In this document: piece by piece, positions 1 through 64,000 of the stretch
How positions within the stretch are numbered: position 1 is the first letter of the stretch
Layout: every line of letters starts with the position of its first letter
From: Candidatus Omnitrophota bacterium
GTDB lineage: Bacteria; Omnitrophota; Gorgyraeia; Pluralincolimonadales; Pluralincolimonadaceae
Direction: 5' to 3'
DNA: 64,000 bases
Assembly: GCA_028716565.1 (NCBI GenBank)
Contig: JAQUPL010000004.1
Span: 68,236 to 132,235 of the forward strand
The notes under the pieces: model-generated
What the model was told of the DNA's origin: nothing
The model's database searches: none
The model's input: the letters and a program-made list of their open reading frames with translations, nothing else
Made by a program: the position numbers and the translations under genes

Positions 1-1045
1 TGGAATGATGGTAAAGGCGGATCGTATTGACCCCCATCTCCTTCATCAGCTGGAAATCGCCGACAGAAGGCTCGTCCGGGTCCTGTTTGTTGTTCTTGTT
101 CTTGTCGACGTAGGCGTCATACGGGCCGTCGATCTTTCCGTTCTTGTTATAATCCGCGGTCATCCAGTCGGTCTGGACGTTCAAGGTCCCGTTATCCGGG
201 GAGAGCCCGACCTTGTTCGGGGAATAGGCGATCGCCTTCATAGGGAAAGGCTTGCCGTCGACCAGGAGCTGCCAGTGGCCATTCTCGTATTTGACGAGTT
301 TGACGTGTGCGCCGCCCGCGGTCTTGATGATCTTGAGTTTTGTGAGATCTGTCTTGGGGGGTATAACTTCTCCGGGTTTTACTTTCACAAGCTTTCCGGG
401 ATTTATGATAAATTTATCGTTGGATACGTCGTTGTCGAAGGAATTTTCCACCGTTATCTTCGCGTCTACCAGTTTAATGCCCAGCTCCGGGTGCGTCCTG
501 ATAAGGTATTCGAGGTCATTTAACGCCATTTTCGAGGTATAGAGCGGGGTATGCCAATACGTCCAGCCTATCGACCTCGGGAAATTCACCAGGATGGCGT
601 AATGCGCCTTTATCGCCTGGAGCGTATGGCCGGACCTGGCAAGGGCGGCAGCCGTGTAATACTGCTTTACGCCCGATTCTTCGCTCGCGGTCGCCCATTT
701 GTAAAAGGCCAGCATCTGGTCCTCGTTGTTTACGAATTCCCAATGCTTTCCTATGAGCTTCCCGCTCGCCTGAGCTTCCCTGTATGCGGGGTCTTTTGTT
801 ATGCTAGTGCTTGGATATATCCCTTCCCCTACCGCTGCGGCAAGCCCTTTCCTGTCTTTGATCTCGTACTTGTAACTGTCGGTACCAAGGCCTTTGAACT
901 CGCCGTATTTGGCGTAATCGACGACTTCTTCTGTCCCGGGGTCAAAAAGCGGCGCAACCTGTTCGCCGGCAGAAAAAGCCGGTCCCATATAGGCCGTAGA
1001 CAACGCCGCAAAGATACCGGAAAGAAGAATCACTTTAAAACGCAT
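1..1045 (-). CDS. Secreted TIM-barrel glycoside-hydrolase-like protein, 5' part only. The gene continues beyond the window start.
   Basis: The minus-strand ORF is open from the ATG at 1043-1045 to the window edge, so it is absent from the complete-ORF track. It starts MRFKVILLSGIFAALSTAYMGPAFSA, a signal peptide. The strong SD GGAGGAGGG lies 6 nt upstream. The edge of the window reads ...DFQLMKEMGVNTIRLYHHS, which resembles the N-terminal strand-loop of GH5/GH2-like TIM barrels. A D/N/K-rich DYNKNGKIDGPYDAYVDKNKNNKQDPDE segment looks calcium-binding. Confidence 0.5.
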   Translation of the reverse strand, partial: MRFKVILLSGIFAALSTAYMGPAFSAGEQVAPLFDPGTEEVVDYAKYGEFKGLGTDSYKYEIKDRKGLAAAVGEGIYPSTSITKDPAYREAQASGKLIGKHWEFVNNEDQMLAFYKWATASEESGVKQYYTAAALARSGHTLQAIKAHYAILVNFPRSIGWTYWHTPLYTSKMALNDLEYLIRTHPELGIKLVDAKITVENSFDNDVSNDKFIINPGKLVKVKPGEVIPPKTDLTKLKIIKTAGGAHVKLVKYENGHWQLLVDGKPFPMKAIAYSPNKVGLSPDNGTLNVQTDWMTADYNKNGKIDGPYDAYVDKNKNNKQDPDEPSVGDFQLMKEMGVNTIRLYHHS

Positions 1046-1195
1046 TCAAACCCTCCTCCTACGTACATTTGAAATTTGCTACAAGGGACTTTTTAAAACA
1101 GGTATGTAAGGTACTGTTAATAAGTAGGTTGTTTAAATATTGCCATATAAATAGGGTTTTGTCAAGATTATTTTTCACGTTTCGAACCGTACTTA

Positions 1196-1226
1196 GTAAA
1201 ACGGGCCCCGTGTTTCCGGGGCCCGC
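1196..1226 (-). terminator. Putative intrinsic terminator downstream of the 1254..1592 gene
   Basis: A perfect 8-bp GC stem, GGGCCCCG-tgtttc-CGGGGCCC, sits at 1203-1224. On the minus strand it is followed by TTTTAC. Confidence 0.4.
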
Positions 1227-1253
1227 AAGATTCTTTCTTCTGACTACAAGATT

Positions 1254-1592
1254 TTACTTTTCGCCGGAATAAACAAATTCAGGCTTTACGATCGGTTCAT
1301 AACCCTCGGGGATCGGGAACGGGAACGTCAACGCTTCGTAGATACCCGCGCCGGTGCGGACCAGGCCTAAGCCTAATCCTTTTATCGTCCCGACTGTCAG
1401 CCCGGTGAATACGTTATTGGCCTTGCTTTCATCAACTATCCCCTTCGGGATCTCGAGCCAGCCAGTGAGAGTATTCACTATTCCGCGCCCCAGCTTATTT
1501 AAGGCGCCCTGGGCGTATGAAGGCGAGCTTACGGATAAAAGACCGATTACTACCAATACCAAAATTGTGGTCGTTAACAGTCTGCTCTTCAT
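1254..1592 (-). CDS. Small secreted protein that resembles the exosortase-system-associated TIGR04073-type family (about 110 aa)
   Basis: It is 112 aa with a signal peptide and a G-rich GLGLGLVRTGAGIYEALTFPFPIPEGY core. I recognise this pattern from small proteins linked to PEP-CTERM/exosortase loci. The family call is from memory and not verified. Confidence 0.5.
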   Translation of the reverse strand: MKSRLLTTTILVLVVIGLLSVSSPSYAQGALNKLGRGIVNTLTGWLEIPKGIVDESKANNVFTGLTVGTIKGLGLGLVRTGAGIYEALTFPFPIPEGYEPIVKPEFVYSGEK

Positions 1593-1616
1593 AATTTCCC
1601 CCTTTCTTTTGTTATA

Positions 1617-1645
1617 AGTATACTCAACCCAAAAACCTTTGTCAA
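1617..1645 (-). promoter_or_regulatory. Sigma70-type promoter for the 1254..1592 gene
   Basis: On the minus strand, TTGACA (1645..1640) is followed by a 17-nt spacer and TATACT (1622..1617). The RBS AAAGGGGGAA then precedes the ATG at 1592. Confidence 0.5.
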
Positions 1646-1664
1646 GGAAATTTCCTCCTTGATC

Positions 1665-1892
1665 CTAAACCGCTTCCACCTTCTCTATTTCTGGCACGTC
1701 TTCTTTTATCGCGCGCTGGACGCCCATCTGCAGCGTCATCTGCGACATCGGGCAGCAACCGCAGGCGCCGGTAAGTTTCACCTTGACCGTTTTCCCGACG
1801 ACATCTACAAGCTCGATATCGCCCCCGTCGGCCTGCAGCATCGGGCGTATCTTGTTTAAAGCTTCATGGACCTTTGATTTCAGATCAGCCAT
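1665..1892 (-). CDS. NifU-like (Nfu-type) Fe-S cluster assembly domain protein
   Basis: It is 75 aa and ends in the GACGCCPMSQMTLQMGVQ C-terminal Nfu motif. Confidence 0.85.
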   Translation of the reverse strand: MADLKSKVHEALNKIRPMLQADGGDIELVDVVGKTVKVKLTGACGCCPMSQMTLQMGVQRAIKEDVPEIEKVEAV

Positions 1893-1908
1893 TCCAACTC
1901 CTCCTTTT

Positions 1909-2223
1909 TTATATTTTAGGGAACAATTCCTCGATCTGCTTATAATAACCGCCTATAGATTGGAAAGCGCCCCAGAATATGATAGTCAGCGCCGCGCTGG
2001 CCGCCAAAGCTATAAGCGTTATGTTCATCTTTTTCACCCTGCTGTAAGTCGGGTTGAACCATACTATCGGGAGCGCGAACGGCCCGATGCACAGGAACGC
2101 GATGACGAAAGCGTAGGTCTTGAAATACCATTTCTGCTTCTGCTTATCAAGGAACTCGCCGCAATGCTTGCACTTTATCGCCTCGTCCTGTATCTCTTCC
2201 GCGCAATACGGGCATTTCTTCAT
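1909..2223 (-). CDS. Zinc-ribbon plus two-TM hypothetical membrane protein
   Basis: CPYCAEEI...CKHCGEF forms a zinc ribbon, and two hydrophobic helices follow. It is co-oriented and tightly spaced with queH upstream and the nifU-like gene downstream. Confidence 0.6.
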   Translation of the reverse strand: MKKCPYCAEEIQDEAIKCKHCGEFLDKQKQKWYFKTYAFVIAFLCIGPFALPIVWFNPTYSRVKKMNITLIALAASAALTIIFWGAFQSIGGYYKQIEELFPKI

Positions 2224-2224
2224 T

Positions 2225-2779
2225 TCAGCCTTTCCCCTTCTTGCTGTATTGGCAACCGCAATAGTCCTGCCTGTATAGGCCCGCCTCTTTTGACATCTGC
2301 GCGGACCTCTTGAAACCTTCGTTCTTCTTGAAATCAGCGCCGTAAAATTGCAACATATACATATCCGCGATCATCGCGCCGAGCTCGTTTATCTTTTCCG
2401 CGTTTTTGTGCGGGCTGATACTGAGCGTCGTGGTAAAAAAAGCGAAGCCGTTGGTCGCGGCGAACTGCGCGGTCTTGCCGAGCCGCATCCGGTAGCATAT
2501 CTCGCAGCGGTCCCCGCCCTCGGGCTCGTCCTGGAGGCCGGCCGTCGCCCTGAACCACGTGTCTACCTCATAAGCGGCCTTGTGCAGGATGACGCCTATC
2601 TTCAAGGCGTATTTCTCCGCCTCGTCAAGCCGCGCCTTATACTCTTCTTCAGGATGGATATTCGGGTTGTAGAAGAATAACTCTACGTCGAATTCATCCT
2701 GCAGGGCTGTTATCGGGTAGGTGCAGCAAGGCGCGCAGCAGACATGCAAAAGTAATCTGGGCTTCTCTGGCACAGGCAT
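2225..2779 (-). CDS. queH: Epoxyqueuosine reductase QueH (DUF208)
   Basis: The N-terminal HVCCAPC motif and the C-terminal CGC motif are diagnostic of QueH. Its 184 aa length also fits. Confidence 0.85.
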   Translation of the reverse strand: MPVPEKPRLLLHVCCAPCCTYPITALQDEFDVELFFYNPNIHPEEEYKARLDEAEKYALKIGVILHKAAYEVDTWFRATAGLQDEPEGGDRCEICYRMRLGKTAQFAATNGFAFFTTTLSISPHKNAEKINELGAMIADMYMLQFYGADFKKNEGFKRSAQMSKEAGLYRQDYCGCQYSKKGKG

Positions 2780-2923
2780 ATTCTATAACTTCGCGGGCGG
2801 AAACTCAACCGTTTTATTTGCCGAGGTCTAACGTTCCAGATGACCGGCAAGCATGATTGATCGATACAAAAGATAATCCGGGAAGTGAGTCCGGCCCATC
2901 TGGTTGTTAGATTGCCTTTTGGA

Positions 2924-3544
2924 CTATTCCCCGGGTGTAATCTTAAATTCCTCGAATACGGCTTGGAAGCCTTGCCCCTCCGGCGCCGCTGCCATAATAC
3001 CGACCTTGCATTTCACTTTCGGCGGAAAATATCCTTCGCGCACAACCTGATATGACTTGTTGTCCAAGGAATAACTGATTTCCACATAGTCGTTCTTGCG
3101 TATCAATTTTAACCACACATAGCTGGGTCTTGCGCGTAGAGCGACCACAGACCAATCTGAATAATCCCTCGTCATTACTGTGCTGATGTTCTCCGTATTA
3201 TTGACAAATTCAATTCCCGTTTTGATCCAATTCTTTTCATTGATCCTTATCATCAAGCCTGCCTGGTCATAGAGAGACTTATAGTTTCCCTGGACTTTCA
3301 CCTGGGCAATAAAATCACCTTCCTGCTCCCGAAAGTAGAAATGTCCGTTGTCTGTAATGTAGCCGTAATGCGTGATACGCCAGAAATCTGTTTTACTCTC
3401 CACTGCGATCGTGATTTTTCCGTTGTCGTTCAACCATTTTTTAGGCTGGTTGAGCCAACCCATCTGATCACCATGCGCTTGAGCGCAGATGAACATGGGA
3501 AAAATAATAATTGCGAATAAAGACAGCGAAACAATTTTTTTCAC
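2924..3544 (-). CDS. Secreted DUF1349-family (concanavalin-A-like lectin/glucanase fold) protein
   Basis: It has a signal peptide and WLNQP...W, the characteristic DUF1349 N-terminal motif. It is 206 aa. Confidence 0.7.
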   Translation of the reverse strand: MKKIVSLSLFAIIIFPMFICAQAHGDQMGWLNQPKKWLNDNGKITIAVESKTDFWRITHYGYITDNGHFYFREQEGDFIAQVKVQGNYKSLYDQAGLMIRINEKNWIKTGIEFVNNTENISTVMTRDYSDWSVVALRARPSYVWLKLIRKNDYVEISYSLDNKSYQVVREGYFPPKVKCKVGIMAAAPEGQGFQAVFEEFKITPGE

Positions 3545-3718
3545 TTAGGATTTTCCTTTCTTGACTTTTGCTGATCCTCTTCTTTGTAATGAAGGTGGCG
3601 CAATCTAACGTTTGAACTCAGCGGCTGTGCCCTTAGCGTATAAAATGATTATAACGCCCAAAATGCTTATTTCAAGCATTATAACTAGGGGTCAAATGAG
3701 GGGCCTGCCGGATAAAAT

Positions 3719-5065
3719 TTACTTTACTATGCCCTGGGAGATGACGCCGATGGATTTTTGGTATGACGCGGAGGCGGTCAGGTAGTCGGCGATCGCGGAG
3801 GCATGGCCCTGCCTGGCCGAGACGACCGAGTTCTCGGCGTCTGTCACTTCTATTATCGAGCCGAGGCCTTCATCGTACCTGGCGCTGGCTATATCGAGAT
3901 ACTCTTTCGATTGTTGGAGGAGCTTCTGCGTCGCGGCGATCCGCTCCTTCGCCTCGCCGAGGGAAAGCACCGCGCTCTGGACCTCGAGCGCTATGTTCAA
4001 AGTCTCATCCTGGATCCCTATCTGGGCTAACATAAGGTTCGCTTGCGCGGCCTCCACTTCAGACTTTGTCTTGAAGCCGTCGAACCACGGCCAGCTGATC
4101 TGGGGCCCTGCGTTCCAACTCTGGACGTTGCCGACTCCTGGCGTCGATGTGTCGCTTACCTGGTGGCTGCCGCCTACGGATATGACCGGCCAATTGCCTT
4201 TCTTCTTGGCCGCGAGGTCGGCCTGGGCCGCCCTCGCCCTCGCCTGCAGCTTCGAGAGCTCTACGCGGTTTGACGCAGCTGACTTAAGCGCCTCCTCAAG
4301 GTTTATCTCGTCCGGCTTGAAATCACCGATCTCGACCACCCGGTATGCCGTCCCGCCGGTATTTCCCATTATATTATTGAGCGTCACCTTGGACATCTCG
4401 AAATTCTTCTTCGCGGTCACGAGGTCGAGGTTCGCGTTAGCGACGTTGACCTCGTCCTTCGTAACGTCATAGGCCTGCCGGTATCCCACCTCGAAAAATC
4501 CTTCTGTGCGTCCGAGATGGACTTTCATCATCTCAAAGTTATCCTTCGCCGCCTCAAGCAGGAGCTGCGCGCGCATGGCGTCGAAATATCCCTTCTCGGC
4601 GTTAAGTATCGTGTTCTCCTGCGTCTCGAGAAATTCATACTGCGAGGCCGAGAGCGTCTCGTTGGCAAACTTGATCCTGTTCAGCGTCTGCCCGAAATCC
4701 CAGATAAGCTGGCTTACAGCGGTGTTTTCCGACAAGACCTCGTATCTCTTATCGACGGCGGGAAAGGCATTAGTGACGTTGCCCGAAAGCGCGAAAGAAC
4801 CGAAGGCTACCTTCGAGGTATCATAATGTATGTAGCTACCTGTCGTGGAGATCTGCGGCAGGTAAGCGGATTTCGCCGAGCCGATCCCGGCCTTATTCAG
4901 GTCGACATTGGCAACAGCTTCTTTTAATTTCGGGTTGTTCGCGAGCGCGGCCTTGACGCAGTCATCCAGGGTCAAGGTCGGGATATCCTCGGCATAAACG
5001 CGGCCGGATATCAGGGCCGTAAATAATACTGTTAATACAGCGATCTTCCTTATATACGCCATCAC
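3719..5065 (-). CDS. TolC-like outer membrane efflux protein
   Basis: It is 448 aa with a signal peptide and the two-repeat alpha/beta OEP architecture. It is the last gene of the efflux operon. Confidence 0.85.
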   Translation of the reverse strand: MMAYIRKIAVLTVLFTALISGRVYAEDIPTLTLDDCVKAALANNPKLKEAVANVDLNKAGIGSAKSAYLPQISTTGSYIHYDTSKVAFGSFALSGNVTNAFPAVDKRYEVLSENTAVSQLIWDFGQTLNRIKFANETLSASQYEFLETQENTILNAEKGYFDAMRAQLLLEAAKDNFEMMKVHLGRTEGFFEVGYRQAYDVTKDEVNVANANLDLVTAKKNFEMSKVTLNNIMGNTGGTAYRVVEIGDFKPDEINLEEALKSAASNRVELSKLQARARAAQADLAAKKKGNWPVISVGGSHQVSDTSTPGVGNVQSWNAGPQISWPWFDGFKTKSEVEAAQANLMLAQIGIQDETLNIALEVQSAVLSLGEAKERIAATQKLLQQSKEYLDIASARYDEGLGSIIEVTDAENSVVSARQGHASAIADYLTASASYQKSIGVISQGIVK

Positions 5066-6174
5066 ATCGTCCTTTTAAATGTCAGCGTCGCTAAAAATAA
5101 CATAACCACGATAAATGCCGTGAGGAAGATAAGGTCGCCCCGGACCGCCGTGAAACCGGAGCCCTTAAGAATGAGTTCCTTAAAAGCGTGGACCGCGTAC
5201 GCCTCGGGATTGACTCTCGCGAAAGCCCTTAACCAATTCGGAAGGCTCTCTATAGGATAGACCGCTCCGCTCGGAAAATAAAATATTACGTTCAGGAAAC
5301 CGACCAGCACGCCGACTATCCTAGGATGGTCCGCCCGTCCCAGGACCGTGAATATCATGCTCAACAGCCCGAGGGCGGTGATCACCATCGTGACCAGCAG
5401 GAGCAGGACAGTGCTTATGCCTCCCGCAAGCTTTATCCCTGTTATCAGAAGGCCGCCTATCATGACTATTATCGACATTATCGTCGTGATAAGCACTCCG
5501 CTCATTATCGTGCCGGCGACGAGGTCGAACCGGGTAAGCGGCGTCGACAGGTAACTTTCGTGTATGCCGAGGAACTTATCCATGACGAGGCTGAATGCCC
5601 CGGTGAACGTCGTTCCCATGAATATCGCCATGACTATTATGCCCGGTACCAGCGAAGCGTCGTAGTCTATCTTCTTATAGAGCTCTATCGAGCGCAATTG
5701 CGGCCTCGACCTGTCCGGGCGGACCGCCAAATAATCGGACTTGAGGTAAACCATCGCCCTCGAGACCACGCCTGAAATGCTTCCCGCGGATATCGAATCG
5801 GTGTTATCCAGCAGAAGCCCGACCTGCGGTTCCACGTTCTTGACGACATTTTTGCTGAAATCCGGCGGTATTATTATGACCCCTTTATAGAAACCGTCCC
5901 TTACCATATCGACCGCCTTCTTTTGGTCGTTCTCTCTCGTGATCTCGAGAGTGTGGGGGCCGTCCTCGAGCGCCTGCAGCAATTCGACCACGCGCCTGGC
6001 ATAAGGGCCGTTATCCTGGTCGACCAGGAGGACCGGAAGGTGCTTGAGTTCGCCCTGGAATGAACTGCCCATTATGACAAGGTACATAAGAGGCATGAAT
6101 ATGCTCGCTACTATTACGAACGGGTTGCGTATGAACCTCTTGAGGTCCCTTTCGGTTACCGCAAGCGCCCTCAC
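5062..6174 (-). CDS. ABC-2 family transporter permease
   Basis: It is 370 aa with an N-terminal periplasmic-loop domain and multiple C-terminal TM helices. Its start overlaps the tolC-like stop by 4 nt. Confidence 0.85.
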   Translation of the reverse strand: MRALAVTERDLKRFIRNPFVIVASIFMPLMYLVIMGSSFQGELKHLPVLLVDQDNGPYARRVVELLQALEDGPHTLEITRENDQKKAVDMVRDGFYKGVIIIPPDFSKNVVKNVEPQVGLLLDNTDSISAGSISGVVSRAMVYLKSDYLAVRPDRSRPQLRSIELYKKIDYDASLVPGIIVMAIFMGTTFTGAFSLVMDKFLGIHESYLSTPLTRFDLVAGTIMSGVLITTIMSIIVMIGGLLITGIKLAGGISTVLLLLVTMVITALGLLSMIFTVLGRADHPRIVGVLVGFLNVIFYFPSGAVYPIESLPNWLRAFARVNPEAYAVHAFKELILKGSGFTAVRGDLIFLTAFIVVMLFLATLTFKRTM

Positions 6175-7181
6175 AATCTGCCTCCCGGCATCTGCCTCGG
6201 GGCACCCGCCCCTATAAAGAAGTTCACCTTTTGGACCTCGGCCTCCCTTATCGTCTTGCCCGTATAATGGATAAATACGTCTTCCAGGGACTGCTCGTGT
6301 ATGGCCAGGTAGAGGATCGTGGTGCCCATCTTCTTGAATTCATCGATCAGGACCGACATCGATTTTGCCGCGTCATCGACCGAGATCCTGAGCATCTCGT
6401 CTTTTTCGGCGATCTCTCTGATGAATTTCATCGCCTTCAATTTTTCCATGACTGCAGGCGTAAAGTTGCTGAGCGACACCTCGATTATATCGAAACCTCC
6501 TATGCTCCGTTTGAGGTTGGCCGGCGAGTCGAGGGCCACGATCTTGCCGTAATCGATTATCCCTATCCTGTCGCAGAGGATATCGGCCTCGTCCATGTAA
6601 TGGGTCGTGATGAATATCGTAAGCCCCGTCTCCTTGCGTATCTTCTGAAGCAGTTCCCATATCACGCGGCGCGACTGCGGGTCGAGCCCGATCGTCGGCT
6701 CATCGAGGAACAGGATATACGGCTTATGTATGAGCCCGCGCGCTATCTCTAGGCGCCGCCTCATGCCTCCGGAATATGTCGCGACGAGCTCTTTAGCCCT
6801 GTCCTTCAAATCAACCTTGCCGAGCAGGTAATCTATGCTCTGTTTGCGCTCTTTCTTCGGCACATCGAAATATTTCCCGTAGATATTCAGGTTCTCATAA
6901 GCCGTCAGGTCGAGGTCGCTGGTAAGCGCCTGCGAGACGACGCCGATATTGCGCCTCACGAGCGACGGGTGCTTGACGACATCGATGCCCCTTATATTCG
7001 CCTGGCCCGATGTCGGCTTCATCAGGCAGGTGAGTATCCTTATCAATGTCGTCTTGCCGGCGCCGTTTGGGCCGAGGAAACCGAATATCTCGCCCTCTTC
7101 GACGGAGAAGCTGACATCGTCGACCGCTGTGACCGACGGGAATTTTTTGACTATATTTTTTACTTCCGCCGCGTATGCCAT
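6171..7181 (-). CDS. ABC transporter ATP-binding protein
   Basis: It carries Walker A GPNGAGKTT, the signature YSGGMRRRLEIA and Walker B ILFLDEPT. Confidence 0.9.
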   Translation of the reverse strand: MAYAAEVKNIVKKFPSVTAVDDVSFSVEEGEIFGFLGPNGAGKTTLIRILTCLMKPTSGQANIRGIDVVKHPSLVRRNIGVVSQALTSDLDLTAYENLNIYGKYFDVPKKERKQSIDYLLGKVDLKDRAKELVATYSGGMRRRLEIARGLIHKPYILFLDEPTIGLDPQSRRVIWELLQKIRKETGLTIFITTHYMDEADILCDRIGIIDYGKIVALDSPANLKRSIGGFDIIEVSLSNFTPAVMEKLKAMKFIREIAEKDEMLRISVDDAAKSMSVLIDEFKKMGTTILYLAIHEQSLEDVFIHYTGKTIREAEVQKVNFFIGAGAPRQMPGGRL

Positions 7182-7188
7182 TCCGTCC

Positions 7189-8103
7189 TTATCCCCCGAA
7201 GGTAGCCGTAGCAGTCATGCCCTGCTTCAACAGTCCTTCCGGCTCGTCTATTTTGACCTTTACCCTGAAAGTCTTTATGTCCTGCCTGCCTCTTTTCACG
7301 TCACGCTGGGTCGCGAACTCGCCTTCGCTGTTTATTTCGGTGACACGCCCCTTGAACTCCCATCCGGGCAGGGAATCTACCTTGACCTTCGCGATATCGC
7401 CGAGTTTTATCTTTGAGACGGCGGTCTCTTCTACGTCTACGCGCACCCATACATCCGACAGGTCGATAATGGTCAAGATCGTCGCGCCGTTCGAAGCCAT
7501 CTCTCCCGGCTCAAATGCCCTCAAAACCACCATCCCGGATAAAGTGGAATATATCACCGTATCGTCCAGGTTCGTCTTGGCGACCTTTAAGGCGGCCTCG
7601 GATTGCTTTATGGTTGCCTCAGCGAGTATTTTCTGAGCAACCATCCCGTTTAAGTCTGCGACCGCCGTATCGTACGCGGTTTTCGCCTTGTCGACATCGT
7701 TCTGCGCCACGAGCTTCTTCTCGAGAAGTTTACCGTACCTGCCGAGGTCCCGCTCGGTATCCTCTATCTTTACCTTGGCCTTTTCTATGTTGGCATCCGC
7801 GTTGAGCACGTTCGCCTTCGCCACTTCAAGGTCGGCCTGGGCCTGCTCGAATTGGGCTTTTTCTTTCCGGTCATCGAGGACGACCACGACCTCCCCGTCC
7901 TTTACGCGATCGCCTTCATGGAACCGGACTTCCTTTACGCGCTCCGATATCCTGGGAGCCAGGTTGACCTCGGTCGCCTCGAGGATGCCGGTCGTCTGGA
8001 AGACTCCCTTCGGCGCCTTCCGCGGCATTATATAGAAGGCTACCGTCGCAAATAAAATAATGACTGCCAATAAAACGATGCCTCTCTTCAAATGTTTTTT
8101 CAT
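7189..8103 (-). CDS. HlyD-family periplasmic adaptor (membrane fusion protein)
   Basis: It has an N-terminal TM anchor, a coiled-coil region and a C-terminal beta-barrel. It is 304 aa and sits upstream of the ABC genes. Confidence 0.85.
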   Translation of the reverse strand: MKKHLKRGIVLLAVIILFATVAFYIMPRKAPKGVFQTTGILEATEVNLAPRISERVKEVRFHEGDRVKDGEVVVVLDDRKEKAQFEQAQADLEVAKANVLNADANIEKAKVKIEDTERDLGRYGKLLEKKLVAQNDVDKAKTAYDTAVADLNGMVAQKILAEATIKQSEAALKVAKTNLDDTVIYSTLSGMVVLRAFEPGEMASNGATILTIIDLSDVWVRVDVEETAVSKIKLGDIAKVKVDSLPGWEFKGRVTEINSEGEFATQRDVKRGRQDIKTFRVKVKIDEPEGLLKQGMTATATFGG

Positions 8104-8690
8104 TTTAATATGCCTCCGAAGAATATTTTTTTGACGTTATCCGCCGCGTCCCGGGGGGAAAATCCGGCGTGGCCGAAATGCATCACGATCGCAGGGAGCT
8201 GCATCATCCCCAACAGGCTGAATGCGGCAGGCTGCGATTCGGCCTCCTTGAATTCCCCGGCCTTGATGCCCTCTTTTATTATCTCCGCGATCATCCTGCA
8301 GTAGGGCGCCATAGCTATCTTTATCAGCTGCTCATTTATTAACGGCGTATCGCTTGTCCTGTCGAGTACGCCGTGGAACATGCTCTTCCTGCCTGTAAAA
8401 TGCTCGAAATGAAAATCTATAAGCCGGTCGAGTTTTTCCTTCGGGCTTCCTGCTCCGGCCAGCTCCTTATCGAGGGCCTGCCTGTAATTAGCGGCCCTTT
8501 CCTTTATCATGTTTACGTAAAGCTCCCGCTTGCTCCTGAAATAATGGTAAATTATACCCTCGGAGACGCCGGCGGTGCGGGATATCTCCCCTGTCGTCGC
8601 CCTGTCGAAACCGTACCTGGCGGTAACAAGCAAGGTCGCGTTTATGATCTTCTGCCTTGTGTCGGTATGTACAGCCGTTCCGTTTGCCAT
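8100..8690 (-). CDS. TetR/AcrR-family transcriptional repressor
   Basis: The HTH reads ATTGEISRTAGVSEGIIYHYFRSKRELY. The likely true start is the ATG at 8688-8690 (MANGTAVH...), which has the RBS AAGGAGA. The tracked ORF instead starts at a GTG at 8717 that lies inside the operator. Confidence 0.85.
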   Translation of the reverse strand: MANGTAVHTDTRQKIINATLLVTARYGFDRATTGEISRTAGVSEGIIYHYFRSKRELYVNMIKERAANYRQALDKELAGAGSPKEKLDRLIDFHFEHFTGRKSMFHGVLDRTSDTPLINEQLIKIAMAPYCRMIAEIIKEGIKAGEFKEAESQPAAFSLLGMMQLPAIVMHFGHAGFSPRDAADNVKKIFFGGILK

Positions 8691-8698
8691 GGTCTCCT

Positions 8699-8724
8699 TT
8701 ATTGAGTGAGCGCTCACTCAATAA
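8699..8724. promoter_or_regulatory. Perfect 26-bp palindrome, the probable TetR operator
   Basis: TTATTGAGTGAGC|GCTCACTCAATAA is an exact inverted repeat. It lies between the -10 box and the RBS of the tetR gene. Confidence 0.6.
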
Positions 8725-8728
8725 GATA

Positions 8729-8756
8729 ATTATAACTATATCCCGGATTTTGTCAA
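8729..8756 (-). promoter_or_regulatory. Sigma70-type promoter of the tetR-efflux operon
   Basis: On the minus strand, TTGACA (8756..8751) is followed by a 16-nt spacer and TATAAT (8734..8729), both consensus hexamers. The operator sits immediately downstream. Confidence 0.5.
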
Positions 8757-8779
8757 GGAAATTGTAGGTTTGGGCCCGC

Positions 8780-10177
8780 TTACATAACGGAAGGCGGCTC
8801 TTTGCCGAAGACCTCGAACTCCCAGAGCGAAAAACCGTACTTTGACCTGCGCTCAGAGCCGTAGACGCGCACATACCTGCCGGTAACGTCCAGGCCGGTT
8901 ATCTCCTCCGTCCCCCCTGCCCCGTTATCGGTTGAGTAGACGGTCCTCCATCTCCTGGCATCGTCAGAGACCTGGAGTTTGAACGCCCTCGCTGACGCGT
9001 TCTCCCATTCGAGCCGGACAGCCTCTATCACGCGGGGCTTGCCTAGGTCTATATATATCCACTGGGGGTCGAAGAATTCGGACGACCAGCGGGTGCCCAT
9101 ATCCCCGTCGACGGCGTTCCCGGCTGACAGTTCGGGGCCTTCGGCGGTCGAGGCAACCGCTTTCTTGCCGCGCGAAAGGAGTTTCGGCGCGTTGGGGTCG
9201 GGCGTAAAATTCGCGGTTATCGTCTTGTGCCTGTTCATCAGGATCGTGCCGGAGCTGTCGTTGCCCAGGTTAGCGTCCCCGTTCCAGCTTACGAATTTAT
9301 AGCCTATCCCGGGAACAGCGGTGACTTTGACCTTATCGCCCTTTTTATACCTTGGAAGCCTCGGCTCGACCGCTATCTTTCCGTTCACGGCAGATGTCAT
9401 AAGAAAATATGTCCCCGGTATTTCCTTCATGTAGACGCGGACATAATCGATCTCGTGGTATTGCGGGAAGACCGTCGTCTCGTCCGGGTTGCTCGGCATC
9501 GTCCCCCCTACCGCGGTATTGAGTATTATATAAAAAGGGCCGTGCGGGACGTTCCTCGTAACGGAAAAATGCCGGACGCCGTCTATATACCAGCGCAGCT
9601 CGCCTTCCTCCCATTCAAGCGCGAAGACGTGGAAACCTTTCGTGTAATCGGGGCCGGTGAAAACCTTGGAATCGTAACGGTTGCGCGGGAATTCGCCGTA
9701 GTGGTTCGTCATGTGTATCACGTTCGGTTTGCTCCCTACGAGTTCCATTATATCTATCTCCGGGGGCCACCCGCCCTTCGCCGGCATCATCCAATGGGCA
9801 GGCCACATGCCCTTTGTGCCGGGGAGCTTGGCGCGGACCTCGACGCGGCCGTATTCAAAAGAGTACCTGCCTTTCGTCTCGACAAGCCCCGAAGTGTAGG
9901 GCCGGCCCCCCCGTTCTTTCTTCTCGCTCTTTAAAATAAGTTTTCCGTCTTTTATATAGACGTTCCACGGAGAATAATATTCCAGTTCTTTGTTCTTAAC
10001 GAGCGCGGCGTCTTCGACCCTCCACTTTGCGGGGTCGACCTTGTCGCCGTCGAACTCATCGTGCCAGACCAGGTACCATCCGTCGAGCTTAGGGGGGACC
10101 GTCTTGCCGGAGGCGGCTTCGGCCGCGGGCAGGAATAACAAACAGAGCAATAATACCGGCGCGATGGCTGATCTCAT
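8780..10177 (-). CDS. Secreted GH16-family beta-glucanase with an InlB-B-repeat-like domain and a C-terminal F5/8-type-C (discoidin) domain
   Basis: It has a signal peptide and the GH16 catalytic motif EIDIMELVG (ExDxxE). The C-terminal 140 aa are discoidin-like (...WSSEFFDPQWIYIDLG...RLEW...). Confidence 0.8.
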   Translation of the reverse strand: MRSAIAPVLLLCLLFLPAAEAASGKTVPPKLDGWYLVWHDEFDGDKVDPAKWRVEDAALVKNKELEYYSPWNVYIKDGKLILKSEKKERGGRPYTSGLVETKGRYSFEYGRVEVRAKLPGTKGMWPAHWMMPAKGGWPPEIDIMELVGSKPNVIHMTNHYGEFPRNRYDSKVFTGPDYTKGFHVFALEWEEGELRWYIDGVRHFSVTRNVPHGPFYIILNTAVGGTMPSNPDETTVFPQYHEIDYVRVYMKEIPGTYFLMTSAVNGKIAVEPRLPRYKKGDKVKVTAVPGIGYKFVSWNGDANLGNDSSGTILMNRHKTITANFTPDPNAPKLLSRGKKAVASTAEGPELSAGNAVDGDMGTRWSSEFFDPQWIYIDLGKPRVIEAVRLEWENASARAFKLQVSDDARRWRTVYSTDNGAGGTEEITGLDVTGRYVRVYGSERRSKYGFSLWEFEVFGKEPPSVM

Positions 10178-11211
10178 GGCGTCCCGATCTTGAATTCGCG
10201 CAGGAACTTAGCCGACTCTTCCGGCAGCGTGACATTTACGGCCATACCCGAGCCGATCTCAAAGCCCGCCGGCGTAGTAAGGCGCGGTAGTATCTGTATA
10301 TGCCAGTGGTAATACGGCTCGCTCGCCGAGTAATGGGGCACGCTCCTTATGCAATAATTGTAATCGGGGTTATTAAGGCCGTAATATAATTTTGCGAGGA
10401 TGTCGCGCAGTATCTGGGCGAGCGGCGCTATATCCCCGGGAGCCAGGTCGGCGAACGAGGTCGAATGCTTGAGCGGCAATATCCAGGTCTCGTAAGGGAG
10501 CAGTGCCGCGTATGGGACGAACGCGACGAACTTGTCGTTCTGCATGACCAGCCGTTCTTTCTCTGTGAGCTCGCATTTTATCATGTCACAGAAGACGCAC
10601 TTGCCGAGCTCGTCATAGTATCTTTGCGCCTCAATAAGGGCATACCTCATATGCTGCGGCATCATCGCCGTCGCGATTATCTGCGAGTGAGGATGCAGCT
10701 GCGAGGCCCCGGCGCCGGCGCCCTGGTTACGGAATATTATGACCTGTTTATACGCCGGGTCCCAGTCGAGGGCGAGGTATCTCTCATGGTACGCCTTTAT
10801 GACGGCCTCGACCTCGGAGGGAGTCATCGTCGCGATAGTCTTGTTGTGGGCGGGGCTCTCGATCACGACCTCATGCTTTCCGATCCCTTCCATATGGAGG
10901 TATATGCCGGACTTATGCCTTTTCACCTCGATAGCCGCGCCTTTTTGCGGAGGGACAAGCACCGGGTATTTATTAGGTATCACCCTTATCTTCCATCCTT
11001 TTTCTCCGGGCTTTGTCCCCGGGTCGCGGATCGAGAAGGCCTCGGTCTGGTCCGGGGTCTCATTCCCTTCGCAGAACGGGCATTTTCCGTCATACGCCGG
11101 CCGCGGCGCCGGTAATTCTTTGCCTTTTTTGAAATCGTCGGATCTCTTCGCCCTTTCGGTGGCGATTGCCACCCACCTTTTGGTAGCGAGGTTCTCCCTG
11201 AGCTCGGACAT
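10174..11211 (-). CDS. galT: Galactose-1-phosphate uridylyltransferase-family (GalT, HIT superfamily) enzyme
   Basis: It has the CPFCEGNE zinc site and the HPHSQI (HxHxQ) active-site motif. It is 345 aa. Confidence 0.75.
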   Translation of the reverse strand: MSELRENLATKRWVAIATERAKRSDDFKKGKELPAPRPAYDGKCPFCEGNETPDQTEAFSIRDPGTKPGEKGWKIRVIPNKYPVLVPPQKGAAIEVKRHKSGIYLHMEGIGKHEVVIESPAHNKTIATMTPSEVEAVIKAYHERYLALDWDPAYKQVIIFRNQGAGAGASQLHPHSQIIATAMMPQHMRYALIEAQRYYDELGKCVFCDMIKCELTEKERLVMQNDKFVAFVPYAALLPYETWILPLKHSTSFADLAPGDIAPLAQILRDILAKLYYGLNNPDYNYCIRSVPHYSASEPYYHWHIQILPRLTTPAGFEIGSGMAVNVTLPEESAKFLREFKIGTP

Positions 11212-12132
11212 CTACTTGTCTCCTTTTTCTTTATGGATGACGGAAGCGAGTATCGATACGGCCAATAATCCGAATATGACCGCCAGCGAGACGCGGATAT
11301 CTATTTCCATAAAATGGGAGATGAGCATCTTGATGCCCACGAAACAGAGTATTGCCGAGATGCCCATCTTTAGATAACGGAAGACAGACATCATTCCGGA
11401 TATCACGAAAAACAGCGAACGCAGGCCGAGTATCGCGAATATATTGGAAGTATATACGATAAAAGGGTCCTTGGTGATGGCGAGGATCGCGGGTATCGAG
11501 TCCATCGCGAATATCACATCGCTCGATTCTATCAGGAGCAGCGCGATAAAAAGAGGGGTCGCCGCCCAGACGCCGTTATGCAGCACAAAAAACCTGTCTT
11601 CATGGTATTCCTGGGAGACGCGGAAGAACCTCCTGAACAGGCGCAATAAAGGGTTCTTCTCGGGTTCGAATTTTTCCTCTTTCCTCAACACGAGCTTGAC
11701 CGCGGTAAAAACAAGGAACGCGCCAAAAACGTATGTTATCCAGTCGAACCTCGTGAAGAGCCCTACTCCCGCGACGATGAACAGGGCCCTCAACACTATG
11801 GCGCCGATTATCCCCCACTTGAGCACGCGCGGCTGGAAAGTGCGGGGGACGTGGAAATATTCAAATATCATTATGAAGACGAAAAGGTTGTCGACGCTCA
11901 GTGATTCTTCGAGGATATAACCGGTAAGGAATTCGAGGGCCTTCACCTTCCCCATAAGAAAGAATATCCCCGCGCAAAAAATCAGCGCGGCACCGACCCA
12001 GATGGCGACCCACTTCAGCGCCTCCTTGACCGAGATCGCGTGCGACTTCCTGTTCACGACGAACAGGTCGACAAAGAGCATCGCGGTTATCGCGATGCCG
12101 AATATCGCCCATAACTCAAATCTGGCTGTCAT
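11212..12132 (-). CDS. TerC-family integral membrane protein
   Basis: It has multiple TM helices and the TerC motif FAMDSIPAILAITKDPFIVYTSNIFAILGLRSLFF. Confidence 0.85.
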   Translation of the reverse strand: MTARFELWAIFGIAITAMLFVDLFVVNRKSHAISVKEALKWVAIWVGAALIFCAGIFFLMGKVKALEFLTGYILEESLSVDNLFVFIMIFEYFHVPRTFQPRVLKWGIIGAIVLRALFIVAGVGLFTRFDWITYVFGAFLVFTAVKLVLRKEEKFEPEKNPLLRLFRRFFRVSQEYHEDRFFVLHNGVWAATPLFIALLLIESSDVIFAMDSIPAILAITKDPFIVYTSNIFAILGLRSLFFVISGMMSVFRYLKMGISAILCFVGIKMLISHFMEIDIRVSLAVIFGLLAVSILASVIHKEKGDK

Positions 12133-12138
12133 ATCAGA

Positions 12139-12897
12139 TTATTTCCCGCCGCAAACAGGGCATTTTTCATTTTTTTTATACTCCGATATCCTGATCTCGC
12201 CGGTAAGCGCGTCGTACCTTAACAGCCTCCCGACGAGGTTCTTCCCTATCCCGAGAAGGTATTTCAACGCTTCGTTCGCCTGAACAGAGCCGATGACCGC
12301 CGGGGCCGAACCAAGGATGCCGGCCTGCTGGCAATTGCGGAACGCCTCGGGGCCGGGCAACTCGGGAAAGATGCACCTGTAACATGGTCCCCTCCCCGGC
12401 AATATGAATGTCGCCTGCCCGTCGAAGGCGTAAATGCCGCCGTGCACGAGGGCCTTACCCAGAGAAACGCACGTGTCATTGATAAGGTATTTCGTCTCGA
12501 AATTATCGGTGCAGTCGAGAATTACATCGTAATCTTTTAACATGTCTTTCGCATTATCTGCGGCCACCCTGGCTTTTGTAGCCCTGATATCGATATCAGG
12601 ATTCATTTCCTTCAGTCTCTTTTCGGCCATAGAGGTTTTCGGCTTGCCTATATCTCCGGTGGAATATAATACCTGCCTGTGGAGGTTAGAAAGCTCGAGG
12701 TCATCGCTGTCGACAATGCCTATCGTCCCCACCCCGCAGGACGCAAGATATAAAGCGGCCGGCGAACCGAGGCCGCCTAGGCCTATTATCAGCGCCTTTG
12801 AAGACAAAAGTTTTTTCTGGCCTTTTTCTCTTATCATATCGGAGATGAGATGTTTCCTGTATCTCTCCCGCTGGACGGAAGTGAGCTCAGCCGGCAT
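12139..12897 (-). CDS. ThiF/MoeB-family E1-like adenylyltransferase
   Basis: It has the GLGGLGSPAALYLASCGVG nucleotide-binding loop, a CxxC...CPVCGG zinc motif and is 252 aa. Confidence 0.85.
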   Translation of the reverse strand: MPAELTSVQRERYRKHLISDMIREKGQKKLLSSKALIIGLGGLGSPAALYLASCGVGTIGIVDSDDLELSNLHRQVLYSTGDIGKPKTSMAEKRLKEMNPDIDIRATKARVAADNAKDMLKDYDVILDCTDNFETKYLINDTCVSLGKALVHGGIYAFDGQATFILPGRGPCYRCIFPELPGPEAFRNCQQAGILGSAPAVIGSVQANEALKYLLGIGKNLVGRLLRYDALTGEIRISEYKKNEKCPVCGGK

Positions 12898-13285
12898 CTA
12901 TCTCTTCCTCCTCGACCATGCCCTTCCTTATCCTGAAGGATCGGACCTCGGGCATGCCGTTGATAAGCGAGACGATGACATAGGAACACTCGGGATGCAT
13001 CGCGAGCTGGATATCGCGGAAAGAGGGATAGGGCCGGACATTCGGATGCGAATGGTAGATCGCGACCATATCCAGGTCCTGTGAACGCATGTCCCTGGCC
13101 GCGTCGAATTGCTCCTTAAGCGCTATCGCGTATCTCATCCCGCCCCTTTCGGTATTCGCCATCCGGTAGACCTTGCTTACCTTCCTGCTCTTTCCTGCCA
13201 GGAGGCCGCAGGCCTCGTTCGGGAATTCGTGTTTCGCGTGTTCTATCATTTCTGCGATGTGGACTTTTTTCAGGGATAATTTCAT
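12887..13285 (-). CDS. JAMM/MPN (Mov34) metalloprotease domain protein
   Basis: It has the HSHPNVRPYPSFRD JAMM motif (HxHx7Sx2D) and is 132 aa. It overlaps the ThiF-family gene by 11 nt. Confidence 0.8.
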   Translation of the reverse strand: MKLSLKKVHIAEMIEHAKHEFPNEACGLLAGKSRKVSKVYRMANTERGGMRYAIALKEQFDAARDMRSQDLDMVAIYHSHPNVRPYPSFRDIQLAMHPECSYVIVSLINGMPEVRSFRIRKGMVEEEEIDAG

Positions 13286-14253
13286 TTCAATATGACCTTA
13301 AGGAGGTGCAAAAGGAAATAGGTAAGCCACGCGGACGTAAAAGGCACTATAAGCCACATCAGGAGGTTCCTTACGGCATGATGTTTCTTCATGCTCGGCA
13401 TGATCCCCATGTCGGCGCAGCCGAGGCCGGTCAGGCTCGCGGTCACGGTCACGGAGACGGAAAGCGGGATCCCGCTTATCGACGCGGCCAAAAGCGCGGT
13501 GGCGCATATCAGCTCGATGATTATCGCCCTGACAAAACCTATCTCCCCAAGCTCCCTCTCGTCGGTCTCGAGCGCCGCCTTTCCGAAGATAAGGGCTCCC
13601 GCCGCGATACCTATGCCCGCGATCAGTATGCCCCACCTGGTATCTATGAAACCGACCGCGACTACGGGGGCCATCGCCTTTCCGACGCCGTTCGCCCCGC
13701 CCGCGAAGGCCACATAGCACCCGGAAAAGGTAAGGAGCGCCCCGAGCAGGGCCCTGCCCTTCTTCTCTTTCAGGTGACGGTACTCTTTGACGGCCCTGGA
13801 ATTAAGCAGTTTCCCGATGGCGAACGCGGCGCCGAATACGCAGATAGGCGAAAGAACCCACCAGGCGAGGATATCGGTATATTTCTCGACAGACATAGTC
13901 TCGTAATATATGCCTACCGCCGCGATGGAAGAGACGATGGCGTAGGTAGTGGGAATGGATACCTTGAATATGCTGGATATAAAATCGTAAGCGGCCGCGA
14001 CGGCCATGACGACAAAGACGATATAGAAATAGGATTTGAATGTCCGGATGGGGACTATGCCTTCGCTCAGGGTCTTCAGGACGGGAAGGCCGGATATTAT
14101 CGCGCCGAGGATGACGAAGATCGCGATCAATATCAGCGCTTCCTTCTTCGTGCGCACGCCGGTCCTGTAGGCCGCCTCCATCTCGGCGGCTGCGTTGTTC
14201 GCCCCGACGTTCATCGCGAGGAAGACCGCGATAAGGATTATAAAGAAGGTCAT
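13282..14253 (-). CDS. PiT-family inorganic phosphate transporter
   Basis: The N-terminal GANNAA motif is the PiT signature GANDxAN. It is 323 aa and polytopic. Confidence 0.85.
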   Translation of the reverse strand: MTFFIILIAVFLAMNVGANNAAAEMEAAYRTGVRTKKEALILIAIFVILGAIISGLPVLKTLSEGIVPIRTFKSYFYIVFVVMAVAAAYDFISSIFKVSIPTTYAIVSSIAAVGIYYETMSVEKYTDILAWWVLSPICVFGAAFAIGKLLNSRAVKEYRHLKEKKGRALLGALLTFSGCYVAFAGGANGVGKAMAPVVAVGFIDTRWGILIAGIGIAAGALIFGKAALETDERELGEIGFVRAIIIELICATALLAASISGIPLSVSVTVTASLTGLGCADMGIMPSMKKHHAVRNLLMWLIVPFTSAWLTYFLLHLLKVILK

Positions 14254-14313
14254 GGAAGTAATTATACCAGATTGGAAAATATTTTGGTAGCGGGAACGGT
14301 CAGTCCCGGATCA

Positions 14314-15429
14314 TCAGTTCCAGGCATTCCCCTTTATGAACGTGTGCCTGATCCTCAAATCCTGGTCGAATATCACGATATCGGCGTCTTTCCCGGGCTC
14401 GAGAGAACCCTTCCTGCCGTCGATACCGAGGATGCGCGCCGGATTAAGGCTCGCCATACAGACAGCCTCGGGAAGGCTTACGCCGGCGAACTTCATTATA
14501 TTCCTGACCGCGTCGTTGAGGCCTATGACGCTTCCGGCCAACTTACCGTTATCGAGCCGCGCTTCTTTGCCCTTTACGCGCACCTTCAGGCCGCCAAGCA
14601 TGAGGGTTTTGCCGCCGCTTCCTATCCCGTCGGAAATAAGGACGAGTTTACCGGTTCCCTTGGCCTCAACCGCTAATTTTACGGCGGAGGGATCGACGTG
14701 GATGCCGTCGGCTATGATGTCCGCGGTAATATTATCGATAGTAAGCGCCGCGCCTATGAGACCGGGTTCCCGGTGGTGTAAAACGGGCATAGCATTAAAA
14801 ATATGGGTGATATGCGTGGCGCCTTTCGCGGCGGCGGCCTCGACTTCCTTATAGCCGGCGGCCGAATGGCCGATAAACGGTTTGATGCCGCGGGCCGTTA
14901 ACGCCTTCAGCAGGCGCATCCCGCCCTTTACCTCGGGCGCGAACGTCACGGCCTTTATGATCCCTTTACCCTCGGAAAAGACATCCTCCATCCCTGAAGG
15001 GTCGAACGGGCGTATGTACTTACGGTTCTGGGCGCCACCGGCCCGGGGGTTAACAAACGGCCCCTCAAAATGGACGCCCAAAAGATTCGTTCCGGGATTG
15101 TCTTCGATGAAGTTTTTGACTATTCTTACGGTCTTCAAGAGCGTCGAAGGCGGGGATGAAACTGTAGTAGCGAGAAAACCGGTGACCCCATGTTTAGCCA
15201 GCCGGACGCACATCTCTTTCAGGCCCGGACCGTCCAGAGCGGCGGCCTTATCGGCGAATATGCCGTGGACGTGCATATCTATGAAACCTGGTGAAACGAA
15301 AAGGCCTTTGGCGTCCAAGACCTCGCAGTCCTTGGCAGGGACCCCGCCGGCCGGCGAGATCCTTCCGTTATTTACGAAAAGTGTCTTGCCCCGTTCGATC
15401 TTACCGGGTAATATCAGGCTGCCGTTCAC
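14314..15429 (-). CDS. nagA: N-acetylglucosamine-6-phosphate deacetylase
   Basis: It has the amidohydrolase fold, the PGFIDMHVHG metal-binding motif and is 371 aa. Confidence 0.85.
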   Translation of the reverse strand: MNGSLILPGKIERGKTLFVNNGRISPAGGVPAKDCEVLDAKGLFVSPGFIDMHVHGIFADKAAALDGPGLKEMCVRLAKHGVTGFLATTVSSPPSTLLKTVRIVKNFIEDNPGTNLLGVHFEGPFVNPRAGGAQNRKYIRPFDPSGMEDVFSEGKGIIKAVTFAPEVKGGMRLLKALTARGIKPFIGHSAAGYKEVEAAAAKGATHITHIFNAMPVLHHREPGLIGAALTIDNITADIIADGIHVDPSAVKLAVEAKGTGKLVLISDGIGSGGKTLMLGGLKVRVKGKEARLDNGKLAGSVIGLNDAVRNIMKFAGVSLPEAVCMASLNPARILGIDGRKGSLEPGKDADIVIFDQDLRIRHTFIKGNAWN

Positions 15430-15439
15430 TATGCGAAAT

Positions 15440-16594
15440 TTATATGAGTTCTTCGTATAACGCCTCTATCTTTTCCACCATAGCTTTAGCGCTAAAAAAC
15501 CGGTTGAGCTTATTTTTACCCGCCTTGCCCATCTCTTTGGCGCGAGCCTTATCTCTCAGTAAAGATATTATAGCTTGCGCCAGCGCGGCCGCATCTTTCG
15601 AAGGAACTAAGATCCCATTCACTCCATTCTCGACAATTTCAGATACCCCGCCGACATCCGTCGCGATTATCGGTATGGACAGGGCCATAGCCTCAAGCAG
15701 GCATCTTCCCATTCCTTCATTTAAAGAAGCCAGGACAAATATGTCCAACGCAGACAACGCCCTCGGGGCATCATTCGTTGCGCCGCGGAGAATGATATTC
15801 CGGGATAAAGAAAGCTCCTTGATCCTGTTTTCTATCGCGCGCCTTTGCGCTCCATCGCCCGTTATTATAACTTTTAAATCCGGAAAGATCCTGATGACCT
15901 GAGGTATCGCTTCGATAAAATACATGTTCCCTTTTACCGGCTCGAGCCTCGTTATGGTCCCTATTACCGGCCCGTTTGGCGGGATGCCGAGCGATTCCCT
16001 CGTCCGCGCAGGGTCATAGTTCGAGTCTATGAACTTTTCCAATTCTACTCCGCTATAAATAGGCACGAATTTATCGGCCTTCGATATCCTGAATCTAACG
16101 TGCTCGTCTTTCCCTCTTTGGGTCAACGTGATTATCCTGTCGGTGATACGCGCCGTGAGCCGCTCCAAAATGATGAACAACCTGTTCCTTGCCGGGCCAA
16201 AATAACCATAGAAGATATGGCCATGCGGGGTGTGGATTATGGCCTTGACGCCGGCTAACTTCGCTGCCCACCTGCCCAGGATGCCTGCTTTTGACGTATG
16301 GGTGTGGACTATGTCGAAATTCCCTTTCTTTATTATTGCGCATAATTTCAAAAAGGCGATCAGGTCGCTCCAGGGGGCTACCTGTCTTACTAGCCGGGGG
16401 ACTACCCGGTAATTTATCCCGTTATCGGACAAAGCCCTTCTTACCCGGCCATCGGGGTCGTTAGTCTTCCCGAAGACCAAGGTTACATCAAACCTTCCCT
16501 TATCCAGGCCGGAGGCGGTCAACAGGGTATTCTCCGAAGAACCGCCTTTATCTAAGCGCGTAATTACATGAAGGACTTTTAATCTTTTTTTCAT
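15440..16594 (-). CDS. GT4-family glycosyltransferase
   Basis: The N-terminus reads VLHVITRLDKGGSSENTLL and the C-terminal GT-B domain carries the EX7E-like region. It is 384 aa. Confidence 0.8.
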   Translation of the reverse strand: MKKRLKVLHVITRLDKGGSSENTLLTASGLDKGRFDVTLVFGKTNDPDGRVRRALSDNGINYRVVPRLVRQVAPWSDLIAFLKLCAIIKKGNFDIVHTHTSKAGILGRWAAKLAGVKAIIHTPHGHIFYGYFGPARNRLFIILERLTARITDRIITLTQRGKDEHVRFRISKADKFVPIYSGVELEKFIDSNYDPARTRESLGIPPNGPVIGTITRLEPVKGNMYFIEAIPQVIRIFPDLKVIITGDGAQRRAIENRIKELSLSRNIILRGATNDAPRALSALDIFVLASLNEGMGRCLLEAMALSIPIIATDVGGVSEIVENGVNGILVPSKDAAALAQAIISLLRDKARAKEMGKAGKNKLNRFFSAKAMVEKIEALYEELI

Positions 16595-19517
16595 TTAATA
16601 CTCTCTCCGCCGCTATCAGGACATCTTCAGGCGCAATGCGCTCCATACAGCCCTTATCGGCGCAATCATTCTCATAGCAAGGCCGTTTACAACCGGCGTA
16701 TTTCCTTACGATCGCAAATTTACCGCTCTCGGCGTAAGGCCGGAACTTATGGACGTCCGACGGTCCGAACAAAGCCACCATGGGCGTGCCTATGGCCGCG
16801 GCGATATGCATGACCCCGGTATCATTTGTGATGAAAAGGTCGAACCTTTTAAGGATGGCGGCAAATTGTTTTAAATTAAATTCACCGGCGCCGGGCGTAA
16901 AAATTATCTTTGCCCCGTATCTTAATTTTAATTCTTTTGCCAGAATATCCCAATTTTCATCCGGCCAGCGCCTGCTCGGCCTTTTAGCGTCTTTATGGAG
17001 CCCGAACAACAGGTCCCCATCGGAAATATCACGCGACTTAAGGTAATCATGGGCGAAATCTATCTCATCTTTTTCAAGCGGTATCTCCGTGCCTTTCCCG
17101 TCCGCCTTGCCGCCTAAAAATCTCGGGATGTCCAGCATCGACTCAACCGTATGCCTTTTTTGCCGGCCGCTTTCAAAAATTTTACGATTTAAGAAGAAGC
17201 CTAATCCCCCGGTATTTCGTCCGACCTTATATTTTCCTCCCACAAACCAGAAAATAGATGCCATTTTAATGGTGCCGAGAAGCGAACCTATCTCGTAAAG
17301 GTTGATCAGCATATCGTATTTGACTTTCCTTAAGCTTATCAACAACCTTAAGGCATCTTTTATATTCGGTTTTTCCGCATCTAAGGTCAAGATCTCGTTC
17401 ACATCCAAGCTGCCCCTGAGGATGCCGGCGGAACGGGGGACCGTAAGAAATGAGATAAAGGCCGACGGAAATCTCTTTCTCAATGCCCTCAAGGCAGGGG
17501 TCGACATCACAACGTCTCCTATGCCCGCTAAGTTTATGACAAGGATCTTTTTGACGTCCTTAAAACCGTCCTTTACAGGCTCGGGGAAACGCCTCCCCGC
17601 GGTTGAGGCGATCTCTTCAACCGCCATATCCATATCTTTATTTAGCCGGCAATCCTTGTCTATATATATCCTGTGCCACATCTCCAGATTCATAAGCGCC
17701 CAGATCCTGTCGGTGAAATTCCGTTTCCCGGAGTAATGCTGATCCAGGATCTGGCGGATATATTCGTAATTGAAATAGCCGCGCTTCTCGATCTGCCGCC
17801 TGGACAAGAGATCTTCTGCCATGCCTTTCAGGTCCTGTTTTATCCATCTGCCTATGGGGATCATAAAACCTTGTTTTCGCCGGGCCAGGATCTCCCGGGG
17901 CAGCAGATCCCTGAAGGACTTCTTTAACAGGTATTTTAATTTAAGCCCTTTGAGTTTTAATCCGTAAGGGATCGAGGCGGCAAACTCCATCACTTTGTGG
18001 TCGCAATATGGCACTCGCAATTCCAGCGAATTCGCCATGCTCATTTTATCAGCCATAAAGAGCAGATCGTCGGCGAGATAGGTTTTTATATCAAAACAAA
18101 AGATCCTTTCCATCGATCTGTCCCCGCCGAAATAATCCGACTTATCCTTAACCGGGTCGGCATCCTTCAATTTTGCGATAAAACCTGCCGTGTAGAGTTT
18201 GTTCATCTCGTCCGGCCGCAGGAAAGTCACCCAATCGAGATACCTCGCTTCAAAAGACAGGAGCCCGCCCCTGGCGAACCTCCGCGCCCAGCCAAAAAGA
18301 TCCCTGTTCTGTGTGCTCTCGGGAAACAGGGATGCCGCTTTATACGCCGCCTTTCTAATAATGTCCGGCAGGCGTTGATAATATTCGGAAATATAAGCGC
18401 CTAAATACCTGGGATATCCCCCAAAGGCCTCATCTCCGCCGATGCCGCTTAAGGCGACCGTTATGTCTTTCCTCGCTAATTGTGAAATTAAAAAAGTGGG
18501 GATCGCGGATGAATCCGCGAATGGCTCATCGAAATGCCAGGCAAGTTTCGGCAGGAGCCCGATCTCATTCGGCTCGACAATAAACTCCCTATGCTCCGTG
18601 CCGAAGCATTCACTGACCAGGCGGGCATATTTCAGCTCGTTATAATCTTCATCTTTTCTTCCGTATCCGATACTAAAAGTCTTTATCGGTTGATTTGTCA
18701 GGCCCGCCATAACGCTTACTAAAACGCTCGAATCCACTCCTCCGCTTAAAAAGACCCCCAAAGGCACATCGCTTATTAAATGTAACTTTACCGCCTCTTG
18801 CAATAGATCATATATCTTGTCGAGATAAAAGATCTCGTTTTTCTCTTCATTTACGTTCGGTTCCAAGTCCCAATATTTTTCTGTCGAATAATTGCCGTTC
18901 CTGAACCTTAAGATATGCCCTGCCGGCAACTTAAAAACAGAATTAAAAATAGTCAAAGGCGCCGGCACATAAAGAAAGATCAAGAAATTATGTATCGCCT
19001 CATGATTTATCTCTTTCTTGATCACATCTGCCTCCAATAAGGCCTTGAGTTCTGAGGCAAAATACAAAACTCCGTCAACAGATGTATAATAAAGCGGTTT
19101 TATCCCGATCCTGTCCCTCGCCAAAAATAAGTTCTTATTTTTTTTATCCCAGATAGCGAAGGCGAACATCCCTCTTAAATGCTTTACGCAATCCTCGCCG
19201 TATTCCTCATAGAGGTGTACGATCACCTCGCCGTCTGTCTTTGTATAAAATTTATGCCCCTTCGCCTCAAGGGAATACCGTAACTCTTGAAAATTATATA
19301 TCTCGCCGTTATAAACGAGCCAAAGCGCCTGATCCTCATCGTGTATCGGCTGTTGCCCGCATTCTAATCCGATTATCTTTAATCTTCGCACGCCCAATGA
19401 GACATTATCATCCAAATAGGCGCCGCTTTCATCGGGGCCGCGATAAAATGTGGCCGCGCCCATGCGCTCCAAAAGCGAAGGATCCCGGATCCCTATCGCG
19501 CCGTAGATTCCGCACAT
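16548..19517 (-). CDS. Fusion protein: N-terminal glutamine-hydrolysing asparagine-synthetase-family amidotransferase (about 640 aa) joined to a C-terminal GT9 heptosyltransferase-like glycosyltransferase (about 340 aa)
   Basis: The MCGIYGA Ntn-glutaminase start and the SGGVDSS PP-loop define the AsnB part. A continuous ORF then runs into KKILVINLAGIGDVVMSTPALRALRKRFP, the GT9 N-terminal signature. Confidence 0.8.
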   Translation of the reverse strand: MCGIYGAIGIRDPSLLERMGAATFYRGPDESGAYLDDNVSLGVRRLKIIGLECGQQPIHDEDQALWLVYNGEIYNFQELRYSLEAKGHKFYTKTDGEVIVHLYEEYGEDCVKHLRGMFAFAIWDKKNKNLFLARDRIGIKPLYYTSVDGVLYFASELKALLEADVIKKEINHEAIHNFLIFLYVPAPLTIFNSVFKLPAGHILRFRNGNYSTEKYWDLEPNVNEEKNEIFYLDKIYDLLQEAVKLHLISDVPLGVFLSGGVDSSVLVSVMAGLTNQPIKTFSIGYGRKDEDYNELKYARLVSECFGTEHREFIVEPNEIGLLPKLAWHFDEPFADSSAIPTFLISQLARKDITVALSGIGGDEAFGGYPRYLGAYISEYYQRLPDIIRKAAYKAASLFPESTQNRDLFGWARRFARGGLLSFEARYLDWVTFLRPDEMNKLYTAGFIAKLKDADPVKDKSDYFGGDRSMERIFCFDIKTYLADDLLFMADKMSMANSLELRVPYCDHKVMEFAASIPYGLKLKGLKLKYLLKKSFRDLLPREILARRKQGFMIPIGRWIKQDLKGMAEDLLSRRQIEKRGYFNYEYIRQILDQHYSGKRNFTDRIWALMNLEMWHRIYIDKDCRLNKDMDMAVEEIASTAGRRFPEPVKDGFKDVKKILVINLAGIGDVVMSTPALRALRKRFPSAFISFLTVPRSAGILRGSLDVNEILTLDAEKPNIKDALRLLISLRKVKYDMLINLYEIGSLLGTIKMASIFWFVGGKYKVGRNTGGLGFFLNRKIFESGRQKRHTVESMLDIPRFLGGKADGKGTEIPLEKDEIDFAHDYLKSRDISDGDLLFGLHKDAKRPSRRWPDENWDILAKELKLRYGAKIIFTPGAGEFNLKQFAAILKRFDLFITNDTGVMHIAAAIGTPMVALFGPSDVHKFRPYAESGKFAIVRKYAGCKRPCYENDCADKGCMERIAPEDVLIAAERVLNEKKIKSPSCNYALR

Positions 19518-20539
19518 TTATTCTTCACCAAAATTTTCATCTGCCTGTCAACCGCATCTAACATCTCCTCTACTGTAATTAATTCCATACATTCGTGCGT
19601 CTTGCAAAAACCTTTTTCGCATGGGCTGCAAGGCAGGTCCTTCCGCAGGACAATGTGATTTTCTCCGACAGGGCGCCACCGCCAGGGTAAAGTCGGCCCC
19701 ATAGTCGATACCGTGGGCACCCCTAATGCGCAGGCGATATGCAAAGGGCCGGAATTATTACAGACCAAAAGTTGGCACCGCTGGATCAGCGCCATTAAAT
19801 GCTCCAAAGAGATGTCTTTTACGACAATAGCTTTTACCTTCATCGATCCCGTGGCCCTTTCGACCAGATCCCTTTCTTCCGGCCCCCCGATAAGGACCAC
19901 CTTCGCAGGGTATCTTTTGATTATTTCATCGGAGAGTCCGGCGGCTCTCTCCGCCGGCCAGCGTTGCGATGGATAATACCCTCCAAGATGGATGCCGACT
20001 AAAATTTCGCCCTGATCAATGCCCTGCGATGATAAAAGATCCTTAACAAATGCCGAATCCTGCGGGGCGACATGAAGTTGAGGCTTCTCCCCGCCGGGCA
20101 CTATTCCCAGCTTTCTTATGACGTCCATATTATTTTCAACGAGATGTTTCTTCTCTTTGCCGTGTCCGGCCTTTATATTGAAAAATATGCCCCTGCCCGC
20201 GATATCGTAGCCTGCCCGATAAGGGGCCCCGCTCAAATAAGCCAATAAGGCGCTTTTATAATCCCAAGCCATGATCAGGTCGACGGCTAGATCGAACTTC
20301 CTATCCCGTAATCCCCCGATGAACTTAAGATCCCAAAAGGGCTTGCAGCCGATAACCTCATTTATGGCGGGATCGTTCATAAGTAAGTCCCTGTATTCCT
20401 CCTTGACCATCACCGCGATGTGCGCTTCCGGAAAAGATTTCCTCACCGCTTTGATCGCCGGCGTAGAAAGCGCTATATCTCCTATGCGGTCTAGCCGCAG
20501 GATCAAGATCTTTTTGATCCTATTTTTTTGCGTAAGCAA
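19493..20539 (-). CDS. GT9-family (heptosyltransferase-like) glycosyltransferase
   Basis: It reads KKILILRLDRIGDIALSTPAIKAVRKSFPEAHIAVM and is 348 aa. Confidence 0.8.
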   Translation of the reverse strand: MLTQKNRIKKILILRLDRIGDIALSTPAIKAVRKSFPEAHIAVMVKEEYRDLLMNDPAINEVIGCKPFWDLKFIGGLRDRKFDLAVDLIMAWDYKSALLAYLSGAPYRAGYDIAGRGIFFNIKAGHGKEKKHLVENNMDVIRKLGIVPGGEKPQLHVAPQDSAFVKDLLSSQGIDQGEILVGIHLGGYYPSQRWPAERAAGLSDEIIKRYPAKVVLIGGPEERDLVERATGSMKVKAIVVKDISLEHLMALIQRCQLLVCNNSGPLHIACALGVPTVSTMGPTLPWRWRPVGENHIVLRKDLPCSPCEKGFCKTHECMELITVEEMLDAVDRQMKILVKNKCAESTAR

Positions 20540-21356
20540 CGATAACCTCGTTTTTGCCTAACAAACCCCTGAATCGCATCAAAGGTTTCCTGATCATGGA
20601 CAAAAAAGGCAGATGCTTTACCAAATAACCTTTAACTCGGTATTTTTTCAGCATCCCGCCCAGGTCCGTCCCCGACGGCCTTTGTTCTAAATTTAAAACG
20701 GTAAATCCTGAATTTTCCAACAAGCGGGTTAATGTACGGCTCGAAAAGTTATAGAGGTGTTCGCGACGTAAAACATCATTTAATTTATCGGCCTTAAATT
20801 TAAAATAATAATCAATATTAGGGGTCTCAAGGGCTAATACGCCCCCTTTTTTCAACGCGCGATAAACTTTCTTCAGGGCCTCTGAGGGGCGCCGTAAATG
20901 TTCTATCACGTGCCACATCGTGATCACGTCGAAGGAGTCGCTCTCCAGATCCGCGTCCTCGATCGAGTCCGTAAGCACATCTACGCCGGCAGCCCGGGCC
21001 ATATCCGCCGACAACGGTGAAAATTCTATCCCGGATACTCGCCATTTCCTCTCTTTAGCCGATTGCAAAAAAAATCCGACGCCGCAGCCAATGTCTAATA
21101 GCCTGCCTTCGTCTTTAAATTTTTTTATCGCGTCCAATCGCTCTTTAAAGCGGCACTTATACAACCTCTCTTCTTCATAATGGCCCTTTAGATCCGAGTA
21201 ATAGTTGATATAGTATTCACTTAACCACGACTTATCCGGCCTCGGGTTCATATATACCAAGCCGCACCCCTGGCATTGGACGACATTAAATTTATCCGAG
21301 CTTACTATATTTTTCGTCCCGTTGATCCCGCATATATCGCAGTTGACTTCTTCCAT
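20520..21356 (-). CDS. Class I SAM-dependent methyltransferase with an N-terminal zinc ribbon
   Basis: CDICG...CQGCG forms the zinc ribbon and LDIGCGVGFF is MT motif I. Confidence 0.75.
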   Translation of the reverse strand: MEEVNCDICGINGTKNIVSSDKFNVVQCQGCGLVYMNPRPDKSWLSEYYINYYSDLKGHYEEERLYKCRFKERLDAIKKFKDEGRLLDIGCGVGFFLQSAKERKWRVSGIEFSPLSADMARAAGVDVLTDSIEDADLESDSFDVITMWHVIEHLRRPSEALKKVYRALKKGGVLALETPNIDYYFKFKADKLNDVLRREHLYNFSSRTLTRLLENSGFTVLNLEQRPSGTDLGGMLKKYRVKGYLVKHLPFLSMIRKPLMRFRGLLGKNEVIVAYAKK

Positions 21357-21366
21357 TATCTATACC

Positions 21367-23499
21367 TTATAATTTACCGCTCTTTTTAATCACCCACAAA
21401 AAATTAGCGCTTAAAAGGTCGTTAAGCAAGGGCGTAGCCGCCAAATATGGCCGTGTAATATCGACACGATACCTCTTAAAGATAAGGTTGTTCCTTCTTA
21501 ACAGGCCTTCAAACCTGAACCTGTCAATTAGACCGAAATGGAGCCTTGTGTTATCGTAAAGATAATTTTCCGCCCTGAACGCACGCAAAAGACGCCGCTT
21601 CAAATGTCCAAAAAACTCCCTTATCCCGTTGGGCGTATAGATTATCAGCGTTCCTCCGGTTTTTAGGACCCGGCGCGCTTCTTTAATCAACTTTTCCTTG
21701 TCGAAATGGGTTATATGTTCGATAAAATCAGCCGCCACGATTTTGTCAAAAAATCCGTCATCGAAAGGCAGGGCGCCGTTTGTGACGTCGCGGACCAGGA
21801 ATGTCGCCTTATCCTTAAAGTTATAACGGCTGGAAAGCCGGGCGGCGGCTTCTATCGATTTATTTGAATAGTCGACCCCCCAAGCCGCAGCTCCCGCCAG
21901 CGCTGAATGGTAAACAAGGGCGCCGGCCCCGCAGCCTAAATCCAATATCTTTTCGCCGGCGGCGGCGTTTAAACTTTGCAAGATCATCTCCAGCCTCTTC
22001 TTCCTTTCGGGATCCCTGGGATCATAATATTCGCCGATCAACGACTCCGGCGTCTGTATCGATATGCGCTCATCGTAATCTTTGCCGGTTACCGCCTTTT
22101 CCCTTATTTGCCTTTTGATGGTTTCGAGATCCCGGTATAAGCGGGACCCCTTTAAAATCTTTTTGGAGATCAGGAAAGTCGAAAAATTTTCTATCAAAAA
22201 ATTGTTCCTGTCCTTAAGGAAACTATCGGTTGACCGGAAGTTTATACTTCCTCCGGCAAGGTAATCCGCGAATTCATTCAACTGCTTCCGATGCTCCGGC
22301 TGGATTGCGAAAACATTCCGGTCGCCCCAAAGCGAATCCAAGAATAGATCCGCGTATTGTTTTATTGCGCCTATTTCATACCCTTGAAGCAATTCCCGGT
22401 AAATCCCTTCGATCTTTTTTATCTGATTCTTCAGATCGAATGATTCTTCGACCGTCTTTCTGCCGGCCTCTCCCAGGGTCGCGGATCTCGCTTTATCCCT
22501 TAACAGGCCTGATATCGTCTTAGCCAGCGTCTCCGGCTCACCGACAGGGATTAAAAACCCATTCACCCCGTCTTTGATTATCTCAGGTATCCCGCCGGCA
22601 TTAGTTGCGACAACCGGCACTTTCAATGCCATCGCTTCCACCACTACCCTTCCGAATCCCTCCCTCTCCGGGCAATGGACTAACAATGCCAGGGAATCCA
22701 ATATCCCGGCTATATCATCCCGGAATCCCAGGAAATAAACCGACGACGAGATCTTTAACCTATCCGCCAACCTGATCAATTCGCCTTTATATACGCCGCT
22801 GCCATGTTCTTCCCCTACGATCAAAAATTTAACCTGAGGTGATCTCCTGATCACTTTAGAAGCCGCTTCTAAAAAATATTTTTGGCCTTTTTTCGGGCTT
22901 AATTCTCCGACTATGCCGACTAAAGGATCATTTTCACCGAAGCCGAATTCGGCAACTGACTTGTTTTTCCTTTCGCCGGGTTTGAACTCTTCCAGATTTA
23001 TCCCGTTATATATGACCGTGACCTTATCTGAGCTTCCCCGCCAATTCGCGAATTTTTTGCCGACAGCCCTTGAATTCACGATTATCTTATGAGCGAAAGC
23101 ATACGCCGCCTTTTCGGCGACTCCCCCCGATTCCGGCACCCTTACATGCCAGACGAGAGGGATCTTGAGATACTTCGACACCGCGCCGCAATAGATCGCC
23201 GCCCTTAGGCCGTTTACGTGGATTAAGTCGATTTTGCGCTTTTTGACAAGCGCCGCCAATTTATTAAAAGTTAAAACCCAGGAGATGAAATTTATCGTCT
23301 TGAATGTGCCCATCGGCACGATTTCAACGGCGATCGAATGACTCCGGATCAAATCGACAAACTTGCCTTCCTCCGGGCAAACTATGACCGGATTGAAGCG
23401 CTCAAGATCTAACGACTTCGCCAGATCCATCAGGCTTCTCTGCCCGCCGCCTATCCAGTCGCCGAATATGTCTACATATAACACATTGAAGATTCTCAT
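21367..23499 (-). CDS. Bifunctional GT4 glycosyltransferase (N-terminal) and class I SAM methyltransferase (C-terminal)
   Basis: The GT-B domain is followed by ILDLGCGAGALVYHSALAG, MT motif I. The likely start is the ATG at 23497-23499 (MRIFNVLYV) with the RBS AAGGAAGAG. The tracked ORF extends to 23646. Confidence 0.75.
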   Translation of the reverse strand: MRIFNVLYVDIFGDWIGGGQRSLMDLAKSLDLERFNPVIVCPEEGKFVDLIRSHSIAVEIVPMGTFKTINFISWVLTFNKLAALVKKRKIDLIHVNGLRAAIYCGAVSKYLKIPLVWHVRVPESGGVAEKAAYAFAHKIIVNSRAVGKKFANWRGSSDKVTVIYNGINLEEFKPGERKNKSVAEFGFGENDPLVGIVGELSPKKGQKYFLEAASKVIRRSPQVKFLIVGEEHGSGVYKGELIRLADRLKISSSVYFLGFRDDIAGILDSLALLVHCPEREGFGRVVVEAMALKVPVVATNAGGIPEIIKDGVNGFLIPVGEPETLAKTISGLLRDKARSATLGEAGRKTVEESFDLKNQIKKIEGIYRELLQGYEIGAIKQYADLFLDSLWGDRNVFAIQPEHRKQLNEFADYLAGGSINFRSTDSFLKDRNNFLIENFSTFLISKKILKGSRLYRDLETIKRQIREKAVTGKDYDERISIQTPESLIGEYYDPRDPERKKRLEMILQSLNAAAGEKILDLGCGAGALVYHSALAGAAAWGVDYSNKSIEAAARLSSRYNFKDKATFLVRDVTNGALPFDDGFFDKIVAADFIEHITHFDKEKLIKEARRVLKTGGTLIIYTPNGIREFFGHLKRRLLRAFRAENYLYDNTRLHFGLIDRFRFEGLLRRNNLIFKRYRVDITRPYLAATPLLNDLLSANFLWVIKKSGKL

Positions 23500-24272
23500 C
23501 TCTTCCTTAGGTAAAAGATTATATTTTCCGACCAATTTTTTCCGAAAGGCAGGAGATCCAAGACCATATCGAAAAACAGGACAAATAAAAATAAAGCCCT
23601 GTGGGGATCGATTTGATGCCCCCCGAAAAGCAGGCTTCCCCTGCATATTTTCTCGATTTTAAACCCTTCGCGCCTAAAGACCCCGACCCAATCATTCAAG
23701 CCGGACACCGAAATATGCCCGGCATCCGAAGTATCCCCAAGTTGAGCTTTTGGGGATTTCAAAAACCATAAGGATCTCCTGACTTTCATCATCGGATTGG
23801 ACTCGTTCGGCGTGCTGATTACGGCCACCCCGTTATTTTTAAGGACCCTTTTTATTTCCTTGATCGCGTCCAACGGCCGGGTTAAATGCTCTATTACCTC
23901 GGAACAGATCGCTAAGTCGCATGAGGAATCTTTTAGTTCCAGTTTAGTTATATCCCCGACGCTGAATTCTACATTACCGTCTCCCCTGAAATCCTTCCGC
24001 GCCTCACAAAACTCTATCTTTTCGGCGTTTTTATCTACCCCGCTGAATGTTAAACCGTATTCGGCGCCGTATTTGGAGTTCAGGTAAAAGATATCGTCGC
24101 CCACGCCGCATCCCAGATCGAGGATATTTTTTATATTCCGGCTTCTTAATTCCCGGCGCACGATATCGCAAATCACCCTGTTCTTCTTCCACCAAAAATA
24201 GAGCCGCGAATAACTTAAGAAATCGGGGCTCTCTTTAGCCAATATCTCTTGTTTGCGCGAATTATCCGGCAT
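23496..24272 (-). CDS. Class I SAM-dependent methyltransferase
   Basis: It has ILDLGCGVGDDIFYL, MT motif I. The likely start MPDNSRKQ at 24272 overlaps the asnB-like stop. The tracked ORF extends to 24341. Confidence 0.7.
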   Translation of the reverse strand: MPDNSRKQEILAKESPDFLSYSRLYFWWKKNRVICDIVRRELRSRNIKNILDLGCGVGDDIFYLNSKYGAEYGLTFSGVDKNAEKIEFCEARKDFRGDGNVEFSVGDITKLELKDSSCDLAICSEVIEHLTRPLDAIKEIKRVLKNNGVAVISTPNESNPMMKVRRSLWFLKSPKAQLGDTSDAGHISVSGLNDWVGVFRREGFKIEKICRGSLLFGGHQIDPHRALFLFVLFFDMVLDLLPFGKNWSENIIFYLRKR

Positions 24273-26160
24273 AGTCTTTTTTCTCGATGAATATTTTATG
24301 CCATATCTCAAAATTCGTAAGCGCCCATAAGTGGCCGGCATAATTTACGCTTCCGTTCCGGTGGTCCGTCAGCATCTGCTTAATAAAACCCGTATTAAAA
24401 TATTCTCCGACCGCCGACTCTTTGCTTAACAGCGTCCGCTCGATAAAGCCGCTCAGGTCTTTGCCTATCCATTTCTTTAACGGGACCGAAAAACCCTGTT
24501 TTTTCCGGTTCAATATCTCCTCCGGCAACAATCCTTCCATGGCCTTCTTAAAGATATATTTTCCTTCTCCCCGTTTCAGCTTCAATCCGGCGGGGATCGT
24601 TGCGGTAAACTCCAAAAATTTATGGTCTAAAAAAGGCGAACGCACTTCGAGCGAATTAGCCATCGAGGCGATATCCATCTTTACCAATAGATCTCCCGGA
24701 AGGTAATTTTTGATATCCACGTAGAGATGCTTGTCCAATACGCCCAGGTCCCCGGCGCCTTTGAGGCATTCGAGCAATAGACCATACTCGCGTTCTTTCC
24801 TCGATCCTTTTTTTAGCCTTTCATTATAAAGTTGCGATTTTAATTCCTCGTTAAAATATGATACCCATTCTCCGTATCGTTGAACGGGATCCAACCTGCC
24901 GTACTTCATCGCTTTTTTAAGGCGCCTTAACAGGACGGACCTGCTCCTCGCAAAACCCATCGCTTTAAATAAGGAGTCGTTTAAGGCGAATAAAAACCTC
25001 GGAAAGGCGTTAAACGGCGCGAAATAAGAATGGATGTTGTACCAGCCGTAGCCGGCAAAATTCTCGTCCCCGCCATCGCCGGAGAGCGCGACGGTCACGA
25101 ACTCCCTCGACAATTTTGCCAAATAAAAAGTCGGGATACAAGATGCGTCCGCAAACGGCTCGCCGTAATGCGAGATCAATTCCGGCAGGATCTCCGCCGC
25201 TTCAGGTTTTACGATAAATTCGCGGTGCTCTGTATTAAAGCGTTTTGCGATAAGGCGGGCGTATTCTAATTCGGAAAAATCGGCCTCTTCAAAACCAGCC
25301 GAAAAGGTCTTGACCGGGCCGCCTGAAAGCTGTGATGCCAAAGCGGTGACCGCGCTTGAATCTACCCCGCCGCTTAAAAGGACCCCCAGGGGCACATCGC
25401 TTACCAGGCGGATCTTTACTGCCTCCCTTAAGCGCTCCATGATCCGTTCTTCCCATTCGGCCTCCGTGAAATCACCCTTGGGCGTAAATTTCAGATCCCA
25501 GTATTCGTTTATGGTCATCTTCCCGTCTTCCCAGACCAGGATGCTGGCAGGAGGAAGTTTCCTTATTCCCTGAAAGATGGTCTTGGGGGCCGGAATATAC
25601 TTATAGGTAAGGTAGAGATCCAAAGCCTCCGGATCCATGCGAGGGGACGTTCCGGAAACGGCCAGTATCGACTTGATCTCGGAGCCGAAGACCATCCTCC
25701 CGTTTTCCAAACGATAACACAAAGGTTTCTTCCCGACCCTGTCCCTTGCTAGGGTCAGTTTATCCCGTCTCTCATCCCAGATCGCAAAAGCGTACATCCC
25801 GCGAAGATGCTGCACGCAATTTTCGCCGTATTCTTCGTATAAATGGACCAATACCTCGGTATCCGACTTCGTGTAAAACTTATGCCCCTTTCCCTCTAAC
25901 CCGTCCCTTAAATCCCGGAAATTATAGATCTCGCCGTTCATAACAACCCATATCTTTTTATCTTCATTATGGACCGGCTGATGCCCGGTAACCAGATCTA
26001 TGACGCTTAAGCGCCTTATTCCCAGGCCGATCCTTCCGTTTGAATATAAGCCCTCGTCATCCGGTCCGCGATGCCTCAATTCATCGCACATCCTTTTGAT
26101 CGAGTTTGGATCGACAGATCCGGACTTATTGAAATCTAAGATCCCGCATATGCCGCACAT
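24262..26160 (-). CDS. Asparagine-synthetase-family (glutamine-hydrolysing) amidotransferase of the EPS/exosortase-locus type
   Basis: It has the MCGICGILD N-terminal nucleophile and the SGGVDSS motif. It is 632 aa. Confidence 0.85.
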   Translation of the reverse strand: MCGICGILDFNKSGSVDPNSIKRMCDELRHRGPDDEGLYSNGRIGLGIRRLSVIDLVTGHQPVHNEDKKIWVVMNGEIYNFRDLRDGLEGKGHKFYTKSDTEVLVHLYEEYGENCVQHLRGMYAFAIWDERRDKLTLARDRVGKKPLCYRLENGRMVFGSEIKSILAVSGTSPRMDPEALDLYLTYKYIPAPKTIFQGIRKLPPASILVWEDGKMTINEYWDLKFTPKGDFTEAEWEERIMERLREAVKIRLVSDVPLGVLLSGGVDSSAVTALASQLSGGPVKTFSAGFEEADFSELEYARLIAKRFNTEHREFIVKPEAAEILPELISHYGEPFADASCIPTFYLAKLSREFVTVALSGDGGDENFAGYGWYNIHSYFAPFNAFPRFLFALNDSLFKAMGFARSRSVLLRRLKKAMKYGRLDPVQRYGEWVSYFNEELKSQLYNERLKKGSRKEREYGLLLECLKGAGDLGVLDKHLYVDIKNYLPGDLLVKMDIASMANSLEVRSPFLDHKFLEFTATIPAGLKLKRGEGKYIFKKAMEGLLPEEILNRKKQGFSVPLKKWIGKDLSGFIERTLLSKESAVGEYFNTGFIKQMLTDHRNGSVNYAGHLWALTNFEIWHKIFIEKKDYAG

Positions 26161-26351
26161 GGCTTATTTATTTAAACTTTCGGTAATCAGAATTACGGAT
26201 GGGGGCCAATAGAATACTCCTTAGGTGATGATTATATCACAGGCGGTATCCGTATTCTAGGGCTTTGGCCTGACGGCCGATGGGCAAATTTCCTTGATTT
26301 TCATCTTCCCCATACTATAAAATGTAACCTGTTACTGCATGGAGTTACTTT

Positions 26352-27638
26352 ATGAAAAGAACGATTAAAGTCTGTTTAATAAGCCCGCCTCAAATCAACA
26401 GTTTGGATGACAAGATAGATCCGCCTTTAGGGCTGTTGTACGTTGCCGCCTCGATAAGGGATATGGGCATCGAGGTAAGGGTCGCTGATCTGGCTTCACG
26501 GCCCTATGCGCAATGGGAAAAATTGATCGGTAAGGCGGATGTATACGGCATAGAAATTTATACCTGCAATTACCCCATTTCAAAACAAATAAAGAAGATC
26601 TGTAAAAAACTAAATCCTAAATCGAGGGTCGTAGCCGGCGGAGCCCACCCCACGGCCCTGCCTGAACAGTCATTAAGAGATTTTGATATCGTCATAAAAG
26701 GAGAGGCGGACCTGAGTATAAAGGAATGCCTGAAGGATATTATGGAAGGAAAACAAAAGGCCGTTTATGACTTTAACATACCGCAGGACCTGGATGAATT
26801 ATCTTTCCCGGCCAGGGATCTAATTGATATAAAAAATTACCATAGGATCGTTGGGGGCAAGTTAGCGACTTCCATAATAACTTCTAGGGGATGCCCTTAC
26901 AAATGCGCTTTCTGCAATAGTCCCATGACCTTTAAAAAGATGAGATACCGCTCCAATCGATCGGTCGTAGACGAGATAAAACTTATCATAAAACAATACG
27001 GTATCAGGAATTTTATCATTTATGACGATATTTTCACGTTAAATAGGACGCGGCTTTATCCTCTATTGGATGAGTTTAAAAAATTACGGATAAAATTCCG
27101 GTGCAACGGGAGGGCAGACCGGAATAATTACGAAGATTTCGTGAGATTAAAAGAAGCGGGATGCACGACTATCGCATTTGGGGCGGAATCCGGCAGCCAG
27201 GACCTTTTGGACAGGATAAACAAAAAATGCACGGTGAAACAGAACATTAAAGCTATAAAAGGTGCCAAAAGAGCCGGATTAATAACGAAAGTTTACCTTA
27301 TAGTGGGTATACCCGGGGAAAATAAGGATACCATCCAAGAAACAAAGAGATTTATGGAAACGGCTGATCCCGATGAATATACCCTTTTTACTTTTATCCC
27401 CCTCCCGGGCAGCGATACCTGGGAACATAAAAAGAAATACGGGATCAGGCGCATCGTTAAGGTCTATAGTGAATTTTATAACATAGCCGGCCAGGGAGAA
27501 GGGGGTTTGGTCACTGAAACCGATTCCTACAATCTGGAAGAGCTTATGGAAATGAGGGAAGACCTGAAGGGTTTTCTGACCAAAAGGGGGTGGAGAGGCG
27601 ACATCCAGGAGTATTTCAAAAGGATAAAGTGGCGGTGA
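26352..27638 (+). CDS. B12-binding-domain radical SAM enzyme
   Basis: It has an N-terminal cobalamin-binding-like Rossmann domain and the CxxxCxxC motif SRGCPYKCAFCNS. It is 428 aa. Confidence 0.85.
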   Translation: MKRTIKVCLISPPQINSLDDKIDPPLGLLYVAASIRDMGIEVRVADLASRPYAQWEKLIGKADVYGIEIYTCNYPISKQIKKICKKLNPKSRVVAGGAHPTALPEQSLRDFDIVIKGEADLSIKECLKDIMEGKQKAVYDFNIPQDLDELSFPARDLIDIKNYHRIVGGKLATSIITSRGCPYKCAFCNSPMTFKKMRYRSNRSVVDEIKLIIKQYGIRNFIIYDDIFTLNRTRLYPLLDEFKKLRIKFRCNGRADRNNYEDFVRLKEAGCTTIAFGAESGSQDLLDRINKKCTVKQNIKAIKGAKRAGLITKVYLIVGIPGENKDTIQETKRFMETADPDEYTLFTFIPLPGSDTWEHKKKYGIRRIVKVYSEFYNIAGQGEGGLVTETDSYNLEELMEMREDLKGFLTKRGWRGDIQEYFKRIKWR

Positions 27639-27662
27639 TCATCTAAATTCCGGACGATACCT

Positions 27663-29849
27663 TCATTTTGTGCTTAAATCCTTTATGATCTGCGCTAATT
27701 TTCCCGCGTTTCCCTTTAAAGAATATCTTTCAATGACCGTCCTCCTCCCCTCAAAAGAAAATCTTTCTCTTAAATTATCATCCGTGATCAACGCCTCCAA
27801 TTTTTCGACCCATTCTTTCTCATCCGACGCCAAAAATCCGTTCTCTCCGTCCCTGATGATATGCCTATTTTCGCCGACCGCGCTGCCTATCGCCGGTATC
27901 CCAAGGCTCATATACAGAAGAAGTTTCAAGCCGCATTTACCCCTTTCGGCCTCCCCGTCGTAAAGGGGCATAATGCCGATATCAAATTTAGAGATGGCCC
28001 TCATCTCATCATCCAGGTCCCACGGTTGATATGTAATCTTGACGTTTTCGAATCCCGGAAGATTCCCCGCTTCGCTTTCCGGACCGATTATCTTTAGCTC
28101 GATATCGAATTTCTTGCCTAGTATCGAAAGAGGTTTCCGCAATAAACTCAGATATTTCAAATTTGAACCCGTTCCGCACCAGCCGATACGAAAGCCGTTC
28201 TTATCCTTTCCCGAATCCTGACCCGGCTTCCATTTATCGGTATCGATCGAGGTGGGGATCAAAAATACGTTTTTATTTAACTTCAAAGCATAATCCCTTA
28301 AATGATGGCTGCCGGCGATAACCATATCGCTAATCTCTATTATAGTTCTCGCCGGGTATTCAGGAGGGTTTAAATAGATCGCGTCGTCAAAATGAAATAT
28401 TATTCTTCTCTTCAGGGTTCTTTTCGCAAAAAGATAGAGTCGGAATACCGCCCTATCGAAAAAACCTCTCCAAGGGATGCCGCGCTGGATGAATATTATG
28501 TCGCCCTTATTGCTGGTTAATATCACAAGGGACTTTTTAAGCAGGTTTTTAATAAGTAAATATTTTTCTCTGGCGTAATTAAGGGGTTTGCCGTAGGGGA
28601 AAACAGAGTGAGAAATGCAGGTCCTTATGCCTTCCCTGGTTAACGCCTCCGCTAAATAATAACAGTTATACCTGCTCGCGGGATTAGCCGTATTCCCTTC
28701 CGGGAAAAATATGATCTTATATTCAGTTTTGACCTTAAGTTTTTTGGCGACATAAAGATCGTAGAGTTCTTCTATTTTATTAATCATGATCCCGGCGCTG
28801 AATTTCTCGCGATATAACTTCTCGCTCTCCTCCGCCATTTTTTTCGCCCTAGGCGGGTCCTTCAACAGGGCAATGATCGCTTTTGCCATGGCACCGGGGT
28901 CTTTCGGAGGGATTAAAACCCCGTTTATCCCGTCAGAAACCGCTTCGACATTTCCGCCTATTTTGGTTGCGATTACAGGCAATCCGAATCCCATCGCCTC
29001 CGTTAAAGCGCTTGAAAAACCTTCCCTTTCCGCCGATGCCAAAACGAAGATATCCATAATCGATAAGGCGTCTTGCGGATCCATTAAAAAGCCCGTAAAT
29101 ACCACTTTATCCTTAATTTGAAGCGTATCCGCTAAACTTTCCAATTCCCGCCTCTGCACGCCGTCCCCGACGATCAAAAATTTTACATCATCAACCGCAT
29201 TAACTACTGTGGCGGCTGCCCTGATCAAATGCTCTACCCCCTTGACCGGCTCGAGCCTCGCTACCGTACCTATGACTTTGTCGCCTTCTTTTATGCCCCA
29301 TCCGGACCTTAGCGTAACTTCCGGATGAGAAGGAGGTTTTATCCTTCCGCCGTTACGGATCACGGTTATCTTCCCGGGATCTATCCTTTCCGTCCGTACT
29401 ACAAACTCCCTTACCGCATCGGAGACGCAGATTATCTTGTCCGAAAATAAGGAAAGTACCCGTTCCGTCAACCGATGCTTAAATTTAAGGTCGTAATAAG
29501 TGCTCGAGATCTTCGTGAAGATTATCGGCACCCGGGCGATAACGGCTGCCAAACGGGCAAATGTGCTCGCGAAATAGCCGTGGGTATGGAGGATATCCAC
29601 CCTGTCTTTCCGCATTAAACCGGCAAGTTTTAAAATATTTACCGGGTTATGATAGGTCCTTAAATTCAAGACCCTGACGTCGCAGCCGTTCCTGATCAGC
29701 TCATCCGCAATCGCCCCGCCTTCAGCGAGGCAATAGACCTTGACATCATATTTATCTTTATTTAAGCCCTGCGCAACGGTCGAAACCATCTTTTCGATGC
29801 CGCCGATGCGCAAATTTTCCACCGCCTGGACTACTGTTATCTTATTCAT
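27663..29849 (-). CDS. Two-domain glycosyltransferase: an N-terminal GT4 GT-B unit plus a second C-terminal GT-B-like unit
   Basis: It is 728 aa. The N-terminal half has GT4 motifs, and the C-terminal 350 aa again show GT1/GT4-like features (GWCGTGSNLKYL...). Confidence 0.7.
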   Translation of the reverse strand: MNKITVVQAVENLRIGGIEKMVSTVAQGLNKDKYDVKVYCLAEGGAIADELIRNGCDVRVLNLRTYHNPVNILKLAGLMRKDRVDILHTHGYFASTFARLAAVIARVPIIFTKISSTYYDLKFKHRLTERVLSLFSDKIICVSDAVREFVVRTERIDPGKITVIRNGGRIKPPSHPEVTLRSGWGIKEGDKVIGTVARLEPVKGVEHLIRAAATVVNAVDDVKFLIVGDGVQRRELESLADTLQIKDKVVFTGFLMDPQDALSIMDIFVLASAEREGFSSALTEAMGFGLPVIATKIGGNVEAVSDGINGVLIPPKDPGAMAKAIIALLKDPPRAKKMAEESEKLYREKFSAGIMINKIEELYDLYVAKKLKVKTEYKIIFFPEGNTANPASRYNCYYLAEALTREGIRTCISHSVFPYGKPLNYAREKYLLIKNLLKKSLVILTSNKGDIIFIQRGIPWRGFFDRAVFRLYLFAKRTLKRRIIFHFDDAIYLNPPEYPARTIIEISDMVIAGSHHLRDYALKLNKNVFLIPTSIDTDKWKPGQDSGKDKNGFRIGWCGTGSNLKYLSLLRKPLSILGKKFDIELKIIGPESEAGNLPGFENVKITYQPWDLDDEMRAISKFDIGIMPLYDGEAERGKCGLKLLLYMSLGIPAIGSAVGENRHIIRDGENGFLASDEKEWVEKLEALITDDNLRERFSFEGRRTVIERYSLKGNAGKLAQIIKDLSTK

Positions 29850-30901
29850 GTTTTCAAATACGAGAAAATTTCTTTCATCCTGTGGGTATAAGTATGTTTT
29901 TCCAGCACTTTTTTATGGCCGCTCTCCGAGATTTTCCTGCGTTCCTCGGGGTGGGTTAAATAATACTTGGCCAGGTCCCTTAATTCATCGCCGTCCTTAA
30001 AACAAACCAGGTCCTCCCCATCGGAAAATAAGGTTAAAATGTCTTTTTTCCTGTCCACTAATTGGAACGTCCCGCAGGCGAGGATCTCGAATGTCCGGGC
30101 GTTTGTCATCTGAATTTTATCGCTGCCGATTTTTTCTCCGTATTCGCCGAAATGGCCGATAGAATTTAAGGCGATCTTCGCGCTATTATATAATTTTACC
30201 CAATCGCCGGGAAGCAAGGGGCCGCCTCTCATGCATCTTCTTAGGCCGGACGATACCCCGGCTTCCTGGCGGCGTTTATCCCAGGTCCAGATACCAAACT
30301 GAAGATCTGCCAGGTTCCCGAAGAGGATTATCCTCTCCGGATATAAAGAGCCGATAAATACTATATCATCATTAAACCTGGCCTTATCCTTTTCATCCAA
30401 TACCAGGGGTTTATGGATATCAGGCTCGCAAGCGAGCGGAAGCCATTTAACATGCGTAATTCCGTTTTCCAGATATTTTTCCAGAGCGTCTGTCCCGTTT
30501 ACAAAAAAATAATCATACGCCTTAGCAACTTTTAAGCCGTAATCTAGTTCTTTAGGATAATCTACAAACCAATTAACTGCGATCAAACCTAAATTTTTCT
30601 TAATTTCAATGATCGTCTGCGGCAGTATGGTCTGCCCCTGGACAACGAATAGCATATCAGGCTTGAAGGACTTGGCTTGTTCATGGAGAAGCTTATTGAT
30701 CCTATGCATGTCCCAGTCGTGTAAAGCCGGGAGCCTCTTCCTGATCTCAAAAGGCAAAAGGTAGTCCCTGAAGTCAAAGACCTGCACGCAATGGCCCAAC
30801 TTCTTAAGAGCGAGTTCAATATATCCGCCATTCTCTATAAACCGTTTATTGGAAGAGGCGCATAACAATATCTTCATTATGGTATCTTTCTTGCGCAACA
30901 A
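29846..30901 (-). CDS. CgeB-family or DUF3880-like glycosyltransferase-related protein, paralog A
   Basis: It starts MKILLCASSN. It is about 40-45% identical at the protein level to 31833..32858, and the two 3' ends also match at the nucleotide level. Confidence 0.55.
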   Translation of the reverse strand: MLRKKDTIMKILLCASSNKRFIENGGYIELALKKLGHCVQVFDFRDYLLPFEIRKRLPALHDWDMHRINKLLHEQAKSFKPDMLFVVQGQTILPQTIIEIKKNLGLIAVNWFVDYPKELDYGLKVAKAYDYFFVNGTDALEKYLENGITHVKWLPLACEPDIHKPLVLDEKDKARFNDDIVFIGSLYPERIILFGNLADLQFGIWTWDKRRQEAGVSSGLRRCMRGGPLLPGDWVKLYNSAKIALNSIGHFGEYGEKIGSDKIQMTNARTFEILACGTFQLVDRKKDILTLFSDGEDLVCFKDGDELRDLAKYYLTHPEERRKISESGHKKVLEKHTYTHRMKEIFSYLKT

Positions 30902-31854
30902 ACTATCACATCGCCCATGCCAAGGCTTGCCCCGGCTCCCCCAACGGCCTTAAACAATATCCGCTCGATGGAACGCATCAAGTACATCGGCAATTCAAGG
31001 ATCAAAGGCCGCGCTGAAACCCCATTAAGGGTCTTTTCCTTTGCGATATGGCGCTGTTTTTGGGTATCAGAAAAAGGGTAGAGCCTCAAATCTCTCAATA
31101 AATACCTAAGGCTTTCCCCGTAAAGCCAGACAGAGGCCCCTTCTTGAAATGTGTCGATTGAAATTATCCTGTAACCCGCCCTTTCTAATAAAGACCTCAG
31201 CGAGCGCGGGGTAAATTGGGAGATATGGAATATGCCGGCTACCGCCAAATAATATCTGCCGAATATCTTCCTTTGGAAGCCTTCGAAATTAGGAACGGTG
31301 ATGACAATGATCCCGTCCTGCTTCAATACTCTATGAATATGGATCAAGGTCTGATACGGCAATAACAGGTGTTCCAGAACATGGCGCAAATTCACGGCAT
31401 CGAAGGACCCGTCGGGGAGCTTTGTCTCCTGAAGCGTGCCACAAAAGATATCAAGCCCAAACTTTTCTTTTGCGTGTGCCGCCATTTCATTATTTAACTC
31501 AACTCCGAAAGCGGACCATCCGGACTGTTTCATCCTGTTAAGGAAAAAGCCCCTGCCGCAGCCTATGTCCAAAATATTTCCCTTATCTTTAATGGATAAA
31601 ATTTTCTTCACCTGGGGTGAATATGATCCGTCGTCTATTTCGCTAAAAAGCTGGTTTTGGACGTAAGATCCCAGCTTCTCCCGGCTTGGCAAGGGGTTGA
31701 TAAACACGAGTCCGCAACTTTTACACTTTATAAGCTGCAGATTATCTTTAAAGTTGCGGCTTCCGTCCAAGAAATTACATATAAAATCAAAATTTTTGTT
31801 TCCGCAACCTATGCAATCTGCATATCCTGATGTCATATTTTCTGCTCCAAACAA
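30877..31854 (-). CDS. Class I SAM-dependent methyltransferase with an N-terminal zinc ribbon
   Basis: CIGCGNKNF...CKSCG forms the zinc ribbon and ILDIGCGRGFF is MT motif I. Its architecture matches the 20520..21356 gene. Confidence 0.7.
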   Translation of the reverse strand: MFGAENMTSGYADCIGCGNKNFDFICNFLDGSRNFKDNLQLIKCKSCGLVFINPLPSREKLGSYVQNQLFSEIDDGSYSPQVKKILSIKDKGNILDIGCGRGFFLNRMKQSGWSAFGVELNNEMAAHAKEKFGLDIFCGTLQETKLPDGSFDAVNLRHVLEHLLLPYQTLIHIHRVLKQDGIIVITVPNFEGFQRKIFGRYYLAVAGIFHISQFTPRSLRSLLERAGYRIISIDTFQEGASVWLYGESLRYLLRDLRLYPFSDTQKQRHIAKEKTLNGVSARPLILELPMYLMRSIERILFKAVGGAGASLGMGDVIVCCARKIP

Positions 31855-32858
31855 GAAAAGACCTCTTTCATCCTATGGATATAGGTATGTCTTTCTAATA
31901 CTTTTCGATGACCATTTTCAGAGATCCTTTTGCGTTCCTCAGGGCGGGCTAAATAATACTTAACCAATTCCTTGAGTTCATCATTATCTTTATAGCAGGC
32001 TAAATCCTCTCCATCGGAGAATAAAAAAGAGGAGATATCTTTTTTATAATCGACTATTTGAAATGCCTTACAACCAAGCGCTTCAAAAAAGCGCATATTA
32101 ACTATATTATTCCCCGTAAGATAGGGAGGCATATTATATTGTCCGATATGATTAAATGTGATCTTTGACGCATTAAAAATTTTAACCCATTCCGAAGGAA
32201 TAACAGCATCTCCTCTGACAAATCTCTTTAATGAAGACCTGTCTTGCAAATTCTTCCAACCCGGTCCCCAGATCGCCAGGTTAAAATCAACTAAATTTTC
32301 AAGCTGTTTGATCCTGTATCCGTACATACTGCCCACAAATACGATATCCGCCGCGTAAGTTTTTTGCTCCTCTTTTGTTAAATTAAAAGGGCGATGGATC
32401 TGAGGGTCGCAGGCAAAAGGAAGGCATTTCACGTTCTTATTTCCAATGTTTAAATGATATTGGACAGCATACGAGTCGGTCATAAAGAAATGGTCAAAGG
32501 CAGGCGCTAATGTCAAAGAAACTTCGAAATCCTTCGGAAAATCCTGGAACCAGTTTATCGTCGTCGGCCCAAATCTTCGTTTAATCGTTGATATCGTTTC
32601 CGGAAAAAGTGTATGCCCCTGAATTACAAATAAAATATCAGGCCTATATTCAGACGCCTTTCTGATCAAACTACGATTTAACCTGTTTAAATCCCATTTA
32701 TTAAGAAAGGGGGTTCGATATCTTATGACACCAGGCACAATAAATCGACGAAAATCGAACTTCTCGCATCGATGCCCTAATGCATTTAGCGCCCTCTCCA
32801 CGTATCCTCCCAATTCGATAAAGCGGGGATTACTGGAAGCGCAAAGTAATATCTTCAT
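31833..32858 (-). CDS. CgeB-family or DUF3880-like glycosyltransferase-related protein, paralog B
   Basis: It starts MKILLCASSNPRFIELGGY and is colinearly similar to 29846..30901. Confidence 0.55.
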   Translation of the reverse strand: MKILLCASSNPRFIELGGYVERALNALGHRCEKFDFRRFIVPGVIRYRTPFLNKWDLNRLNRSLIRKASEYRPDILFVIQGHTLFPETISTIKRRFGPTTINWFQDFPKDFEVSLTLAPAFDHFFMTDSYAVQYHLNIGNKNVKCLPFACDPQIHRPFNLTKEEQKTYAADIVFVGSMYGYRIKQLENLVDFNLAIWGPGWKNLQDRSSLKRFVRGDAVIPSEWVKIFNASKITFNHIGQYNMPPYLTGNNIVNMRFFEALGCKAFQIVDYKKDISSFLFSDGEDLACYKDNDELKELVKYYLARPEERKRISENGHRKVLERHTYIHRMKEVFSCLEQKI

Positions 32859-32865
32859 AGATTAA

Positions 32866-33693
32866 TCACTTTTTGTTTCCTAGCAGCAATTTCATGGTCC
32901 TTATAAAGGGGCCTGCCCCGTAATCATTCATACCGATCCAGCGGCCGATCCCGCCTTTTACCGCCATCAAGATCAGATTCAAGCAGTTTAAGAAATTGGA
33001 TGTATACCATAATCCGCAAGTTGTACATATTACTTTTTCTCTCCGGTGTTTCTTCAGGATCTTATTAAGAGTCGTATAGTATTCGTTATCGAGGGATCCG
33101 CTGGACAGGTGCCACACCGGCAAAGGCAGGACATAGGCCTTCAGGCCCGCCTTTTTTACCGATAAAGAATAGTCCACGCCGTATAGATGCCAGCCGCCGC
33201 AGGTCTTTTCGTCAAATTTAATGCCGGCAAAAACACTTCTTGGAACTATCAGTAGTTGTTCATCCAAGGTCTGCGCCTCTGCGGGCCCGCCAAAAGCATC
33301 TCCGTACACTTTTGGCTTCTTTTCAGGCCCCTGGTATACAAAACAAACCCGATTTTCAACGGGGATTGTGCCCACCTTAAAAGCGGCTGCGGTATTCGCT
33401 TTTCTCATACCGGCAATGCCGGCAACTCCCAGATCCGGGATTTCCTTCAAGAAAGACTCCGCCTTCTCCAGCCATTCCCCGGACATAAGGCAGACGTCCT
33501 GGTGCATAAAGATTATATAATCCCCGTTCGCGTTTCTGCCGCCGCGGTTAAGCCCTTCGGCAGCCGATTTGATCGTACCGGAGGTATTATCCACTTTTAT
33601 CAGCTCAAAGCTCGAGGTTTGCTCTTTCAGGCCCCTGAGCAGATAATCGCTGAGGATCTTTTCATTATTATACGCGCAGACTATGGAAAACAT
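32866..33693 (-). CDS. GT2-like glycosyltransferase
   Basis: It has the MFSIVCAYNNEKIL N-terminal motif and a DxD-like HQD. It is 275 aa. Confidence 0.55.
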   Translation of the reverse strand: MFSIVCAYNNEKILSDYLLRGLKEQTSSFELIKVDNTSGTIKSAAEGLNRGGRNANGDYIIFMHQDVCLMSGEWLEKAESFLKEIPDLGVAGIAGMRKANTAAAFKVGTIPVENRVCFVYQGPEKKPKVYGDAFGGPAEAQTLDEQLLIVPRSVFAGIKFDEKTCGGWHLYGVDYSLSVKKAGLKAYVLPLPVWHLSSGSLDNEYYTTLNKILKKHRREKVICTTCGLWYTSNFLNCLNLILMAVKGGIGRWIGMNDYGAGPFIRTMKLLLGNKK

Positions 33694-34847
33694 TAATTAA
33701 CATCTTTTTTACTAAGGGACGACTCATATAAGCCTTCAACCTTCCTTACCAAGACGCTTGAACTGAATTCTTCAAGGCATCTTTCCCTGCCCCTCCTGCC
33801 CATCTCCAGGGCTTTATTCCTGTCGGACAAAAGAGAGACTATCGCTTTGGCAAGCTCGGCGCTATTCCTTGGCGGCACCAAAATTCCCGTCTCGCCTTCA
33901 ATAACGGCCTCCGGGATACCGTCGATCCCGGTCGCTACAACGGGTTTAGCCATATACATCGCCTCTAAAATTGCAACCGGCAAACCTTCCGATAAAGACG
34001 GTAAGATGAATATATCCATTAAACCCAATATCTCCTCTATGTTTAAACGAACATCCAGGAAGATGACTTTGGTTAAGACGCCGAGCGCCTTTGCTTGTTC
34101 GATAAGTTCCTCTTTTAACGGCAAGAACCTGCCTATCAATATAATTTTTATATTAGGAAATAAGGATACGATTTTAGGGATGGCGTCGATCAGATATCGA
34201 TGTCCTTTGTCCGGGCCAAAATTCGCTATACAACCCATGACAATCTCATCGCTACCTAAACCCAATTCCTTGCGCAAGTCATTTCCATCCTTGCCGTACC
34301 GGGGATGGAATCTCTCTTCGTCTACGCAGTTCTGGATCGTTGACACCTTTGCCCTGTTAACATTGCAACTTGAAATAAATTGCTCCGTTAGAAATTTGGA
34401 GCACACGATATATTTATCGACAAAAAACTTGGAAATAATCATGTATCGCCATTTATATTTTTGGAACCACGTGAGATAGCTTTCCCCGGATATATGCGAC
34501 ATAACGACCGGGACTCCCGCCAATTTCGCCGCCATAGCCCCCAATATATCCACGTCAAATTGGAAGGTGTGGACGATCTTGATCTTGTTTTTTTTAAGGA
34601 GCATGGAGATCTTTATGATCGCCTTGAGCCTGTCCCATCTCGAAATTTTAATCCTATTCGGGCCTACGCATAAGACTTCTATCCCCTCTTTCTTCAGCAG
34701 ATCCTCCAACGCGCCGCTCTGAAAAAAGTAAGCTACAATGGGGTTGAATCTCTCTTTATTTAACCCCTTGGCCAGCATATACAATGTCCATTCTGCCCCG
34801 CCCACATCAAGGGTCGGCGTAAAATATAAGACATTTATTTTAGCCAT
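33693..34847 (-). CDS. GT4-family glycosyltransferase
   Basis: The likely start is MAKINVLYFTPTLDVGGAEW. The tracked ORF begins 15 codons earlier, at 34892. It has a C-terminal GT-B domain. Confidence 0.8.
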   Translation of the reverse strand: MAKINVLYFTPTLDVGGAEWTLYMLAKGLNKERFNPIVAYFFQSGALEDLLKKEGIEVLCVGPNRIKISRWDRLKAIIKISMLLKKNKIKIVHTFQFDVDILGAMAAKLAGVPVVMSHISGESYLTWFQKYKWRYMIISKFFVDKYIVCSKFLTEQFISSCNVNRAKVSTIQNCVDEERFHPRYGKDGNDLRKELGLGSDEIVMGCIANFGPDKGHRYLIDAIPKIVSLFPNIKIILIGRFLPLKEELIEQAKALGVLTKVIFLDVRLNIEEILGLMDIFILPSLSEGLPVAILEAMYMAKPVVATGIDGIPEAVIEGETGILVPPRNSAELAKAIVSLLSDRNKALEMGRRGRERCLEEFSSSVLVRKVEGLYESSLSKKDVN

Positions 34848-34860
34848 ATTTGCCCTGTCG

Positions 34861-35922
34861 TTATGTTTTAAACCACCGGCGCATGTACTCATCGGTTGCC
34901 GTCTTTTTCCTTTGGATGATCCGCCGCTTTTTTATAACCGACGGAAGCAGCCTTATTATGCCAAGCCAGCTCTTAAGCAGATATCCTTCAGCAAATGCGG
35001 TTTTAGACCTGTAGTAATCATAAGTACAAACCTGGCGAAAATCTTTAACTATATTAAATAAAGAATCGTTCTTAAAAACCATCAGGTGCCAATTCCGATA
35101 ATCAAAACAGCGTCCCAAGTGCTCTTGGAGGCTGCTTCCGCCGCGAACATGGTAGCTGACTGCTCGGGGCGTATAATAAGCTTTCCAGCCCCGAAGCTGA
35201 GCTCGCCATCCTAAATCCACATCTTCATAATATAAAAAAAATGATTCATCAAGATATTCCCCGTCTATTGAAATATCCTCCAGCATCAGCATTTTATATA
35301 GTCCGCAGGCGGCGCAGACGCCGAATACATATCCGCAAGTATCATATTGCCCTTTATCCTCTTCGTCCCCTCCCCTGTCGGAAAAACGCCTATACCTGCT
35401 ACCCGTATGGCCTGTCGAATCTATCACCTTTTTGCCGCTTTCAGGCGCCTGCTTTAATATCTTACCCGTTACCAGGCCTATTCTTTCGTCTGACTTAGCG
35501 GCTTTTACTACTTCCCGCAAAAAATCCGGTTCCATAATTGCATCCGTATTCAATAATAATATGAATTCTCCTTTTGAGCATTTGATCCCCTGGTTGTTGG
35601 CTTTGCTGAATCCGGCGTTTGCAGAATTGCGGATCAGCCGGATCCGGGGTGAATAACTTTCGATCAACCGGTCGGAACCATCCGTTGAGCCGTTATCTAC
35701 CACTATAACTTCGAAGTCCCTATAGGTCTGCTTAAATACGGCTTCGAGGCATTGAATTATATATTTTTTGCCGTTCCAGTTGACGATAACTATAGAAACC
35801 AGGTCTTTTTGCATAAGTATCATGGGCTTAATGCAGGTTTGCTCTTTAGTGCCGGATGGGGCATTGTTTTCGTTAATATTTTTACTTCTCAGATTATACT
35901 TCTTCCTGCGTTCCAGCGTCAA
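34861..35922 (-). CDS. GT2-family glycosyltransferase
   Basis: It has VSIVIVNWNGKKYIIQCLEAVFKQTYRDFEVIVVDNGSTDGS. The true start is possibly the internal ATG at 35823 (MILMQKDL). Confidence 0.8.
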   Translation of the reverse strand: MTLERRKKYNLRSKNINENNAPSGTKEQTCIKPMILMQKDLVSIVIVNWNGKKYIIQCLEAVFKQTYRDFEVIVVDNGSTDGSDRLIESYSPRIRLIRNSANAGFSKANNQGIKCSKGEFILLLNTDAIMEPDFLREVVKAAKSDERIGLVTGKILKQAPESGKKVIDSTGHTGSRYRRFSDRGGDEEDKGQYDTCGYVFGVCAACGLYKMLMLEDISIDGEYLDESFFLYYEDVDLGWRAQLRGWKAYYTPRAVSYHVRGGSSLQEHLGRCFDYRNWHLMVFKNDSLFNIVKDFRQVCTYDYYRSKTAFAEGYLLKSWLGIIRLLPSVIKKRRIIQRKKTATDEYMRRWFKT

Positions 35923-36001
35923 TCTTTCTTTTCCTAAGCTTGTTGATGCCGATATAATATGATAAAATAGGCTATGTTCTTGTTAATGTCGGAAATTTAA
36001 T

Positions 36002-37438
36002 GTGGCTGATTTAATCGCTAGTTATTCAAATAATATTATGAACAATAAAATAAAATCCCGGATCACGCTCATTTACCCCGGAATAGGCATTTTCGGATTC
36101 GGTCAGGCCGGAAAAAGCGCCAGCGGTGAGATCAATTGGATACATCATGGTCTAGCGTCCATCGGCGCCTATATCAAAAGCAAAGGCTATGATGTCAAAC
36201 TTATCGATATGAGAACATTGAATTCCTGGGAAGATTTCAAAAGAACCGTTGAAAATTTAAATGCGGACATAATCGGTATCTCTATCTCAAATCTTGATTA
36301 TAAGGTAGCGATGAGAGCCGTAGAGATCATAAAAGGCTTGAAACCCTCAGCCAAAATAATTGCCGGCGGCTTAAATCCGACGATCTTTCCCGAAAGTTAC
36401 AAAAATAACCAAAAAATAGATTATATCGTTACGGGGGAAGGCGAAATTACCTTCACAAAAATAGTCCAGGGATTAGAAAATAATGCGGATTTGCCGAAAT
36501 TCAACAAAGGAGAAGTCCCGGACCTGGATGAATTGCCCTGGGCTGACCGGAATTTATTCGATTATTCCAGAGAGATGAACTGCCACTTTACGCCGGACCA
36601 AGCGCTTCCCCATGTTACAATGATCGCCGGCCGCGGGTGCCCGTATCAATGCGCCTACTGCCAACCGGCGGAAAATCTGACTTATGGCAGGCCCCACCGA
36701 ATGATAAGTCCTCAAAATGTCATAGCAGAAATAAGGTCGCTAAAAAATGAATTTGACTTCAAAAGCATAACTTTTTGGGATGACACCTTCACCGTAAATC
36801 CGGAATGGACCCTTGAATTCTGCGATCTTTACGAAAAAGAAAAGTTCGGGGTAGCTATTACTGCCTGCAACAGGGCTGACATTATTTGCAGAAATGAAAA
36901 CATAGTAAAACGCTTAAGCGAAATCGGCGTTGATTGTTTCGTGATAGGCTTCGAAAGCGGCAGCCAAAGAATCCTAGATCTCCTTAAAAAAGGGACTACC
37001 GTTGAACAAAATTATAAGGCCGCAAGTATCTGCAAAAAACACGGCATAAAAATATTTGCGACTTTTATGCTCGGGCTTCCCACCGAGACCAAAGAAGAAC
37101 AATCGGCGACCGCCAAAATGATAATGAAGATAAAACCGGACTACATCAGCCCCTTTTATTTTGTGCCCATAAAGGGGACGGAGATCTATGATCTATGCAG
37201 GGAAAAAGATCTTATACTCCCGGATTTGACCGATCCCTTTGCCATAGAAAGAACCGGAGTGTACAGGCCAACGATCAAGAATATAGACTATAAATTTTTA
37301 GACAGGTTAAAATTAAGGATCTTTTATAAAAAATTAGCATTACAGTTGATAAAAGAGTGCCTCAGGGACCCCTCGAAGATCGTTCCTACCATAATTAAAA
37401 TAATAAAAAAGCTGATCTATTGGAGCGAACCGGCTTAA
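36002..37438 (+). CDS. B12-binding-domain radical SAM enzyme
   Basis: It has an N-terminal B12-binding-like domain and the motif AGRGCPYQCAYCQ. It is 478 aa. Confidence 0.85.
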   Translation: MADLIASYSNNIMNNKIKSRITLIYPGIGIFGFGQAGKSASGEINWIHHGLASIGAYIKSKGYDVKLIDMRTLNSWEDFKRTVENLNADIIGISISNLDYKVAMRAVEIIKGLKPSAKIIAGGLNPTIFPESYKNNQKIDYIVTGEGEITFTKIVQGLENNADLPKFNKGEVPDLDELPWADRNLFDYSREMNCHFTPDQALPHVTMIAGRGCPYQCAYCQPAENLTYGRPHRMISPQNVIAEIRSLKNEFDFKSITFWDDTFTVNPEWTLEFCDLYEKEKFGVAITACNRADIICRNENIVKRLSEIGVDCFVIGFESGSQRILDLLKKGTTVEQNYKAASICKKHGIKIFATFMLGLPTETKEEQSATAKMIMKIKPDYISPFYFVPIKGTEIYDLCREKDLILPDLTDPFAIERTGVYRPTIKNIDYKFLDRLKLRIFYKKLALQLIKECLRDPSKIVPTIIKIIKKLIYWSEPA

Positions 37439-37459
37439 TAAACTAACCGCTGCGCTTCT

Positions 37460-38995
37460 TTATCGAACTGCGGTATGGATTGGGCCATGTTTACTTACCA
37501 GTCTCTTATCGAAATCGTCCAAGTAATTCACTAGCCATATGACCACGCTAAAAATCACAAAATATAAGGATCCCGCCCCGATGAAACCAAGCCATCCCGT
37601 CTGTCCCGTCTGTTTAATCAGGATATAAACGGCTAAAAGGGCCGCGATACACGCCATAAGAGGTTTAGGCAATATTTTTCCGCTGAACTTCCAGAGGGGT
37701 ATATTCATGACCTTGTGAGCCGCAAAAATAAAATAAATAGCTGCGATAATCATGGAGACTGCCGTCCCGATAACTACGCCAAAGTAACCTATTTTAACCA
37801 CTAATAAAATGCTCAAGGTTAACTTGAGAAAAGTAGAAAGGATCGAGCTCCTCATCCCATATTGAGGCTTTCCTAAACCATTTAAAATAAAAAAACCGGG
37901 CCCCGTTATCATGTTAAAAAAATAACCTACTATAAGGATTTGCAGCGTTAAAGCGGTCATTTCATATCCTTTACCTAACCATAATGCTATAAAGGGGTTG
38001 GCCAATAGGATCGCTGCTACCGACATCGGAAGTCCGATTAGAATAACGTATTTCATCGAGCGGAAGTATAATTTATGCAGCGTTTCCTTATCGTCCCTTG
38101 CATCCAGTTCTGAAGCGGCGGGGAAAACCGCTGAAACCAACAGCAGGGGTAATTCTCTTATCTTAGAGGCCAATTGCGCGGCGACAGAATAGTAAGTAAC
38201 AAATCCTAAATTCAAGAAATACACCAATATAAACTTGTCTATCTGAAAATGAAGCATGCCGGCAATCGCCGATACCTGCATCTTATATCCAAATCCAAAC
38301 AGCTTCCTGAATATCGCCCTGCTAAACAACAAAGGATTGAATCTTAACTCGGGCAATATCTTGAAAGCGATGGCTATGCCGATCACGCTGCTTATAACAA
38401 AAAAAATGGCCATATTGACCATTAATCCCGGCAGGCCATACCCTTTTTCCAGGAAAAAAATTGTCCCGGCAGCGCTCGGTATCGAGAGTGATATCGCCAC
38501 TTTATTTGTAATATCCATCCTCTGCAAGCCGCCTTGGATCGCCAGAAAGGGGCTTAAAGCGTTGGTAACACCAAAGAGGACGATCCCGAGTAAAAAGACA
38601 AATAACGCCTCATTGTACAGATGGGTGGGGATCTTAAAAAGGGCAAGCAGCGGGTTAATAATAAAAAAGGTTGAAATAATAATGAATATCGCAAATATGG
38701 AATAAAAAACAAAGCCTGTGTTAACGACCTGATTTATTTTTTCATAATCTTTTTTCGCATAAAACTCAGCGATGTATTTTACAAAGGAGCTGCCGATCCC
38801 AAAATCAAACAAACTAAAATAACCGGTTATCGCCCCTACGATCGCCAGTATCCCGAATCTCTCGATACCGATATGGTGGATAATGTAGGGGGTCAAAAAT
38901 AAAGCAATTAAAATCCCCCAAAAATCACCGGCGGCATTAAAAACGGTATTCCTGATTATCTTTTGCGATAGACTCTGTTTTGTTTTAGCCGCCAT
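37460..38995 (-). CDS. Wzx-type polysaccharide or oligosaccharide flippase (MOP superfamily)
   Basis: It is 511 aa with at least 12 TM helices and polysaccharide-biosynthesis-protein family features. Confidence 0.8.
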   Translation of the reverse strand: MAAKTKQSLSQKIIRNTVFNAAGDFWGILIALFLTPYIIHHIGIERFGILAIVGAITGYFSLFDFGIGSSFVKYIAEFYAKKDYEKINQVVNTGFVFYSIFAIFIIISTFFIINPLLALFKIPTHLYNEALFVFLLGIVLFGVTNALSPFLAIQGGLQRMDITNKVAISLSIPSAAGTIFFLEKGYGLPGLMVNMAIFFVISSVIGIAIAFKILPELRFNPLLFSRAIFRKLFGFGYKMQVSAIAGMLHFQIDKFILVYFLNLGFVTYYSVAAQLASKIRELPLLLVSAVFPAASELDARDDKETLHKLYFRSMKYVILIGLPMSVAAILLANPFIALWLGKGYEMTALTLQILIVGYFFNMITGPGFFILNGLGKPQYGMRSSILSTFLKLTLSILLVVKIGYFGVVIGTAVSMIIAAIYFIFAAHKVMNIPLWKFSGKILPKPLMACIAALLAVYILIKQTGQTGWLGFIGAGSLYFVIFSVVIWLVNYLDDFDKRLVSKHGPIHTAVR

Positions 38996-39001
38996 TTATC
39001 T

Positions 39002-40282
39002 TCAGCTTGCTTTTTCCTCGGACAGACGGGGTAACACCATGACCATAGCCGTCAAAAACCAGAAGGGCTCCATTATGCGCACTATGATAAAACTATTTGC
39101 CGTCAACGCCTGGACCATAAGCCCCATCAAACAAACGAGCAAGCCCAAACTTAAGCCCCTGTAAAAACCATCCTTCATATTTTGAAAATTCCAGTATGCC
39201 TGGCGGAAGATAGTCGATAGGATCCAGAAGAAAACCGCTATGCCAAGCAAACCGATCTCGCCCAACATAAGAAAATAGTTGCTGTCGATAAACCCAACGC
39301 CCGTTACGCCCCACCCGAAGAAAGGCTTCTTGGGAAGCCTGTCGGTTATGATCCATTCCCAACTTACTATCCTCAACATAGCCGACCCCTCTAAAGTTAC
39401 CGGTAATTTTTTTCCGGCCACTTCATATTCCTTGGTTATAGAATCCGGTACAAAGGTCTCCTCTATTCTATGTTTTACGAAATCGGGTAAAACTATCGGC
39501 AGCGCTAAAATAACGGCGGTCAAAAGGACCACGAGAATAGGGCTCTTCTGTTTGTGCAGCACGGTAAGCGCGATCGCCATCGGCGGTAATCCTATCCAGG
39601 CGCCTCTTGAAAGCGTGTGGAAAAAAGGCAGAAGAGTAAAAAGGAACAAGCCGAAAAGTAACAGGCGCGAGCTAAACCGTTTCAAGCATAAGACCAGCCC
39701 CCAGCACAGGGCCATTATTATCAACAGGTATCCGGAAAGGGTATTCGGCTCGGACTCCCCCTCAAACGGCGCTGAAACCCTCGCTTCCGTTCCGAACTGG
39801 GTCCAGGCGTAGATACAGATTATAAACGCGGTCAATAAAAACACAAAGGTAAACGCCTTTAGCTGTTCCCTGCTTTTAATAATATTGGAGATCATGTAAT
39901 ATAACAAAAAATACTCAAAATATTTCAATAAATAAAAGAGGCTTTTGACCGGGATGATCCAGCCGCCGGCGATGCCCCACGCCGTCGAAAGAATAGAAAT
40001 TGTCACATAAACCGCTATCGGCAGGTTCAGGGGGGTATTTTTCAACAGGCCTAATTGCTTATTCATGGCCATTTTTGCCAGCCAGGTCAAGAAGACCACG
40101 CAGAGTAGTATATCGTCGATCCTGATGACTACGGCCTGGCGGGGGACCTGCGCTACCTCTAATTCGGGAGAAAGGAGCATGGAAAAGAGAAGCAATATTA
40201 CCGCGGCATCGGTATTTACCAGGACGAGAATGCCGGCGAATAGACAAATCAACGCTATGGATGGAATGAGAAATTCACCCAA
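39002..40282 (-). CDS. O-antigen ligase/Wzy-family polymerase-like membrane protein
   Basis: It is polytopic and has the Wzy_C-type motif FHTLSRGAWIGL. Confidence 0.75.
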   Translation of the reverse strand: MGEFLIPSIALICLFAGILVLVNTDAAVILLLFSMLLSPELEVAQVPRQAVVIRIDDILLCVVFLTWLAKMAMNKQLGLLKNTPLNLPIAVYVTISILSTAWGIAGGWIIPVKSLFYLLKYFEYFLLYYMISNIIKSREQLKAFTFVFLLTAFIICIYAWTQFGTEARVSAPFEGESEPNTLSGYLLIIMALCWGLVLCLKRFSSRLLLFGLFLFTLLPFFHTLSRGAWIGLPPMAIALTVLHKQKSPILVVLLTAVILALPIVLPDFVKHRIEETFVPDSITKEYEVAGKKLPVTLEGSAMLRIVSWEWIITDRLPKKPFFGWGVTGVGFIDSNYFLMLGEIGLLGIAVFFWILSTIFRQAYWNFQNMKDGFYRGLSLGLLVCLMGLMVQALTANSFIIVRIMEPFWFLTAMVMVLPRLSEEKAS

Positions 40283-40369
40283 TCAAAAATACCCCCCTTT
40301 ATTCCTCAAGGATATTTTATGCGGAAAATGAGGCCGCCTGAGGATGAAAACCGGTATAACCAAAGAGTA

Positions 40370-42280
40370 TCATGTCTCTTTCACGCCCCGGCCGGGCTTC
40401 TCTTCATGAGGCTTATAGTGATAATAATAACTCGAATACATCTCTACTTCAGGTGAGATATTATTTAAGACCACTCCTTTGACAGGCGCCTTTACGGATT
40501 CCAATTGTATTTTTGCGCGATGGAGCGCGCTCCTGGATATCTTCCCAGCCTCATAAAGTAAAATCACCGCATTTACATTCGGCGCAAGCACAGACGGGTC
40601 GGTAACCGCCAAAACCGGCGGGGAATCCAATAATACGACGTCGTATTTCTCCCTCATCTTCTTGAGAAAGTTAACCATATTTTGCGAACCGAGAAGTTCC
40701 GCCGGGTTTTGAACAGTTGAACCGGAAGTTAAAACATTCAGGTTGTCTATGCCGGGGATCTTCAACGCCTCATCCCAGCCGAGCCCGATAAGAAAATCTG
40801 TTAAACCCCTTATTGAACTTTCCGTCGCAGTGCCCAATAGGATATCGGCAAGCCCGGGTTTTTTGTCTTTGAACCCGAAGATCTTATGGATTATGGAACG
40901 TCTTAGATCGGCGTCGATCAGGAGGACTCTTTTACCCATCTGCGCCATTGTAAGCCCTAAATTTGCGATCGTTATCGATTTGCCTTCGCCGGGTCCCGTG
41001 CTCGTTAATAATAAATTCTTCCCGTTAAGCTCTCCGCCAAAGACTTCTATTTGTATGCTCGTATACAAAATCCGGTATGCCTCGATGATCGGAGATTTGT
41101 TCGGATAATTTATGATCAGTTGTTGCTTCAGCTGCGATAATTTATCGTCTTCCTTGACGTCCTTTATTATAGAAACTTTCTCCCTGAAGCTCTTCTTTTC
41201 TTCGCCTCTGATCGGTAAGTGGGGGATCACTCCCAAAACGGGCAGCTTGATTACGCTTTCAATATCCTCTATCGTCCCTAATGAGGTATCTAAGTGTTCC
41301 GTGACAAAAGCCGAAACAAAACTCAAAGTCAGGCCCACGATCACCCCCATCAGCAAATTCAATACGCGGTCCGGCTTCATGGGACGCACCGGGACGCTCG
41401 CGGGATCGACTATATTGACATCGGAAACCTCCTCCGCCTCGGCGAACTGCGCTTCATGGAACCTATCTTCTAATTCCCGATATGCCTTTTCGTTCATCTG
41501 GAATTCCCGGGTCAGCCGCGCAAATTCGAGTTCCGTTTCCGACATCTTCTCGAGCCGCTCCTTTATTCCCTGGATTTGTTCTTTTATTTTTACTACGTCG
41601 GGGTGAAGTTCGGTATACGTCAAAAGCAGCTCGGCCCTTTTGCTTTCAAGCTCTACCAGTTTATTTTGAAGCGGGACCGCGATGCCCGCCGCCGCTTCTT
41701 TCCTCCTGAATTCCATAAGAGCGACTTCGGACGCCCTTAACTTCTCCTTGATCTCTTCCATCCTTTTCTCGACAAACTCGCGCACAGAGCGGGCCTGCTT
41801 ATTCTTTTCCTTTAGATTTTCGACGACAAACGCCTTGGTGATGACGTTAGCGATCGCGGCGGCCTTCCGCGGGTCTCTATTGACCACGTCGATGCGGATG
41901 AGGTTGGTATTAGTCACGATCTCCGTCGAGATGGATGCTTCCACGGACGAGACCATCTTCTGGAACTCTTCTTCGGTTGGGTGGGTGCCGGCCAAATTTA
42001 ATTCCCTGACGACCGCTTCTGCGACCGGCTTGCTTTTTATGATCCTCGACTGGGAAAGAAGCGGGTCTCCCGGGGAAACGACAAATACCTCCGTTAATAA
42101 CTTTCCGAAGGTTTTCTTTTCGGCTATGCTGACGGTCGCGGAGGCTTTATATGCCGGTTCTTCGAGAAGCGTATAAGCGGCGGTTAAGGCCAAGACGATG
42201 CCAAAAGTAAGAAAAACTATCGTCTTTCTTTTTCGTAAAATAACCCAATAGTCGCGCAGGTTTAATTCATACTGCGGCAT
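40370..42280 (-). CDS. Wzc-like polysaccharide co-polymerase / bacterial tyrosine autokinase
   Basis: It has an N-terminal Wzz chain-length domain, a long coiled coil and a C-terminal P-loop GPGEGKSITIANLGLTMAQMGKRVLLIDADLRRS. Confidence 0.85.
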   Translation of the reverse strand: MPQYELNLRDYWVILRKRKTIVFLTFGIVLALTAAYTLLEEPAYKASATVSIAEKKTFGKLLTEVFVVSPGDPLLSQSRIIKSKPVAEAVVRELNLAGTHPTEEEFQKMVSSVEASISTEIVTNTNLIRIDVVNRDPRKAAAIANVITKAFVVENLKEKNKQARSVREFVEKRMEEIKEKLRASEVALMEFRRKEAAAGIAVPLQNKLVELESKRAELLLTYTELHPDVVKIKEQIQGIKERLEKMSETELEFARLTREFQMNEKAYRELEDRFHEAQFAEAEEVSDVNIVDPASVPVRPMKPDRVLNLLMGVIVGLTLSFVSAFVTEHLDTSLGTIEDIESVIKLPVLGVIPHLPIRGEEKKSFREKVSIIKDVKEDDKLSQLKQQLIINYPNKSPIIEAYRILYTSIQIEVFGGELNGKNLLLTSTGPGEGKSITIANLGLTMAQMGKRVLLIDADLRRSIIHKIFGFKDKKPGLADILLGTATESSIRGLTDFLIGLGWDEALKIPGIDNLNVLTSGSTVQNPAELLGSQNMVNFLKKMREKYDVVLLDSPPVLAVTDPSVLAPNVNAVILLYEAGKISRSALHRAKIQLESVKAPVKGVVLNNISPEVEMYSSYYYHYKPHEEKPGRGVKET

Positions 42281-42338
42281 TTATGCTCCCTGACAGAACT
42301 CTTTTATTTTCATAAACTTGGCATTGATTATATAACAT

Positions 42339-43388
42339 CTATGGCGAGGTGTCAAGCAACGAACCTGCCGCCTTGGAAGATTCGACGAAAATCGCTTTAA
42401 AATGAAAGAGATAAAGGCGCAGGAGCGAGTACCCGGGCAGATAAACGGCCCTCAAAACGCTTGGGCGCGGCAGGATGATCTCGAATAAGTATAAAAGCTT
42501 ATCCTTAAGCTTTTCCAAAGATAACAGGATAAAATAGAACCTTACCTTTTCGGATATATCTTTATGTATCGCCAGATCAAGGATCTTCCTCGTTAAGATG
42601 TTTTCAGCCGGCGGTTTTAATTTTTCCAAGATTTCCCGTGGGACCCGGATCCCGATTTTTATTTCGGCGGCGATAAGACAGTAGTAAACAGGGCTTTTGA
42701 CCCTAAATCTGCGGCATTTATCCAGGAACCTGGCCCAATCAAATACATTTTCATACGCATTTAATAACGCGCAAATATCCACGAACCAGATCAGCCTCTT
42801 CAACCCGTGGTGATAAAACAGGTGCAGGCAGAGCGAGATCAGCTGGTCCTCGGGCGAGAGGACCCTGACCTTTCTCCCGCTCAAAGCTATGGAACCGGAA
42901 TCTCTCCATAACTCGGCGTTATCGATATTGCAGGTTTTATGCCGGCTTTTCACCCTGACCGAATTTAATATGCTCGAATGGATATCAATGGCTATTTCGC
43001 CGTTATAAAAATCCTCCCGGCAATATTCTTCGCAAGCGTAGCCTAATTCGTTTAACTTATTTTTCGCGCGCGGAAAATCGCTTTCTTCGATTAAAAGGTC
43101 AATATCGGTTATGGGGCGTACGGCTATATTGGGGTATACCGTATCCATCAGCGAGAGGCCTTTTAAGACTATCGCATCGATACCCGCCGTTTCAAAAGCG
43201 GCCAGAACTTCGTTTAATTTCTCTTGAGCGAATAAATTGAAAGATGCGTTATTATAATAATGGCGGGCTAATCCTGAAACGAATTCAGGCGGTAATGAAT
43301 CCGAAAGGCCGGTATTTTTGATGCTATAATACAAAAGGGCGCTGAGCCCTTCCTCATGCGCCCTTTTTGCTAATTCATCAAAAACCAT
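42339..43388 (-). CDS. Uncharacterised nucleotidyltransferase-family protein (NTP_transf_5-like)
   Basis: It is 349 aa and has the Pol-beta-type NTase core with conserved Asp residues (...ITDIDLLIEESDF...). The family assignment is by recognition only. Confidence 0.55.
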   Translation of the reverse strand: MVFDELAKRAHEEGLSALLYYSIKNTGLSDSLPPEFVSGLARHYYNNASFNLFAQEKLNEVLAAFETAGIDAIVLKGLSLMDTVYPNIAVRPITDIDLLIEESDFPRAKNKLNELGYACEEYCREDFYNGEIAIDIHSSILNSVRVKSRHKTCNIDNAELWRDSGSIALSGRKVRVLSPEDQLISLCLHLFYHHGLKRLIWFVDICALLNAYENVFDWARFLDKCRRFRVKSPVYYCLIAAEIKIGIRVPREILEKLKPPAENILTRKILDLAIHKDISEKVRFYFILLSLEKLKDKLLYLFEIILPRPSVLRAVYLPGYSLLRLYLFHFKAIFVESSKAAGSLLDTSP

Positions 43389-43389
43389 T

Positions 43390-44169
43390 CTACCAGCCGG
43401 GGTTGATGATTTGTTTAGTCAAAATATATGAGGTCAACGGTTGATTTATCTTCGTGAAGAAATCTGTGGCGTTTGATATGAACGAGCGGGAGACAAAAAC
43501 GATGTCATTAGGCTGCAATAAAATATTGTTGCGTAAATTTGCCTTTGTATAGATATTTGCCACATCGATCTTTATAAGCTGGGGGTCTTTATTCTTAGTA
43601 ATATCCCCCCGTATCACCAGAACGCTTCTCGGAACCGCGTCAAGAGTGAACCCGCCGGCGCCGCTGATAGCCTCTATAAGCCGTACTTGTCCGCCATACT
43701 TATAAACACCCGGGCTCTTGACTTCACCTAATATAAATACGCTCTTGCCCTCAAATTTCTTAAGGATGACGGTGACTTGCGGATGCCTGACGTAAACGGA
43801 AAATCTTTTCGTCAGTTCTTCGTTCAATCGGCTCATGCTTAATCCATAGACATCGACCTCGCCTATCAGCGGATATGAGATTTTCCCGTCCGGACGGACT
43901 GTTATTTCCTTGGAAAGTTCGCTAATGTCCCACACTGAAATTTCGATGACATCGCCCGTACCTATGTGATATTCCAAAGGCCTCGTCCAATATTCCTCTT
44001 CTACGGCGGCCGGGGCCGGTTCTGCTTCTTTAGGAGGCCCCCCCGCAAGATAACCTTTATTCCCGGCTTGGGCTTGGGCTTGTTTCTCCTCGGAAAAGAC
44101 AGGGGCGGGCAAAAAAGCTAGGAGGCAAAGGATAAGGCTTACTGCGATAAACTGATTTTTATCTTTCAT
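43390..44169 (-). CDS. Wza-type polysaccharide export protein (Poly_export plus SLBB)
   Basis: It has a signal peptide and the PLEYHIGTGDVIEISVWD...PDGKISYPLIGEV Poly_export motif. Confidence 0.8.
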   Translation of the reverse strand: MKDKNQFIAVSLILCLLAFLPAPVFSEEKQAQAQAGNKGYLAGGPPKEAEPAPAAVEEEYWTRPLEYHIGTGDVIEISVWDISELSKEITVRPDGKISYPLIGEVDVYGLSMSRLNEELTKRFSVYVRHPQVTVILKKFEGKSVFILGEVKSPGVYKYGGQVRLIEAISGAGGFTLDAVPRSVLVIRGDITKNKDPQLIKIDVANIYTKANLRNNILLQPNDIVFVSRSFISNATDFFTKINQPLTSYILTKQIINPGW

Positions 44170-44292
44170 CTCAGGGTCATTATAACAATATCTCCCCGCT
44201 TTTTCAATAACTTTATTAATATTAATAAACTGGTTGCCAATTACTTTTTGCGGTGGTATAGTTAGGCAAAGGCGAAATAAAAACCTAATCAG

Positions 44293-45075
44293 ATGAGACC
44301 TATATTGGAAGTAGACGGGGTAACCAAGGATTTTACCCCTCCCCTCTCTTTCGGAAAATTAATCAGGTTCGATCTCAGGCGCGGGATACCGGTCAGGGCG
44401 CTCGATGACGTTTCCTTCCGCCTTGATAGGGGGAAAATACTCGCTGTCCTAGGACCGAACGGAGCGGGCAAGACCACCCTTTTAAAGATAATCGCTACAC
44501 TCCTCCTGCCTGACAAGGGCGCTGTATCGTTCAACGGCTCTGATCTTGAAGAAAAGATAAAAATGTCCGTCGGATTGGTGACTGATGAAGAGAGAAGTTT
44601 CTACTGGCGCCTTACAGGCAGGCAAAATTTGGAATTTTTTGCCGCTCTCTACGGGCTCGACGGAAAAACCGCTAAATCCAGGATAAATGAGCTGTCGGGA
44701 TTATTTGCGGTCGATTACGCAGACAAAAGGTTCGATTCCTATTCGACCGGCATGAAGAGACGTTTTGCGTTAATGAGGGGGCTGCTCCACGACCCGGAAC
44801 TCCTATTGTTAGATGAACCGACCAAAAGCCTCGATTACGCCGCCGCCTTGAGCATGAGAAACTTCGTTAAAGAAACTTTAGTGAAAACACAAGGCAAAAC
44901 CGTAATACTCGCTACCCACCATATGGACGAAGCCCTGGATTTTTGTGACTTATTTATGATATTAAATAAGGGGAAACTCCGCGCCATGGGCTCGTTAGGA
45001 CAATTACGAAAGCAAGCAGGCGATCCCGCCGCTACGCTGGGAGAGATGTTCGTGAAACTGACTACGGGGTCGTAA
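44293..45075 (+). CDS. ABC transporter ATP-binding protein
   Basis: It has Walker A GPNGAGKTT, the signature YSTGMKRRFAL and Walker B LLLLDEPT. Confidence 0.85.
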   Translation: MRPILEVDGVTKDFTPPLSFGKLIRFDLRRGIPVRALDDVSFRLDRGKILAVLGPNGAGKTTLLKIIATLLLPDKGAVSFNGSDLEEKIKMSVGLVTDEERSFYWRLTGRQNLEFFAALYGLDGKTAKSRINELSGLFAVDYADKRFDSYSTGMKRRFALMRGLLHDPELLLLDEPTKSLDYAAALSMRNFVKETLVKTQGKTVILATHHMDEALDFCDLFMILNKGKLRAMGSLGQLRKQAGDPAATLGEMFVKLTTGS

Positions 45076-45076
45076 G

Positions 45077-45883
45077 GTGCACAAAATACCGCTGGCCTTC
45101 ATAAAGAAGGACTTCCTTATTGAGTCCAGTTATAAACTGGCTTTTCTTGCCAATATCTTCGGGGTCCTGCTAAGCCTGCTGGGTTATTTCTTCATCGATA
45201 AATTATTCGGCCGGATGATGGTCAGCCATTTGGAAGAATTTGGCGTGAATTATTTTTCCTATGTCTTGCTAGGCATGGCGTTTTTCAGTTATATCGGCAT
45301 CGGGTTGGGTTCTTTTTCAAACCGGATACAGTCCGAACAAACGCAGGGGACCTTAGAAGCGGTCCTCCTGACCCCCGCCGGGATATCTACCATATTATTC
45401 TCCATGGCCTTGTGGAACCTTATCTTCGCAACTGTAGACATGGTTATCTTTATCGCCCTGGGGATCTTTTTATTCAAAATAGACTTCACCGGCATAAATA
45501 TATTATCCGCTCTTGTAACGCTGCTTTTGACAGTTGCTTCCTTTAGCGGATTAGGGATAATATCCGCAAGTTTTGTAATGGTCTTCAAGCGCGGAAACCC
45601 TCTGGGCTGGATAATAAATAGTGTCGAGGGTTTAATAGGCGGGGTCTATTTCCCCGTTACCGTATTGCCGGGGTGGCTGCAATTCCTGGCGAAATTTTTT
45701 CCCATAACTTATGCTGTCCGGGCTATGGAATTATCTGTTTATAGGGGTTATTCTCTGGCACAGCTCGCCAAAGAGGTGGGATTCCTGTTGCTATTCTCCG
45801 TGCTGCTCATCCCATTAAGTATCGTTTTTTTTAAATACAGCGTAAAGAAGGCGAAGATGGATGGCAGCCTGGCACAGTATTAA
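45077..45883 (+). CDS. ABC-2 family transporter permease
   Basis: It is 268 aa with six predicted TM helices. It lies immediately downstream of the ATPase. Confidence 0.8.
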   Translation: MHKIPLAFIKKDFLIESSYKLAFLANIFGVLLSLLGYFFIDKLFGRMMVSHLEEFGVNYFSYVLLGMAFFSYIGIGLGSFSNRIQSEQTQGTLEAVLLTPAGISTILFSMALWNLIFATVDMVIFIALGIFLFKIDFTGINILSALVTLLLTVASFSGLGIISASFVMVFKRGNPLGWIINSVEGLIGGVYFPVTVLPGWLQFLAKFFPITYAVRAMELSVYRGYSLAQLAKEVGFLLLFSVLLIPLSIVFFKYSVKKAKMDGSLAQY

Positions 45884-46294
45884 ATGATATAACCCCAGGA
45901 CGCGATTGAGGGGCGCCAAAAAAAACGATTCGAGGTCTAACGTCAGCGCGCCTTTTTGGATATGGTATATCTTGCCGAACAGATCTTTGTGTCTGAAAGG
46001 CGCGTCGGCCGTAAAAGTCCTGTCTGATTTAGTAATGAGGAGATGACGATCGCCTTTGCCCCGTTTCATTATAAGCCTGTGGGCGCATAGCTTTCCTTTA
46101 ACGCCAAACACGGCTATATCGCCGATCTTGATCTCTTTGAAAGTGATGGGCCTTATGACGACGATATCCCCTTCTTTTATCAGCGGGCCCATGCTGTCCC
46201 CTCTCGCGCACAACCTAATCGCAGATCCTTCGCGAGCCATGACTTCTTTTATGATAGAGAATGATCTCATTCCATGCATCATCACGTCCGCCAT
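45815..46294 (-). CDS. S24/S26-family (LexA or signal-peptidase-I-like) serine peptidase
   Basis: It has ARGDSMGPLIKEGDIVVIRP, the catalytic-Ser motif and fold. It is 159 aa. Its 3' end overlaps the convergent ABC-2 permease gene by 69 nt. Confidence 0.6.
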   Translation of the reverse strand: MADVMMHGMRSFSIIKEVMAREGSAIRLCARGDSMGPLIKEGDIVVIRPITFKEIKIGDIAVFGVKGKLCAHRLIMKRGKGDRHLLITKSDRTFTADAPFRHKDLFGKIYHIQKGALTLDLESFFLAPLNRVLGLYHLILCQAAIHLRLLYAVFKKNDT

Positions 46295-46459
46295 TTTAAC
46301 CCGGCCCTTATTTACGAAAGAACGCGGGTGCAGGGGGCTGTTTTTCTGCAGCCGCTAAATCCTCCCCTGGCTGTATTGCAAACCGTGGATATCACCTCTA
46401 TCCTCTTGGAAAAAATGACGGCCGGCTTGCGGTACGGCTTCTTCTTGCCTTCACGCGGG

Positions 46460-47512
46460 CTATCTTTCATCGTTTATCAATTCCTTTCTTTCCGCTACAA
46501 TTTCTCCTATTGCTTTTGCGACCGAACAATCAAAATTCGACGGTCCAAAAATATCGCCGTCTTCGGAAAGCGCTATTCCGGAACATCTAAAACAAAATTG
46601 CACGAGGCCGCATCTCTTGCATTCCGGGAGGTCGGGCAGTTTTATATTTCTTACGAACTTTAACCCCTCCGAGGAACGCCATATATCCCCAAGCTTCTCT
46701 TCATGGAGGTTGCCCAATTTTACGTTCAACCCGATACAGGGATAAACATCGAGATGGGGCGTAATAAAAATATTATTGAATCCGGCGATGCAAAGAAGCG
46801 CATCGCCATCAGCCTCTCTTTTCTTAAGGGGGATACTGTTTGATACGAAGAAATCTTTGATCTTCTCCTCATTGAGCCTGTATTTCAAGGGGCCTTTCGA
46901 GCCGTCGTTCCTGCCCACGACGCAATAATCAAATACAAAATCCGCGCCGATCTCCCCCGCTAAAGACTCAACAGCCCTAAACTCTTCAATATTGTCGTTC
47001 ATGATAAGGAACTTAAGGACGACTTTTATGTTCTTTTCCCTGAGAAGCGTCGCTGCTTTTATTGTCTTATCGAAAGAACCCGGGGAAAAAGTAATGGCAT
47101 CGTGCAGGCCCTTATCGGCGGCATATATGCTCGTCTCGACCGCCAAAGGATGGAGAGACGCTATTTTCCCGCTGACAGTTTCGTCGACCAAAGTGGCGTT
47201 GGTCATCAACCGCAGGGCGAAACCCTGCTCTCTCGCATATGACGCGATATCAAAAAAATCATCCCTCATCAAAACCTCTCCGCCGCTGAGGGTAAGATAA
47301 AGACAGCCCATATTTTTGAGCTCATCTATGACGGATCTTGCCTTTTCATAAGAAAATTCCTGTCTGCCTTTCGCCCCGGCGGCGTAACAATGCCTGCATC
47401 CTAAATTGCATTTATAGGTCAATTCCCAATGGGCCATGAAGCAGATAAAATCATCCATTGTCTTGCGGTATATCCTTAAATACTGGTCTTTGGTAGTGTC
47501 GACTTCTCTCAT
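46460..47512 (-). CDS. Radical SAM/SPASM-domain maturase (PqqE or anSME-like)
   Basis: It has the CNLGCRHC radical SAM cluster motif and the C-terminal SPASM cysteines CKRCGLVQFCFRCSG. It is 350 aa and sits immediately downstream of the PqqD-like gene. Confidence 0.85.
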   Translation of the reverse strand: MREVDTTKDQYLRIYRKTMDDFICFMAHWELTYKCNLGCRHCYAAGAKGRQEFSYEKARSVIDELKNMGCLYLTLSGGEVLMRDDFFDIASYAREQGFALRLMTNATLVDETVSGKIASLHPLAVETSIYAADKGLHDAITFSPGSFDKTIKAATLLREKNIKVVLKFLIMNDNIEEFRAVESLAGEIGADFVFDYCVVGRNDGSKGPLKYRLNEEKIKDFFVSNSIPLKKREADGDALLCIAGFNNIFITPHLDVYPCIGLNVKLGNLHEEKLGDIWRSSEGLKFVRNIKLPDLPECKRCGLVQFCFRCSGIALSEDGDIFGPSNFDCSVAKAIGEIVAERKELINDER

Positions 47513-47513
47513 C

Positions 47514-47795
47514 TTATTTGATCTCTACCGCCCCTCTTTGTACCATATCCTCTATGAACTCGGTGATGTCTTTCAGCGCCTCTTCATGCGTGGCGTCGAA
47601 TTCCGATATGACCGCGGCGCTGATCTCGTCGATATTCCTCTTCCCGTCCATGATCTCCCATATGCGCGAACCGACGTCGCTCAAAACAATGGTCTCCTGT
47701 TTATCCAAAAGGACGATAACGGCCTCTCCGTCTATGATCCTTGAAGCGGTCTTGCCGGATTTGACCGGTATCTTTGTCTTCATATCCACGGTCAA
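47514..47795 (-). CDS. PqqD-family peptide chaperone (RRE domain)
   Basis: It is 93 aa and has the typical PqqD pattern ...GEAVIVL...ETIVLSDVGSRIWEIMDGKRNIDEISAAV...EALKDITEFIEDMVQRG. Confidence 0.75.
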   Translation of the reverse strand: MTVDMKTKIPVKSGKTASRIIDGEAVIVLLDKQETIVLSDVGSRIWEIMDGKRNIDEISAAVISEFDATHEEALKDITEFIEDMVQRGAVEIK

Positions 47796-48634
47796 TTCTC
47801 TCTCTTTGAGAACGCTATTTCAGATTTAAGCCCTTCTATGTGGAGCCAGAACGACGGCTCCGGCAGGAAATGCAGCCCGTAACAAGGCACGGCGGACAGA
47901 AGCTCCGAAAATGCCGCGAGCAATCCATCCCCGGGGATCAGCCCTGCCGGTATATGGGGTACGGTAAATAGATTCGCCAGGGCATACGCGGGCGAGAATC
48001 TCTCCAGATACACCGTCTTGTCTTTTATCAATTTAAACAAGCCCTTTATCCGGTAAGGCTTGTTCTGCCTCGGCCCTATTTGCCTATCTCCCCAGGCCGG
48101 AGTGGGAAAAACCTTAAATTCACCGTCAACTTTCTTGGCGAGTATCAGGTCGTCGCTTAAGATAACCCTGCCCGGAGATAAGCCGGCTACCGTGGACTTG
48201 CCTGCGGTAGACGGGCCGATAAATACGTGCGCCTCTTCCCCTTCCAATACGCCCGCCGCGTGCAGGGCTATCCCCCCGTCTTCCAGGACCACCAAAAATG
48301 TGTAAAGATTCCTCAGAAAAGTGCCCAACGGATACAGGGGATTCAGGGGATTTAACTTTATCCGGCCGCGTCTTTTTGAGAAATCCAGACTGCCTAAAAG
48401 GCAGTCATCCTCTATGACCATGGCGCCGTCTTTAAAAACAAGCTTCGAAAAAGGGAAATATTCCGGCGGCGCATCGCGGGTCAACTCTACATCGACGGAA
48501 AGCGCCGGCTCGGCGTCGGAAAGAAATGCATCATATGCTTCGAGAACATCTTTAACAAAAGATGCGTGGCTCTCTTCATCGATGTTGAGACCTACTATAT
48601 GGCCGGCGACCTCTATCCTGAGTTTTCTTTTCAT
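47792..48634 (-). CDS. HPr-kinase C-terminal-domain-like P-loop protein (HprK-related kinase)
   Basis: It is 280 aa with the P-loop GPSTAGKST followed by SDD, as in the HprK/P catalytic domain. The RBS GGGAGAGA lies in the 17-nt gap after the giant gene. Confidence 0.6.
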   Translation of the reverse strand: MKRKLRIEVAGHIVGLNIDEESHASFVKDVLEAYDAFLSDAEPALSVDVELTRDAPPEYFPFSKLVFKDGAMVIEDDCLLGSLDFSKRRGRIKLNPLNPLYPLGTFLRNLYTFLVVLEDGGIALHAAGVLEGEEAHVFIGPSTAGKSTVAGLSPGRVILSDDLILAKKVDGEFKVFPTPAWGDRQIGPRQNKPYRIKGLFKLIKDKTVYLERFSPAYALANLFTVPHIPAGLIPGDGLLAAFSELLSAVPCYGLHFLPEPSFWLHIEGLKSEIAFSKREN

Positions 48635-48651
48635 CTCTCCCTGGAAAAATC

Positions 48652-51600
48652 TTAGTCTTCCGGCTCCTTAGATTCCTTAGAACCGTCTTTCCATCTTTCG
48701 TTGTCTTTGACGTTTGTCAAGACTTCCCGGAGGATATTCGCAAAACTATCCGCCGGTATAGACAGCGAAGGCTGATTACTACCGGACTGTATCTCTATTT
48801 TTTTAACTTTTATATTCTTCTCTATATTTAAAGACAAAGCCGGGTCTCCAAAGAGAGTCTGCGTTTGTATCAAATCTTTATGCTGTCCTCCCGTATTTGA
48901 AAAAAAGTTTATCTTCGCTTTGGTTGTGGCGGGGCCAAGCCTGTAATTGCCGTCCACAAAGATCGATTTGTATAATTCTTCGCTTAAGGCCTGATGCCCT
49001 TCCGGCACGCCCATGCCCGTAGGAGAAAAACAGGCGATCGCGCCGGCGTCTCTTCTCTTCAAAAACACCTCGGCCAGAGATTCGTTCCCCTCTTCCGGGT
49101 GCAGGAAATAACCATCCAGGCAATCAAAGGAGACGACAAAGGGATACTTGCGGTAATTATCTAATAAACCGACCGTACCCGTATTAAATAATCCCTCCTG
49201 GGTCCAAAGGTCGGTCGAGCCGTGTCCTACGTAATTCAGCAAGACCGCGCCGCTATTTATATTATTTATCATGTCCCGGGTAAATTGTGAATAATCCGCG
49301 TAACCGGAAAGATATAATTTCACCGGAATTGCCTTCTTGGGCAGATACTGCAGCAGGTTATCCGAGATCTGTTCAAAGAGCGCCTCGTCATCTGCCGCAA
49401 GAACGACTTTTCTGCTGTATTCCCTGGAACGCAGATTGGCATAAACCACGGTTTTCCTGACTACGTTATCGACTTCGTCCTCGTTCCTTGCGGGGATCCT
49501 GCCGATGAACATATCCGGCAATATATCATCCTGGACTTGCCCGCCGACAAGTTGCGGGGGGTCCAGGCACACAAACCAGTTATCCGAAGCGGTCTCGCCC
49601 AGATACGGCACGTCAGGCAACAGGTAGGCCGGGACGTAGTTTATTTTCCCGGAACCCAGACAATCCCTATAATCGTAATTCGCGTCGCCGACCAGGAGAA
49701 CATACGTAGGCACCGGATGCCGCCACCTATTATAGGCGAATCTTAGGAAATCTTTTATCGCATACGGGCTCACAAGGCCATAATTAAATTCGTCGTATAC
49801 ATCCTCGACGTCGACTACGCTGACGTTCAGCCTTTTATTCCTATACAATCTCTCAAGCGGGGAGAGGCTGTTTTTAAAAGCCCCGTATGAAATTACTATA
49901 TAGTCGGCCTTGTTTTCCGGTGAAGACAGCTTCGAGGGCGCATCGATCTTCAGGCGCTCGGCTAAATTCGCTTTATCCGGGGTCAGGGCGAGGAACCTCT
50001 TTTCCTCACCCGGCTTGAAATCGTACCTGAATATTAACGAATATGAACCGTTCGTTTGGAATACGACCCTAAACCCGGTGACATATTTGGCCGTTGCCGG
50101 CTCGGTTATATCAAATAATTCGGCGTCATCTCTCGTAAACCCGGATATATTGAACTCGTCCACGCCGCCGTTAACCGACTTATAAGAAAAATCCAGGAGA
50201 TTGTCATCCGCGACAAAATTCCGCCAATATTCCACCTCGAAGTAGTTCGGCACAAGAAGGTCGTATTCTGCCCCCGGAGGAAGCTGCGCCGCTATAGTTA
50301 TAGTGTTGCCGCCCTCGACAAGGACGTCCTGCGGCACATTTATCTCTACCACATGTTCATCCTGGCCCTCCCATGACACATAATCAATAAGCCCATTATT
50401 CAGATAGGTCGATGTTTGATGGCCGACGTCAAATAGGGCGTAATAAGCGACTCTCACCTTAGCCTCATCTCCGGGATGGAGGAGATTTATGTCTTTAAGA
50501 TCTATCTGGTAATCAACCTGCGCCCCTCCCCAGATGTAGCTATCCCAAAACCAGCGGTCAACATCCTCGGGGCCTTTGCGCTCGCCCCAATAATAATCGT
50601 TCTTCTCTAAGCGCGTTACGGCCCTAAACCTGTCGGGGGCTTCCGCCGGCTCGTGAGTGTCGGCAGGCGCATTCTCCATCCTCAATCCCGCTCCCTGGTC
50701 GTAGGTAAGCCAATATACATTCTCTTTTGAATATTTTGAATTATTGGCTTGGGCGTAAAATTCAATATAGTCATAACGGCCGAATATCCCGTCTTCTTCC
50801 CCGGAAATACGCAGGGCTACTTCCTTCCCTTTGTTATAACACCTTATCTTGCGCGGATCCAACCGCATTATATCGTAAAAATCAGCGTTCCAGAGGTCAT
50901 CCCACCCTATCCGGTGCAGCCCTTCTTTTGTGGTGTATGCCTTCACCTTAGAATACTTGCCGGGCAAAGGCAGGGGCGGCTCTACCGGCGGGTTGACTTC
51001 GTTGGCGCTGAATTGCAGCTTGACCCTTATCCTTTTATAAAATTTCAAGTCATGACGGGCCGGATTAAAAGCCAGGGGAGCGATGTTCACGCAAGCCGTT
51101 CTTTGGCCCCTCATTTCTCCCACGAACCCGAGGCTGACTATATCAACGGGATAATATTCATCCGCAGAATAAAATTTCTTGTCTACTATAAGCTGCGATT
51201 CTATCTTCTTGAACCGGGGTTTTTCTGCTTTCAAATTTTCATCGGCAGTCATTGTTTTCTTTAAGTCCCCGATAACGCGGGAAGTTCTGACAGGATAGAT
51301 ATTGTAGCCGGATAGTTCGACCACATCAAAATCCAGGTCCGCGACGGCGCAAGATACGCCTTGCGGAATGCTTAACAGGACCGGCTTGAGCGGCATCCGG
51401 GGTTTCCCCTGTTCATCGGTATATCCGTGCTCGTATCCGGGGATCCCAAGGACCTGATACGTGACCCCGCCTATCTTTTTAGGGGTCGCCTTAAATTCTG
51501 AGGTTACGAGCTCCAGGGTAATGCCTGATTCGTCAGAATTGATTACGCGTATCCCTTCTTGCGCCTCTTCCTCTTTTTGCTTCGGGTCCGTGCCGTGTAA

Positions 51601-54600
51601 GAATTCCTCTAAATTAGTGAACCCGTCGCCATCCGGGTCAAGCGAGGCATCGCCAGGATCGTGGGGATCAAACCCGTGATAGATCTCCCAATCATCAGTC
51701 ATACCGTCGCCATCCGAATCCAGCCCCGGATGGGCCGTTACGGGTCCGTGCATCCTGGTGCGGCCGCTGAATTCCACGTCCTCCAACTTATAATAATAGG
51801 TATTGCCGCCGGTTACGTTGCCGTCGGGATAGAAATACTCCCCTCCTATGGTGGAGGTGCCCAGGCCCGGGATCAGCGAAGGATTTAATTTTGTATAAGG
51901 CCCGTTTTTGTTCGTGCTCACGTAAAGGTTAAAACCCGCATTATTGTATTCCGAGGCCGTATTCCAACGAATATCTACTTTGTCAAAATAACCAATGGCG
52001 TAAAAAGACGTCAATTTAACAAGGGTTGGCGAAAACCAGTTGGTGTTATTCCCTCCGTCGTTGGAATTATCGGGATTGATATAATTAGCATTGAGGTTGA
52101 CGGAATTTGATACATCCACATACGCGGCTGTCCAGCCGGGTGACGCGCCTTTAGAACCGGCCGGATATACGGCCCATTGGTTCGAGCCGCTTCCGTCCGA
52201 ACGGCCCAGTGTTATCTGGTTACCCGCGCCCGAGGCGCCGGAGAAATTCAGGTTATTGGTGACAGTCGTGCAATAATTATTGGGGGGAGTTTCCACGTTA
52301 AAAAGCAATGTCTTGCCCGCGGTCGTGCAGGTCAAGTTATAGAATGAGGTGCTTCCGTATATGGTCGAGGTCCTGGTATTATCGTTAAATACAACTGTGC
52401 CGCCGTTGGCGATGACCTGGGCGGAAGTCCCCAGATTCTTAAAATTCCCCCCTACGGTGGTTGTGCCGCTTGAAAGAGTGAGCTCGGCATTTGCGGTGGA
52501 TTCAGGAACAGTTCCGCTCGTTACGATACCAAGTTCAAGCCCGATACTGTGAGTGCCGCTTCCTAAATCAATGTAAGAGATATCAGAGCCATTTATTCTG
52601 GGATATACATGCATATCCAATCCTACCGTGATGTTGCCTGTCGTAACGTTTACCTGGCCTACGCATGCAAATTCGGTCAGGTTCCACTCCCCCGCGTCAA
52701 ACCATCCCGAACTTACAATATTGTACTGGTTGACGTTAAGGACGTTAGTCGTATTCTGGCCCTGATGGCCTGTCTGCCAATTTCCGGAATGGGTCACGTT
52801 CCCCGTAAGGGTCAATGTGGCGCCGTTGGCAATAAATATCTGGGTGGTCGACAGGTCCCCGCCATTCATGGTGGTGGGGGCAGCTAAGTCGAACCAAAGC
52901 TCCGTCACGTAAATTGTGCCGCTGTTTACGATCGTAGCGCCGTATACAAAAATCTTTTGATTAGCTACGCTTTGCTGGAGAACGCCTGTCCCGACGGTCA
53001 ACGTCCCATGGATATCGAAGCCCATCCAGTCGGCGCCCATGTTGATCGAAGTAGTCTTGCCGGCATAGCCGCATGTTAAACTATTGAAAGTTATGTAGTG
53101 GCTATGGCCGATTATCGAGCCCGTGCCCTTAAGGTCGACGAGAGAAGTGCCCCATTGAAAGTTAGCCTGTACGTTCACATCGAAGTTGCCTGTCGTGGCG
53201 TCTTGAATGGTTATCGTCGAGGCGTTCGCGTAGAAAGGACCGTTTATGGTTATAGTACCGTTTGTGCCGCCGTCGCCGGTAGTGAGGTTTTTGCTGGTCG
53301 CGGCGTCGTCGTCAAGGGTGGTAAAGTATTTCCCCGAGTTGTTTGTAAATGTCCCGTCGAGAACGAGGTTATTAGTATGGATATAATTCCTGCTGCCGGT
53401 GGTACCGCCGTTATTGACAAGATTGCCCAAATGCGCGCTGGAATTTATGTATTTGCCGTCGCCTGTCATGGTAAGGGTATTCTTGGTGGTTGTGGCTCCG
53501 AAAGCGGTTATTACCACATTTCCCGAAGCGGATACGGTATTGGTCTGGCTGTTGGTGAATGTCCCTGCATTGGTGAAATCAGCGCAGGATAGGGAACAGT
53601 CCGCGGTATTGGCGGTATAGGTGCCGCCGGCCTCGATAGTGAAATTCCCGCAAACGAGCGAACCGTTATTTGTGATGACGCCGTTCACGTGAGACAAAAG
53701 TTCTGCTGAAAAAGTGCAGGTGCTGCCGCTCCCCACGGTAAAAGAGCAGTGGTCGCTGCCGTTTACCGAGTCATTTATCCAAAAGTTGACTGCGGTTATA
53801 TCTCCCGAACCGGTGGTCACCTGGCCCACTTCTGTCCCGGATGTATCACGGCCGATGAGAAAATTTCCTGAGGATGTAAGATCGTAACCGTCGAGGTTAA
53901 GGACGGCGGTCGAATTAGCTTGCCAAAAGCCTACTCTCCACTCATTAGAGGCGGTCACTGCCCCGGCCAGGGTCACTATGCCCCTGCCGATCTGGATGTG
54001 TTCGGCTGTGTAGACGCCGCCGCCCATGGTGGCGGTGCCCGCGCTGCTGCCGAGCTCAAACTCGAGCTCCACAGGGTTGCACGTTCCGCTGTTAACTATC
54101 GTCGAGCCGTTTTTCATCTGGACTTTTCTCTCGAAAGGGCTGGTAAGAGTGGCTCCGGATAGTATGGTCAGGGTATGATAAACCTGTATGCCTTCCCACG
54201 AGGCATCGGAAGTGGCTGTTACGGTAGGAGTCGCGGACACTTTACCGATAGTCAAATCATAAAATCCGGCTCTAAAGACTCCGCCGCTGCCGGCCGCGCT
54301 CTGTATCTCGGAAGTTACCTGGATGACGACCGTAGAGGTACCGTAAATAAAGGTGCCGTCCACGTCAAAGTTGCCGCCGGCGCCTGTCAGAGTGATAGTT
54401 TTGTTAGAAGCATCCAGGGTACCCGTGCTGCTGATCTTAATATGCTGGGTAAGATCTATGGAGGAAAGCAGGGTATAACTGCCTGAGACATCCAGGTTAT
54501 AAAAAGCATCGGAGTTACTGGAGGTGGTGGTTATGTTTTTCCCGGCGCCGGATAGGTTTACCCAGGATGCGCCTGTGCCCGGTGTGAAAGTCCCTGTGCC

Positions 54601-57600
54601 GGAGACCTCCCAATTACCGCCGACTATTAAAGTGTGGCCTCCCGAATTATCAAGCGTGCCGACAGTGACCGTCATATCGTCGAACTCGCAGGCCGAGTCG
54701 AGGACTATGCTGTCGCCTGCCTCGTCGAGGTTGGTAGCCACCTGGATATCCATGTTATTAAGGTGGACGGTCTTGGTATTGAAGTCGATGTTATTGTTGG
54801 TAAGGGCCCTCTTGGCGCCTGACGAGCCCTTGATGATGATATTGTTGGTCGAGTTGGTTAAGACTATGCCCTCCCCGTCCGCGTTGCCGTTGTTTACTAT
54901 CGAGCCGCCGACCTCTACGGTCACGCTCGCGCTCGAGGCATCCAGGGAAAGGGATTTATTGTCGTTTATCGTCAAGGTGTTAGAGGTGGTGATATTAGTA
55001 TTTTGGGTATAGGTGCCGTTGACCGTAAAGTTATAGAATGTGGTCGTGCCGCCTCCGGTCAGAAGCTTGGTCGTGCCGGCTACCGTGGTGGTGCCGGAGC
55101 TGGACTGGGAGATGGTGCCGGCATTCCTTATATCGTCTGAGACGCTTAAGTTCTTGGCGCCCATGCTTAAGGTGGCGCCGGATTCTATCTGGAGGTCTCC
55201 GGTGCCCTGGACGGTCACGTTGCCGCCCGGGGCGAAGGTCTTGGCGCTTGAACCCTCCAGGAAGAGCTCGATATTGCTGTCTACGGTTAGATTGCCGCCT
55301 GAGGCGGCCGAGACGGAGTAGAGCACATCGCTATCCCCGTCATCCGCATTGTAGAGGTCGTCATTTGTCATGTTGGTCGTGTCTGTGTTGAATACGACGA
55401 GATGGTCCTGGTATATATTTACGCCTGATACGTTGCCGGCGCCGGAGCACCTGTAGGCCGTGGTCCCTTTTGTGGCGCCTCCAGTATTTAGATAGACACA
55501 GATTATATAATTATCGGCCAGGGTACCGTTCGTGATCGTGTATGTCCCTCCGGGATCAGAGGTCGTGGTTGTGTAGACGGATCTCGTGGCTCCGTTATAA
55601 ACGACTACCGTGACGGCTGTGTTGGTTATGGGCGTGGTTTCGGTGTCGTCGGTAAAAGCGGTCCCTGATATAGTCGATGTGCCGAATATCCAGTTTATGT
55701 TATTGCCCGAGTCTGTACCGCTTGTTACAATAATGGTAGCGGGAGTTCCTCCTATGCAGGTCTGGTCTTGCACATCCACGTCTACCATAGTGAAGGTGCC
55801 CGCGCCCTGCCAGTTACGTTGGGTCGGGCTGGCGCTCGACCTTATCTGGATGAGGTCTCCCGTAGGCGCGTCAAACGCTATAATCCCGGCATTGCTGACG
55901 CCTCCGGACAGCGTTACGTTGGCGTTATCGGTCACATTGGTCCACTTTGAGGTAGCATCTGAAAGGGTAACAGCCCCTGTCGTAATCGCGACCTGCTGTA
56001 TTAATTCTCCGTCTGTTATGGTCAATGTCCCGCTTATCGTCGGGGCGTCATTCTGGAAGGTAACATTATCATCGGCACCGGTAGCCGCGGTCTTGTTGAT
56101 CCGGATGTTGTTATAACCGGAGGTGGCCGGCGCGCCGGCATCGAATGTCGTGCTCGTTGTCCCGTATAAAATAAGCGTTCCTGCGGCATTAACGGTGCCG
56201 TTATTATCCCAGTTGCCTCCTACGCTGGTCGTGGCGCTCGAAAGAGTGAGGCGGGCTTGAGCGGCGCCATTGGTCGCGTCGATCGTAACATTGCCTGAAA
56301 ATGTATGGGTACCGCTTCCTAAGTCAATTGAAGATTTAGCGCCGCTGTTATCGGCGCTAAATACATGGAGAGTGGCCGCGGTTATGCTGCCTGCTCCGCA
56401 GGTTATCTGCCCCACCCGTGTTAGACAGCCGCTTTGTCCGACATTAATATTAGCCGTAGGCACGTTAATGTTCTTGCCGTTGAGATTAAGTATGCTCGTC
56501 TTGTTTTCGGCGCCGACATTATAACCTATCCGCCAATCTCCGGAATCGGTTATATCCCCGCCGAGGGTGAGTGTGCCGCCTGCGGTCATTTGGATCGCCG
56601 TATCCTCGTAATCCCCTCCGCCCAGGGTGGCGGTGCCGCCGGTGACGATCGCGAACTCGAGCTCGGTCACATTGATCACACCGCCGTTGACCACTGCCGA
56701 GGTGTCATACATCACGACCCTTCTTTCCGCCGCAGATGTCAGGGTGCCTGTCGCCGCCGTAGTCAGGGTCCCGCGCACATCTATGCCGTTCCACGCGTCG
56801 CCTCCGGTAACCGTTGTGGTCTTACCGGCGGCGGCGCAGGTCAGGTTATAAAATTTTGCCTGAAACCAGCCGTCGCTCACTAAGTTCCCGGTACCCTGCA
56901 GGTTGACCGTAGAGGTACCGTAGTTAAAAGTGCCGGTCACGGTCAAGTGGCCGTCGCCTGTCATGGTTATGGTCGAACTGTTAGCCGTAAAAGTGCCGTT
57001 AATGGTTATCGCACCGGCTGAGGACAGGCTCCTGCCTGCCCCGGCCGAAGCGGTATAAGAGGCACTCGCCTTGTTCTCGAAGGTGCCGCAGGCGATCGAA
57101 CCGTTATTTGTGATAACGGAGGCGTTCGTGCCGTTGCCGTTGGTAATGCCGTTTGAGCCCGCCGCGATGCTTCCGCTCGCGGTTACGGTAATTGTGCCGT
57201 AGGTGTTGGTGATCGTCCCTCCCACCGTCGCGGTGTAAGCTCCGGTCGTAAAAGAAGTGGTGGCGTTGCCGTTCAAGGTAACGGCGTCGAACTCGCAGGC
57301 CGAGTCGAGGACTATGCTGTCGCCTGCCTCGTCGAGGTTGGTAGCCACCTGGATATCCATGTTATTAAGGTGGACGGTCTTGGTATTGAAGTCGATGTTA
57401 TTGTTGGTAAGGGCCCTCTTGGCGCCTGACGAGCCCTTGATGATGATATTGTTGGTCGAGTTGGTTAAGACTATGCCCTCCCCGTCCGCGTTGCCGTTGT
57501 TTACTATCGAGCCGCCGACCTCTACGGTCACGCTCGCGCTCGAGGCATCCAGGGAAAGGGATTTATTGTCGTTTATCGTCAAGGTGTTAGAGGTGGTGAT

Positions 57601-58926
57601 ATTAGTATTTTGGGTATAGGTGCCGTTGACCGTAAAGTTATAGAATGTGGTCGTGCCGCCTCCGGTCAGAAGCTTGGTCGTGCCGGCTACCGTGGTGGTG
57701 CCGGAGCTGGACTGGGAGATGGTGCCGGCATTCCTTATATCGTCTGAGACGCTTAAGTTCTTGGCGCCCATGCTTAAGGTGGCGCCGGATTCTATCTGGA
57801 GGTCTCCGGTGCCCTGGACGGTCACGTTGCCGCCCGGGGCGAAGGTCTTGGCGCTTGAACCCTCCAGGAAGAGCTCGATATTGCTGTCTACGGTTAGATT
57901 GCCGCCTGAGGCGGCCGAGACGGAGTAGAGGATATTTGCATTACCGTCGTCAACCTTGTAAAGGTCATCGTTGGTCATGTTGGTCGTGTCGTTATTAAAC
58001 ACGACAACATGGTCTTTATAAAGGTTAAGGTTGGATACGTTGCTTGTGCCTCCGCATCTATAGACTGAGGTAGCCTTATCGCTGCCGGTAAGGCAGGCAC
58101 TGATTATATCGTTATCTCCGAGCTCTCCGCTTTGAAGGGTCACGGAATAGACGCCGTTGGCATCTGTCGTGGCCGTAAAACTGGACGTCCTGGACAATGA
58201 GCTGTCGTAGACGATCACCCTGACGGGCGCGCCGGATATAGGAGTAGCTTCGGTGTCATCGGTGTAGACGGTGCCTCCCACGGTGGGCCCCGAGGGAGCG
58301 GATGTACCGGCGTACAAATCGTCCAAACTCACCGCACCGCTACAACCGGAGGCCCAGTCCTTTATCCCAAAGACCGGCCGGCCATAAGCAGCAGTGGACG
58401 GTGACGTAATTTTTGCGGATACATTTTTCCAAATATTATAAGGATCGGTACCGTCCGGATAAAGATAGCCTATGAAATCTTCCGAGATCTTCGCACTCCC
58501 TGATGTATACCACTCGACTTTAAGGTACCCATTCCAAAGGTGCAAGGGGTCGGTAGACAGATTATAAAAATAAGCATTAAAGTAATAGTCTGTACTCGCG
58601 GTTACGGCAAAGTCCTGCCAGAGACCAGAATCATCCCACCACATCTTTACTGCCTTTGAGCCGCTGATCGTATGGTTATAATCGTTGTGATGCCAGCCGC
58701 TATTACCCCAGCTGCTCCAGTCAGTGATCGTTACATAGCCTAATTGCCCTGTATCGCCTACTTCAAAATCTCCGTTCTTTACAAGGCCCAGGTCTCCCGC
58801 GACGGCTTCGTTGCAGGCGGCAAACAGCGAAAATACCGCCGCAAAAAGCAAAAGGGCGGGAAAAAATCCCGCCATTTTGTCGCTGAAAAATCCTTTTATT
58901 TTGTTAGACCCTTGCCTAACTTTCAT
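48652..58926 (-). CDS. Giant secreted multidomain protein (3424 aa): a CBM4/9-like N-terminal domain, a CarboxypepD_reg-like domain, about 2000 aa of T/G/N/S-rich parallel-beta-helix-type repeats, a beta-sandwich domain, thrombospondin-type-3-like Ca-binding repeats, and a C-terminal peptidase C25 (gingipain-like) domain
   Basis: It has a signal peptide, and the N-terminal domain begins NGDFEVG...W. The C-terminal 420 aa align to gingipain hallmarks: ADYIVISYG...TYVLLVGD, NYVGHGS (catalytic His, cf. RgpB NYTGHGS) and PFVVSFDCLDGYF (catalytic Cys, cf. PFIFDVACVNGDF). DSDGDGMTDD...DPDGDGFTN forms calcium-binding repeats. The possible true start is MAGFFPALLLF at 58875. Confidence 0.85.
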   Translation of the reverse strand: MKVRQGSNKIKGFFSDKMAGFFPALLLFAAVFSLFAACNEAVAGDLGLVKNGDFEVGDTGQLGYVTITDWSSWGNSGWHHNDYNHTISGSKAVKMWWDDSGLWQDFAVTASTDYYFNAYFYNLSTDPLHLWNGYLKVEWYTSGSAKISEDFIGYLYPDGTDPYNIWKNVSAKITSPSTAAYGRPVFGIKDWASGCSGAVSLDDLYAGTSAPSGPTVGGTVYTDDTEATPISGAPVRVIVYDSSLSRTSSFTATTDANGVYSVTLQSGELGDNDIISACLTGSDKATSVYRCGGTSNVSNLNLYKDHVVVFNNDTTNMTNDDLYKVDDGNANILYSVSAASGGNLTVDSNIELFLEGSSAKTFAPGGNVTVQGTGDLQIESGATLSMGAKNLSVSDDIRNAGTISQSSSGTTTVAGTTKLLTGGGTTTFYNFTVNGTYTQNTNITTSNTLTINDNKSLSLDASSASVTVEVGGSIVNNGNADGEGIVLTNSTNNIIIKGSSGAKRALTNNNIDFNTKTVHLNNMDIQVATNLDEAGDSIVLDSACEFDAVTLNGNATTSFTTGAYTATVGGTITNTYGTITVTASGSIAAGSNGITNGNGTNASVITNNGSIACGTFENKASASYTASAGAGRSLSSAGAITINGTFTANSSTITMTGDGHLTVTGTFNYGTSTVNLQGTGNLVSDGWFQAKFYNLTCAAAGKTTTVTGGDAWNGIDVRGTLTTAATGTLTSAAERRVVMYDTSAVVNGGVINVTELEFAIVTGGTATLGGGDYEDTAIQMTAGGTLTLGGDITDSGDWRIGYNVGAENKTSILNLNGKNINVPTANINVGQSGCLTRVGQITCGAGSITAATLHVFSADNSGAKSSIDLGSGTHTFSGNVTIDATNGAAQARLTLSSATTSVGGNWDNNGTVNAAGTLILYGTTSTTFDAGAPATSGYNNIRINKTAATGADDNVTFQNDAPTISGTLTITDGELIQQVAITTGAVTLSDATSKWTNVTDNANVTLSGGVSNAGIIAFDAPTGDLIQIRSSASPTQRNWQGAGTFTMVDVDVQDQTCIGGTPATIIVTSGTDSGNNINWIFGTSTISGTAFTDDTETTPITNTAVTVVVYNGATRSVYTTTTSDPGGTYTITNGTLADNYIICVYLNTGGATKGTTAYRCSGAGNVSGVNIYQDHLVVFNTDTTNMTNDDLYNADDGDSDVLYSVSAASGGNLTVDSNIELFLEGSSAKTFAPGGNVTVQGTGDLQIESGATLSMGAKNLSVSDDIRNAGTISQSSSGTTTVAGTTKLLTGGGTTTFYNFTVNGTYTQNTNITTSNTLTINDNKSLSLDASSASVTVEVGGSIVNNGNADGEGIVLTNSTNNIIIKGSSGAKRALTNNNIDFNTKTVHLNNMDIQVATNLDEAGDSIVLDSACEFDDMTVTVGTLDNSGGHTLIVGGNWEVSGTGTFTPGTGASWVNLSGAGKNITTTSSNSDAFYNLDVSGSYTLLSSIDLTQHIKISSTGTLDASNKTITLTGAGGNFDVDGTFIYGTSTVVIQVTSEIQSAAGSGGVFRAGFYDLTIGKVSATPTVTATSDASWEGIQVYHTLTILSGATLTSPFERKVQMKNGSTIVNSGTCNPVELEFELGSSAGTATMGGGVYTAEHIQIGRGIVTLAGAVTASNEWRVGFWQANSTAVLNLDGYDLTSSGNFLIGRDTSGTEVGQVTTGSGDITAVNFWINDSVNGSDHCSFTVGSGSTCTFSAELLSHVNGVITNNGSLVCGNFTIEAGGTYTANTADCSLSCADFTNAGTFTNSQTNTVSASGNVVITAFGATTTKNTLTMTGDGKYINSSAHLGNLVNNGGTTGSRNYIHTNNLVLDGTFTNNSGKYFTTLDDDAATSKNLTTGDGGTNGTITINGPFYANASTITIQDATTGNFDVNVQANFQWGTSLVDLKGTGSIIGHSHYITFNSLTCGYAGKTTSINMGADWMGFDIHGTLTVGTGVLQQSVANQKIFVYGATIVNSGTIYVTELWFDLAAPTTMNGGDLSTTQIFIANGATLTLTGNVTHSGNWQTGHQGQNTTNVLNVNQYNIVSSGWFDAGEWNLTEFACVGQVNVTTGNITVGLDMHVYPRINGSDISYIDLGSGTHSIGLELGIVTSGTVPESTANAELTLSSGTTTVGGNFKNLGTSAQVIANGGTVVFNDNTRTSTIYGSTSFYNLTCTTAGKTLLFNVETPPNNYCTTVTNNLNFSGASGAGNQITLGRSDGSGSNQWAVYPAGSKGASPGWTAAYVDVSNSVNLNANYINPDNSNDGGNNTNWFSPTLVKLTSFYAIGYFDKVDIRWNTASEYNNAGFNLYVSTNKNGPYTKLNPSLIPGLGTSTIGGEYFYPDGNVTGGNTYYYKLEDVEFSGRTRMHGPVTAHPGLDSDGDGMTDDWEIYHGFDPHDPGDASLDPDGDGFTNLEEFLHGTDPKQKEEEAQEGIRVINSDESGITLELVTSEFKATPKKIGGVTYQVLGIPGYEHGYTDEQGKPRMPLKPVLLSIPQGVSCAVADLDFDVVELSGYNIYPVRTSRVIGDLKKTMTADENLKAEKPRFKKIESQLIVDKKFYSADEYYPVDIVSLGFVGEMRGQRTACVNIAPLAFNPARHDLKFYKRIRVKLQFSANEVNPPVEPPLPLPGKYSKVKAYTTKEGLHRIGWDDLWNADFYDIMRLDPRKIRCYNKGKEVALRISGEEDGIFGRYDYIEFYAQANNSKYSKENVYWLTYDQGAGLRMENAPADTHEPAEAPDRFRAVTRLEKNDYYWGERKGPEDVDRWFWDSYIWGGAQVDYQIDLKDINLLHPGDEAKVRVAYYALFDVGHQTSTYLNNGLIDYVSWEGQDEHVVEINVPQDVLVEGGNTITIAAQLPPGAEYDLLVPNYFEVEYWRNFVADDNLLDFSYKSVNGGVDEFNISGFTRDDAELFDITEPATAKYVTGFRVVFQTNGSYSLIFRYDFKPGEEKRFLALTPDKANLAERLKIDAPSKLSSPENKADYIVISYGAFKNSLSPLERLYRNKRLNVSVVDVEDVYDEFNYGLVSPYAIKDFLRFAYNRWRHPVPTYVLLVGDANYDYRDCLGSGKINYVPAYLLPDVPYLGETASDNWFVCLDPPQLVGGQVQDDILPDMFIGRIPARNEDEVDNVVRKTVVYANLRSREYSRKVVLAADDEALFEQISDNLLQYLPKKAIPVKLYLSGYADYSQFTRDMINNINSGAVLLNYVGHGSTDLWTQEGLFNTGTVGLLDNYRKYPFVVSFDCLDGYFLHPEEGNESLAEVFLKRRDAGAIACFSPTGMGVPEGHQALSEELYKSIFVDGNYRLGPATTKAKINFFSNTGGQHKDLIQTQTLFGDPALSLNIEKNIKVKKIEIQSGSNQPSLSIPADSFANILREVLTNVKDNERWKDGSKESKEPED
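54677..55323. repeat. Copy 2 of a 647-bp, 100%-identical intragenic direct repeat, the core of a diverged 2607-bp tandem duplication
   Basis: It is identical to 57284..57930. The opposite-strand shadow ORFs 55040..55321 and 57647..57928 give identical 93-aa products. Identity decays in the flanks. Confidence 0.85.
57284..57930. repeat. Copy 1 of the 647-bp identical intragenic direct repeat
   Basis: It is identical to 54677..55323 at an offset of exactly 2607 bp (869 codons), so it is in frame. It encodes LYSVSAASGGNLTVDSNIELFLEG...SACEFD in both copies. Confidence 0.85.
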
Positions 58927-59123
58927 TCAAATTCGCTCCCCTTAAAATTTTCCCAACTATTTCTGCTGTATGATTATACATAAAATACACGTGGTTGTCA
59001 AGGAGCGAAAAATATCCCTGTTTATCGCCCCGCTGAGCAATGGATTTATCCGGGTTTTTCGGGCCATTTTTCTTCTTGACAAGGGGGCGTTTTCTAATCA
59101 TAATGCGTAGTATTCATAAAAAG

Positions 59124-59846
59124 ATGAACATCTCTATCCATCAGCCCCAATATTTGCCCTGGCTTGGTTATTTCGACAAAATAGAGAGTGCCGAAAGCTT
59201 CGTCCTTCTGGATAACGTCCAGTTCGCCAAGGGCAGTTTCCAGAACAGGAACCGGATAAGGACGAAGGACGGCTGGATATGGCTGACCGTCCCCGTCATA
59301 ACGAAAGGGCATTTCGGCCAGGCCTTAAATGAAGTCGAGATAAACAATAAGGTCTGTTGGCAGCACAAGCACTGGCAGAGCATCAAAATAAACTACAACA
59401 GGGCAAAACATTTTAAAGAGCACGGCCCGTTCCTCGACGCGGTATATTTTAAGCGATGGGAAAGGCTTGTCGACCTGAACGTCTTCATAACAAAATATAT
59501 ACTGAGTTACCTGGGGATCGAGCGAAAGATATATTTTGCCTCTCGCTTGAAGATCGACGGCAACAGCACCGACAGGTTGATCAATATATGCAAATGCTTG
59601 AACGCCGACGCGTACCTGTCCGGGACCGGCGCATATGATTATATAGACGCGGCAAAATTCGCCAAAGAGAAGATCAAGCTGAAATTCCAGGATTTCACGC
59701 ATCCCGCGTATAACCAATTATATTCCCCGTTCATACCGTATATGTCTATAATGGACCTGATCTTTAACTACGGGCAAAAAAGCCTGTCTATACTCTCGGG
59801 AAAACTCGAACATGAATATATTAGCGATCGGGGCGCATCCGGATGA
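59124..59846 (+). CDS. WbqC-family protein
   Basis: MNISIHQPQYLPWLGYFDKI is the WbqC N-terminal signature. The tracked ORF starts upstream at 59040. Confidence 0.75.
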   Translation: MNISIHQPQYLPWLGYFDKIESAESFVLLDNVQFAKGSFQNRNRIRTKDGWIWLTVPVITKGHFGQALNEVEINNKVCWQHKHWQSIKINYNRAKHFKEHGPFLDAVYFKRWERLVDLNVFITKYILSYLGIERKIYFASRLKIDGNSTDRLINICKCLNADAYLSGTGAYDYIDAAKFAKEKIKLKFQDFTHPAYNQLYSPFIPYMSIMDLIFNYGQKSLSILSGKLEHEYISDRGASG

Positions 59847-60426
59847 CATCGAATTCGGCTGCGGCGGCGCGTTAACAAAATATTCCAAAGCCGGGCACAA
59901 GATCTGCCTTTTGATCTTAAGCAGAGGCGAGGCGGGCGGAAACCCCGGATTAAGGACGAAAGAGCAGGAGGAGGCGGCGAAACTCCTGAAGGCAAAAAAG
60001 GTATACTGGGGAGATTTCCCCGACGCGATGATCCCCGAAGGACAACCGCTTATCTCCTTTATCGAGGATATACTCGATAAAACTAACCCCGACATCGTCT
60101 TCACCTGTTATCCGGATGACATTCACCAGGACCATAGAAATGCCGGGAAAGCGAGCCTTGCGGCGGCCCGATCCATAAAAAATGTCCTCCATTACGAATT
60201 ACCCGGCAGCCAGGGGCTTGACCCCGATATTTTCATAGACATAAGCGACACGCTGAACGCCAAGATAAAACTTCTAAGGTCCCACCGTTCCCAGATCAAA
60301 AAAACGCCTAACCATAATTCAAACATTTTAGGGATCGTAAGGTCCTGGGCGGCCTTCAGGGGAACTCAAGCAAGGGTAAAATACGCGGAAGGTTTCAAGT
60401 CCCACCGGCTGTTGCTAAAGATATGA
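59812..60426 (+). CDS. PIG-L/LmbE-family N-acetylglucosaminyl deacetylase
   Basis: It reads MNILAIGAHPDDIEFGCGG...HQDH and is 204 aa. Confidence 0.85.
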   Translation: MNILAIGAHPDDIEFGCGGALTKYSKAGHKICLLILSRGEAGGNPGLRTKEQEEAAKLLKAKKVYWGDFPDAMIPEGQPLISFIEDILDKTNPDIVFTCYPDDIHQDHRNAGKASLAAARSIKNVLHYELPGSQGLDPDIFIDISDTLNAKIKLLRSHRSQIKKTPNHNSNILGIVRSWAAFRGTQARVKYAEGFKSHRLLLKI

Positions 60427-61442
60427 AACCGCTGATCCTGTTATTGATCTCTTTTTTGAGCGCCCTTATCTTAACCCCCATTGCGAAATTAATTGCCCGA
60501 CGTTTTAAGATACTGGACCTTCCGAACAAGAGAAAAATCCACAAAGCGCCTGTGCCCCTGCTGGGCGGAGCCGTGATCTGGCTCTCTTTTTTGATCGCGA
60601 TTTTATATGCGGGGCCGCGGCAGAGTGAAATAAAAGGGCTGGTTTTAGGCGGAAGTTTGGTTTTTCTCGTCGGGCTGATCGACGATATAAAAGGGTTATC
60701 CGCGTTATTCAGGCTTATAATCCAGATCATAGCATCGGCGATAATCATAAAATCCGGCGTCTGCCTGTCGTTTCTTCCTCCCACTTTATGGGGCGATATG
60801 GCTGAAGCATCGCTGACGGTATTTTGGGTCGTCGGCATAACGAATGCCCTGAATTTCCTGGACGGCCTGGACGGCCTGGCGACGGGAGTCAGCGCGATAG
60901 CTTTGGCCTGTTTTTTGATAATCGGGATATTGACCGGGCAGCCGGTCATTATCGCATTGACATTGGCCGCATTAGGCAGTTGTCTGGGATTTTTAACGTA
61001 TAACTTAAGGCCTGCCAATATTTTTTTAGGCGACGCCGGCAGCAACTTCCTGGGCTTTATTTTGGCCGGTTTTGCTATTTTAGGGGACTGGGCATACAAT
61101 AATACGGTGGCGCTTGTTGTGCCCGTCTTGATCCTGGGTGTCCCGATCTTCGACGTGATCTTCACGACGGTCATGCGGATCAAGAACGGAGAGGTAAAAA
61201 ACCTGAAGGAATGGCTGGAGTATACCGGGAAGGACCACTTCCACCATCGCCTCCTGGACATGGGTTTCAATCCTTTGACGGCAACGGTATTTATCTATTT
61301 CGTAAGCTTAGCCTTCGGGATCAGCGCAATTGTTCTATTGAAAGCTCCCTTGATTCATGCTATACTGCTCCTGGTGCAGATATCTATAATCTTTACCCTC
61401 ATTGCTGCTTTAATGGTCGTCGGTAAAAAGGCGACGAGGTAA
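60423..61442 (+). CDS. Undecaprenyl-phosphate sugar-1-phosphate transferase (WecA/MraY family, Glycos_transf_4)
   Basis: It is 339 aa and polytopic with ...LIGLIDDIKGLSA... and the NALNFLDGLDGLA motif. Confidence 0.85.
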   Translation: MKPLILLLISFLSALILTPIAKLIARRFKILDLPNKRKIHKAPVPLLGGAVIWLSFLIAILYAGPRQSEIKGLVLGGSLVFLVGLIDDIKGLSALFRLIIQIIASAIIIKSGVCLSFLPPTLWGDMAEASLTVFWVVGITNALNFLDGLDGLATGVSAIALACFLIIGILTGQPVIIALTLAALGSCLGFLTYNLRPANIFLGDAGSNFLGFILAGFAILGDWAYNNTVALVVPVLILGVPIFDVIFTTVMRIKNGEVKNLKEWLEYTGKDHFHHRLLDMGFNPLTATVFIYFVSLAFGISAIVLLKAPLIHAILLLVQISIIFTLIAALMVVGKKATR

Positions 61443-61444
61443 CG

Positions 61445-62260
61445 ATGTACGAGGAATATTGGAAGCTTAAAGAAAAACCTTTCGAGAACGTCCCTGACCC
61501 GCGTTTTTTATACCATTCCCCGAAACACGAAGAAGCTCTGATGCGCATGTTCTACGCTGTAAGGGAAAGAAAAGGCGCCGCCTTGCTTACGGGCGAATAC
61601 GGAAGCGGAAAAACTATTTTAAGCCGCGTGCTTATCTCGGAACTCACCAAGAAAGACTCCCGGTATAAAGTCGCTTTGATCGTAAACCCGAAACTTTCTC
61701 CCCGGGATTTCCTGAGGGAGATATTATTTCAAATTGAAGGCACTGATGTAAACGGCGGCAAACTGCAACTGCTACATATGTTAAATGAAAAATTATATGC
61801 CGATTTAAATAATGACGTGGAGACGGTGATCATCATCGATGAGGCACAGGCGATCGATAGGGCCGAGGTCTTTGAGGAATTGAGATTGCTGCTTAATTTC
61901 CAGTTAAACAACAGATTTCTTCTTACCCTTGTCCTCGTCGGCCAACCGGAACTTAAAGAGAAAGTTTACAAGATCCCTCAGCTTGAACAACGGCTCGCCA
62001 TAAGATATCATCTGAATAAACTAGATTATGAAGAGACGAAGCAGTATATCATCCATCGCTGCACGATAGCCGGCGGAGAAAATGAGATCTTTACCGATAC
62101 CGCCTGTAAGGTTATCTATGAAGCCTCCGAAGGGATCCCAAGACGCGTAAATAACCTCTGCGATATGGGGTTGATAGTGGGGATGATGGCCAAAGCGCCA
62201 AACGTGGATGAAAAGGTCATGCAGGAAGTGGCTGAGGACTTCGGCGTCATAAGAAGATGA
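61445..62260 (+). CDS. ExeA-like AAA ATPase of the PEP-CTERM-locus secretion ATPase type
   Basis: It has Walker A GEYGSGKT and Walker B IIIDEAQ and is 271 aa. The N-terminus resembles GspA/ExeA. Confidence 0.7.
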   Translation: MYEEYWKLKEKPFENVPDPRFLYHSPKHEEALMRMFYAVRERKGAALLTGEYGSGKTILSRVLISELTKKDSRYKVALIVNPKLSPRDFLREILFQIEGTDVNGGKLQLLHMLNEKLYADLNNDVETVIIIDEAQAIDRAEVFEELRLLLNFQLNNRFLLTLVLVGQPELKEKVYKIPQLEQRLAIRYHLNKLDYEETKQYIIHRCTIAGGENEIFTDTACKVIYEASEGIPRRVNNLCDMGLIVGMMAKAPNVDEKVMQEVAEDFGVIRR

Positions 62261-63405
62261 TACGACTTTCAGACTTAATAAAGCTTACGCAAAAAATTTC
62301 AAAGAAACCCGAGCCTCCGAAAGCCCCGGCTGAAGATAAAAAAGAGGAGCCGGCGGAAAAACAAGAGGAAAAAAAGACGGAGCAATCTTACCTTAAACTC
62401 GCACAGGCAATAAAGGAGATGGACCGTAAAGAATCTAAAAAGGAAGAGCCGACCTACCAGGTCCAGATCTCGAAAGCGATAAATAAGATGAAGGAAGATA
62501 AAGAAGAGTCTTTTCTGATCTATGAGGAAGCGTATAACCTGATAAAAGATATCTTCGATAAGGTAAAAAACGACCAGCCGTTCGATTGCCAGCAAGTGGT
62601 CCTCGTGATAAGGAAGATGGTAGACCAGATCTGTTTAGGCGGACACGAGTTAACGGTGCTAACAAGCAGGTGCTCGCCCGAGAACTATCTGTGGTGCCAC
62701 GCCGTGAACGCCTGCATCATCTCCCTTTTGATCGGGGCAACATTAGGCTATAACAAGTCTAAACTCCAGGAATTAGGGATCGCGTCATACCTTTACGACC
62801 TGGGGATGATCAAAGTCCTGGATCTGGTGGAAACCCCGAAACCGTTAAACGAAGCTGAATTCGATGAGGTCAAAAAACACCCCCGTTACTCATCCGATAT
62901 CCTAAAAGGGCCCAAAGAGGATATATTGCAGCTCGCTATCAAGATCGCCCGTCAAGTCCATGAAAGGATCGACGGTTCGGGTTACCCCGACGGCATCAAA
63001 GGCGAAGATACCCATGAATATACGCAAATTATCGCGTTAGCGGATATGTACGAGGCGATGACGCACCCCCGCCCTTACAGGGACGGGTATTTCCCGCATG
63101 ATGCGATCAAGGAAATATTAAGAAGATCGGAACAGTTCTCGCCGTTAGTCATTAAAGCCTTGATAAAGCGCGTTAGCCTCTACCCCATCGGGACGTGGGT
63201 CAAATTGAACACCGACGAAGTCGGAAAAGTAGCGGAAGTCCACGAAGATTATCTACTGCGTCCGGTCGTAAATGTAGTCTTCGATATAAACGGAAGGAGG
63301 TTAGACGAGGTAAAGTCGATCGATCTCTCGAACCAGCAAAGCATTTATATAAAAGAGAGCGTCGACCTATCGAAATTGGCGTTTAAATTGGATACGGGTA
63401 AATAA
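62257..63405 (+). CDS. HD-GYP domain protein with a K/E-rich N-terminal low-complexity region
   Basis: It has HD (H...HDLGM) and GYP (RIDGSGYPDG) motifs and is 382 aa. Confidence 0.8.
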   Translation: MIRLSDLIKLTQKISKKPEPPKAPAEDKKEEPAEKQEEKKTEQSYLKLAQAIKEMDRKESKKEEPTYQVQISKAINKMKEDKEESFLIYEEAYNLIKDIFDKVKNDQPFDCQQVVLVIRKMVDQICLGGHELTVLTSRCSPENYLWCHAVNACIISLLIGATLGYNKSKLQELGIASYLYDLGMIKVLDLVETPKPLNEAEFDEVKKHPRYSSDILKGPKEDILQLAIKIARQVHERIDGSGYPDGIKGEDTHEYTQIIALADMYEAMTHPRPYRDGYFPHDAIKEILRRSEQFSPLVIKALIKRVSLYPIGTWVKLNTDEVGKVAEVHEDYLLRPVVNVVFDINGRRLDEVKSIDLSNQQSIYIKESVDLSKLAFKLDTGK

Positions 63406-63421
63406 AGATCGGAGGTAAACG

Positions 63422-63604
63422 ATGAAGAATTTAGCCGTTGTATCAATAATTGCGGGAATACTCAGCTTCGCGGTCGGGATTTATTCACGATTGATCCTTA
63501 AACCCGTTTACGGCCTTGAGACAAGGGCTTTCGTCGGATTTGCAGCCGTCTGCCTTCTGCTTGCCATCGCCCTCGCGACATTGAATTTATTCGGTAAGAA
63601 ATAG
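63422..63604 (+). CDS. Small two-TM hypothetical membrane protein
   Basis: It is a 60-aa ORF with two hydrophobic helices. It is unsupported beyond its ORF structure. Confidence 0.35.
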   Translation: MKNLAVVSIIAGILSFAVGIYSRLILKPVYGLETRAFVGFAAVCLLLAIALATLNLFGKK

Positions 63605-63650
63605 AGCCCGGGACCTGGGACGGCCCCGCTAAGCGAAGAAGCGTTCCTTT

Positions 63651-63836
63651 TTATAATGCCGGGGATTGAAATTCCTCTTTTATCTTTTCATTCACTATCT
63701 TGCACAATTCGAAGTTGCCGCAGGAGGAACAGCAGCGGATCTTCACTCCCCTCGCCAGGCTATCCAGGCGGGTCTTGCAATCCCAGAAGATCTTGCACTG
63801 GACGCAGCAATTGAATTTCTTCGACTCGTCATTCAT
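63651..63836 (-). CDS. Small cysteine-rich protein (two CCxxC motifs)
   Basis: It starts MNDESKKFNCCVQCKIFWDCK...IRCCSSCGNFELCK. The start ATG overlaps the stop of the upstream partial ORF. Confidence 0.4.
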   Translation of the reverse strand: MNDESKKFNCCVQCKIFWDCKTRLDSLARGVKIRCCSSCGNFELCKIVNEKIKEEFQSPAL

Positions 63837-64000
63837 TATACCTGACCAGGTACTTCCCGTCAAAATAAAGATACTGTGTCTTTGTGAGGTAACCCTCGTC
63901 TACCGGCAGGCCGCTCATCCTCCCGTAATATGTCCATCTCTCCTTCGCGTTGCCCCATTTGCCGGTATTGTCAAATTCCTTCAAGTCCGGTTCTCCCCAT
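63829..64000 (-). CDS. Hypothetical protein, C-terminal fragment. The gene continues past the window end.
   Basis: The minus-strand frame is open from the window edge to the TGA at 63829-63831 (...WGEPDLKEFDNTGKWGNAKERWTYYGRMSGLPVDEGYLTKTQYLYFDGKYLVRYNE). Confidence 0.35.
   Translation of the reverse strand, partial: WGEPDLKEFDNTGKWGNAKERWTYYGRMSGLPVDEGYLTKTQYLYFDGKYLVRYNE

What the first reader, a model, noticed from the sequence alone, without database searches (positions are those of the whole stretch)
48652..58926. 3424-aa surface protein combining a CBM-like head, about 2000 aa of beta-helix repeats and a C-terminal gingipain-like C25 peptidase, translationally coupled to the kinase/PqqD/rSAM cassette
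The C-terminal 420 aa carry the full C25 catalytic signature. The first subdomain reads ...YVLLVGD. The His sits in NYVGHGS at nt 49222-49224, and the Cys sits in FDCLDG at nt 49120-49122. Calcium-binding thrombospondin-3-like repeats and a propeptide-like region precede it.

The gene ends 17 nt before the hprK-like start, whose RBS GGGAGAGA lies in that gap. The giant protein is therefore the most plausible partner or substrate of the downstream modification enzymes. A SPASM enzyme acting on a full protein has precedent in sulfatase maturase.

A C25 peptidase domain at the extreme C-terminus of an adhesin-like giant protein is unusual outside Bacteroidota. It could be a self-processing or sorting domain, analogous to PorU/T9SS logic, rather than a free protease.
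Basis: partly seen in the sequence, partly recalled or inferred. Interest (0 to 1): 0.8.

Follow-up and report, generated by a model that had tools for sequence, protein, structure and literature searches.

The report
Giant C25 peptidase beside peptide-maturation operon
A real 3,424-residue exported gingipain/PorU-type cysteine peptidase from a Candidatus Omnitrophota genome heads an operon that matures a small 52-residue cysteine-rich peptide, so the downstream enzymes most likely modify that peptide and not the giant protein.

Summary

The protein is already in NCBI as a "C25 family cysteine peptidase" (MDD5546647.1). C-terminal C25 domains are the norm in hundreds of non-Bacteroidota relatives.

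The link to the kinase/PqqD/rSAM genes is real and conserved: Omnitrophota, Chloroflexota and about one third of informative metagenome loci.

The giant protein is very unlikely to be the substrate. A conserved 52-aa precursor ORF (46312-46470) overlaps the rSAM stop. It has a lasso/LPP-type YxxPxV leader, three Cys and pN/pS of 0.2-0.4. Loci without the rSAM have Cys-free peptides.

The cassette is a variant of the "linear polyphosphorylated peptide" clusters (Popov 2026, reported as Bacillota-only), extended here by a SPASM rSAM and the C25 partner. The C25 protein's role, probably extracellular processing or ligation of the peptide, is inferred from synteny only.

The parts
58973..59001 (-). 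Sigma-70 consensus promoter (TTGACA-N17-TATAAT, 12/12) upstream of the giant gene
48652..58926 (-). Giant gene, 3,424 aa, NCBI MDD5546647.1 'C25 family cysteine peptidase'
58795..58926 (-). N-terminal signal-type region (aa 1-44). It holds the only hydrophobic segment in the protein, aa 20-38, followed by ...LFAAC.
   Evidence: hydropathy; whether the cleavage is SPI or lipoprotein type was not determined
58282..58794 (-). Head domain (aa 45-215). Its relatives are small PEP-CTERM-anchored, CBM_4_9-like proteins of glycan-utilisation loci.
   Evidence: no Pfam hit for the window copy itself
57931..58281 (-). Ig-like domain 1 (aa 216-332); weak Big_1 / CarboxypepD_reg hits
55675..57930 (-). Parallel beta-helix unit 1 (aa 333-1084). 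Together with Ig-like domain 1 it forms the extra 869-aa unit that is absent from the L008 ortholog.
57285..57930 (-). Exact 646-nt repeat, copy 1 (aa 333-547)
54678..55323 (-). Exact 646-nt repeat, copy 2 (aa 1202-1416); other assemblies break here
55324..55674 (-). Ig-like domain 2 (aa 1085-1201), 61-74% identical to domain 1
52057..55323 (-). Parallel beta-helix region 2 (aa 1202-2290), built from ~400-aa super-repeats
51727..52056 (-). Beta-sandwich (FN3-like) linker domain (aa 2291-2400), conserved in P0001/L002
   Evidence: no Pfam hit, so the label is an inference
51562..51726 (-). Two bacterial TSP3 calcium-binding repeats (DSDGDGMTDD, DPDGDGFTN)
51004..51561 (-). Propeptide_C25-like domain (aa 2456-2641)
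49903..51003 (-). PorU-like middle domains (aa 2642-3008)
   Evidence: PorU model positions 38-763 match aa 2692-3397
48829..49902 (-). Peptidase_C25 catalytic domain (aa 3009-3366); His3235 at 49222-49224, Cys3269 at 49120-49122
48655..48828 (-). C-terminal tail (aa 3367-3424) with the subfamily-conserved motif F-x-x-I...N...(R/K)W(K/R)D-x-x-K
47792..48634 (-). HprK-related P-loop kinase (ScmC / LppK-like), Walker A GPSTAGKST
47514..47795 (-). PqqD-family RiPP recognition element (LppB-like); best NCBIfam hit is the lasso PqqD chaperone
46460..47512 (-). Radical SAM/SPASM enzyme (CNLGCRHC cluster motif; SPASM CKRCGLVQFCFRC)
46312..46470 (-). 52-aa precursor peptide MKDSPREGKKKPYRKPAVIFSKRIEVISTVCNTARGGFSGCRKTAPCTRVLS (MDD5546643.1, annotated hypothetical)
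45815..46294 (-). Soluble archaeal-type signal-peptidase-I / S24-S26 peptidase (LppS-like leader peptidase; GDSMGP Ser, CAHRL His)
   Evidence: PMC13381572
44293..45883 (+). ABC-2 exporter (ATPase 44293-45075, permease 45077-45883)
42339..43388 (-). NTP_transf_5 nucleotidyltransferase (LppN-like), lying between Wza and Wzc
37460..44169 (-). EPS export and polymerisation genes: Wza (43390-44169), Wzc (40370-42280), Wzy_C (39002-40282), flippase (37460-38995)

Best explanation
What the gene encodes. The ORF is a genuine gene of a Candidatus Omnitrophota MAG. It encodes an exported multidomain cysteine peptidase with two parts.
- The C-terminal ~1,000 aa are the conserved functional core. It is PorU-like: a Propeptide_C25-like domain, beta-sandwich middle domains, and a C25 catalytic domain with an intact His/Cys dyad.
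- The N-terminal ~2,300 aa are a fast-evolving, lineage-specific extension. It has a glycan-binding-type head, two Ig-like domains and about 1,950 aa of right-handed parallel beta-helix. One 869-aa unit is recently duplicated.

The operon. The gene is first in a tight operon. The following genes are a variant of the LPP (linear polyphosphorylated peptide) class of RiPP clusters:
- an HprK-like kinase;
- a PqqD recognition element;
- a soluble SipW-like leader peptidase;
- an NTP-transferase and an exporter;
- additionally, here, a SPASM radical-SAM enzyme.

The substrate. These enzymes most likely act on the 52-aa precursor encoded at 46312-46470.

Inferred pathway (not shown).
1. PqqD binds the peptide's YxxPxV leader.
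2. The rSAM acts on its three Cys, probably forming thioether-type cross-links.
3. The kinase phosphorylates a Ser. The C-terminal Ser52 or Ser28 are candidates.
4. The S24-type peptidase removes the leader in the cytoplasm.
5. The ABC-2 pump exports the product.
6. The C25 protein then acts outside the cytoplasm on that peptide or on a peptide-polysaccharide conjugate, by trimming or by PorU-like transpeptidation. Its head and beta-helix stalk would position it on surface glycan.

What is shown and what is inferred. Shown here: the domain identities, the conserved synteny, and the reality of the precursor family. Inferred: the chemistry, and any direct C25-peptide interaction.
For: C25 identity and dyad.

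Fold and head:
- Beta-helix fold.
- Head family.

Assembly support. An independent 2,554-aa collinear ortholog exists, and fragments from other MAGs match the gene.

Tight operon. Gaps or overlaps of -11 to +17 nt from the giant gene through the S24 peptidase gene, with no convincing terminator.

The precursor peptide:
- Conserved right after the rSAM in orthologous loci at 40-81% identity.
- pN/pS of 0.20-0.41.
- Leave-one-out profile recovers 9 of 16 peptides at E<=2e-6, across Omnitrophota, Verrucomicrobiota, Syntrophaceae, Dehalococcoidia and Methanobacteriaceae.
- rSAM-negative Chloroflexota loci have Cys-free cores.

LPP precedent (PMC13381572). The core set is SpI-like LppS, RRE LppB, HprK-like LppK, NTP-transferase LppN and an exporter, embedded in capsular polysaccharide loci, with a YxxPxVL...FET leader. 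It was shown experimentally that LppS removes the leader and LppK polyphosphorylates a Ser. Locus L022 (Halobacillus), retrieved with the window's kinase, has the canonical lppA-K-S-D-N order.

C25 linkage to the cassette:
- Contexts of P0001, P0005, P0011, P0014 and P0041.
- In Chloroflexota the C25 gene sits inside the cassette, between the peptide gene and S24/PqqD.
- 13 of 41 informative C25-anchored metagenome loci carry at least 2 cassette genes.

Topology. Only the giant protein carries a signal-type segment; the enzymes are soluble.
Against: - No experiment or structure links the C25 domain to the peptide. The link is synteny only.
- The leader-peptidase role is already filled by the S24/SpI-type enzyme, so the C25 step is unspecified.
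- About 25 informative C25 loci, plus P0030 and P0032, lack the cassette. Several cassette loci with 10-kb flanks lack C25 (L012, L016, L019, L025, L028). Each can therefore work without the other.
- The Ser3 phosphosite of Bacillota LPPs is not conserved in these peptides.
- The best NCBIfam hits of the rSAM are AhbD, NirJ and MftC, not thioether synthases, so the chemistry is open.
- The Chloroflexota peptides are only borderline by profile (E 0.01-0.06). The L006 and L030 peptides are motif-level candidates only.
- The extra 869-aa unit depends on one assembly crossing a 646-nt exact repeat.
Confidence: 0.6

Rival explanations
1. The giant protein itself is the substrate of the PqqD/rSAM/kinase enzymes, a protein-level maturation analogous to the anaerobic sulfatase maturase.
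For: - Immediate adjacency and a conserved gene order, C25 then kinase then PqqD then rSAM.
- The closest subfamily shares a conserved C-terminal tail that could in principle be a recognition site.
- Cytoplasmic modification before export cannot be excluded.
Against: - A dedicated, conserved precursor with an RRE-type leader exists.
- The leader profile finds nothing in the giant protein or in 41 homologs.
- rSAM presence follows Cys in the small peptide, not any feature of the C25 protein.
- Cassette-linked C25 proteins share only the catalytic core.
- The C-terminal tail is absent in cassette-linked P0011 and L011, and differs in P0014.
- In the homologous LPP system the enzymes act on the small peptide (PMC13381572).
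Confidence: 0.06
2. The C25 protein is functionally independent of the peptide pathway. It would be a surface protease or adhesin of the EPS/cell-envelope locus, for example for prey or host attachment and protein degradation in Omnitrophota. On this view it merely shares an operon or island with an LPP-type cluster because both are envelope-associated.
For: - The whole window is one large glycan/EPS locus.
- LPP clusters in Bacillota are also embedded in capsule loci without any C25 (PMC13381572).
- Many C25 relatives lack the cassette, and many cassettes lack C25.
- The N-terminal regions look like adhesins.
Against: - The adjacency survives across phyla with otherwise different neighbours and gene orders.
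- In Chloroflexota the C25 gene lies between the peptide gene and S24/PqqD.
- In the P0041 locus, cassettes flank the C25 gene on both sides.
- In relatives the downstream cassette gene overlaps the C25 stop codon.
Confidence: 0.25
3. The 3,424-aa length is partly an assembly artefact. The true gene would be the ~2,555-aa form (head-Ig-R-C, as in L008). The 869-aa unit between the two copies of the 646-nt repeat would come from a strain variant or a paralog.
For: - The repeat is exact over 646 nt.
- Short-read assemblies from at least three datasets break at it.
- The ortholog in MAG fen_1319 is exactly one unit shorter.
- The unit is nearly an orphan in the database.
Against: - The join is in frame (2,607 nt = 869 codons).
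- Sequence just upstream of the exact repeat is similar but diverged (60-78%), as expected for a true tandem duplication with partial homogenisation.
- P0132, from another MAG, confirms head-Ig1-R, where Ig1 is the divergent copy and not the L008-type Ig2.
- A-R-B-R-C is the only linear path that uses all segments.
Confidence: 0.12

Closest known systems
PorU, the type IX secretion system sortase (C25; PDB 6za2; NCBIfam NF033707)
   Same: - It is the best-matching solved structure and the best curated model. About 700 aa (aa 2692-3397) align to PorU model positions 38-763.
- The His/Cys dyad is aligned.
- An N-terminal beta-domain is followed by the C25 catalytic domain.
- PorU is a transpeptidase that attaches proteins to a surface glycolipid (PMC8545088, PMC4560394). 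This makes it a mechanistic template for a ligase role in a polysaccharide locus.
   Different: - The score of 257 bits is below the 420-bit cutoff.
- The C-terminal third of PorU (model positions 764-1095) is absent.
- No T9SS genes are in the 64-kb window.
- The partners here are RiPP-type enzymes and not PorV/PorZ/PorQ.
- This protein carries a 2,300-aa N-terminal extension.
Gingipains RgpB and Kgp (MEROPS C25; PDB 1cvr, 4ief, 4rbm)
   Same: The catalytic domain family is the same, with His211/Cys244 equivalents. A Propeptide_C25-type domain is present upstream.
   Different: - Sequence similarity is low (E about 1e-7).
- The propeptide-like domain is separated from the catalytic domain by about 370 aa.
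- There is no IgSF + T9SS CTD after the catalytic domain.
- The S1 specificity residue could not be aligned.
Linear polyphosphorylated peptide (LPP) clusters of Bacillota (Popov et al., Nat Commun 2026, PMC13381572)
   Same: [quoted passage not shown]
- The precursor has a YxxPx(V/I/L)...(F/I/L)E leader.
- The cluster is embedded in a polysaccharide locus.
   Different: - LPPs are reported as restricted to Bacillota. This cluster is in Omnitrophota, with relatives in Chloroflexota, Verrucomicrobiota, Desulfobacterota-type lineages, Dehalococcoidia and a methanogen.
- This cluster adds a SPASM radical-SAM enzyme, a short Cys-rich core and the C25 protein.
- The exporter is ABC-2 type and not MsbA-like.
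- The FET|xxS cleavage and phosphorylation motif is not conserved.
SynChlorMet (SCM) cassette of NCBIfam/TIGRFAMs (ScmC TIGR04249, ScmD TIGR04248, ScmE/F TIGR04250/1)
   Same: It has the same trio of an HprK-related protein, a PqqD homolog and rSAM/SPASM. ScmC is the best hit for the kinase-like protein, and Pfam PF27840 ScmC is called on all orthologs.
   Different: All scores are far below the curated cutoffs (28 vs 125, 39 vs 100, 89 vs 400 bits). The window has one rSAM and not two. From memory, the SCM description names no precursor.
Paeninodin/pseudomycoidin-type lasso peptide tailoring (HPr-kinase homolog + nucleotidyltransferase; PMC8498205)
   Same: The kinase, NTP-transferase and RRE families are homologous, and the leader motif is YxxP-type. 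The kinases phosphorylate a C-terminal Ser, and most peptides here end in Ser or Thr.
   Different: There is no lasso cyclase or B2 protease. The two AsnB-like genes in the window carry GATase domains. They score best as XrtA/PEP-CTERM amidotransferases (650 and 606 bits) and not as lasso cyclase (257 and 245 bits, against a 525-bit cutoff).
Parallel beta-helix adhesins and passenger domains (Vag8, EtpA, UpaB, TibA, Ag43) and giant Omnitrophota surface proteins (West-Roberts et al. 2023 bioRxiv)
   Different: There is no autotransporter barrel or TPS domain. This protein ends in a protease. The Omnitrophota giant-protein papers do not mention C25 or PqqD, and at 3.4 kaa this one is small by their standards.

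Membership tests
MEROPS/Pfam Peptidase_C25 | Full-length match to the C25 catalytic domain above the curated threshold | tested here: met
   PF01364, 275 bits against a cutoff of 23, model 1-374/374
MEROPS/Pfam Peptidase_C25 | Catalytic His and Cys at the positions of RgpB His211/Cys244 | tested here: met
   GHGS and C(L)DG align to RgpB and PorU. Conserved in 37 and 36 of 43 aligned homologs; the exceptions are truncated.
MEROPS/Pfam Peptidase_C25 | Proteolytic or transpeptidase activity | not testable with these tools
   Needs biochemistry
PorU (T9SS sortase) | Score above the NCBIfam NF033707 equivalog cutoff over the full model, including the C-terminal domains | tested here: not met
   257 bits against 420. 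Only model positions 38-763 of 1095 are matched.
PorU (T9SS sortase) | Genomic association with T9SS components | tested here: inconclusive
   None among the ORFs annotated across the 64-kb window. The rest of the genome was not available.
Gingipain (RgpB/Kgp type) | Prodomain directly preceding the catalytic domain, followed by IgSF and a T9SS C-terminal domain | tested here: not met
   Propeptide_C25 lies 370 aa upstream. After the catalytic domain there is only a 58-aa charged tail. No CTD model hit.
LPP-type RiPP cluster (Popov 2026) | Co-located discrete RRE, HprK-like kinase, SpI-like peptidase, NTP-transferase and exporter | tested here: met
   PqqD (47514-47795), ScmC/HprK-like (47792-48634), S24 passing TIGR02228 (52.0 against 51.85), NTP_transf_5 (42339-43388) and an ABC-2 pump. 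These are homologous to the genes of a canonical Bacillota locus, L022.
LPP-type RiPP cluster (Popov 2026) | Precursor with the YxxPxVLxHQxIxFETxxS leader | tested here: inconclusive
   YRKPAVIFSKRIEV shares YxxPxV and the (I/F)E element. The spacer is 2 residues shorter and FET|xxS is absent (PMC13381572).
LPP-type RiPP cluster (Popov 2026) | Polyphosphorylation of a core Ser, and RRE-dependent leader cleavage by the SpI-like peptidase | not testable with these tools
   Needs expression and mass spectrometry
SynChlorMet cassette | ScmC, ScmD and ScmE/F above the equivalog cutoffs | tested here: not met
   28 against 125, 39 against 100, and 89 against 400 bits
Lasso peptide system | Asn-synthetase-like macrolactam cyclase and a B2 transglutaminase-like peptidase in the cluster | tested here: not met
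   None is adjacent. The two distant AsnB-like proteins pass asn_synth_AEB and fail the lasso cyclase model, 257 and 245 against 525. The Chloroflexota operon has none either.
Sactipeptide/ranthipeptide-type rSAM RiPP | rSAM/SPASM with an RRE acting on a Cys-containing precursor to form thioethers | tested here: inconclusive
   rSAM/SPASM, PqqD and a 3-Cys core are present, and rSAM presence correlates with Cys. The chemistry is untested and the best family hits are not thioether synthases.
PEP-CTERM/exosortase substrate | C-terminal PEP motif, TM helix and a basic tail | tested here: not met
   The giant protein has no C-terminal hydrophobic segment. Only the small relatives of its head domain carry PEP-CTERM. 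No exosortase is in the window.

The most novel reading that the evidence does not exclude
The C25 module is a T9SS-independent, PorU-like transpeptidase. It covalently couples the exported, rSAM-cross-linked and phospho-(glyco)sylated peptide to the locus's exopolysaccharide or to surface proteins, or it uses the peptide as an anchor or primer.

That would define a new peptide-glycan sorting or ligation system shared by Omnitrophota and Chloroflexota. It would also reveal the still-unknown end product and role of LPP-type RiPPs.

In this organism the giant CBM/beta-helix extension would place that activity on glycan at a distance from the cell, for example at a host or prey surface.
Probability: 0.13. 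Interest if true: 0.85.

Novelty: new variant of a known kind. Interest (0 to 1): 0.55.

Why it matters
- **Range of the peptide family.** LPP-type RiPP clusters were described only in 2026, as Bacillota-restricted and with an unknown final product and role. This locus and its relatives show the same core machinery in candidate and environmental phyla and in a methanogen.
- **Old radical-SAM cassettes.** The locus gives the 'SynChlorMet'-type HprK/PqqD/rSAM cassettes a plausible precursor peptide family.
- **Two recurrent additions.** These are a SPASM radical-SAM enzyme tied to Cys-rich cores, and an exported PorU-like C25 peptidase.
- **A testable idea.** If the C25 enzyme really processes or ligates the peptide, these peptides would connect to cell-surface polysaccharide biology. 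That would offer a testable function for a large, uncharacterised C25 subfamily outside Bacteroidota.
- **The giant protein.** On its own it is ordinary for the phylum and is already annotated as a C25 peptidase.

Tried and rejected
1. **Head structure.** A single-sequence AlphaFold model of the head plus Ig region (aa 41-332) failed (pLDDT 37), so it gave no structural test of 'CBM-like'.
2. **Sequence searches of the N-terminal region.** Sequence searches of the head and a repeat unit against PDB found nothing. Relaxed Pfam found nothing in the head or the beta-helix.
4. **First genome scan.** A 4-sequence alignment worked.
5. **Loose leader motif.** A YxxPx[ILVM] regex is not specific on its own: 116 chance-level matches and an odds ratio of 1.5. 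It was replaced by a leave-one-out profile test. By that test the L006, L027 and L022 peptides are not significant and are treated as candidates only.
6. **Lasso-peptide hypothesis.** Rejected: no cyclase or B2 protease, and the AsnB-like genes are XrtA-type amidotransferases.
7. **C25 as the leader peptidase.** Down-weighted, because the homologous SpI-like peptidase has that role in LPPs (PMC13381572).
8. **PorU/T9SS membership.** Rejected.
9. **S1-pocket specificity.** The RgpB Asp163 equivalent could not be assigned, because the alignment there is unreliable.
10. **Curated families.** NCBIfam has no model for the peptide or for the NTP_transf_5 protein.
11. **Literature.** Searches for C25 + PqqD + radical SAM, and for gingipain + RiPP, found nothing relevant. 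The ScmC/SynChlorMet search returned only unrelated acronyms.


Full report

Yes. The window has a single ORF at 48652..58926 on the minus strand, encoding 3,424 aa. A perfect sigma-70 consensus promoter (TTGACA-N17-TATAAT, 59001-58973) and a purine-rich RBS precede it.

Pfam places these domains:
- a full-length Peptidase_C25 domain at aa 3009-3366 (E 1.3e-81, model 1-374/374);
- a Propeptide_C25 domain at aa 2456-2641;
- two bacterial TSP3 repeats at aa 2403-2452.

His3235 in NYVGHGS is at nt 49222-49224, and Cys3269 in SFDCLDG is at nt 49120-49122. In phmmer alignments to solved structures they fall on RgpB His211 and Cys244 and on the PorU equivalents. The dyad is conserved in essentially every full-length homolog, including a Chloroflexota one.

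The stop codon lies 17 nt before the next start. The GGGAGAG run abuts the ATG, which is an unusually short spacer. Co-transcription is therefore well supported, while translational coupling in this window is only plausible. In relatives the next gene overlaps the C25 stop by 4-16 nt.

**2. The N-terminal 2,300 aa**

Pfam sees almost nothing here, only weak Ig-like hits at aa 216-332.

- *Repeat structure.* Self-comparison shows two Ig-like domains (aa 216-332 and 1085-1201). It also shows a ~400-aa super-repeat present at least three times.
- *Conservation.* The repeat unit is nearly an orphan, with only two hits below 1e-5 in 5.8 billion proteins.
- *Head.* The head (aa 45-215) has just seven relatives. 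All are ~200-aa secreted proteins in which the domain is followed directly by a PEP-CTERM anchor. Three of the eight family members hit CBM_4_9 weakly. Two examined relatives lie in glycan-utilisation loci containing GH30, GH35, glycoamylase, CBM9 and CBM11. 'CBM-like' is therefore reasonable but only weakly supported. The single-sequence model failed.

**3. Is the ORF chimeric?**

A 646-nt stretch is exactly duplicated in frame, 2,607 nt apart (57285-57930 and 54678-55323; aa 333-547 = aa 1202-1416).

Other assemblies break at this repeat:
- The Logan contig of SRR22315506 starts 30 nt before the end of copy 2.
- A fragment from another MAG (P0132) is 100% identical to aa 1-374 and stops 42 aa into copy 1.
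- Two fragments from a 92%-identical population start inside the end of copy 2.

So the repeat is real in several populations, and only the source contig crosses it (134 kb, NCBI MAG, protein MDD5546647.1).

An independent Omnitrophota MAG (L008) encodes a 2,554-aa ortholog. Its head matches at 82%, and the rest is collinear with aa 1085-3424 at 77%. The window protein therefore equals that form plus one extra 869-aa unit.

The flank just upstream of the exact repeat is similar but diverged. This fits a true tandem duplication with partial homogenisation. I put about 0.12 on the extra unit being an assembly artefact. Nothing else in the analysis depends on it.

**4. What the protein belongs to**

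The C-terminal 1,045 aa found 273 relatives at E<=1e-10 among the scored candidates. Most are 1,000-1,800 aa with the C25 domain at the C-terminus. They come from Omnitrophota, Kiritimatiellia, Acidobacteriota, Chloroflexota and unclassified bacteria, and carry variable N-terminal modules (Laminin_G_3, FN3, Calx-beta, CARDB, SdrD_B). A C-terminal C25 domain outside Bacteroidota is therefore common.

The best curated match is the PorU T9SS sortase model. About 700 aa align to model positions 38-763 of 1095. The score of 257 bits is below the 420-bit cutoff, and the C-terminal third of PorU is missing. The protein is PorU-like in architecture but is not a PorU family member. NCBI already names it 'C25 family cysteine peptidase'.

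**5. The downstream genes and their real substrate**

The genes following the giant gene on the minus strand form a tight operon, with gaps or overlaps of -11 to +17 nt between successive genes:
- an HprK-related P-loop protein (ScmC-like);
- a PqqD-family protein, whose best NCBIfam hit is the lasso PqqD chaperone;
- a radical SAM/SPASM enzyme;
- a 52-aa ORF at 46312-46470 that overlaps the rSAM stop;
- an S24/S26 peptidase that passes the archaeal-type signal peptidase I model.

The 52-aa ORF reads MKDSPREGKKKPYRKPAVIFSKRIEVISTVCNTARGGFSGCRKTAPCTRVLS. Evidence that it is a real precursor:
- It is conserved in the same position in orthologous loci at 40-81% identity.
- It shows purifying selection, with pN/pS of 0.20-0.41.
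- It is a called 'hypothetical protein' in NCBI.
- A leave-one-out profile recovers 9 of 16 family members at E<=2e-6 among 12,746 six-frame ORFs. These come from Omnitrophota, Verrucomicrobiota, Syntrophaceae, Dehalococcoidia and Methanobacteriaceae, always next to the cassette.
- All members share (K/R)-x-Y-x-x-P-x-(I/L/V)...(I/L/F)-E, followed in most by a Cys-rich core that usually ends in Ser or Thr.

The Chloroflexota loci lack the rSAM. Their peptides keep the leader but have no Cys.

The leader profile finds nothing in the giant protein or in 41 C25 homologs. ScmC, PqqD, the rSAM, the S24 peptidase, NTP_transf_5 and the peptide have no hydrophobic segments, whereas the giant protein has an N-terminal signal-type segment.

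Together these results make the small peptide, and not the giant protein, the likely substrate.

**6. What the cassette is**

Popov et al. (Nat Commun 2026, PMC13381572) describe 'linear polyphosphorylated peptides' (LPPs).
- The precursors carry a YxxPxVLxHQxIxFETxxS leader.
- The clusters are embedded in capsular polysaccharide loci.
- They showed experimentally that LppS removes the leader in an RRE-dependent way and that LppK polyphosphorylates a core Ser.
- They state that LPPs are restricted to Bacillota and that the final product and role are unknown.
- Neither the paper nor its supplements mention a C25 peptidase or a radical SAM enzyme.

The window carries homologs of every core component, including NTP_transf_5 at 42339-43388. 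It sits in a large EPS locus with Wza, Wzc, Wzy_C, a flippase, many glycosyltransferases and methyltransferases, two B12-rSAMs and two XrtA-type amidotransferases.

A Halobacillus locus retrieved with the window's kinase (L022) shows the canonical lppA-K-S-D-N order.

The window's cassette is therefore an LPP-type cluster variant outside Bacillota. It has three differences: a SPASM rSAM with a short Cys-rich core, an ABC-2 exporter, and the C25 partner. It also corresponds loosely to the older 'SynChlorMet' cassette models, well below their cutoffs.

**7. Is the C25 protein really part of it?**

The genomic association is strong but not universal.

For the association:
- Five of eight C25-anchored context look-ups show the full cassette next to the C25 gene: P0001, P0005, P0011, P0014 and the 30%-identical P0041. 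P0041 is flanked by cassette genes on both sides.
- A sixth look-up (P0026) has the cassette dispersed, 8 kb away.
- A ScmC-anchored scan of one genome per species found C25 next to ScmC and PqqD in two Omnitrophota and five Chloroflexota loci; S24 and/or NTP_transf_5 accompany them in six of the seven, all but L029.
- In the Chloroflexota operon the 1,002-aa C25 gene lies between the peptide gene and S24/PqqD.
- In a C25-anchored metagenome sample, 13 of 41 loci with at least 3 kb of downstream flank carry at least two cassette genes. This is a lower bound.

Against a strict dependence:
- About 25 informative C25 loci lack the cassette, as do P0030 and P0032.
- Several well-flanked cassettes lack C25.

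**8. Mechanism I commit to**

The peptide is matured in the cytoplasm and then exported:
1. PqqD binds the leader.
2. The rSAM acts on the Cys residues.
3. The kinase phosphorylates a Ser.
4. NTP_transf_5 decorates the phosphate.
5. The S24-type peptidase removes the leader.
6. The ABC-2 pump exports the product.

The exported C25 enzyme then acts on the peptide or on a peptide-glycan conjugate. It would do so by trimming or, like PorU (PMC8545088, PMC4560394), by transpeptidation. The head and beta-helix would position it on glycan.

Steps 1, 3 and 5 rest on homology to an experimentally studied system. Step 2 rests on the rSAM-Cys correlation. The C25 step rests on synteny only, and I give it about 0.5.

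The rivals are the giant protein as substrate (0.06), an independent surface protease (0.25) and a partial assembly artefact (0.12).

**9. Novelty and score**

The giant protein itself is an ordinary, already-annotated member of a large C25 subfamily. Long beta-helical surface proteins are a known Omnitrophota trait.

Four things appear to be undescribed in the literature I could search:
- the recurrent pairing of a PorU-like C25 peptidase with LPP-type RiPP clusters;
- the rSAM/Cys-rich variant of these clusters;
- their presence far outside Bacillota;
- a precursor family for SCM-type cassettes.

This is a new variant of a known kind. It is of moderate interest to RiPP and cell-envelope specialists.

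Noticed in passing
window 58282-58794 (head); proteins P0123-P0129; loci L033, L034: The head domain's only relatives are ~200-aa secreted proteins that end in a PEP-CTERM exosortase sorting signal. They are encoded in glycan-utilisation loci. In the giant protein the Ig/beta-helix region starts exactly where those relatives carry PEP-CTERM. No exosortase gene is in the window.
   Followed up: partly
C-termini of P0015, P0017, P0018, P0019, P0021, P0023, P0024, P0028, P0030, P0035: Many C25 relatives end in a poly-Gly run, then CFI(S/N/T)T, a hydrophobic helix and basic residues. This looks like an uncharacterised C-terminal sorting signal. The window's subfamily has a different tail, a conserved charged one (F-x-x-I...N...(R/K)W(K/R)D-x-x-K).
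   Followed up: no
window 16548-19517 and 24262-26160 (-): Two AsnB-like amidotransferases score best as XrtA/PEP-CTERM system amidotransferase (TIGR03108; 606 and 650 bits, below the 817-bit cutoff). One is fused to a GT9 heptosyltransferase domain. Wza and Wzc also best match XrtA-associated families. The EPS locus is therefore PEP-CTERM-type in flavour.
   Followed up: partly
window 26352-27638 (+) and 36002-37438 (+): Two B12-binding radical SAM enzymes lie on the opposite strand inside the glycosyltransferase/methyltransferase block. They have no equivalog match; their best hits are HpnJ, BchE and P-methyltransferase types.
   Followed up: no
locus L032 (contig CDLCZW010000023.1), 1-19000: A 1,731-aa C25 protein with SdrD_B repeats is flanked on both sides by PqqD/rSAM/ScmC sets, one of them with two rSAM genes. 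NTP_transf_5 is also nearby. This is a doubled cassette around one C25 gene.
   Followed up: no
loci L006 13375-13656 and L030 13557-13763: Candidate Cys-rich peptides (…KKRYEKPRLKKVQLDAKCAVLGFC…SPGS) lie immediately downstream of C25 genes whose ScmC/PqqD are distant or not in the flank. They are not significant in the leave-one-out profile test. DUF7483 giant genes sit upstream of both C25 genes.
   Followed up: partly
window 58855-58873: A 7-bp GC-rich hairpin followed by a T-rich tract (GGCGGGATTTTTTCCCGCC CTTTTGCTTT) lies inside the signal-peptide coding region, just after the internal Met18 codon. It may be coincidental, or it may mark an alternative start or an attenuator.
   Followed up: no
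window 1-16000 vs 16000-50000: G+C drops from about 54% (4-16 kb) to 42-48% across the EPS locus. The 4-16 kb part carries TolC-like/ABC-2/HlyD efflux genes, a GH16 + F5/8-type-C protein, GalT, TerC and PHO4. The repeat region of the giant gene rises again to 51-56%, from its Gly/Thr/Ala-rich composition.
   Followed up: no
window 59040-60426 (+); locus L005 130-2623: WbqC-like and PIG-L deacetylase genes flank the C25 gene upstream in both the window (divergently, with an 11/12 promoter at 59076-59104) and the distant L005 locus. This suggests that amino-sugar modification genes are also conserved neighbours.
   Followed up: no
loci L005, L006, L011: Rce1-like (CPBP) intramembrane protease genes recur near the C25/ScmC/PqqD genes in three distant loci. 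In L011 the protease is fused to an HTH domain.
   Followed up: no

Follow-up and report, generated by a model that had tools for sequence, protein, structure and literature searches.

How does a bacterial gene come to carry two long segments that are identical in every nucleotide, inside modules that have otherwise drifted far apart, and what may such a pair do to the length of the encoded protein? The question is raised by a giant open reading frame (ORF) in a genome of Candidatus Omnitrophota (GenBank assembly GCA_028716565.1, contig JAQUPL010000004.1), where the window, i.e., the whole stretch of DNA that was analyzed, comprises 64,000 nucleotides. We hypothesize that an ancient duplication of modules was followed by a recent intragenic gene conversion of one segment, which turned the locus into a substrate for in-frame recombination, and we regard this explanation as probable.

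Architecture of the giant protein

The ORF encodes a protein of 3424 aa. From the N- to the C-terminus, it is composed of a hydrophobic signal-like segment recognized in the translation, an unannotated N-domain, the modules A1-B1-A2-B2-B3, TSP3 repeats, a C25 propeptide, and a C25 peptidase (Table 1). Self-comparison of the protein revealed two A modules (aa 215-547 and aa 1085-1416) and three B-like modules with 35-47% identity. The original prediction had described one 869-aa module, running from GT[VA][YF]TDDTE to SACEFD and duplicated in tandem. The period of 869 aa is correct, but the stretch between the two motifs (GT.YTDDTE...SACEFD) corresponds to module A, which is about 333 aa long and consists of an N-terminal flank, 'a', and the core that is repeated; the full period is module A plus the 536-aa module B1.

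Table 1. Features of the giant ORF, given in window coordinates
Feature	Position	Strand	Remarks
Giant ORF	48652..58926	-	3424 aa; ORF list, translation, Pfam, self-comparison
a1, N-terminal part of module A1	57931..58284	-	aa 215-332; predicted transthyretin / Ole e 1-like beta-sandwich and linker
Core copy 1, promoter-proximal	57285..57930	-	aa 333-547 and first base of codon 548
B1 module	55675..57284	-	aa 548-1084; 35-47% aa identical to B2 and B3
a2, N-terminal part of module A2	55324..55674	-	aa 1085-1201; old paralogue of a1
Core copy 2, distal	54678..55323	-	aa 1202-1416 and first base of codon 1417
B2 and B3 modules, after core copy 2	52300..54677	-	aa 1417 to ~2210
Peptidase_C25 domain, C-terminal	48829..49902	-	aa 3009-3366; Pfam, PDB sequence search

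Pfam assigned the C-terminal domain to Peptidase_C25 (PF01364) over profile positions 1-374 of 374 (E=1.3e-81; 275 bits at a cut-off of 23) and aa 2456-2641 to Propeptide_C25 (PF08126, 50 bits), and it detected TSP3_bac repeats as well as a weak Pollen_Ole_e_1 match in a1. No Pfam family matched the core, B1, or the N-domain, modules A and B as such were likewise without a family, and no cell-wall or membrane anchor family was recognized by Pfam in the protein. A PDB sequence search with the C25 domain returned PorU (6za2, E=1.3e-14) as the best hit, followed by gingipains at about 1e-8. In the alignment to PorU, the motif NYVGHGS lies opposite NYAGHGG, and the SFDC of SFDCLDG lies opposite TATC; from what is known of gingipains and PorU, we take the His of NYVGHGS and the Cys of SFDCLDG to be the catalytic residues. 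The protein thus resembles these C25 peptidases in its full-length peptidase and propeptide matches and in its alignment with PorU across both motifs, whereas it differs from them in that the catalytic domain is C-terminal and follows approximately 2,400 aa of beta-rich modules. The giant protein lacks a recognizable T9SS C-terminal domain. The gene is predicted to encode a secreted modular protein with a C-terminal C25 cysteine peptidase. In exact look-ups, neither the giant protein nor its WbqC-like neighbour matched a record.

AlphaFold (AF2) modeling of module A, based on an alignment of 23 sequences, produced a model with a pLDDT of 79.8 and a pTM of 0.83, in which a beta-sandwich is followed by a stack of short strands and the 215-aa core sits in the stack. 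Foldseek and Pfam both relate the sandwich, though weakly, to transthyretin / Ole e 1 folds. Within the A modules, the core is accordingly modeled as a putative beta-solenoid-like structure and 'a' as a putative beta-sandwich.

A perfect repeat within old modules

Base-by-base comparison of the window with itself at an offset of 2607 nt defined a perfect direct repeat of 646 nt, with no mismatch between the two cores. This offset corresponds to 869 codons, and the ORF reads both copies in one and the same frame. The perfect in-frame repeat 2607 bp apart had been predicted correctly, except that its length had been given as 647 bp, beginning at 54677; the bases at this edge differ (T at 54677, G at 57284), and the tract begins at 54678. 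Likewise, the identical peptide was found where it had been expected (aa ~333-548 and 1202-1417), its size being 215 aa, with one further nucleotide in common (aa 333-547 and 1202-1416), not 216 aa. No other exact repeat of at least 27 nt, direct or inverted, occurs in the 64-kb window. Between the cores lies a unique spacer of 1961 nt, here called M, which consists of B1 and a2; recombination from core to core would add or remove M together with one core, a unit of 2607 nt. Since the homologous flank is 61% identical at the nucleotide level, the odds of a 646-nt identity arising by chance are 0.61^646, or approximately 1e-139, and a chance origin is excluded.

The core might owe its identity to the DNA itself, as an RNA or regulatory element, a MITE- or intein-like insertion, or the template and variable repeats of a diversity-generating retroelement (DGR). 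Nothing specific speaks for such an element; antisense ORFs do overlap the cores, but they differ in extent between the copies. Remote homologues align without a break across the junction of 'a' and core, and the orthologue in a related genome has the core at the same place, which argues that the core belongs to the A domain itself and is not an inserted element. A mobile element or functional RNA was rejected on account of this colinearity with a domain family and of the Rfam search, in which no family was found in the window. A DGR pair was rejected as well, because there are no A-specific mismatches (0 over 646 nt) and the tract is far longer than DGR repeats; the annotation of genes around the ORF covered its immediate neighbors. 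We consider an explanation of this kind extremely improbable.

The modules on either side of the cores are old. The flanks a1 and a2 are 53% identical in amino acids and 61% in nucleotides, with a pS of 0.75 that indicates saturated synonymous sites. Downstream of the cores, the sequences following copy 1 and copy 2 share only 39% of amino acids and 50% of nucleotides, and their alignment requires indels. Between the cores themselves there are 0 differences in 646 nt (pS 0), which bounds their divergence at roughly 0.5%. Because the cores are free of differences while the adjacent homologous sequence is saturated, they appear to have been homogenized recently, as the original prediction had proposed. 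The locus thus shows a sharply bounded island of identity surrounded by diverged paralogues, the pattern by which a gene-conversion tract is recognized, and in modules of this age it is most likely the signature of recent gene conversion. Paralogous sequences such as the bacterial tufA/tufB genes and rRNA operons are known to evolve in concert by gene conversion. The giant gene resembles them in its sharply bounded identity tract within diverged paralogues, and this tract may likewise be more diverged between lineages than within a genome; the gene differs in that the paralogues are modules of one ORF, so that their identity also permits the in-frame loss or gain of a unit.

The two edges of the perfect tract are of different kinds. 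The N-terminal edge falls inside a segment that is conserved across remote homologues and is therefore not a domain boundary, whereas at the C-terminal edge module A ends, as does the alignable homology. Third-position GC content (GC3) is 0.77 in the core, compared with 0.67 in the core of the fen_1319 orthologue described below and about 0.62 in the flanks. As a signature of biased conversion, this elevation was judged weak, because the early part of B1 is similarly rich in GC3.

According to the explanation that we favor, the duplication that produced A1-B1 and A2-B2 is ancient, and the 646-nt core of one A module would recently have been copied over that of the other by intragenic gene conversion, i.e., by non-reciprocal homologous recombination. 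The result would be a perfect in-frame direct repeat with copies 2607 nt apart, on which RecA-type unequal crossover or single-strand annealing could now act. Both would remove or re-duplicate exactly one 869-aa A-B unit while keeping the reading frame and the domain boundaries. Homologous recombination between identical direct repeats of 646 nt is efficient in bacteria, this length being well above the minimal processing segment. Length variants would be expected to arise within populations in this way, and the length of the protein may matter for its function.

One-module orthologues and the separate history of the core

Two Omnitrophota MAGs, fen_1319 and C4_maxbin.042, are the genomes closest to the window. 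In fen_1319, the corresponding locus aligns collinearly on both sides at approximately 85% nucleotide identity, and blastn revealed the 2607-nt unit as the sole structural difference. The fen_1319 orthologue measures 2554 aa and has one A module. A second orthologue, P0154, has 2552 aa, the same one-module architecture, and 94.8% identity to the fen_1319 protein; four contigs, which come from at least three ENA assemblies, carry its gene in full synteny. The one-module gene consists of an N-flank of the copy-1 type, a single core, and then the sequence that lies downstream of copy 2. The 'a' segments of the orthologues are 86-88% identical in amino acids to a1, and that of fen_1319 is 86% identical to a1 versus 50% to a2. 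Immediately after the fen_1319 core follows SACEFDDMTV..., and aa 549-700 of this protein are 76% identical in amino acids to the sequence after copy 2 versus 43% to that after copy 1. B1 is absent from both orthologues.

Judged by its junctions, the one-module orthologue matches exactly the product that would be expected of a crossover from core to core. The prediction that such recombination adds or removes exactly 869 aa in frame agrees well with these proteins: related genomes differ in module number by one 869-aa unit (3424 versus 2554/2552 aa). Since the one-module lineage is about 15% diverged at the nucleotide level, its genes document evolutionary rather than ongoing variation; no length variant within a population was observed.

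Comparison with fen_1319 also indicated that the core has a history of its own. Between the window and fen_1319, pS is 0.28-0.33 in the flanks, 0.39-0.47 at the edges of the core, and 0.75 in its center (aa 371-490). Because the value in the center exceeds those of flanks and edges, the window core does not appear to be a plain orthologue of the fen_1319 core, and paralogous sequence seems to have replaced at least the center in one of the lineages. This divergence fits an overwriting of copy 1 by sequence of the copy-2 type, which would be the direction of conversion. The core differs from that of fen_1319 at pS 0.39-0.75 and from that of the relative in JGI sample 3300037067 at 2 of 99 nt; both copies have been sequenced in the window genome alone. 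More widely, the gene is a recombination mosaic relative to fen_1319, with 52-99% nucleotide identity in windows of 60 nt and 60 codons, and positions 52278-53477 are 91-98% identical.

Two scenarios could account for the difference in module number. The two-module state is probably ancestral and was lost in the sister lineage, because B1 and a2 are as old as the split between B2 and B3, which is common to both lineages. A gain in the lineage of the window is possible, because M has no close homologue. In a stronger form of the latter scenario, the ancestor had one module, and recombination with some diverged paralogue or relative recently brought in M and a copy of the core; the source may have been, for instance, a circular M-core intermediate or a two-module donor allele, and the duplicated core would be the footprint of this insertion. 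Consistent with this, a search of 5.8 billion proteins identified no close homologue or orthologue of M, the one-module state is found in two diverged members of the sister lineage and was assembled cleanly five times, the paralogue-like distance of the core center from the fen_1319 core is compatible with imported sequence, and the gene is a mosaic. However, insertion by homology would need a donor that already had the order core-M-core, which merely moves the question elsewhere. Moreover, a2 and B1 are closer to the gene's own a1, B2, and B3 (53% and 35-47% aa identity) than the top outside matches are to the module A and M sequences used as queries (at most 43% and 39%, respectively), the GC3 and codon usage of M match those of the neighboring modules, and the age of B1 equals that of the B2/B3 split, an event older than the speciation. 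A recent gain is accordingly rated as improbable, and old modules with a recently converted core remain the preferred explanation.

Independent assemblies and copy number

Two Logan contigs of the run SRR22315506, which was not mentioned in the literature found by our search, are 100% identical to the window. One (L001) covers positions 36460-54707 and ends exactly 30 nt inside core copy 2; the other (L002) starts at 57901, exactly 30 nt inside the outer end of core copy 1. The Logan assembly uses k=31, and any given 31-mer occurs a single time in its contigs (PMC12424806). Breaks k-1 = 30 nt inside the outer ends are as expected for the outer edges of a true repeat. A JGI contig (L007, sample 3300037067), 94.6% identical to the window over 16 kb, starts at the equivalent of position 54776, 99 nt inside core copy 2, and has 2 mismatches to the window core. 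Assuming an assembler setting of K=99, this start fits a break at the repeat in a second population. The JGI scan otherwise returned an N-terminal fragment that ends before module A (L005) and a 38% relative (L006).

The breaks in both data sets suggest that the repeat is present in the reads. The Logan breakpoints prove its outer edges only, not the identity throughout the core nor the copy number, and since the independent contigs end inside the repeat, neither the number of copies (two or more) nor their perfect identity is guaranteed by assembly. The original prediction had called the repeat a classic site of assembly collapse or expansion, a warning that the contig ends 30 and 99 nt inside the cores justify.

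The identity, the copy number of two, or the placement of M could accordingly stem from the threading of a collapsed node or from mixed strains, in which case the real genome would have slightly different cores, more than two units, or a mixture of one- and two-module alleles. Both independent assemblies indeed fail to cross the repeat, and a one-module allele would add no new 31-mers and would be invisible in the graph. If the window derives from a short-read graph assembly, a collapsed core that is traversed twice gives copies identical by construction, small true differences may be merged, and the loop of M and core may recur; a single traversal of such a loop is a common assembler default. 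On the other hand, in the graph that the window implies, U and M enter the core and M and D leave it, the simplest linear path being U-core-M-core-D, and at least two cores are required as long as M belongs to the giant gene. M is in-frame sequence of the A/B type with a codon usage like that of its neighbors, the exact outer edges were reproduced by a second assembler, and comparable patches of identity occur in genes of other genomes. An origin of the pattern in assembly is thus unlikely, and we continue to favor a genuine pair of cores made identical by conversion.

Relation to known length-variable proteins

The Periscope Proteins, which include SasG, Rib, Sgo_0707, CdrA, and others (Whelan et al. 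2021, PMC8201768), are defined by repeats of high identity through which recombination within the gene can vary the length of the protein, and such repeats also underlie the direct-repeat rearrangements of Helicobacter pylori cagY (Aras et al. 2003, PMC2194252). The giant gene shares with Periscope Proteins the long identical DNA repeats in a secreted multidomain protein, the proposal that whole folded units are gained or lost in frame, and orthologues that differ by an integral number of units. In contrast to their tandem arrays, it contains a dispersed pair: two identical segments that are not adjacent, with 1961 nt of old, diverged sequence between them. Identity extends to only 215 of the 869 aa of the unit, the rest of the units being 39-53% identical in amino acids; moreover, no anchor was recognized, and the functional C25 peptidase is C-terminal. 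The cagY gene, for its part, has very many short repeats in two regions and demonstrated within-host variation, whereas here a single long repeat pair is found in an uncultured environmental bacterium. The giant gene works like the Periscope and cagY systems, but it is not filed as a Periscope Protein, because the repeat is not a tandem array and surface anchoring is at most putative. The stalk of a surface protein, which the original prediction had named, is likewise a putative role.

Very long proteins are a feature of the same phylum, and repeats are known to fragment the assemblies of their genes (West-Roberts et al. 2023, 10.1101/2023.11.21.568195; 10.64898/2026.06.07.730766). As in those cases, the protein is large, repetitive, and secreted, with TSP3 repeats and a peptidase domain; at 3.4 kaa, however, it is far below the 'giant' class of Omnitrophota, and it is of neither the Archaeovorin nor the Dockerin type. 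A 2026 survey of the phylum found repeat architectures to be mostly ancient, with their nucleotide identity dissolved (10.64898/2026.06.07.730766). The present locus is a local exception and qualifies the recent view of these repeats as uniformly ancient at the nucleotide level.

That identical repeats recombine within a gene is already known, and this gene adds a new case; it reveals no new mechanism but an ordinary route by which big repetitive secreted proteins change in length. Its value lies in being a clear example, from an environmental genome, of patchy gene conversion between old modules of one gene, in which conversion would create the substrate for whole-module loss or gain in frame and natural one-module orthologues correspond to the predicted product. 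It also marks a site where short-read assemblies of the gene family break or may miscount modules, and the lengths of proteins of the module-A type in MAG catalogues should be treated cautiously.

Module A in other genes

A word-indexed homology search with module A returned no matches, and an exhaustive HMMER search was required, which identified 152 representative proteins carrying the module, mostly of 1-7 kaa. In one of them, a protein of 7038 aa, module A is present in 12 copies, one per 520-600 aa.

In a bolder reading, the core is a maintained recombination cassette that repeated conversion keeps identical in both modules across the lineage of the window and the JGI contig, so that populations would constantly give rise to secreted C25 protease-adhesins of one, two, or three units. 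We consider this doubtful. If true, the cassette would amount to a length switch of the Periscope kind that relies on a dispersed repeat, in a phylum that is putatively host- or prey-associated, and identity patches in other genes with module A would point to a property of the whole family. The same patchy signature, which also speaks for the conversion that we favor, appears in the sequences of two such genes: L010 contains identity patches of 120-249 nt, and L008 has a perfect in-frame patch of 328 nt at an offset of 2412, within an island of about 480 nt at 90% identity or more.

Mosaic history of the giant gene

The giant C25 gene is a recombination mosaic: along its length, pS against the orthologue in the sister-lineage MAG fen_1319 varies from 0.03 to 0.75. 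In the B3 region (window 52278-53477), nucleotide identity to this orthologue reaches 91-98%, against a locus background of ~85%, which suggests a recent exchange between the lineages. The centre of the core, by comparison, matches the orthologue's core at only 67.5% of nucleotides (pS 0.75), a divergence equal to that of true paralogues, whereas the core edges look orthologous; this combination points to the replacement of a patch in an earlier event, separate from the one to which the two copies owe their identity.

Perfect in-frame dispersed repeats of 328, 249, 197 and 172 nt were also found in other giant genes carrying module A, and the repeat-bearing genes include those of a TPS-domain protein in GCA_964430735.1 and of one ENA protein. 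Since these genes have perfect repeats of their own, patchy intragenic conversion looks common among giant genes with module A.

Coordinates of the features discussed
Feature	Location	Strand	Remarks
Module A	window 57286-58284	minus	beta-sandwich + solenoid-like core
Core centre	window 57456-57815 (aa 371-490); 54849-55208 (aa 1240-1359)	minus	compared with orthologue core
Perfect in-frame repeat pair, 328 nt	L008 (other module A giant gene) 4137-4464; 6549-6876		
Perfect in-frame repeat pair, 249 nt	L010 (other module A giant gene) 627-875; 5586-5834		
Gene set directly 3' of giant C25 gene	window 46460-48634	minus	equivalents: L003 (relative's contig) 17683-19857; L007 (JGI contig, related population) 6149-8471

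Domain families and downstream genes

Module A has no Pfam family and was found in at least 152 representative proteins, making it a candidate new domain family. The highest count, up to 12 copies, occurs in the 7038-aa protein MDD2942629.1. Among proteins of solved structure, the C25 domain (window 48829-49902) is closest to PorU, which is the sortase of type IX secretion, and not to the gingipains. In the giant C25 protein, neither a T9SS C-terminal domain nor any other anchor was recognised.

The gene set adjoining the giant gene downstream encodes a 280-aa ScmC-like protein (a weak match), a PqqD-like protein of ~90 aa and a radical SAM/SPASM enzyme, together with a 52-aa ORF in relatives. 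The set is RiPP-maturation-like, and its synteny with the giant gene is preserved in all four lineages seen.

Other features of the window

G+C content falls from ~0.54 in window 1-16000 to 0.42-0.45 in 26000-44000, a drop that spans polysaccharide-synthesis genes (Wzz, Wzy, flippase and Poly_export) and may mark an exchangeable surface-polysaccharide island. Besides the 646-nt pair, the sole other exact repeat in the window is a perfect 26-nt palindrome at 8699-8724, probably a terminator hairpin, with a minus-strand ORF on either side.
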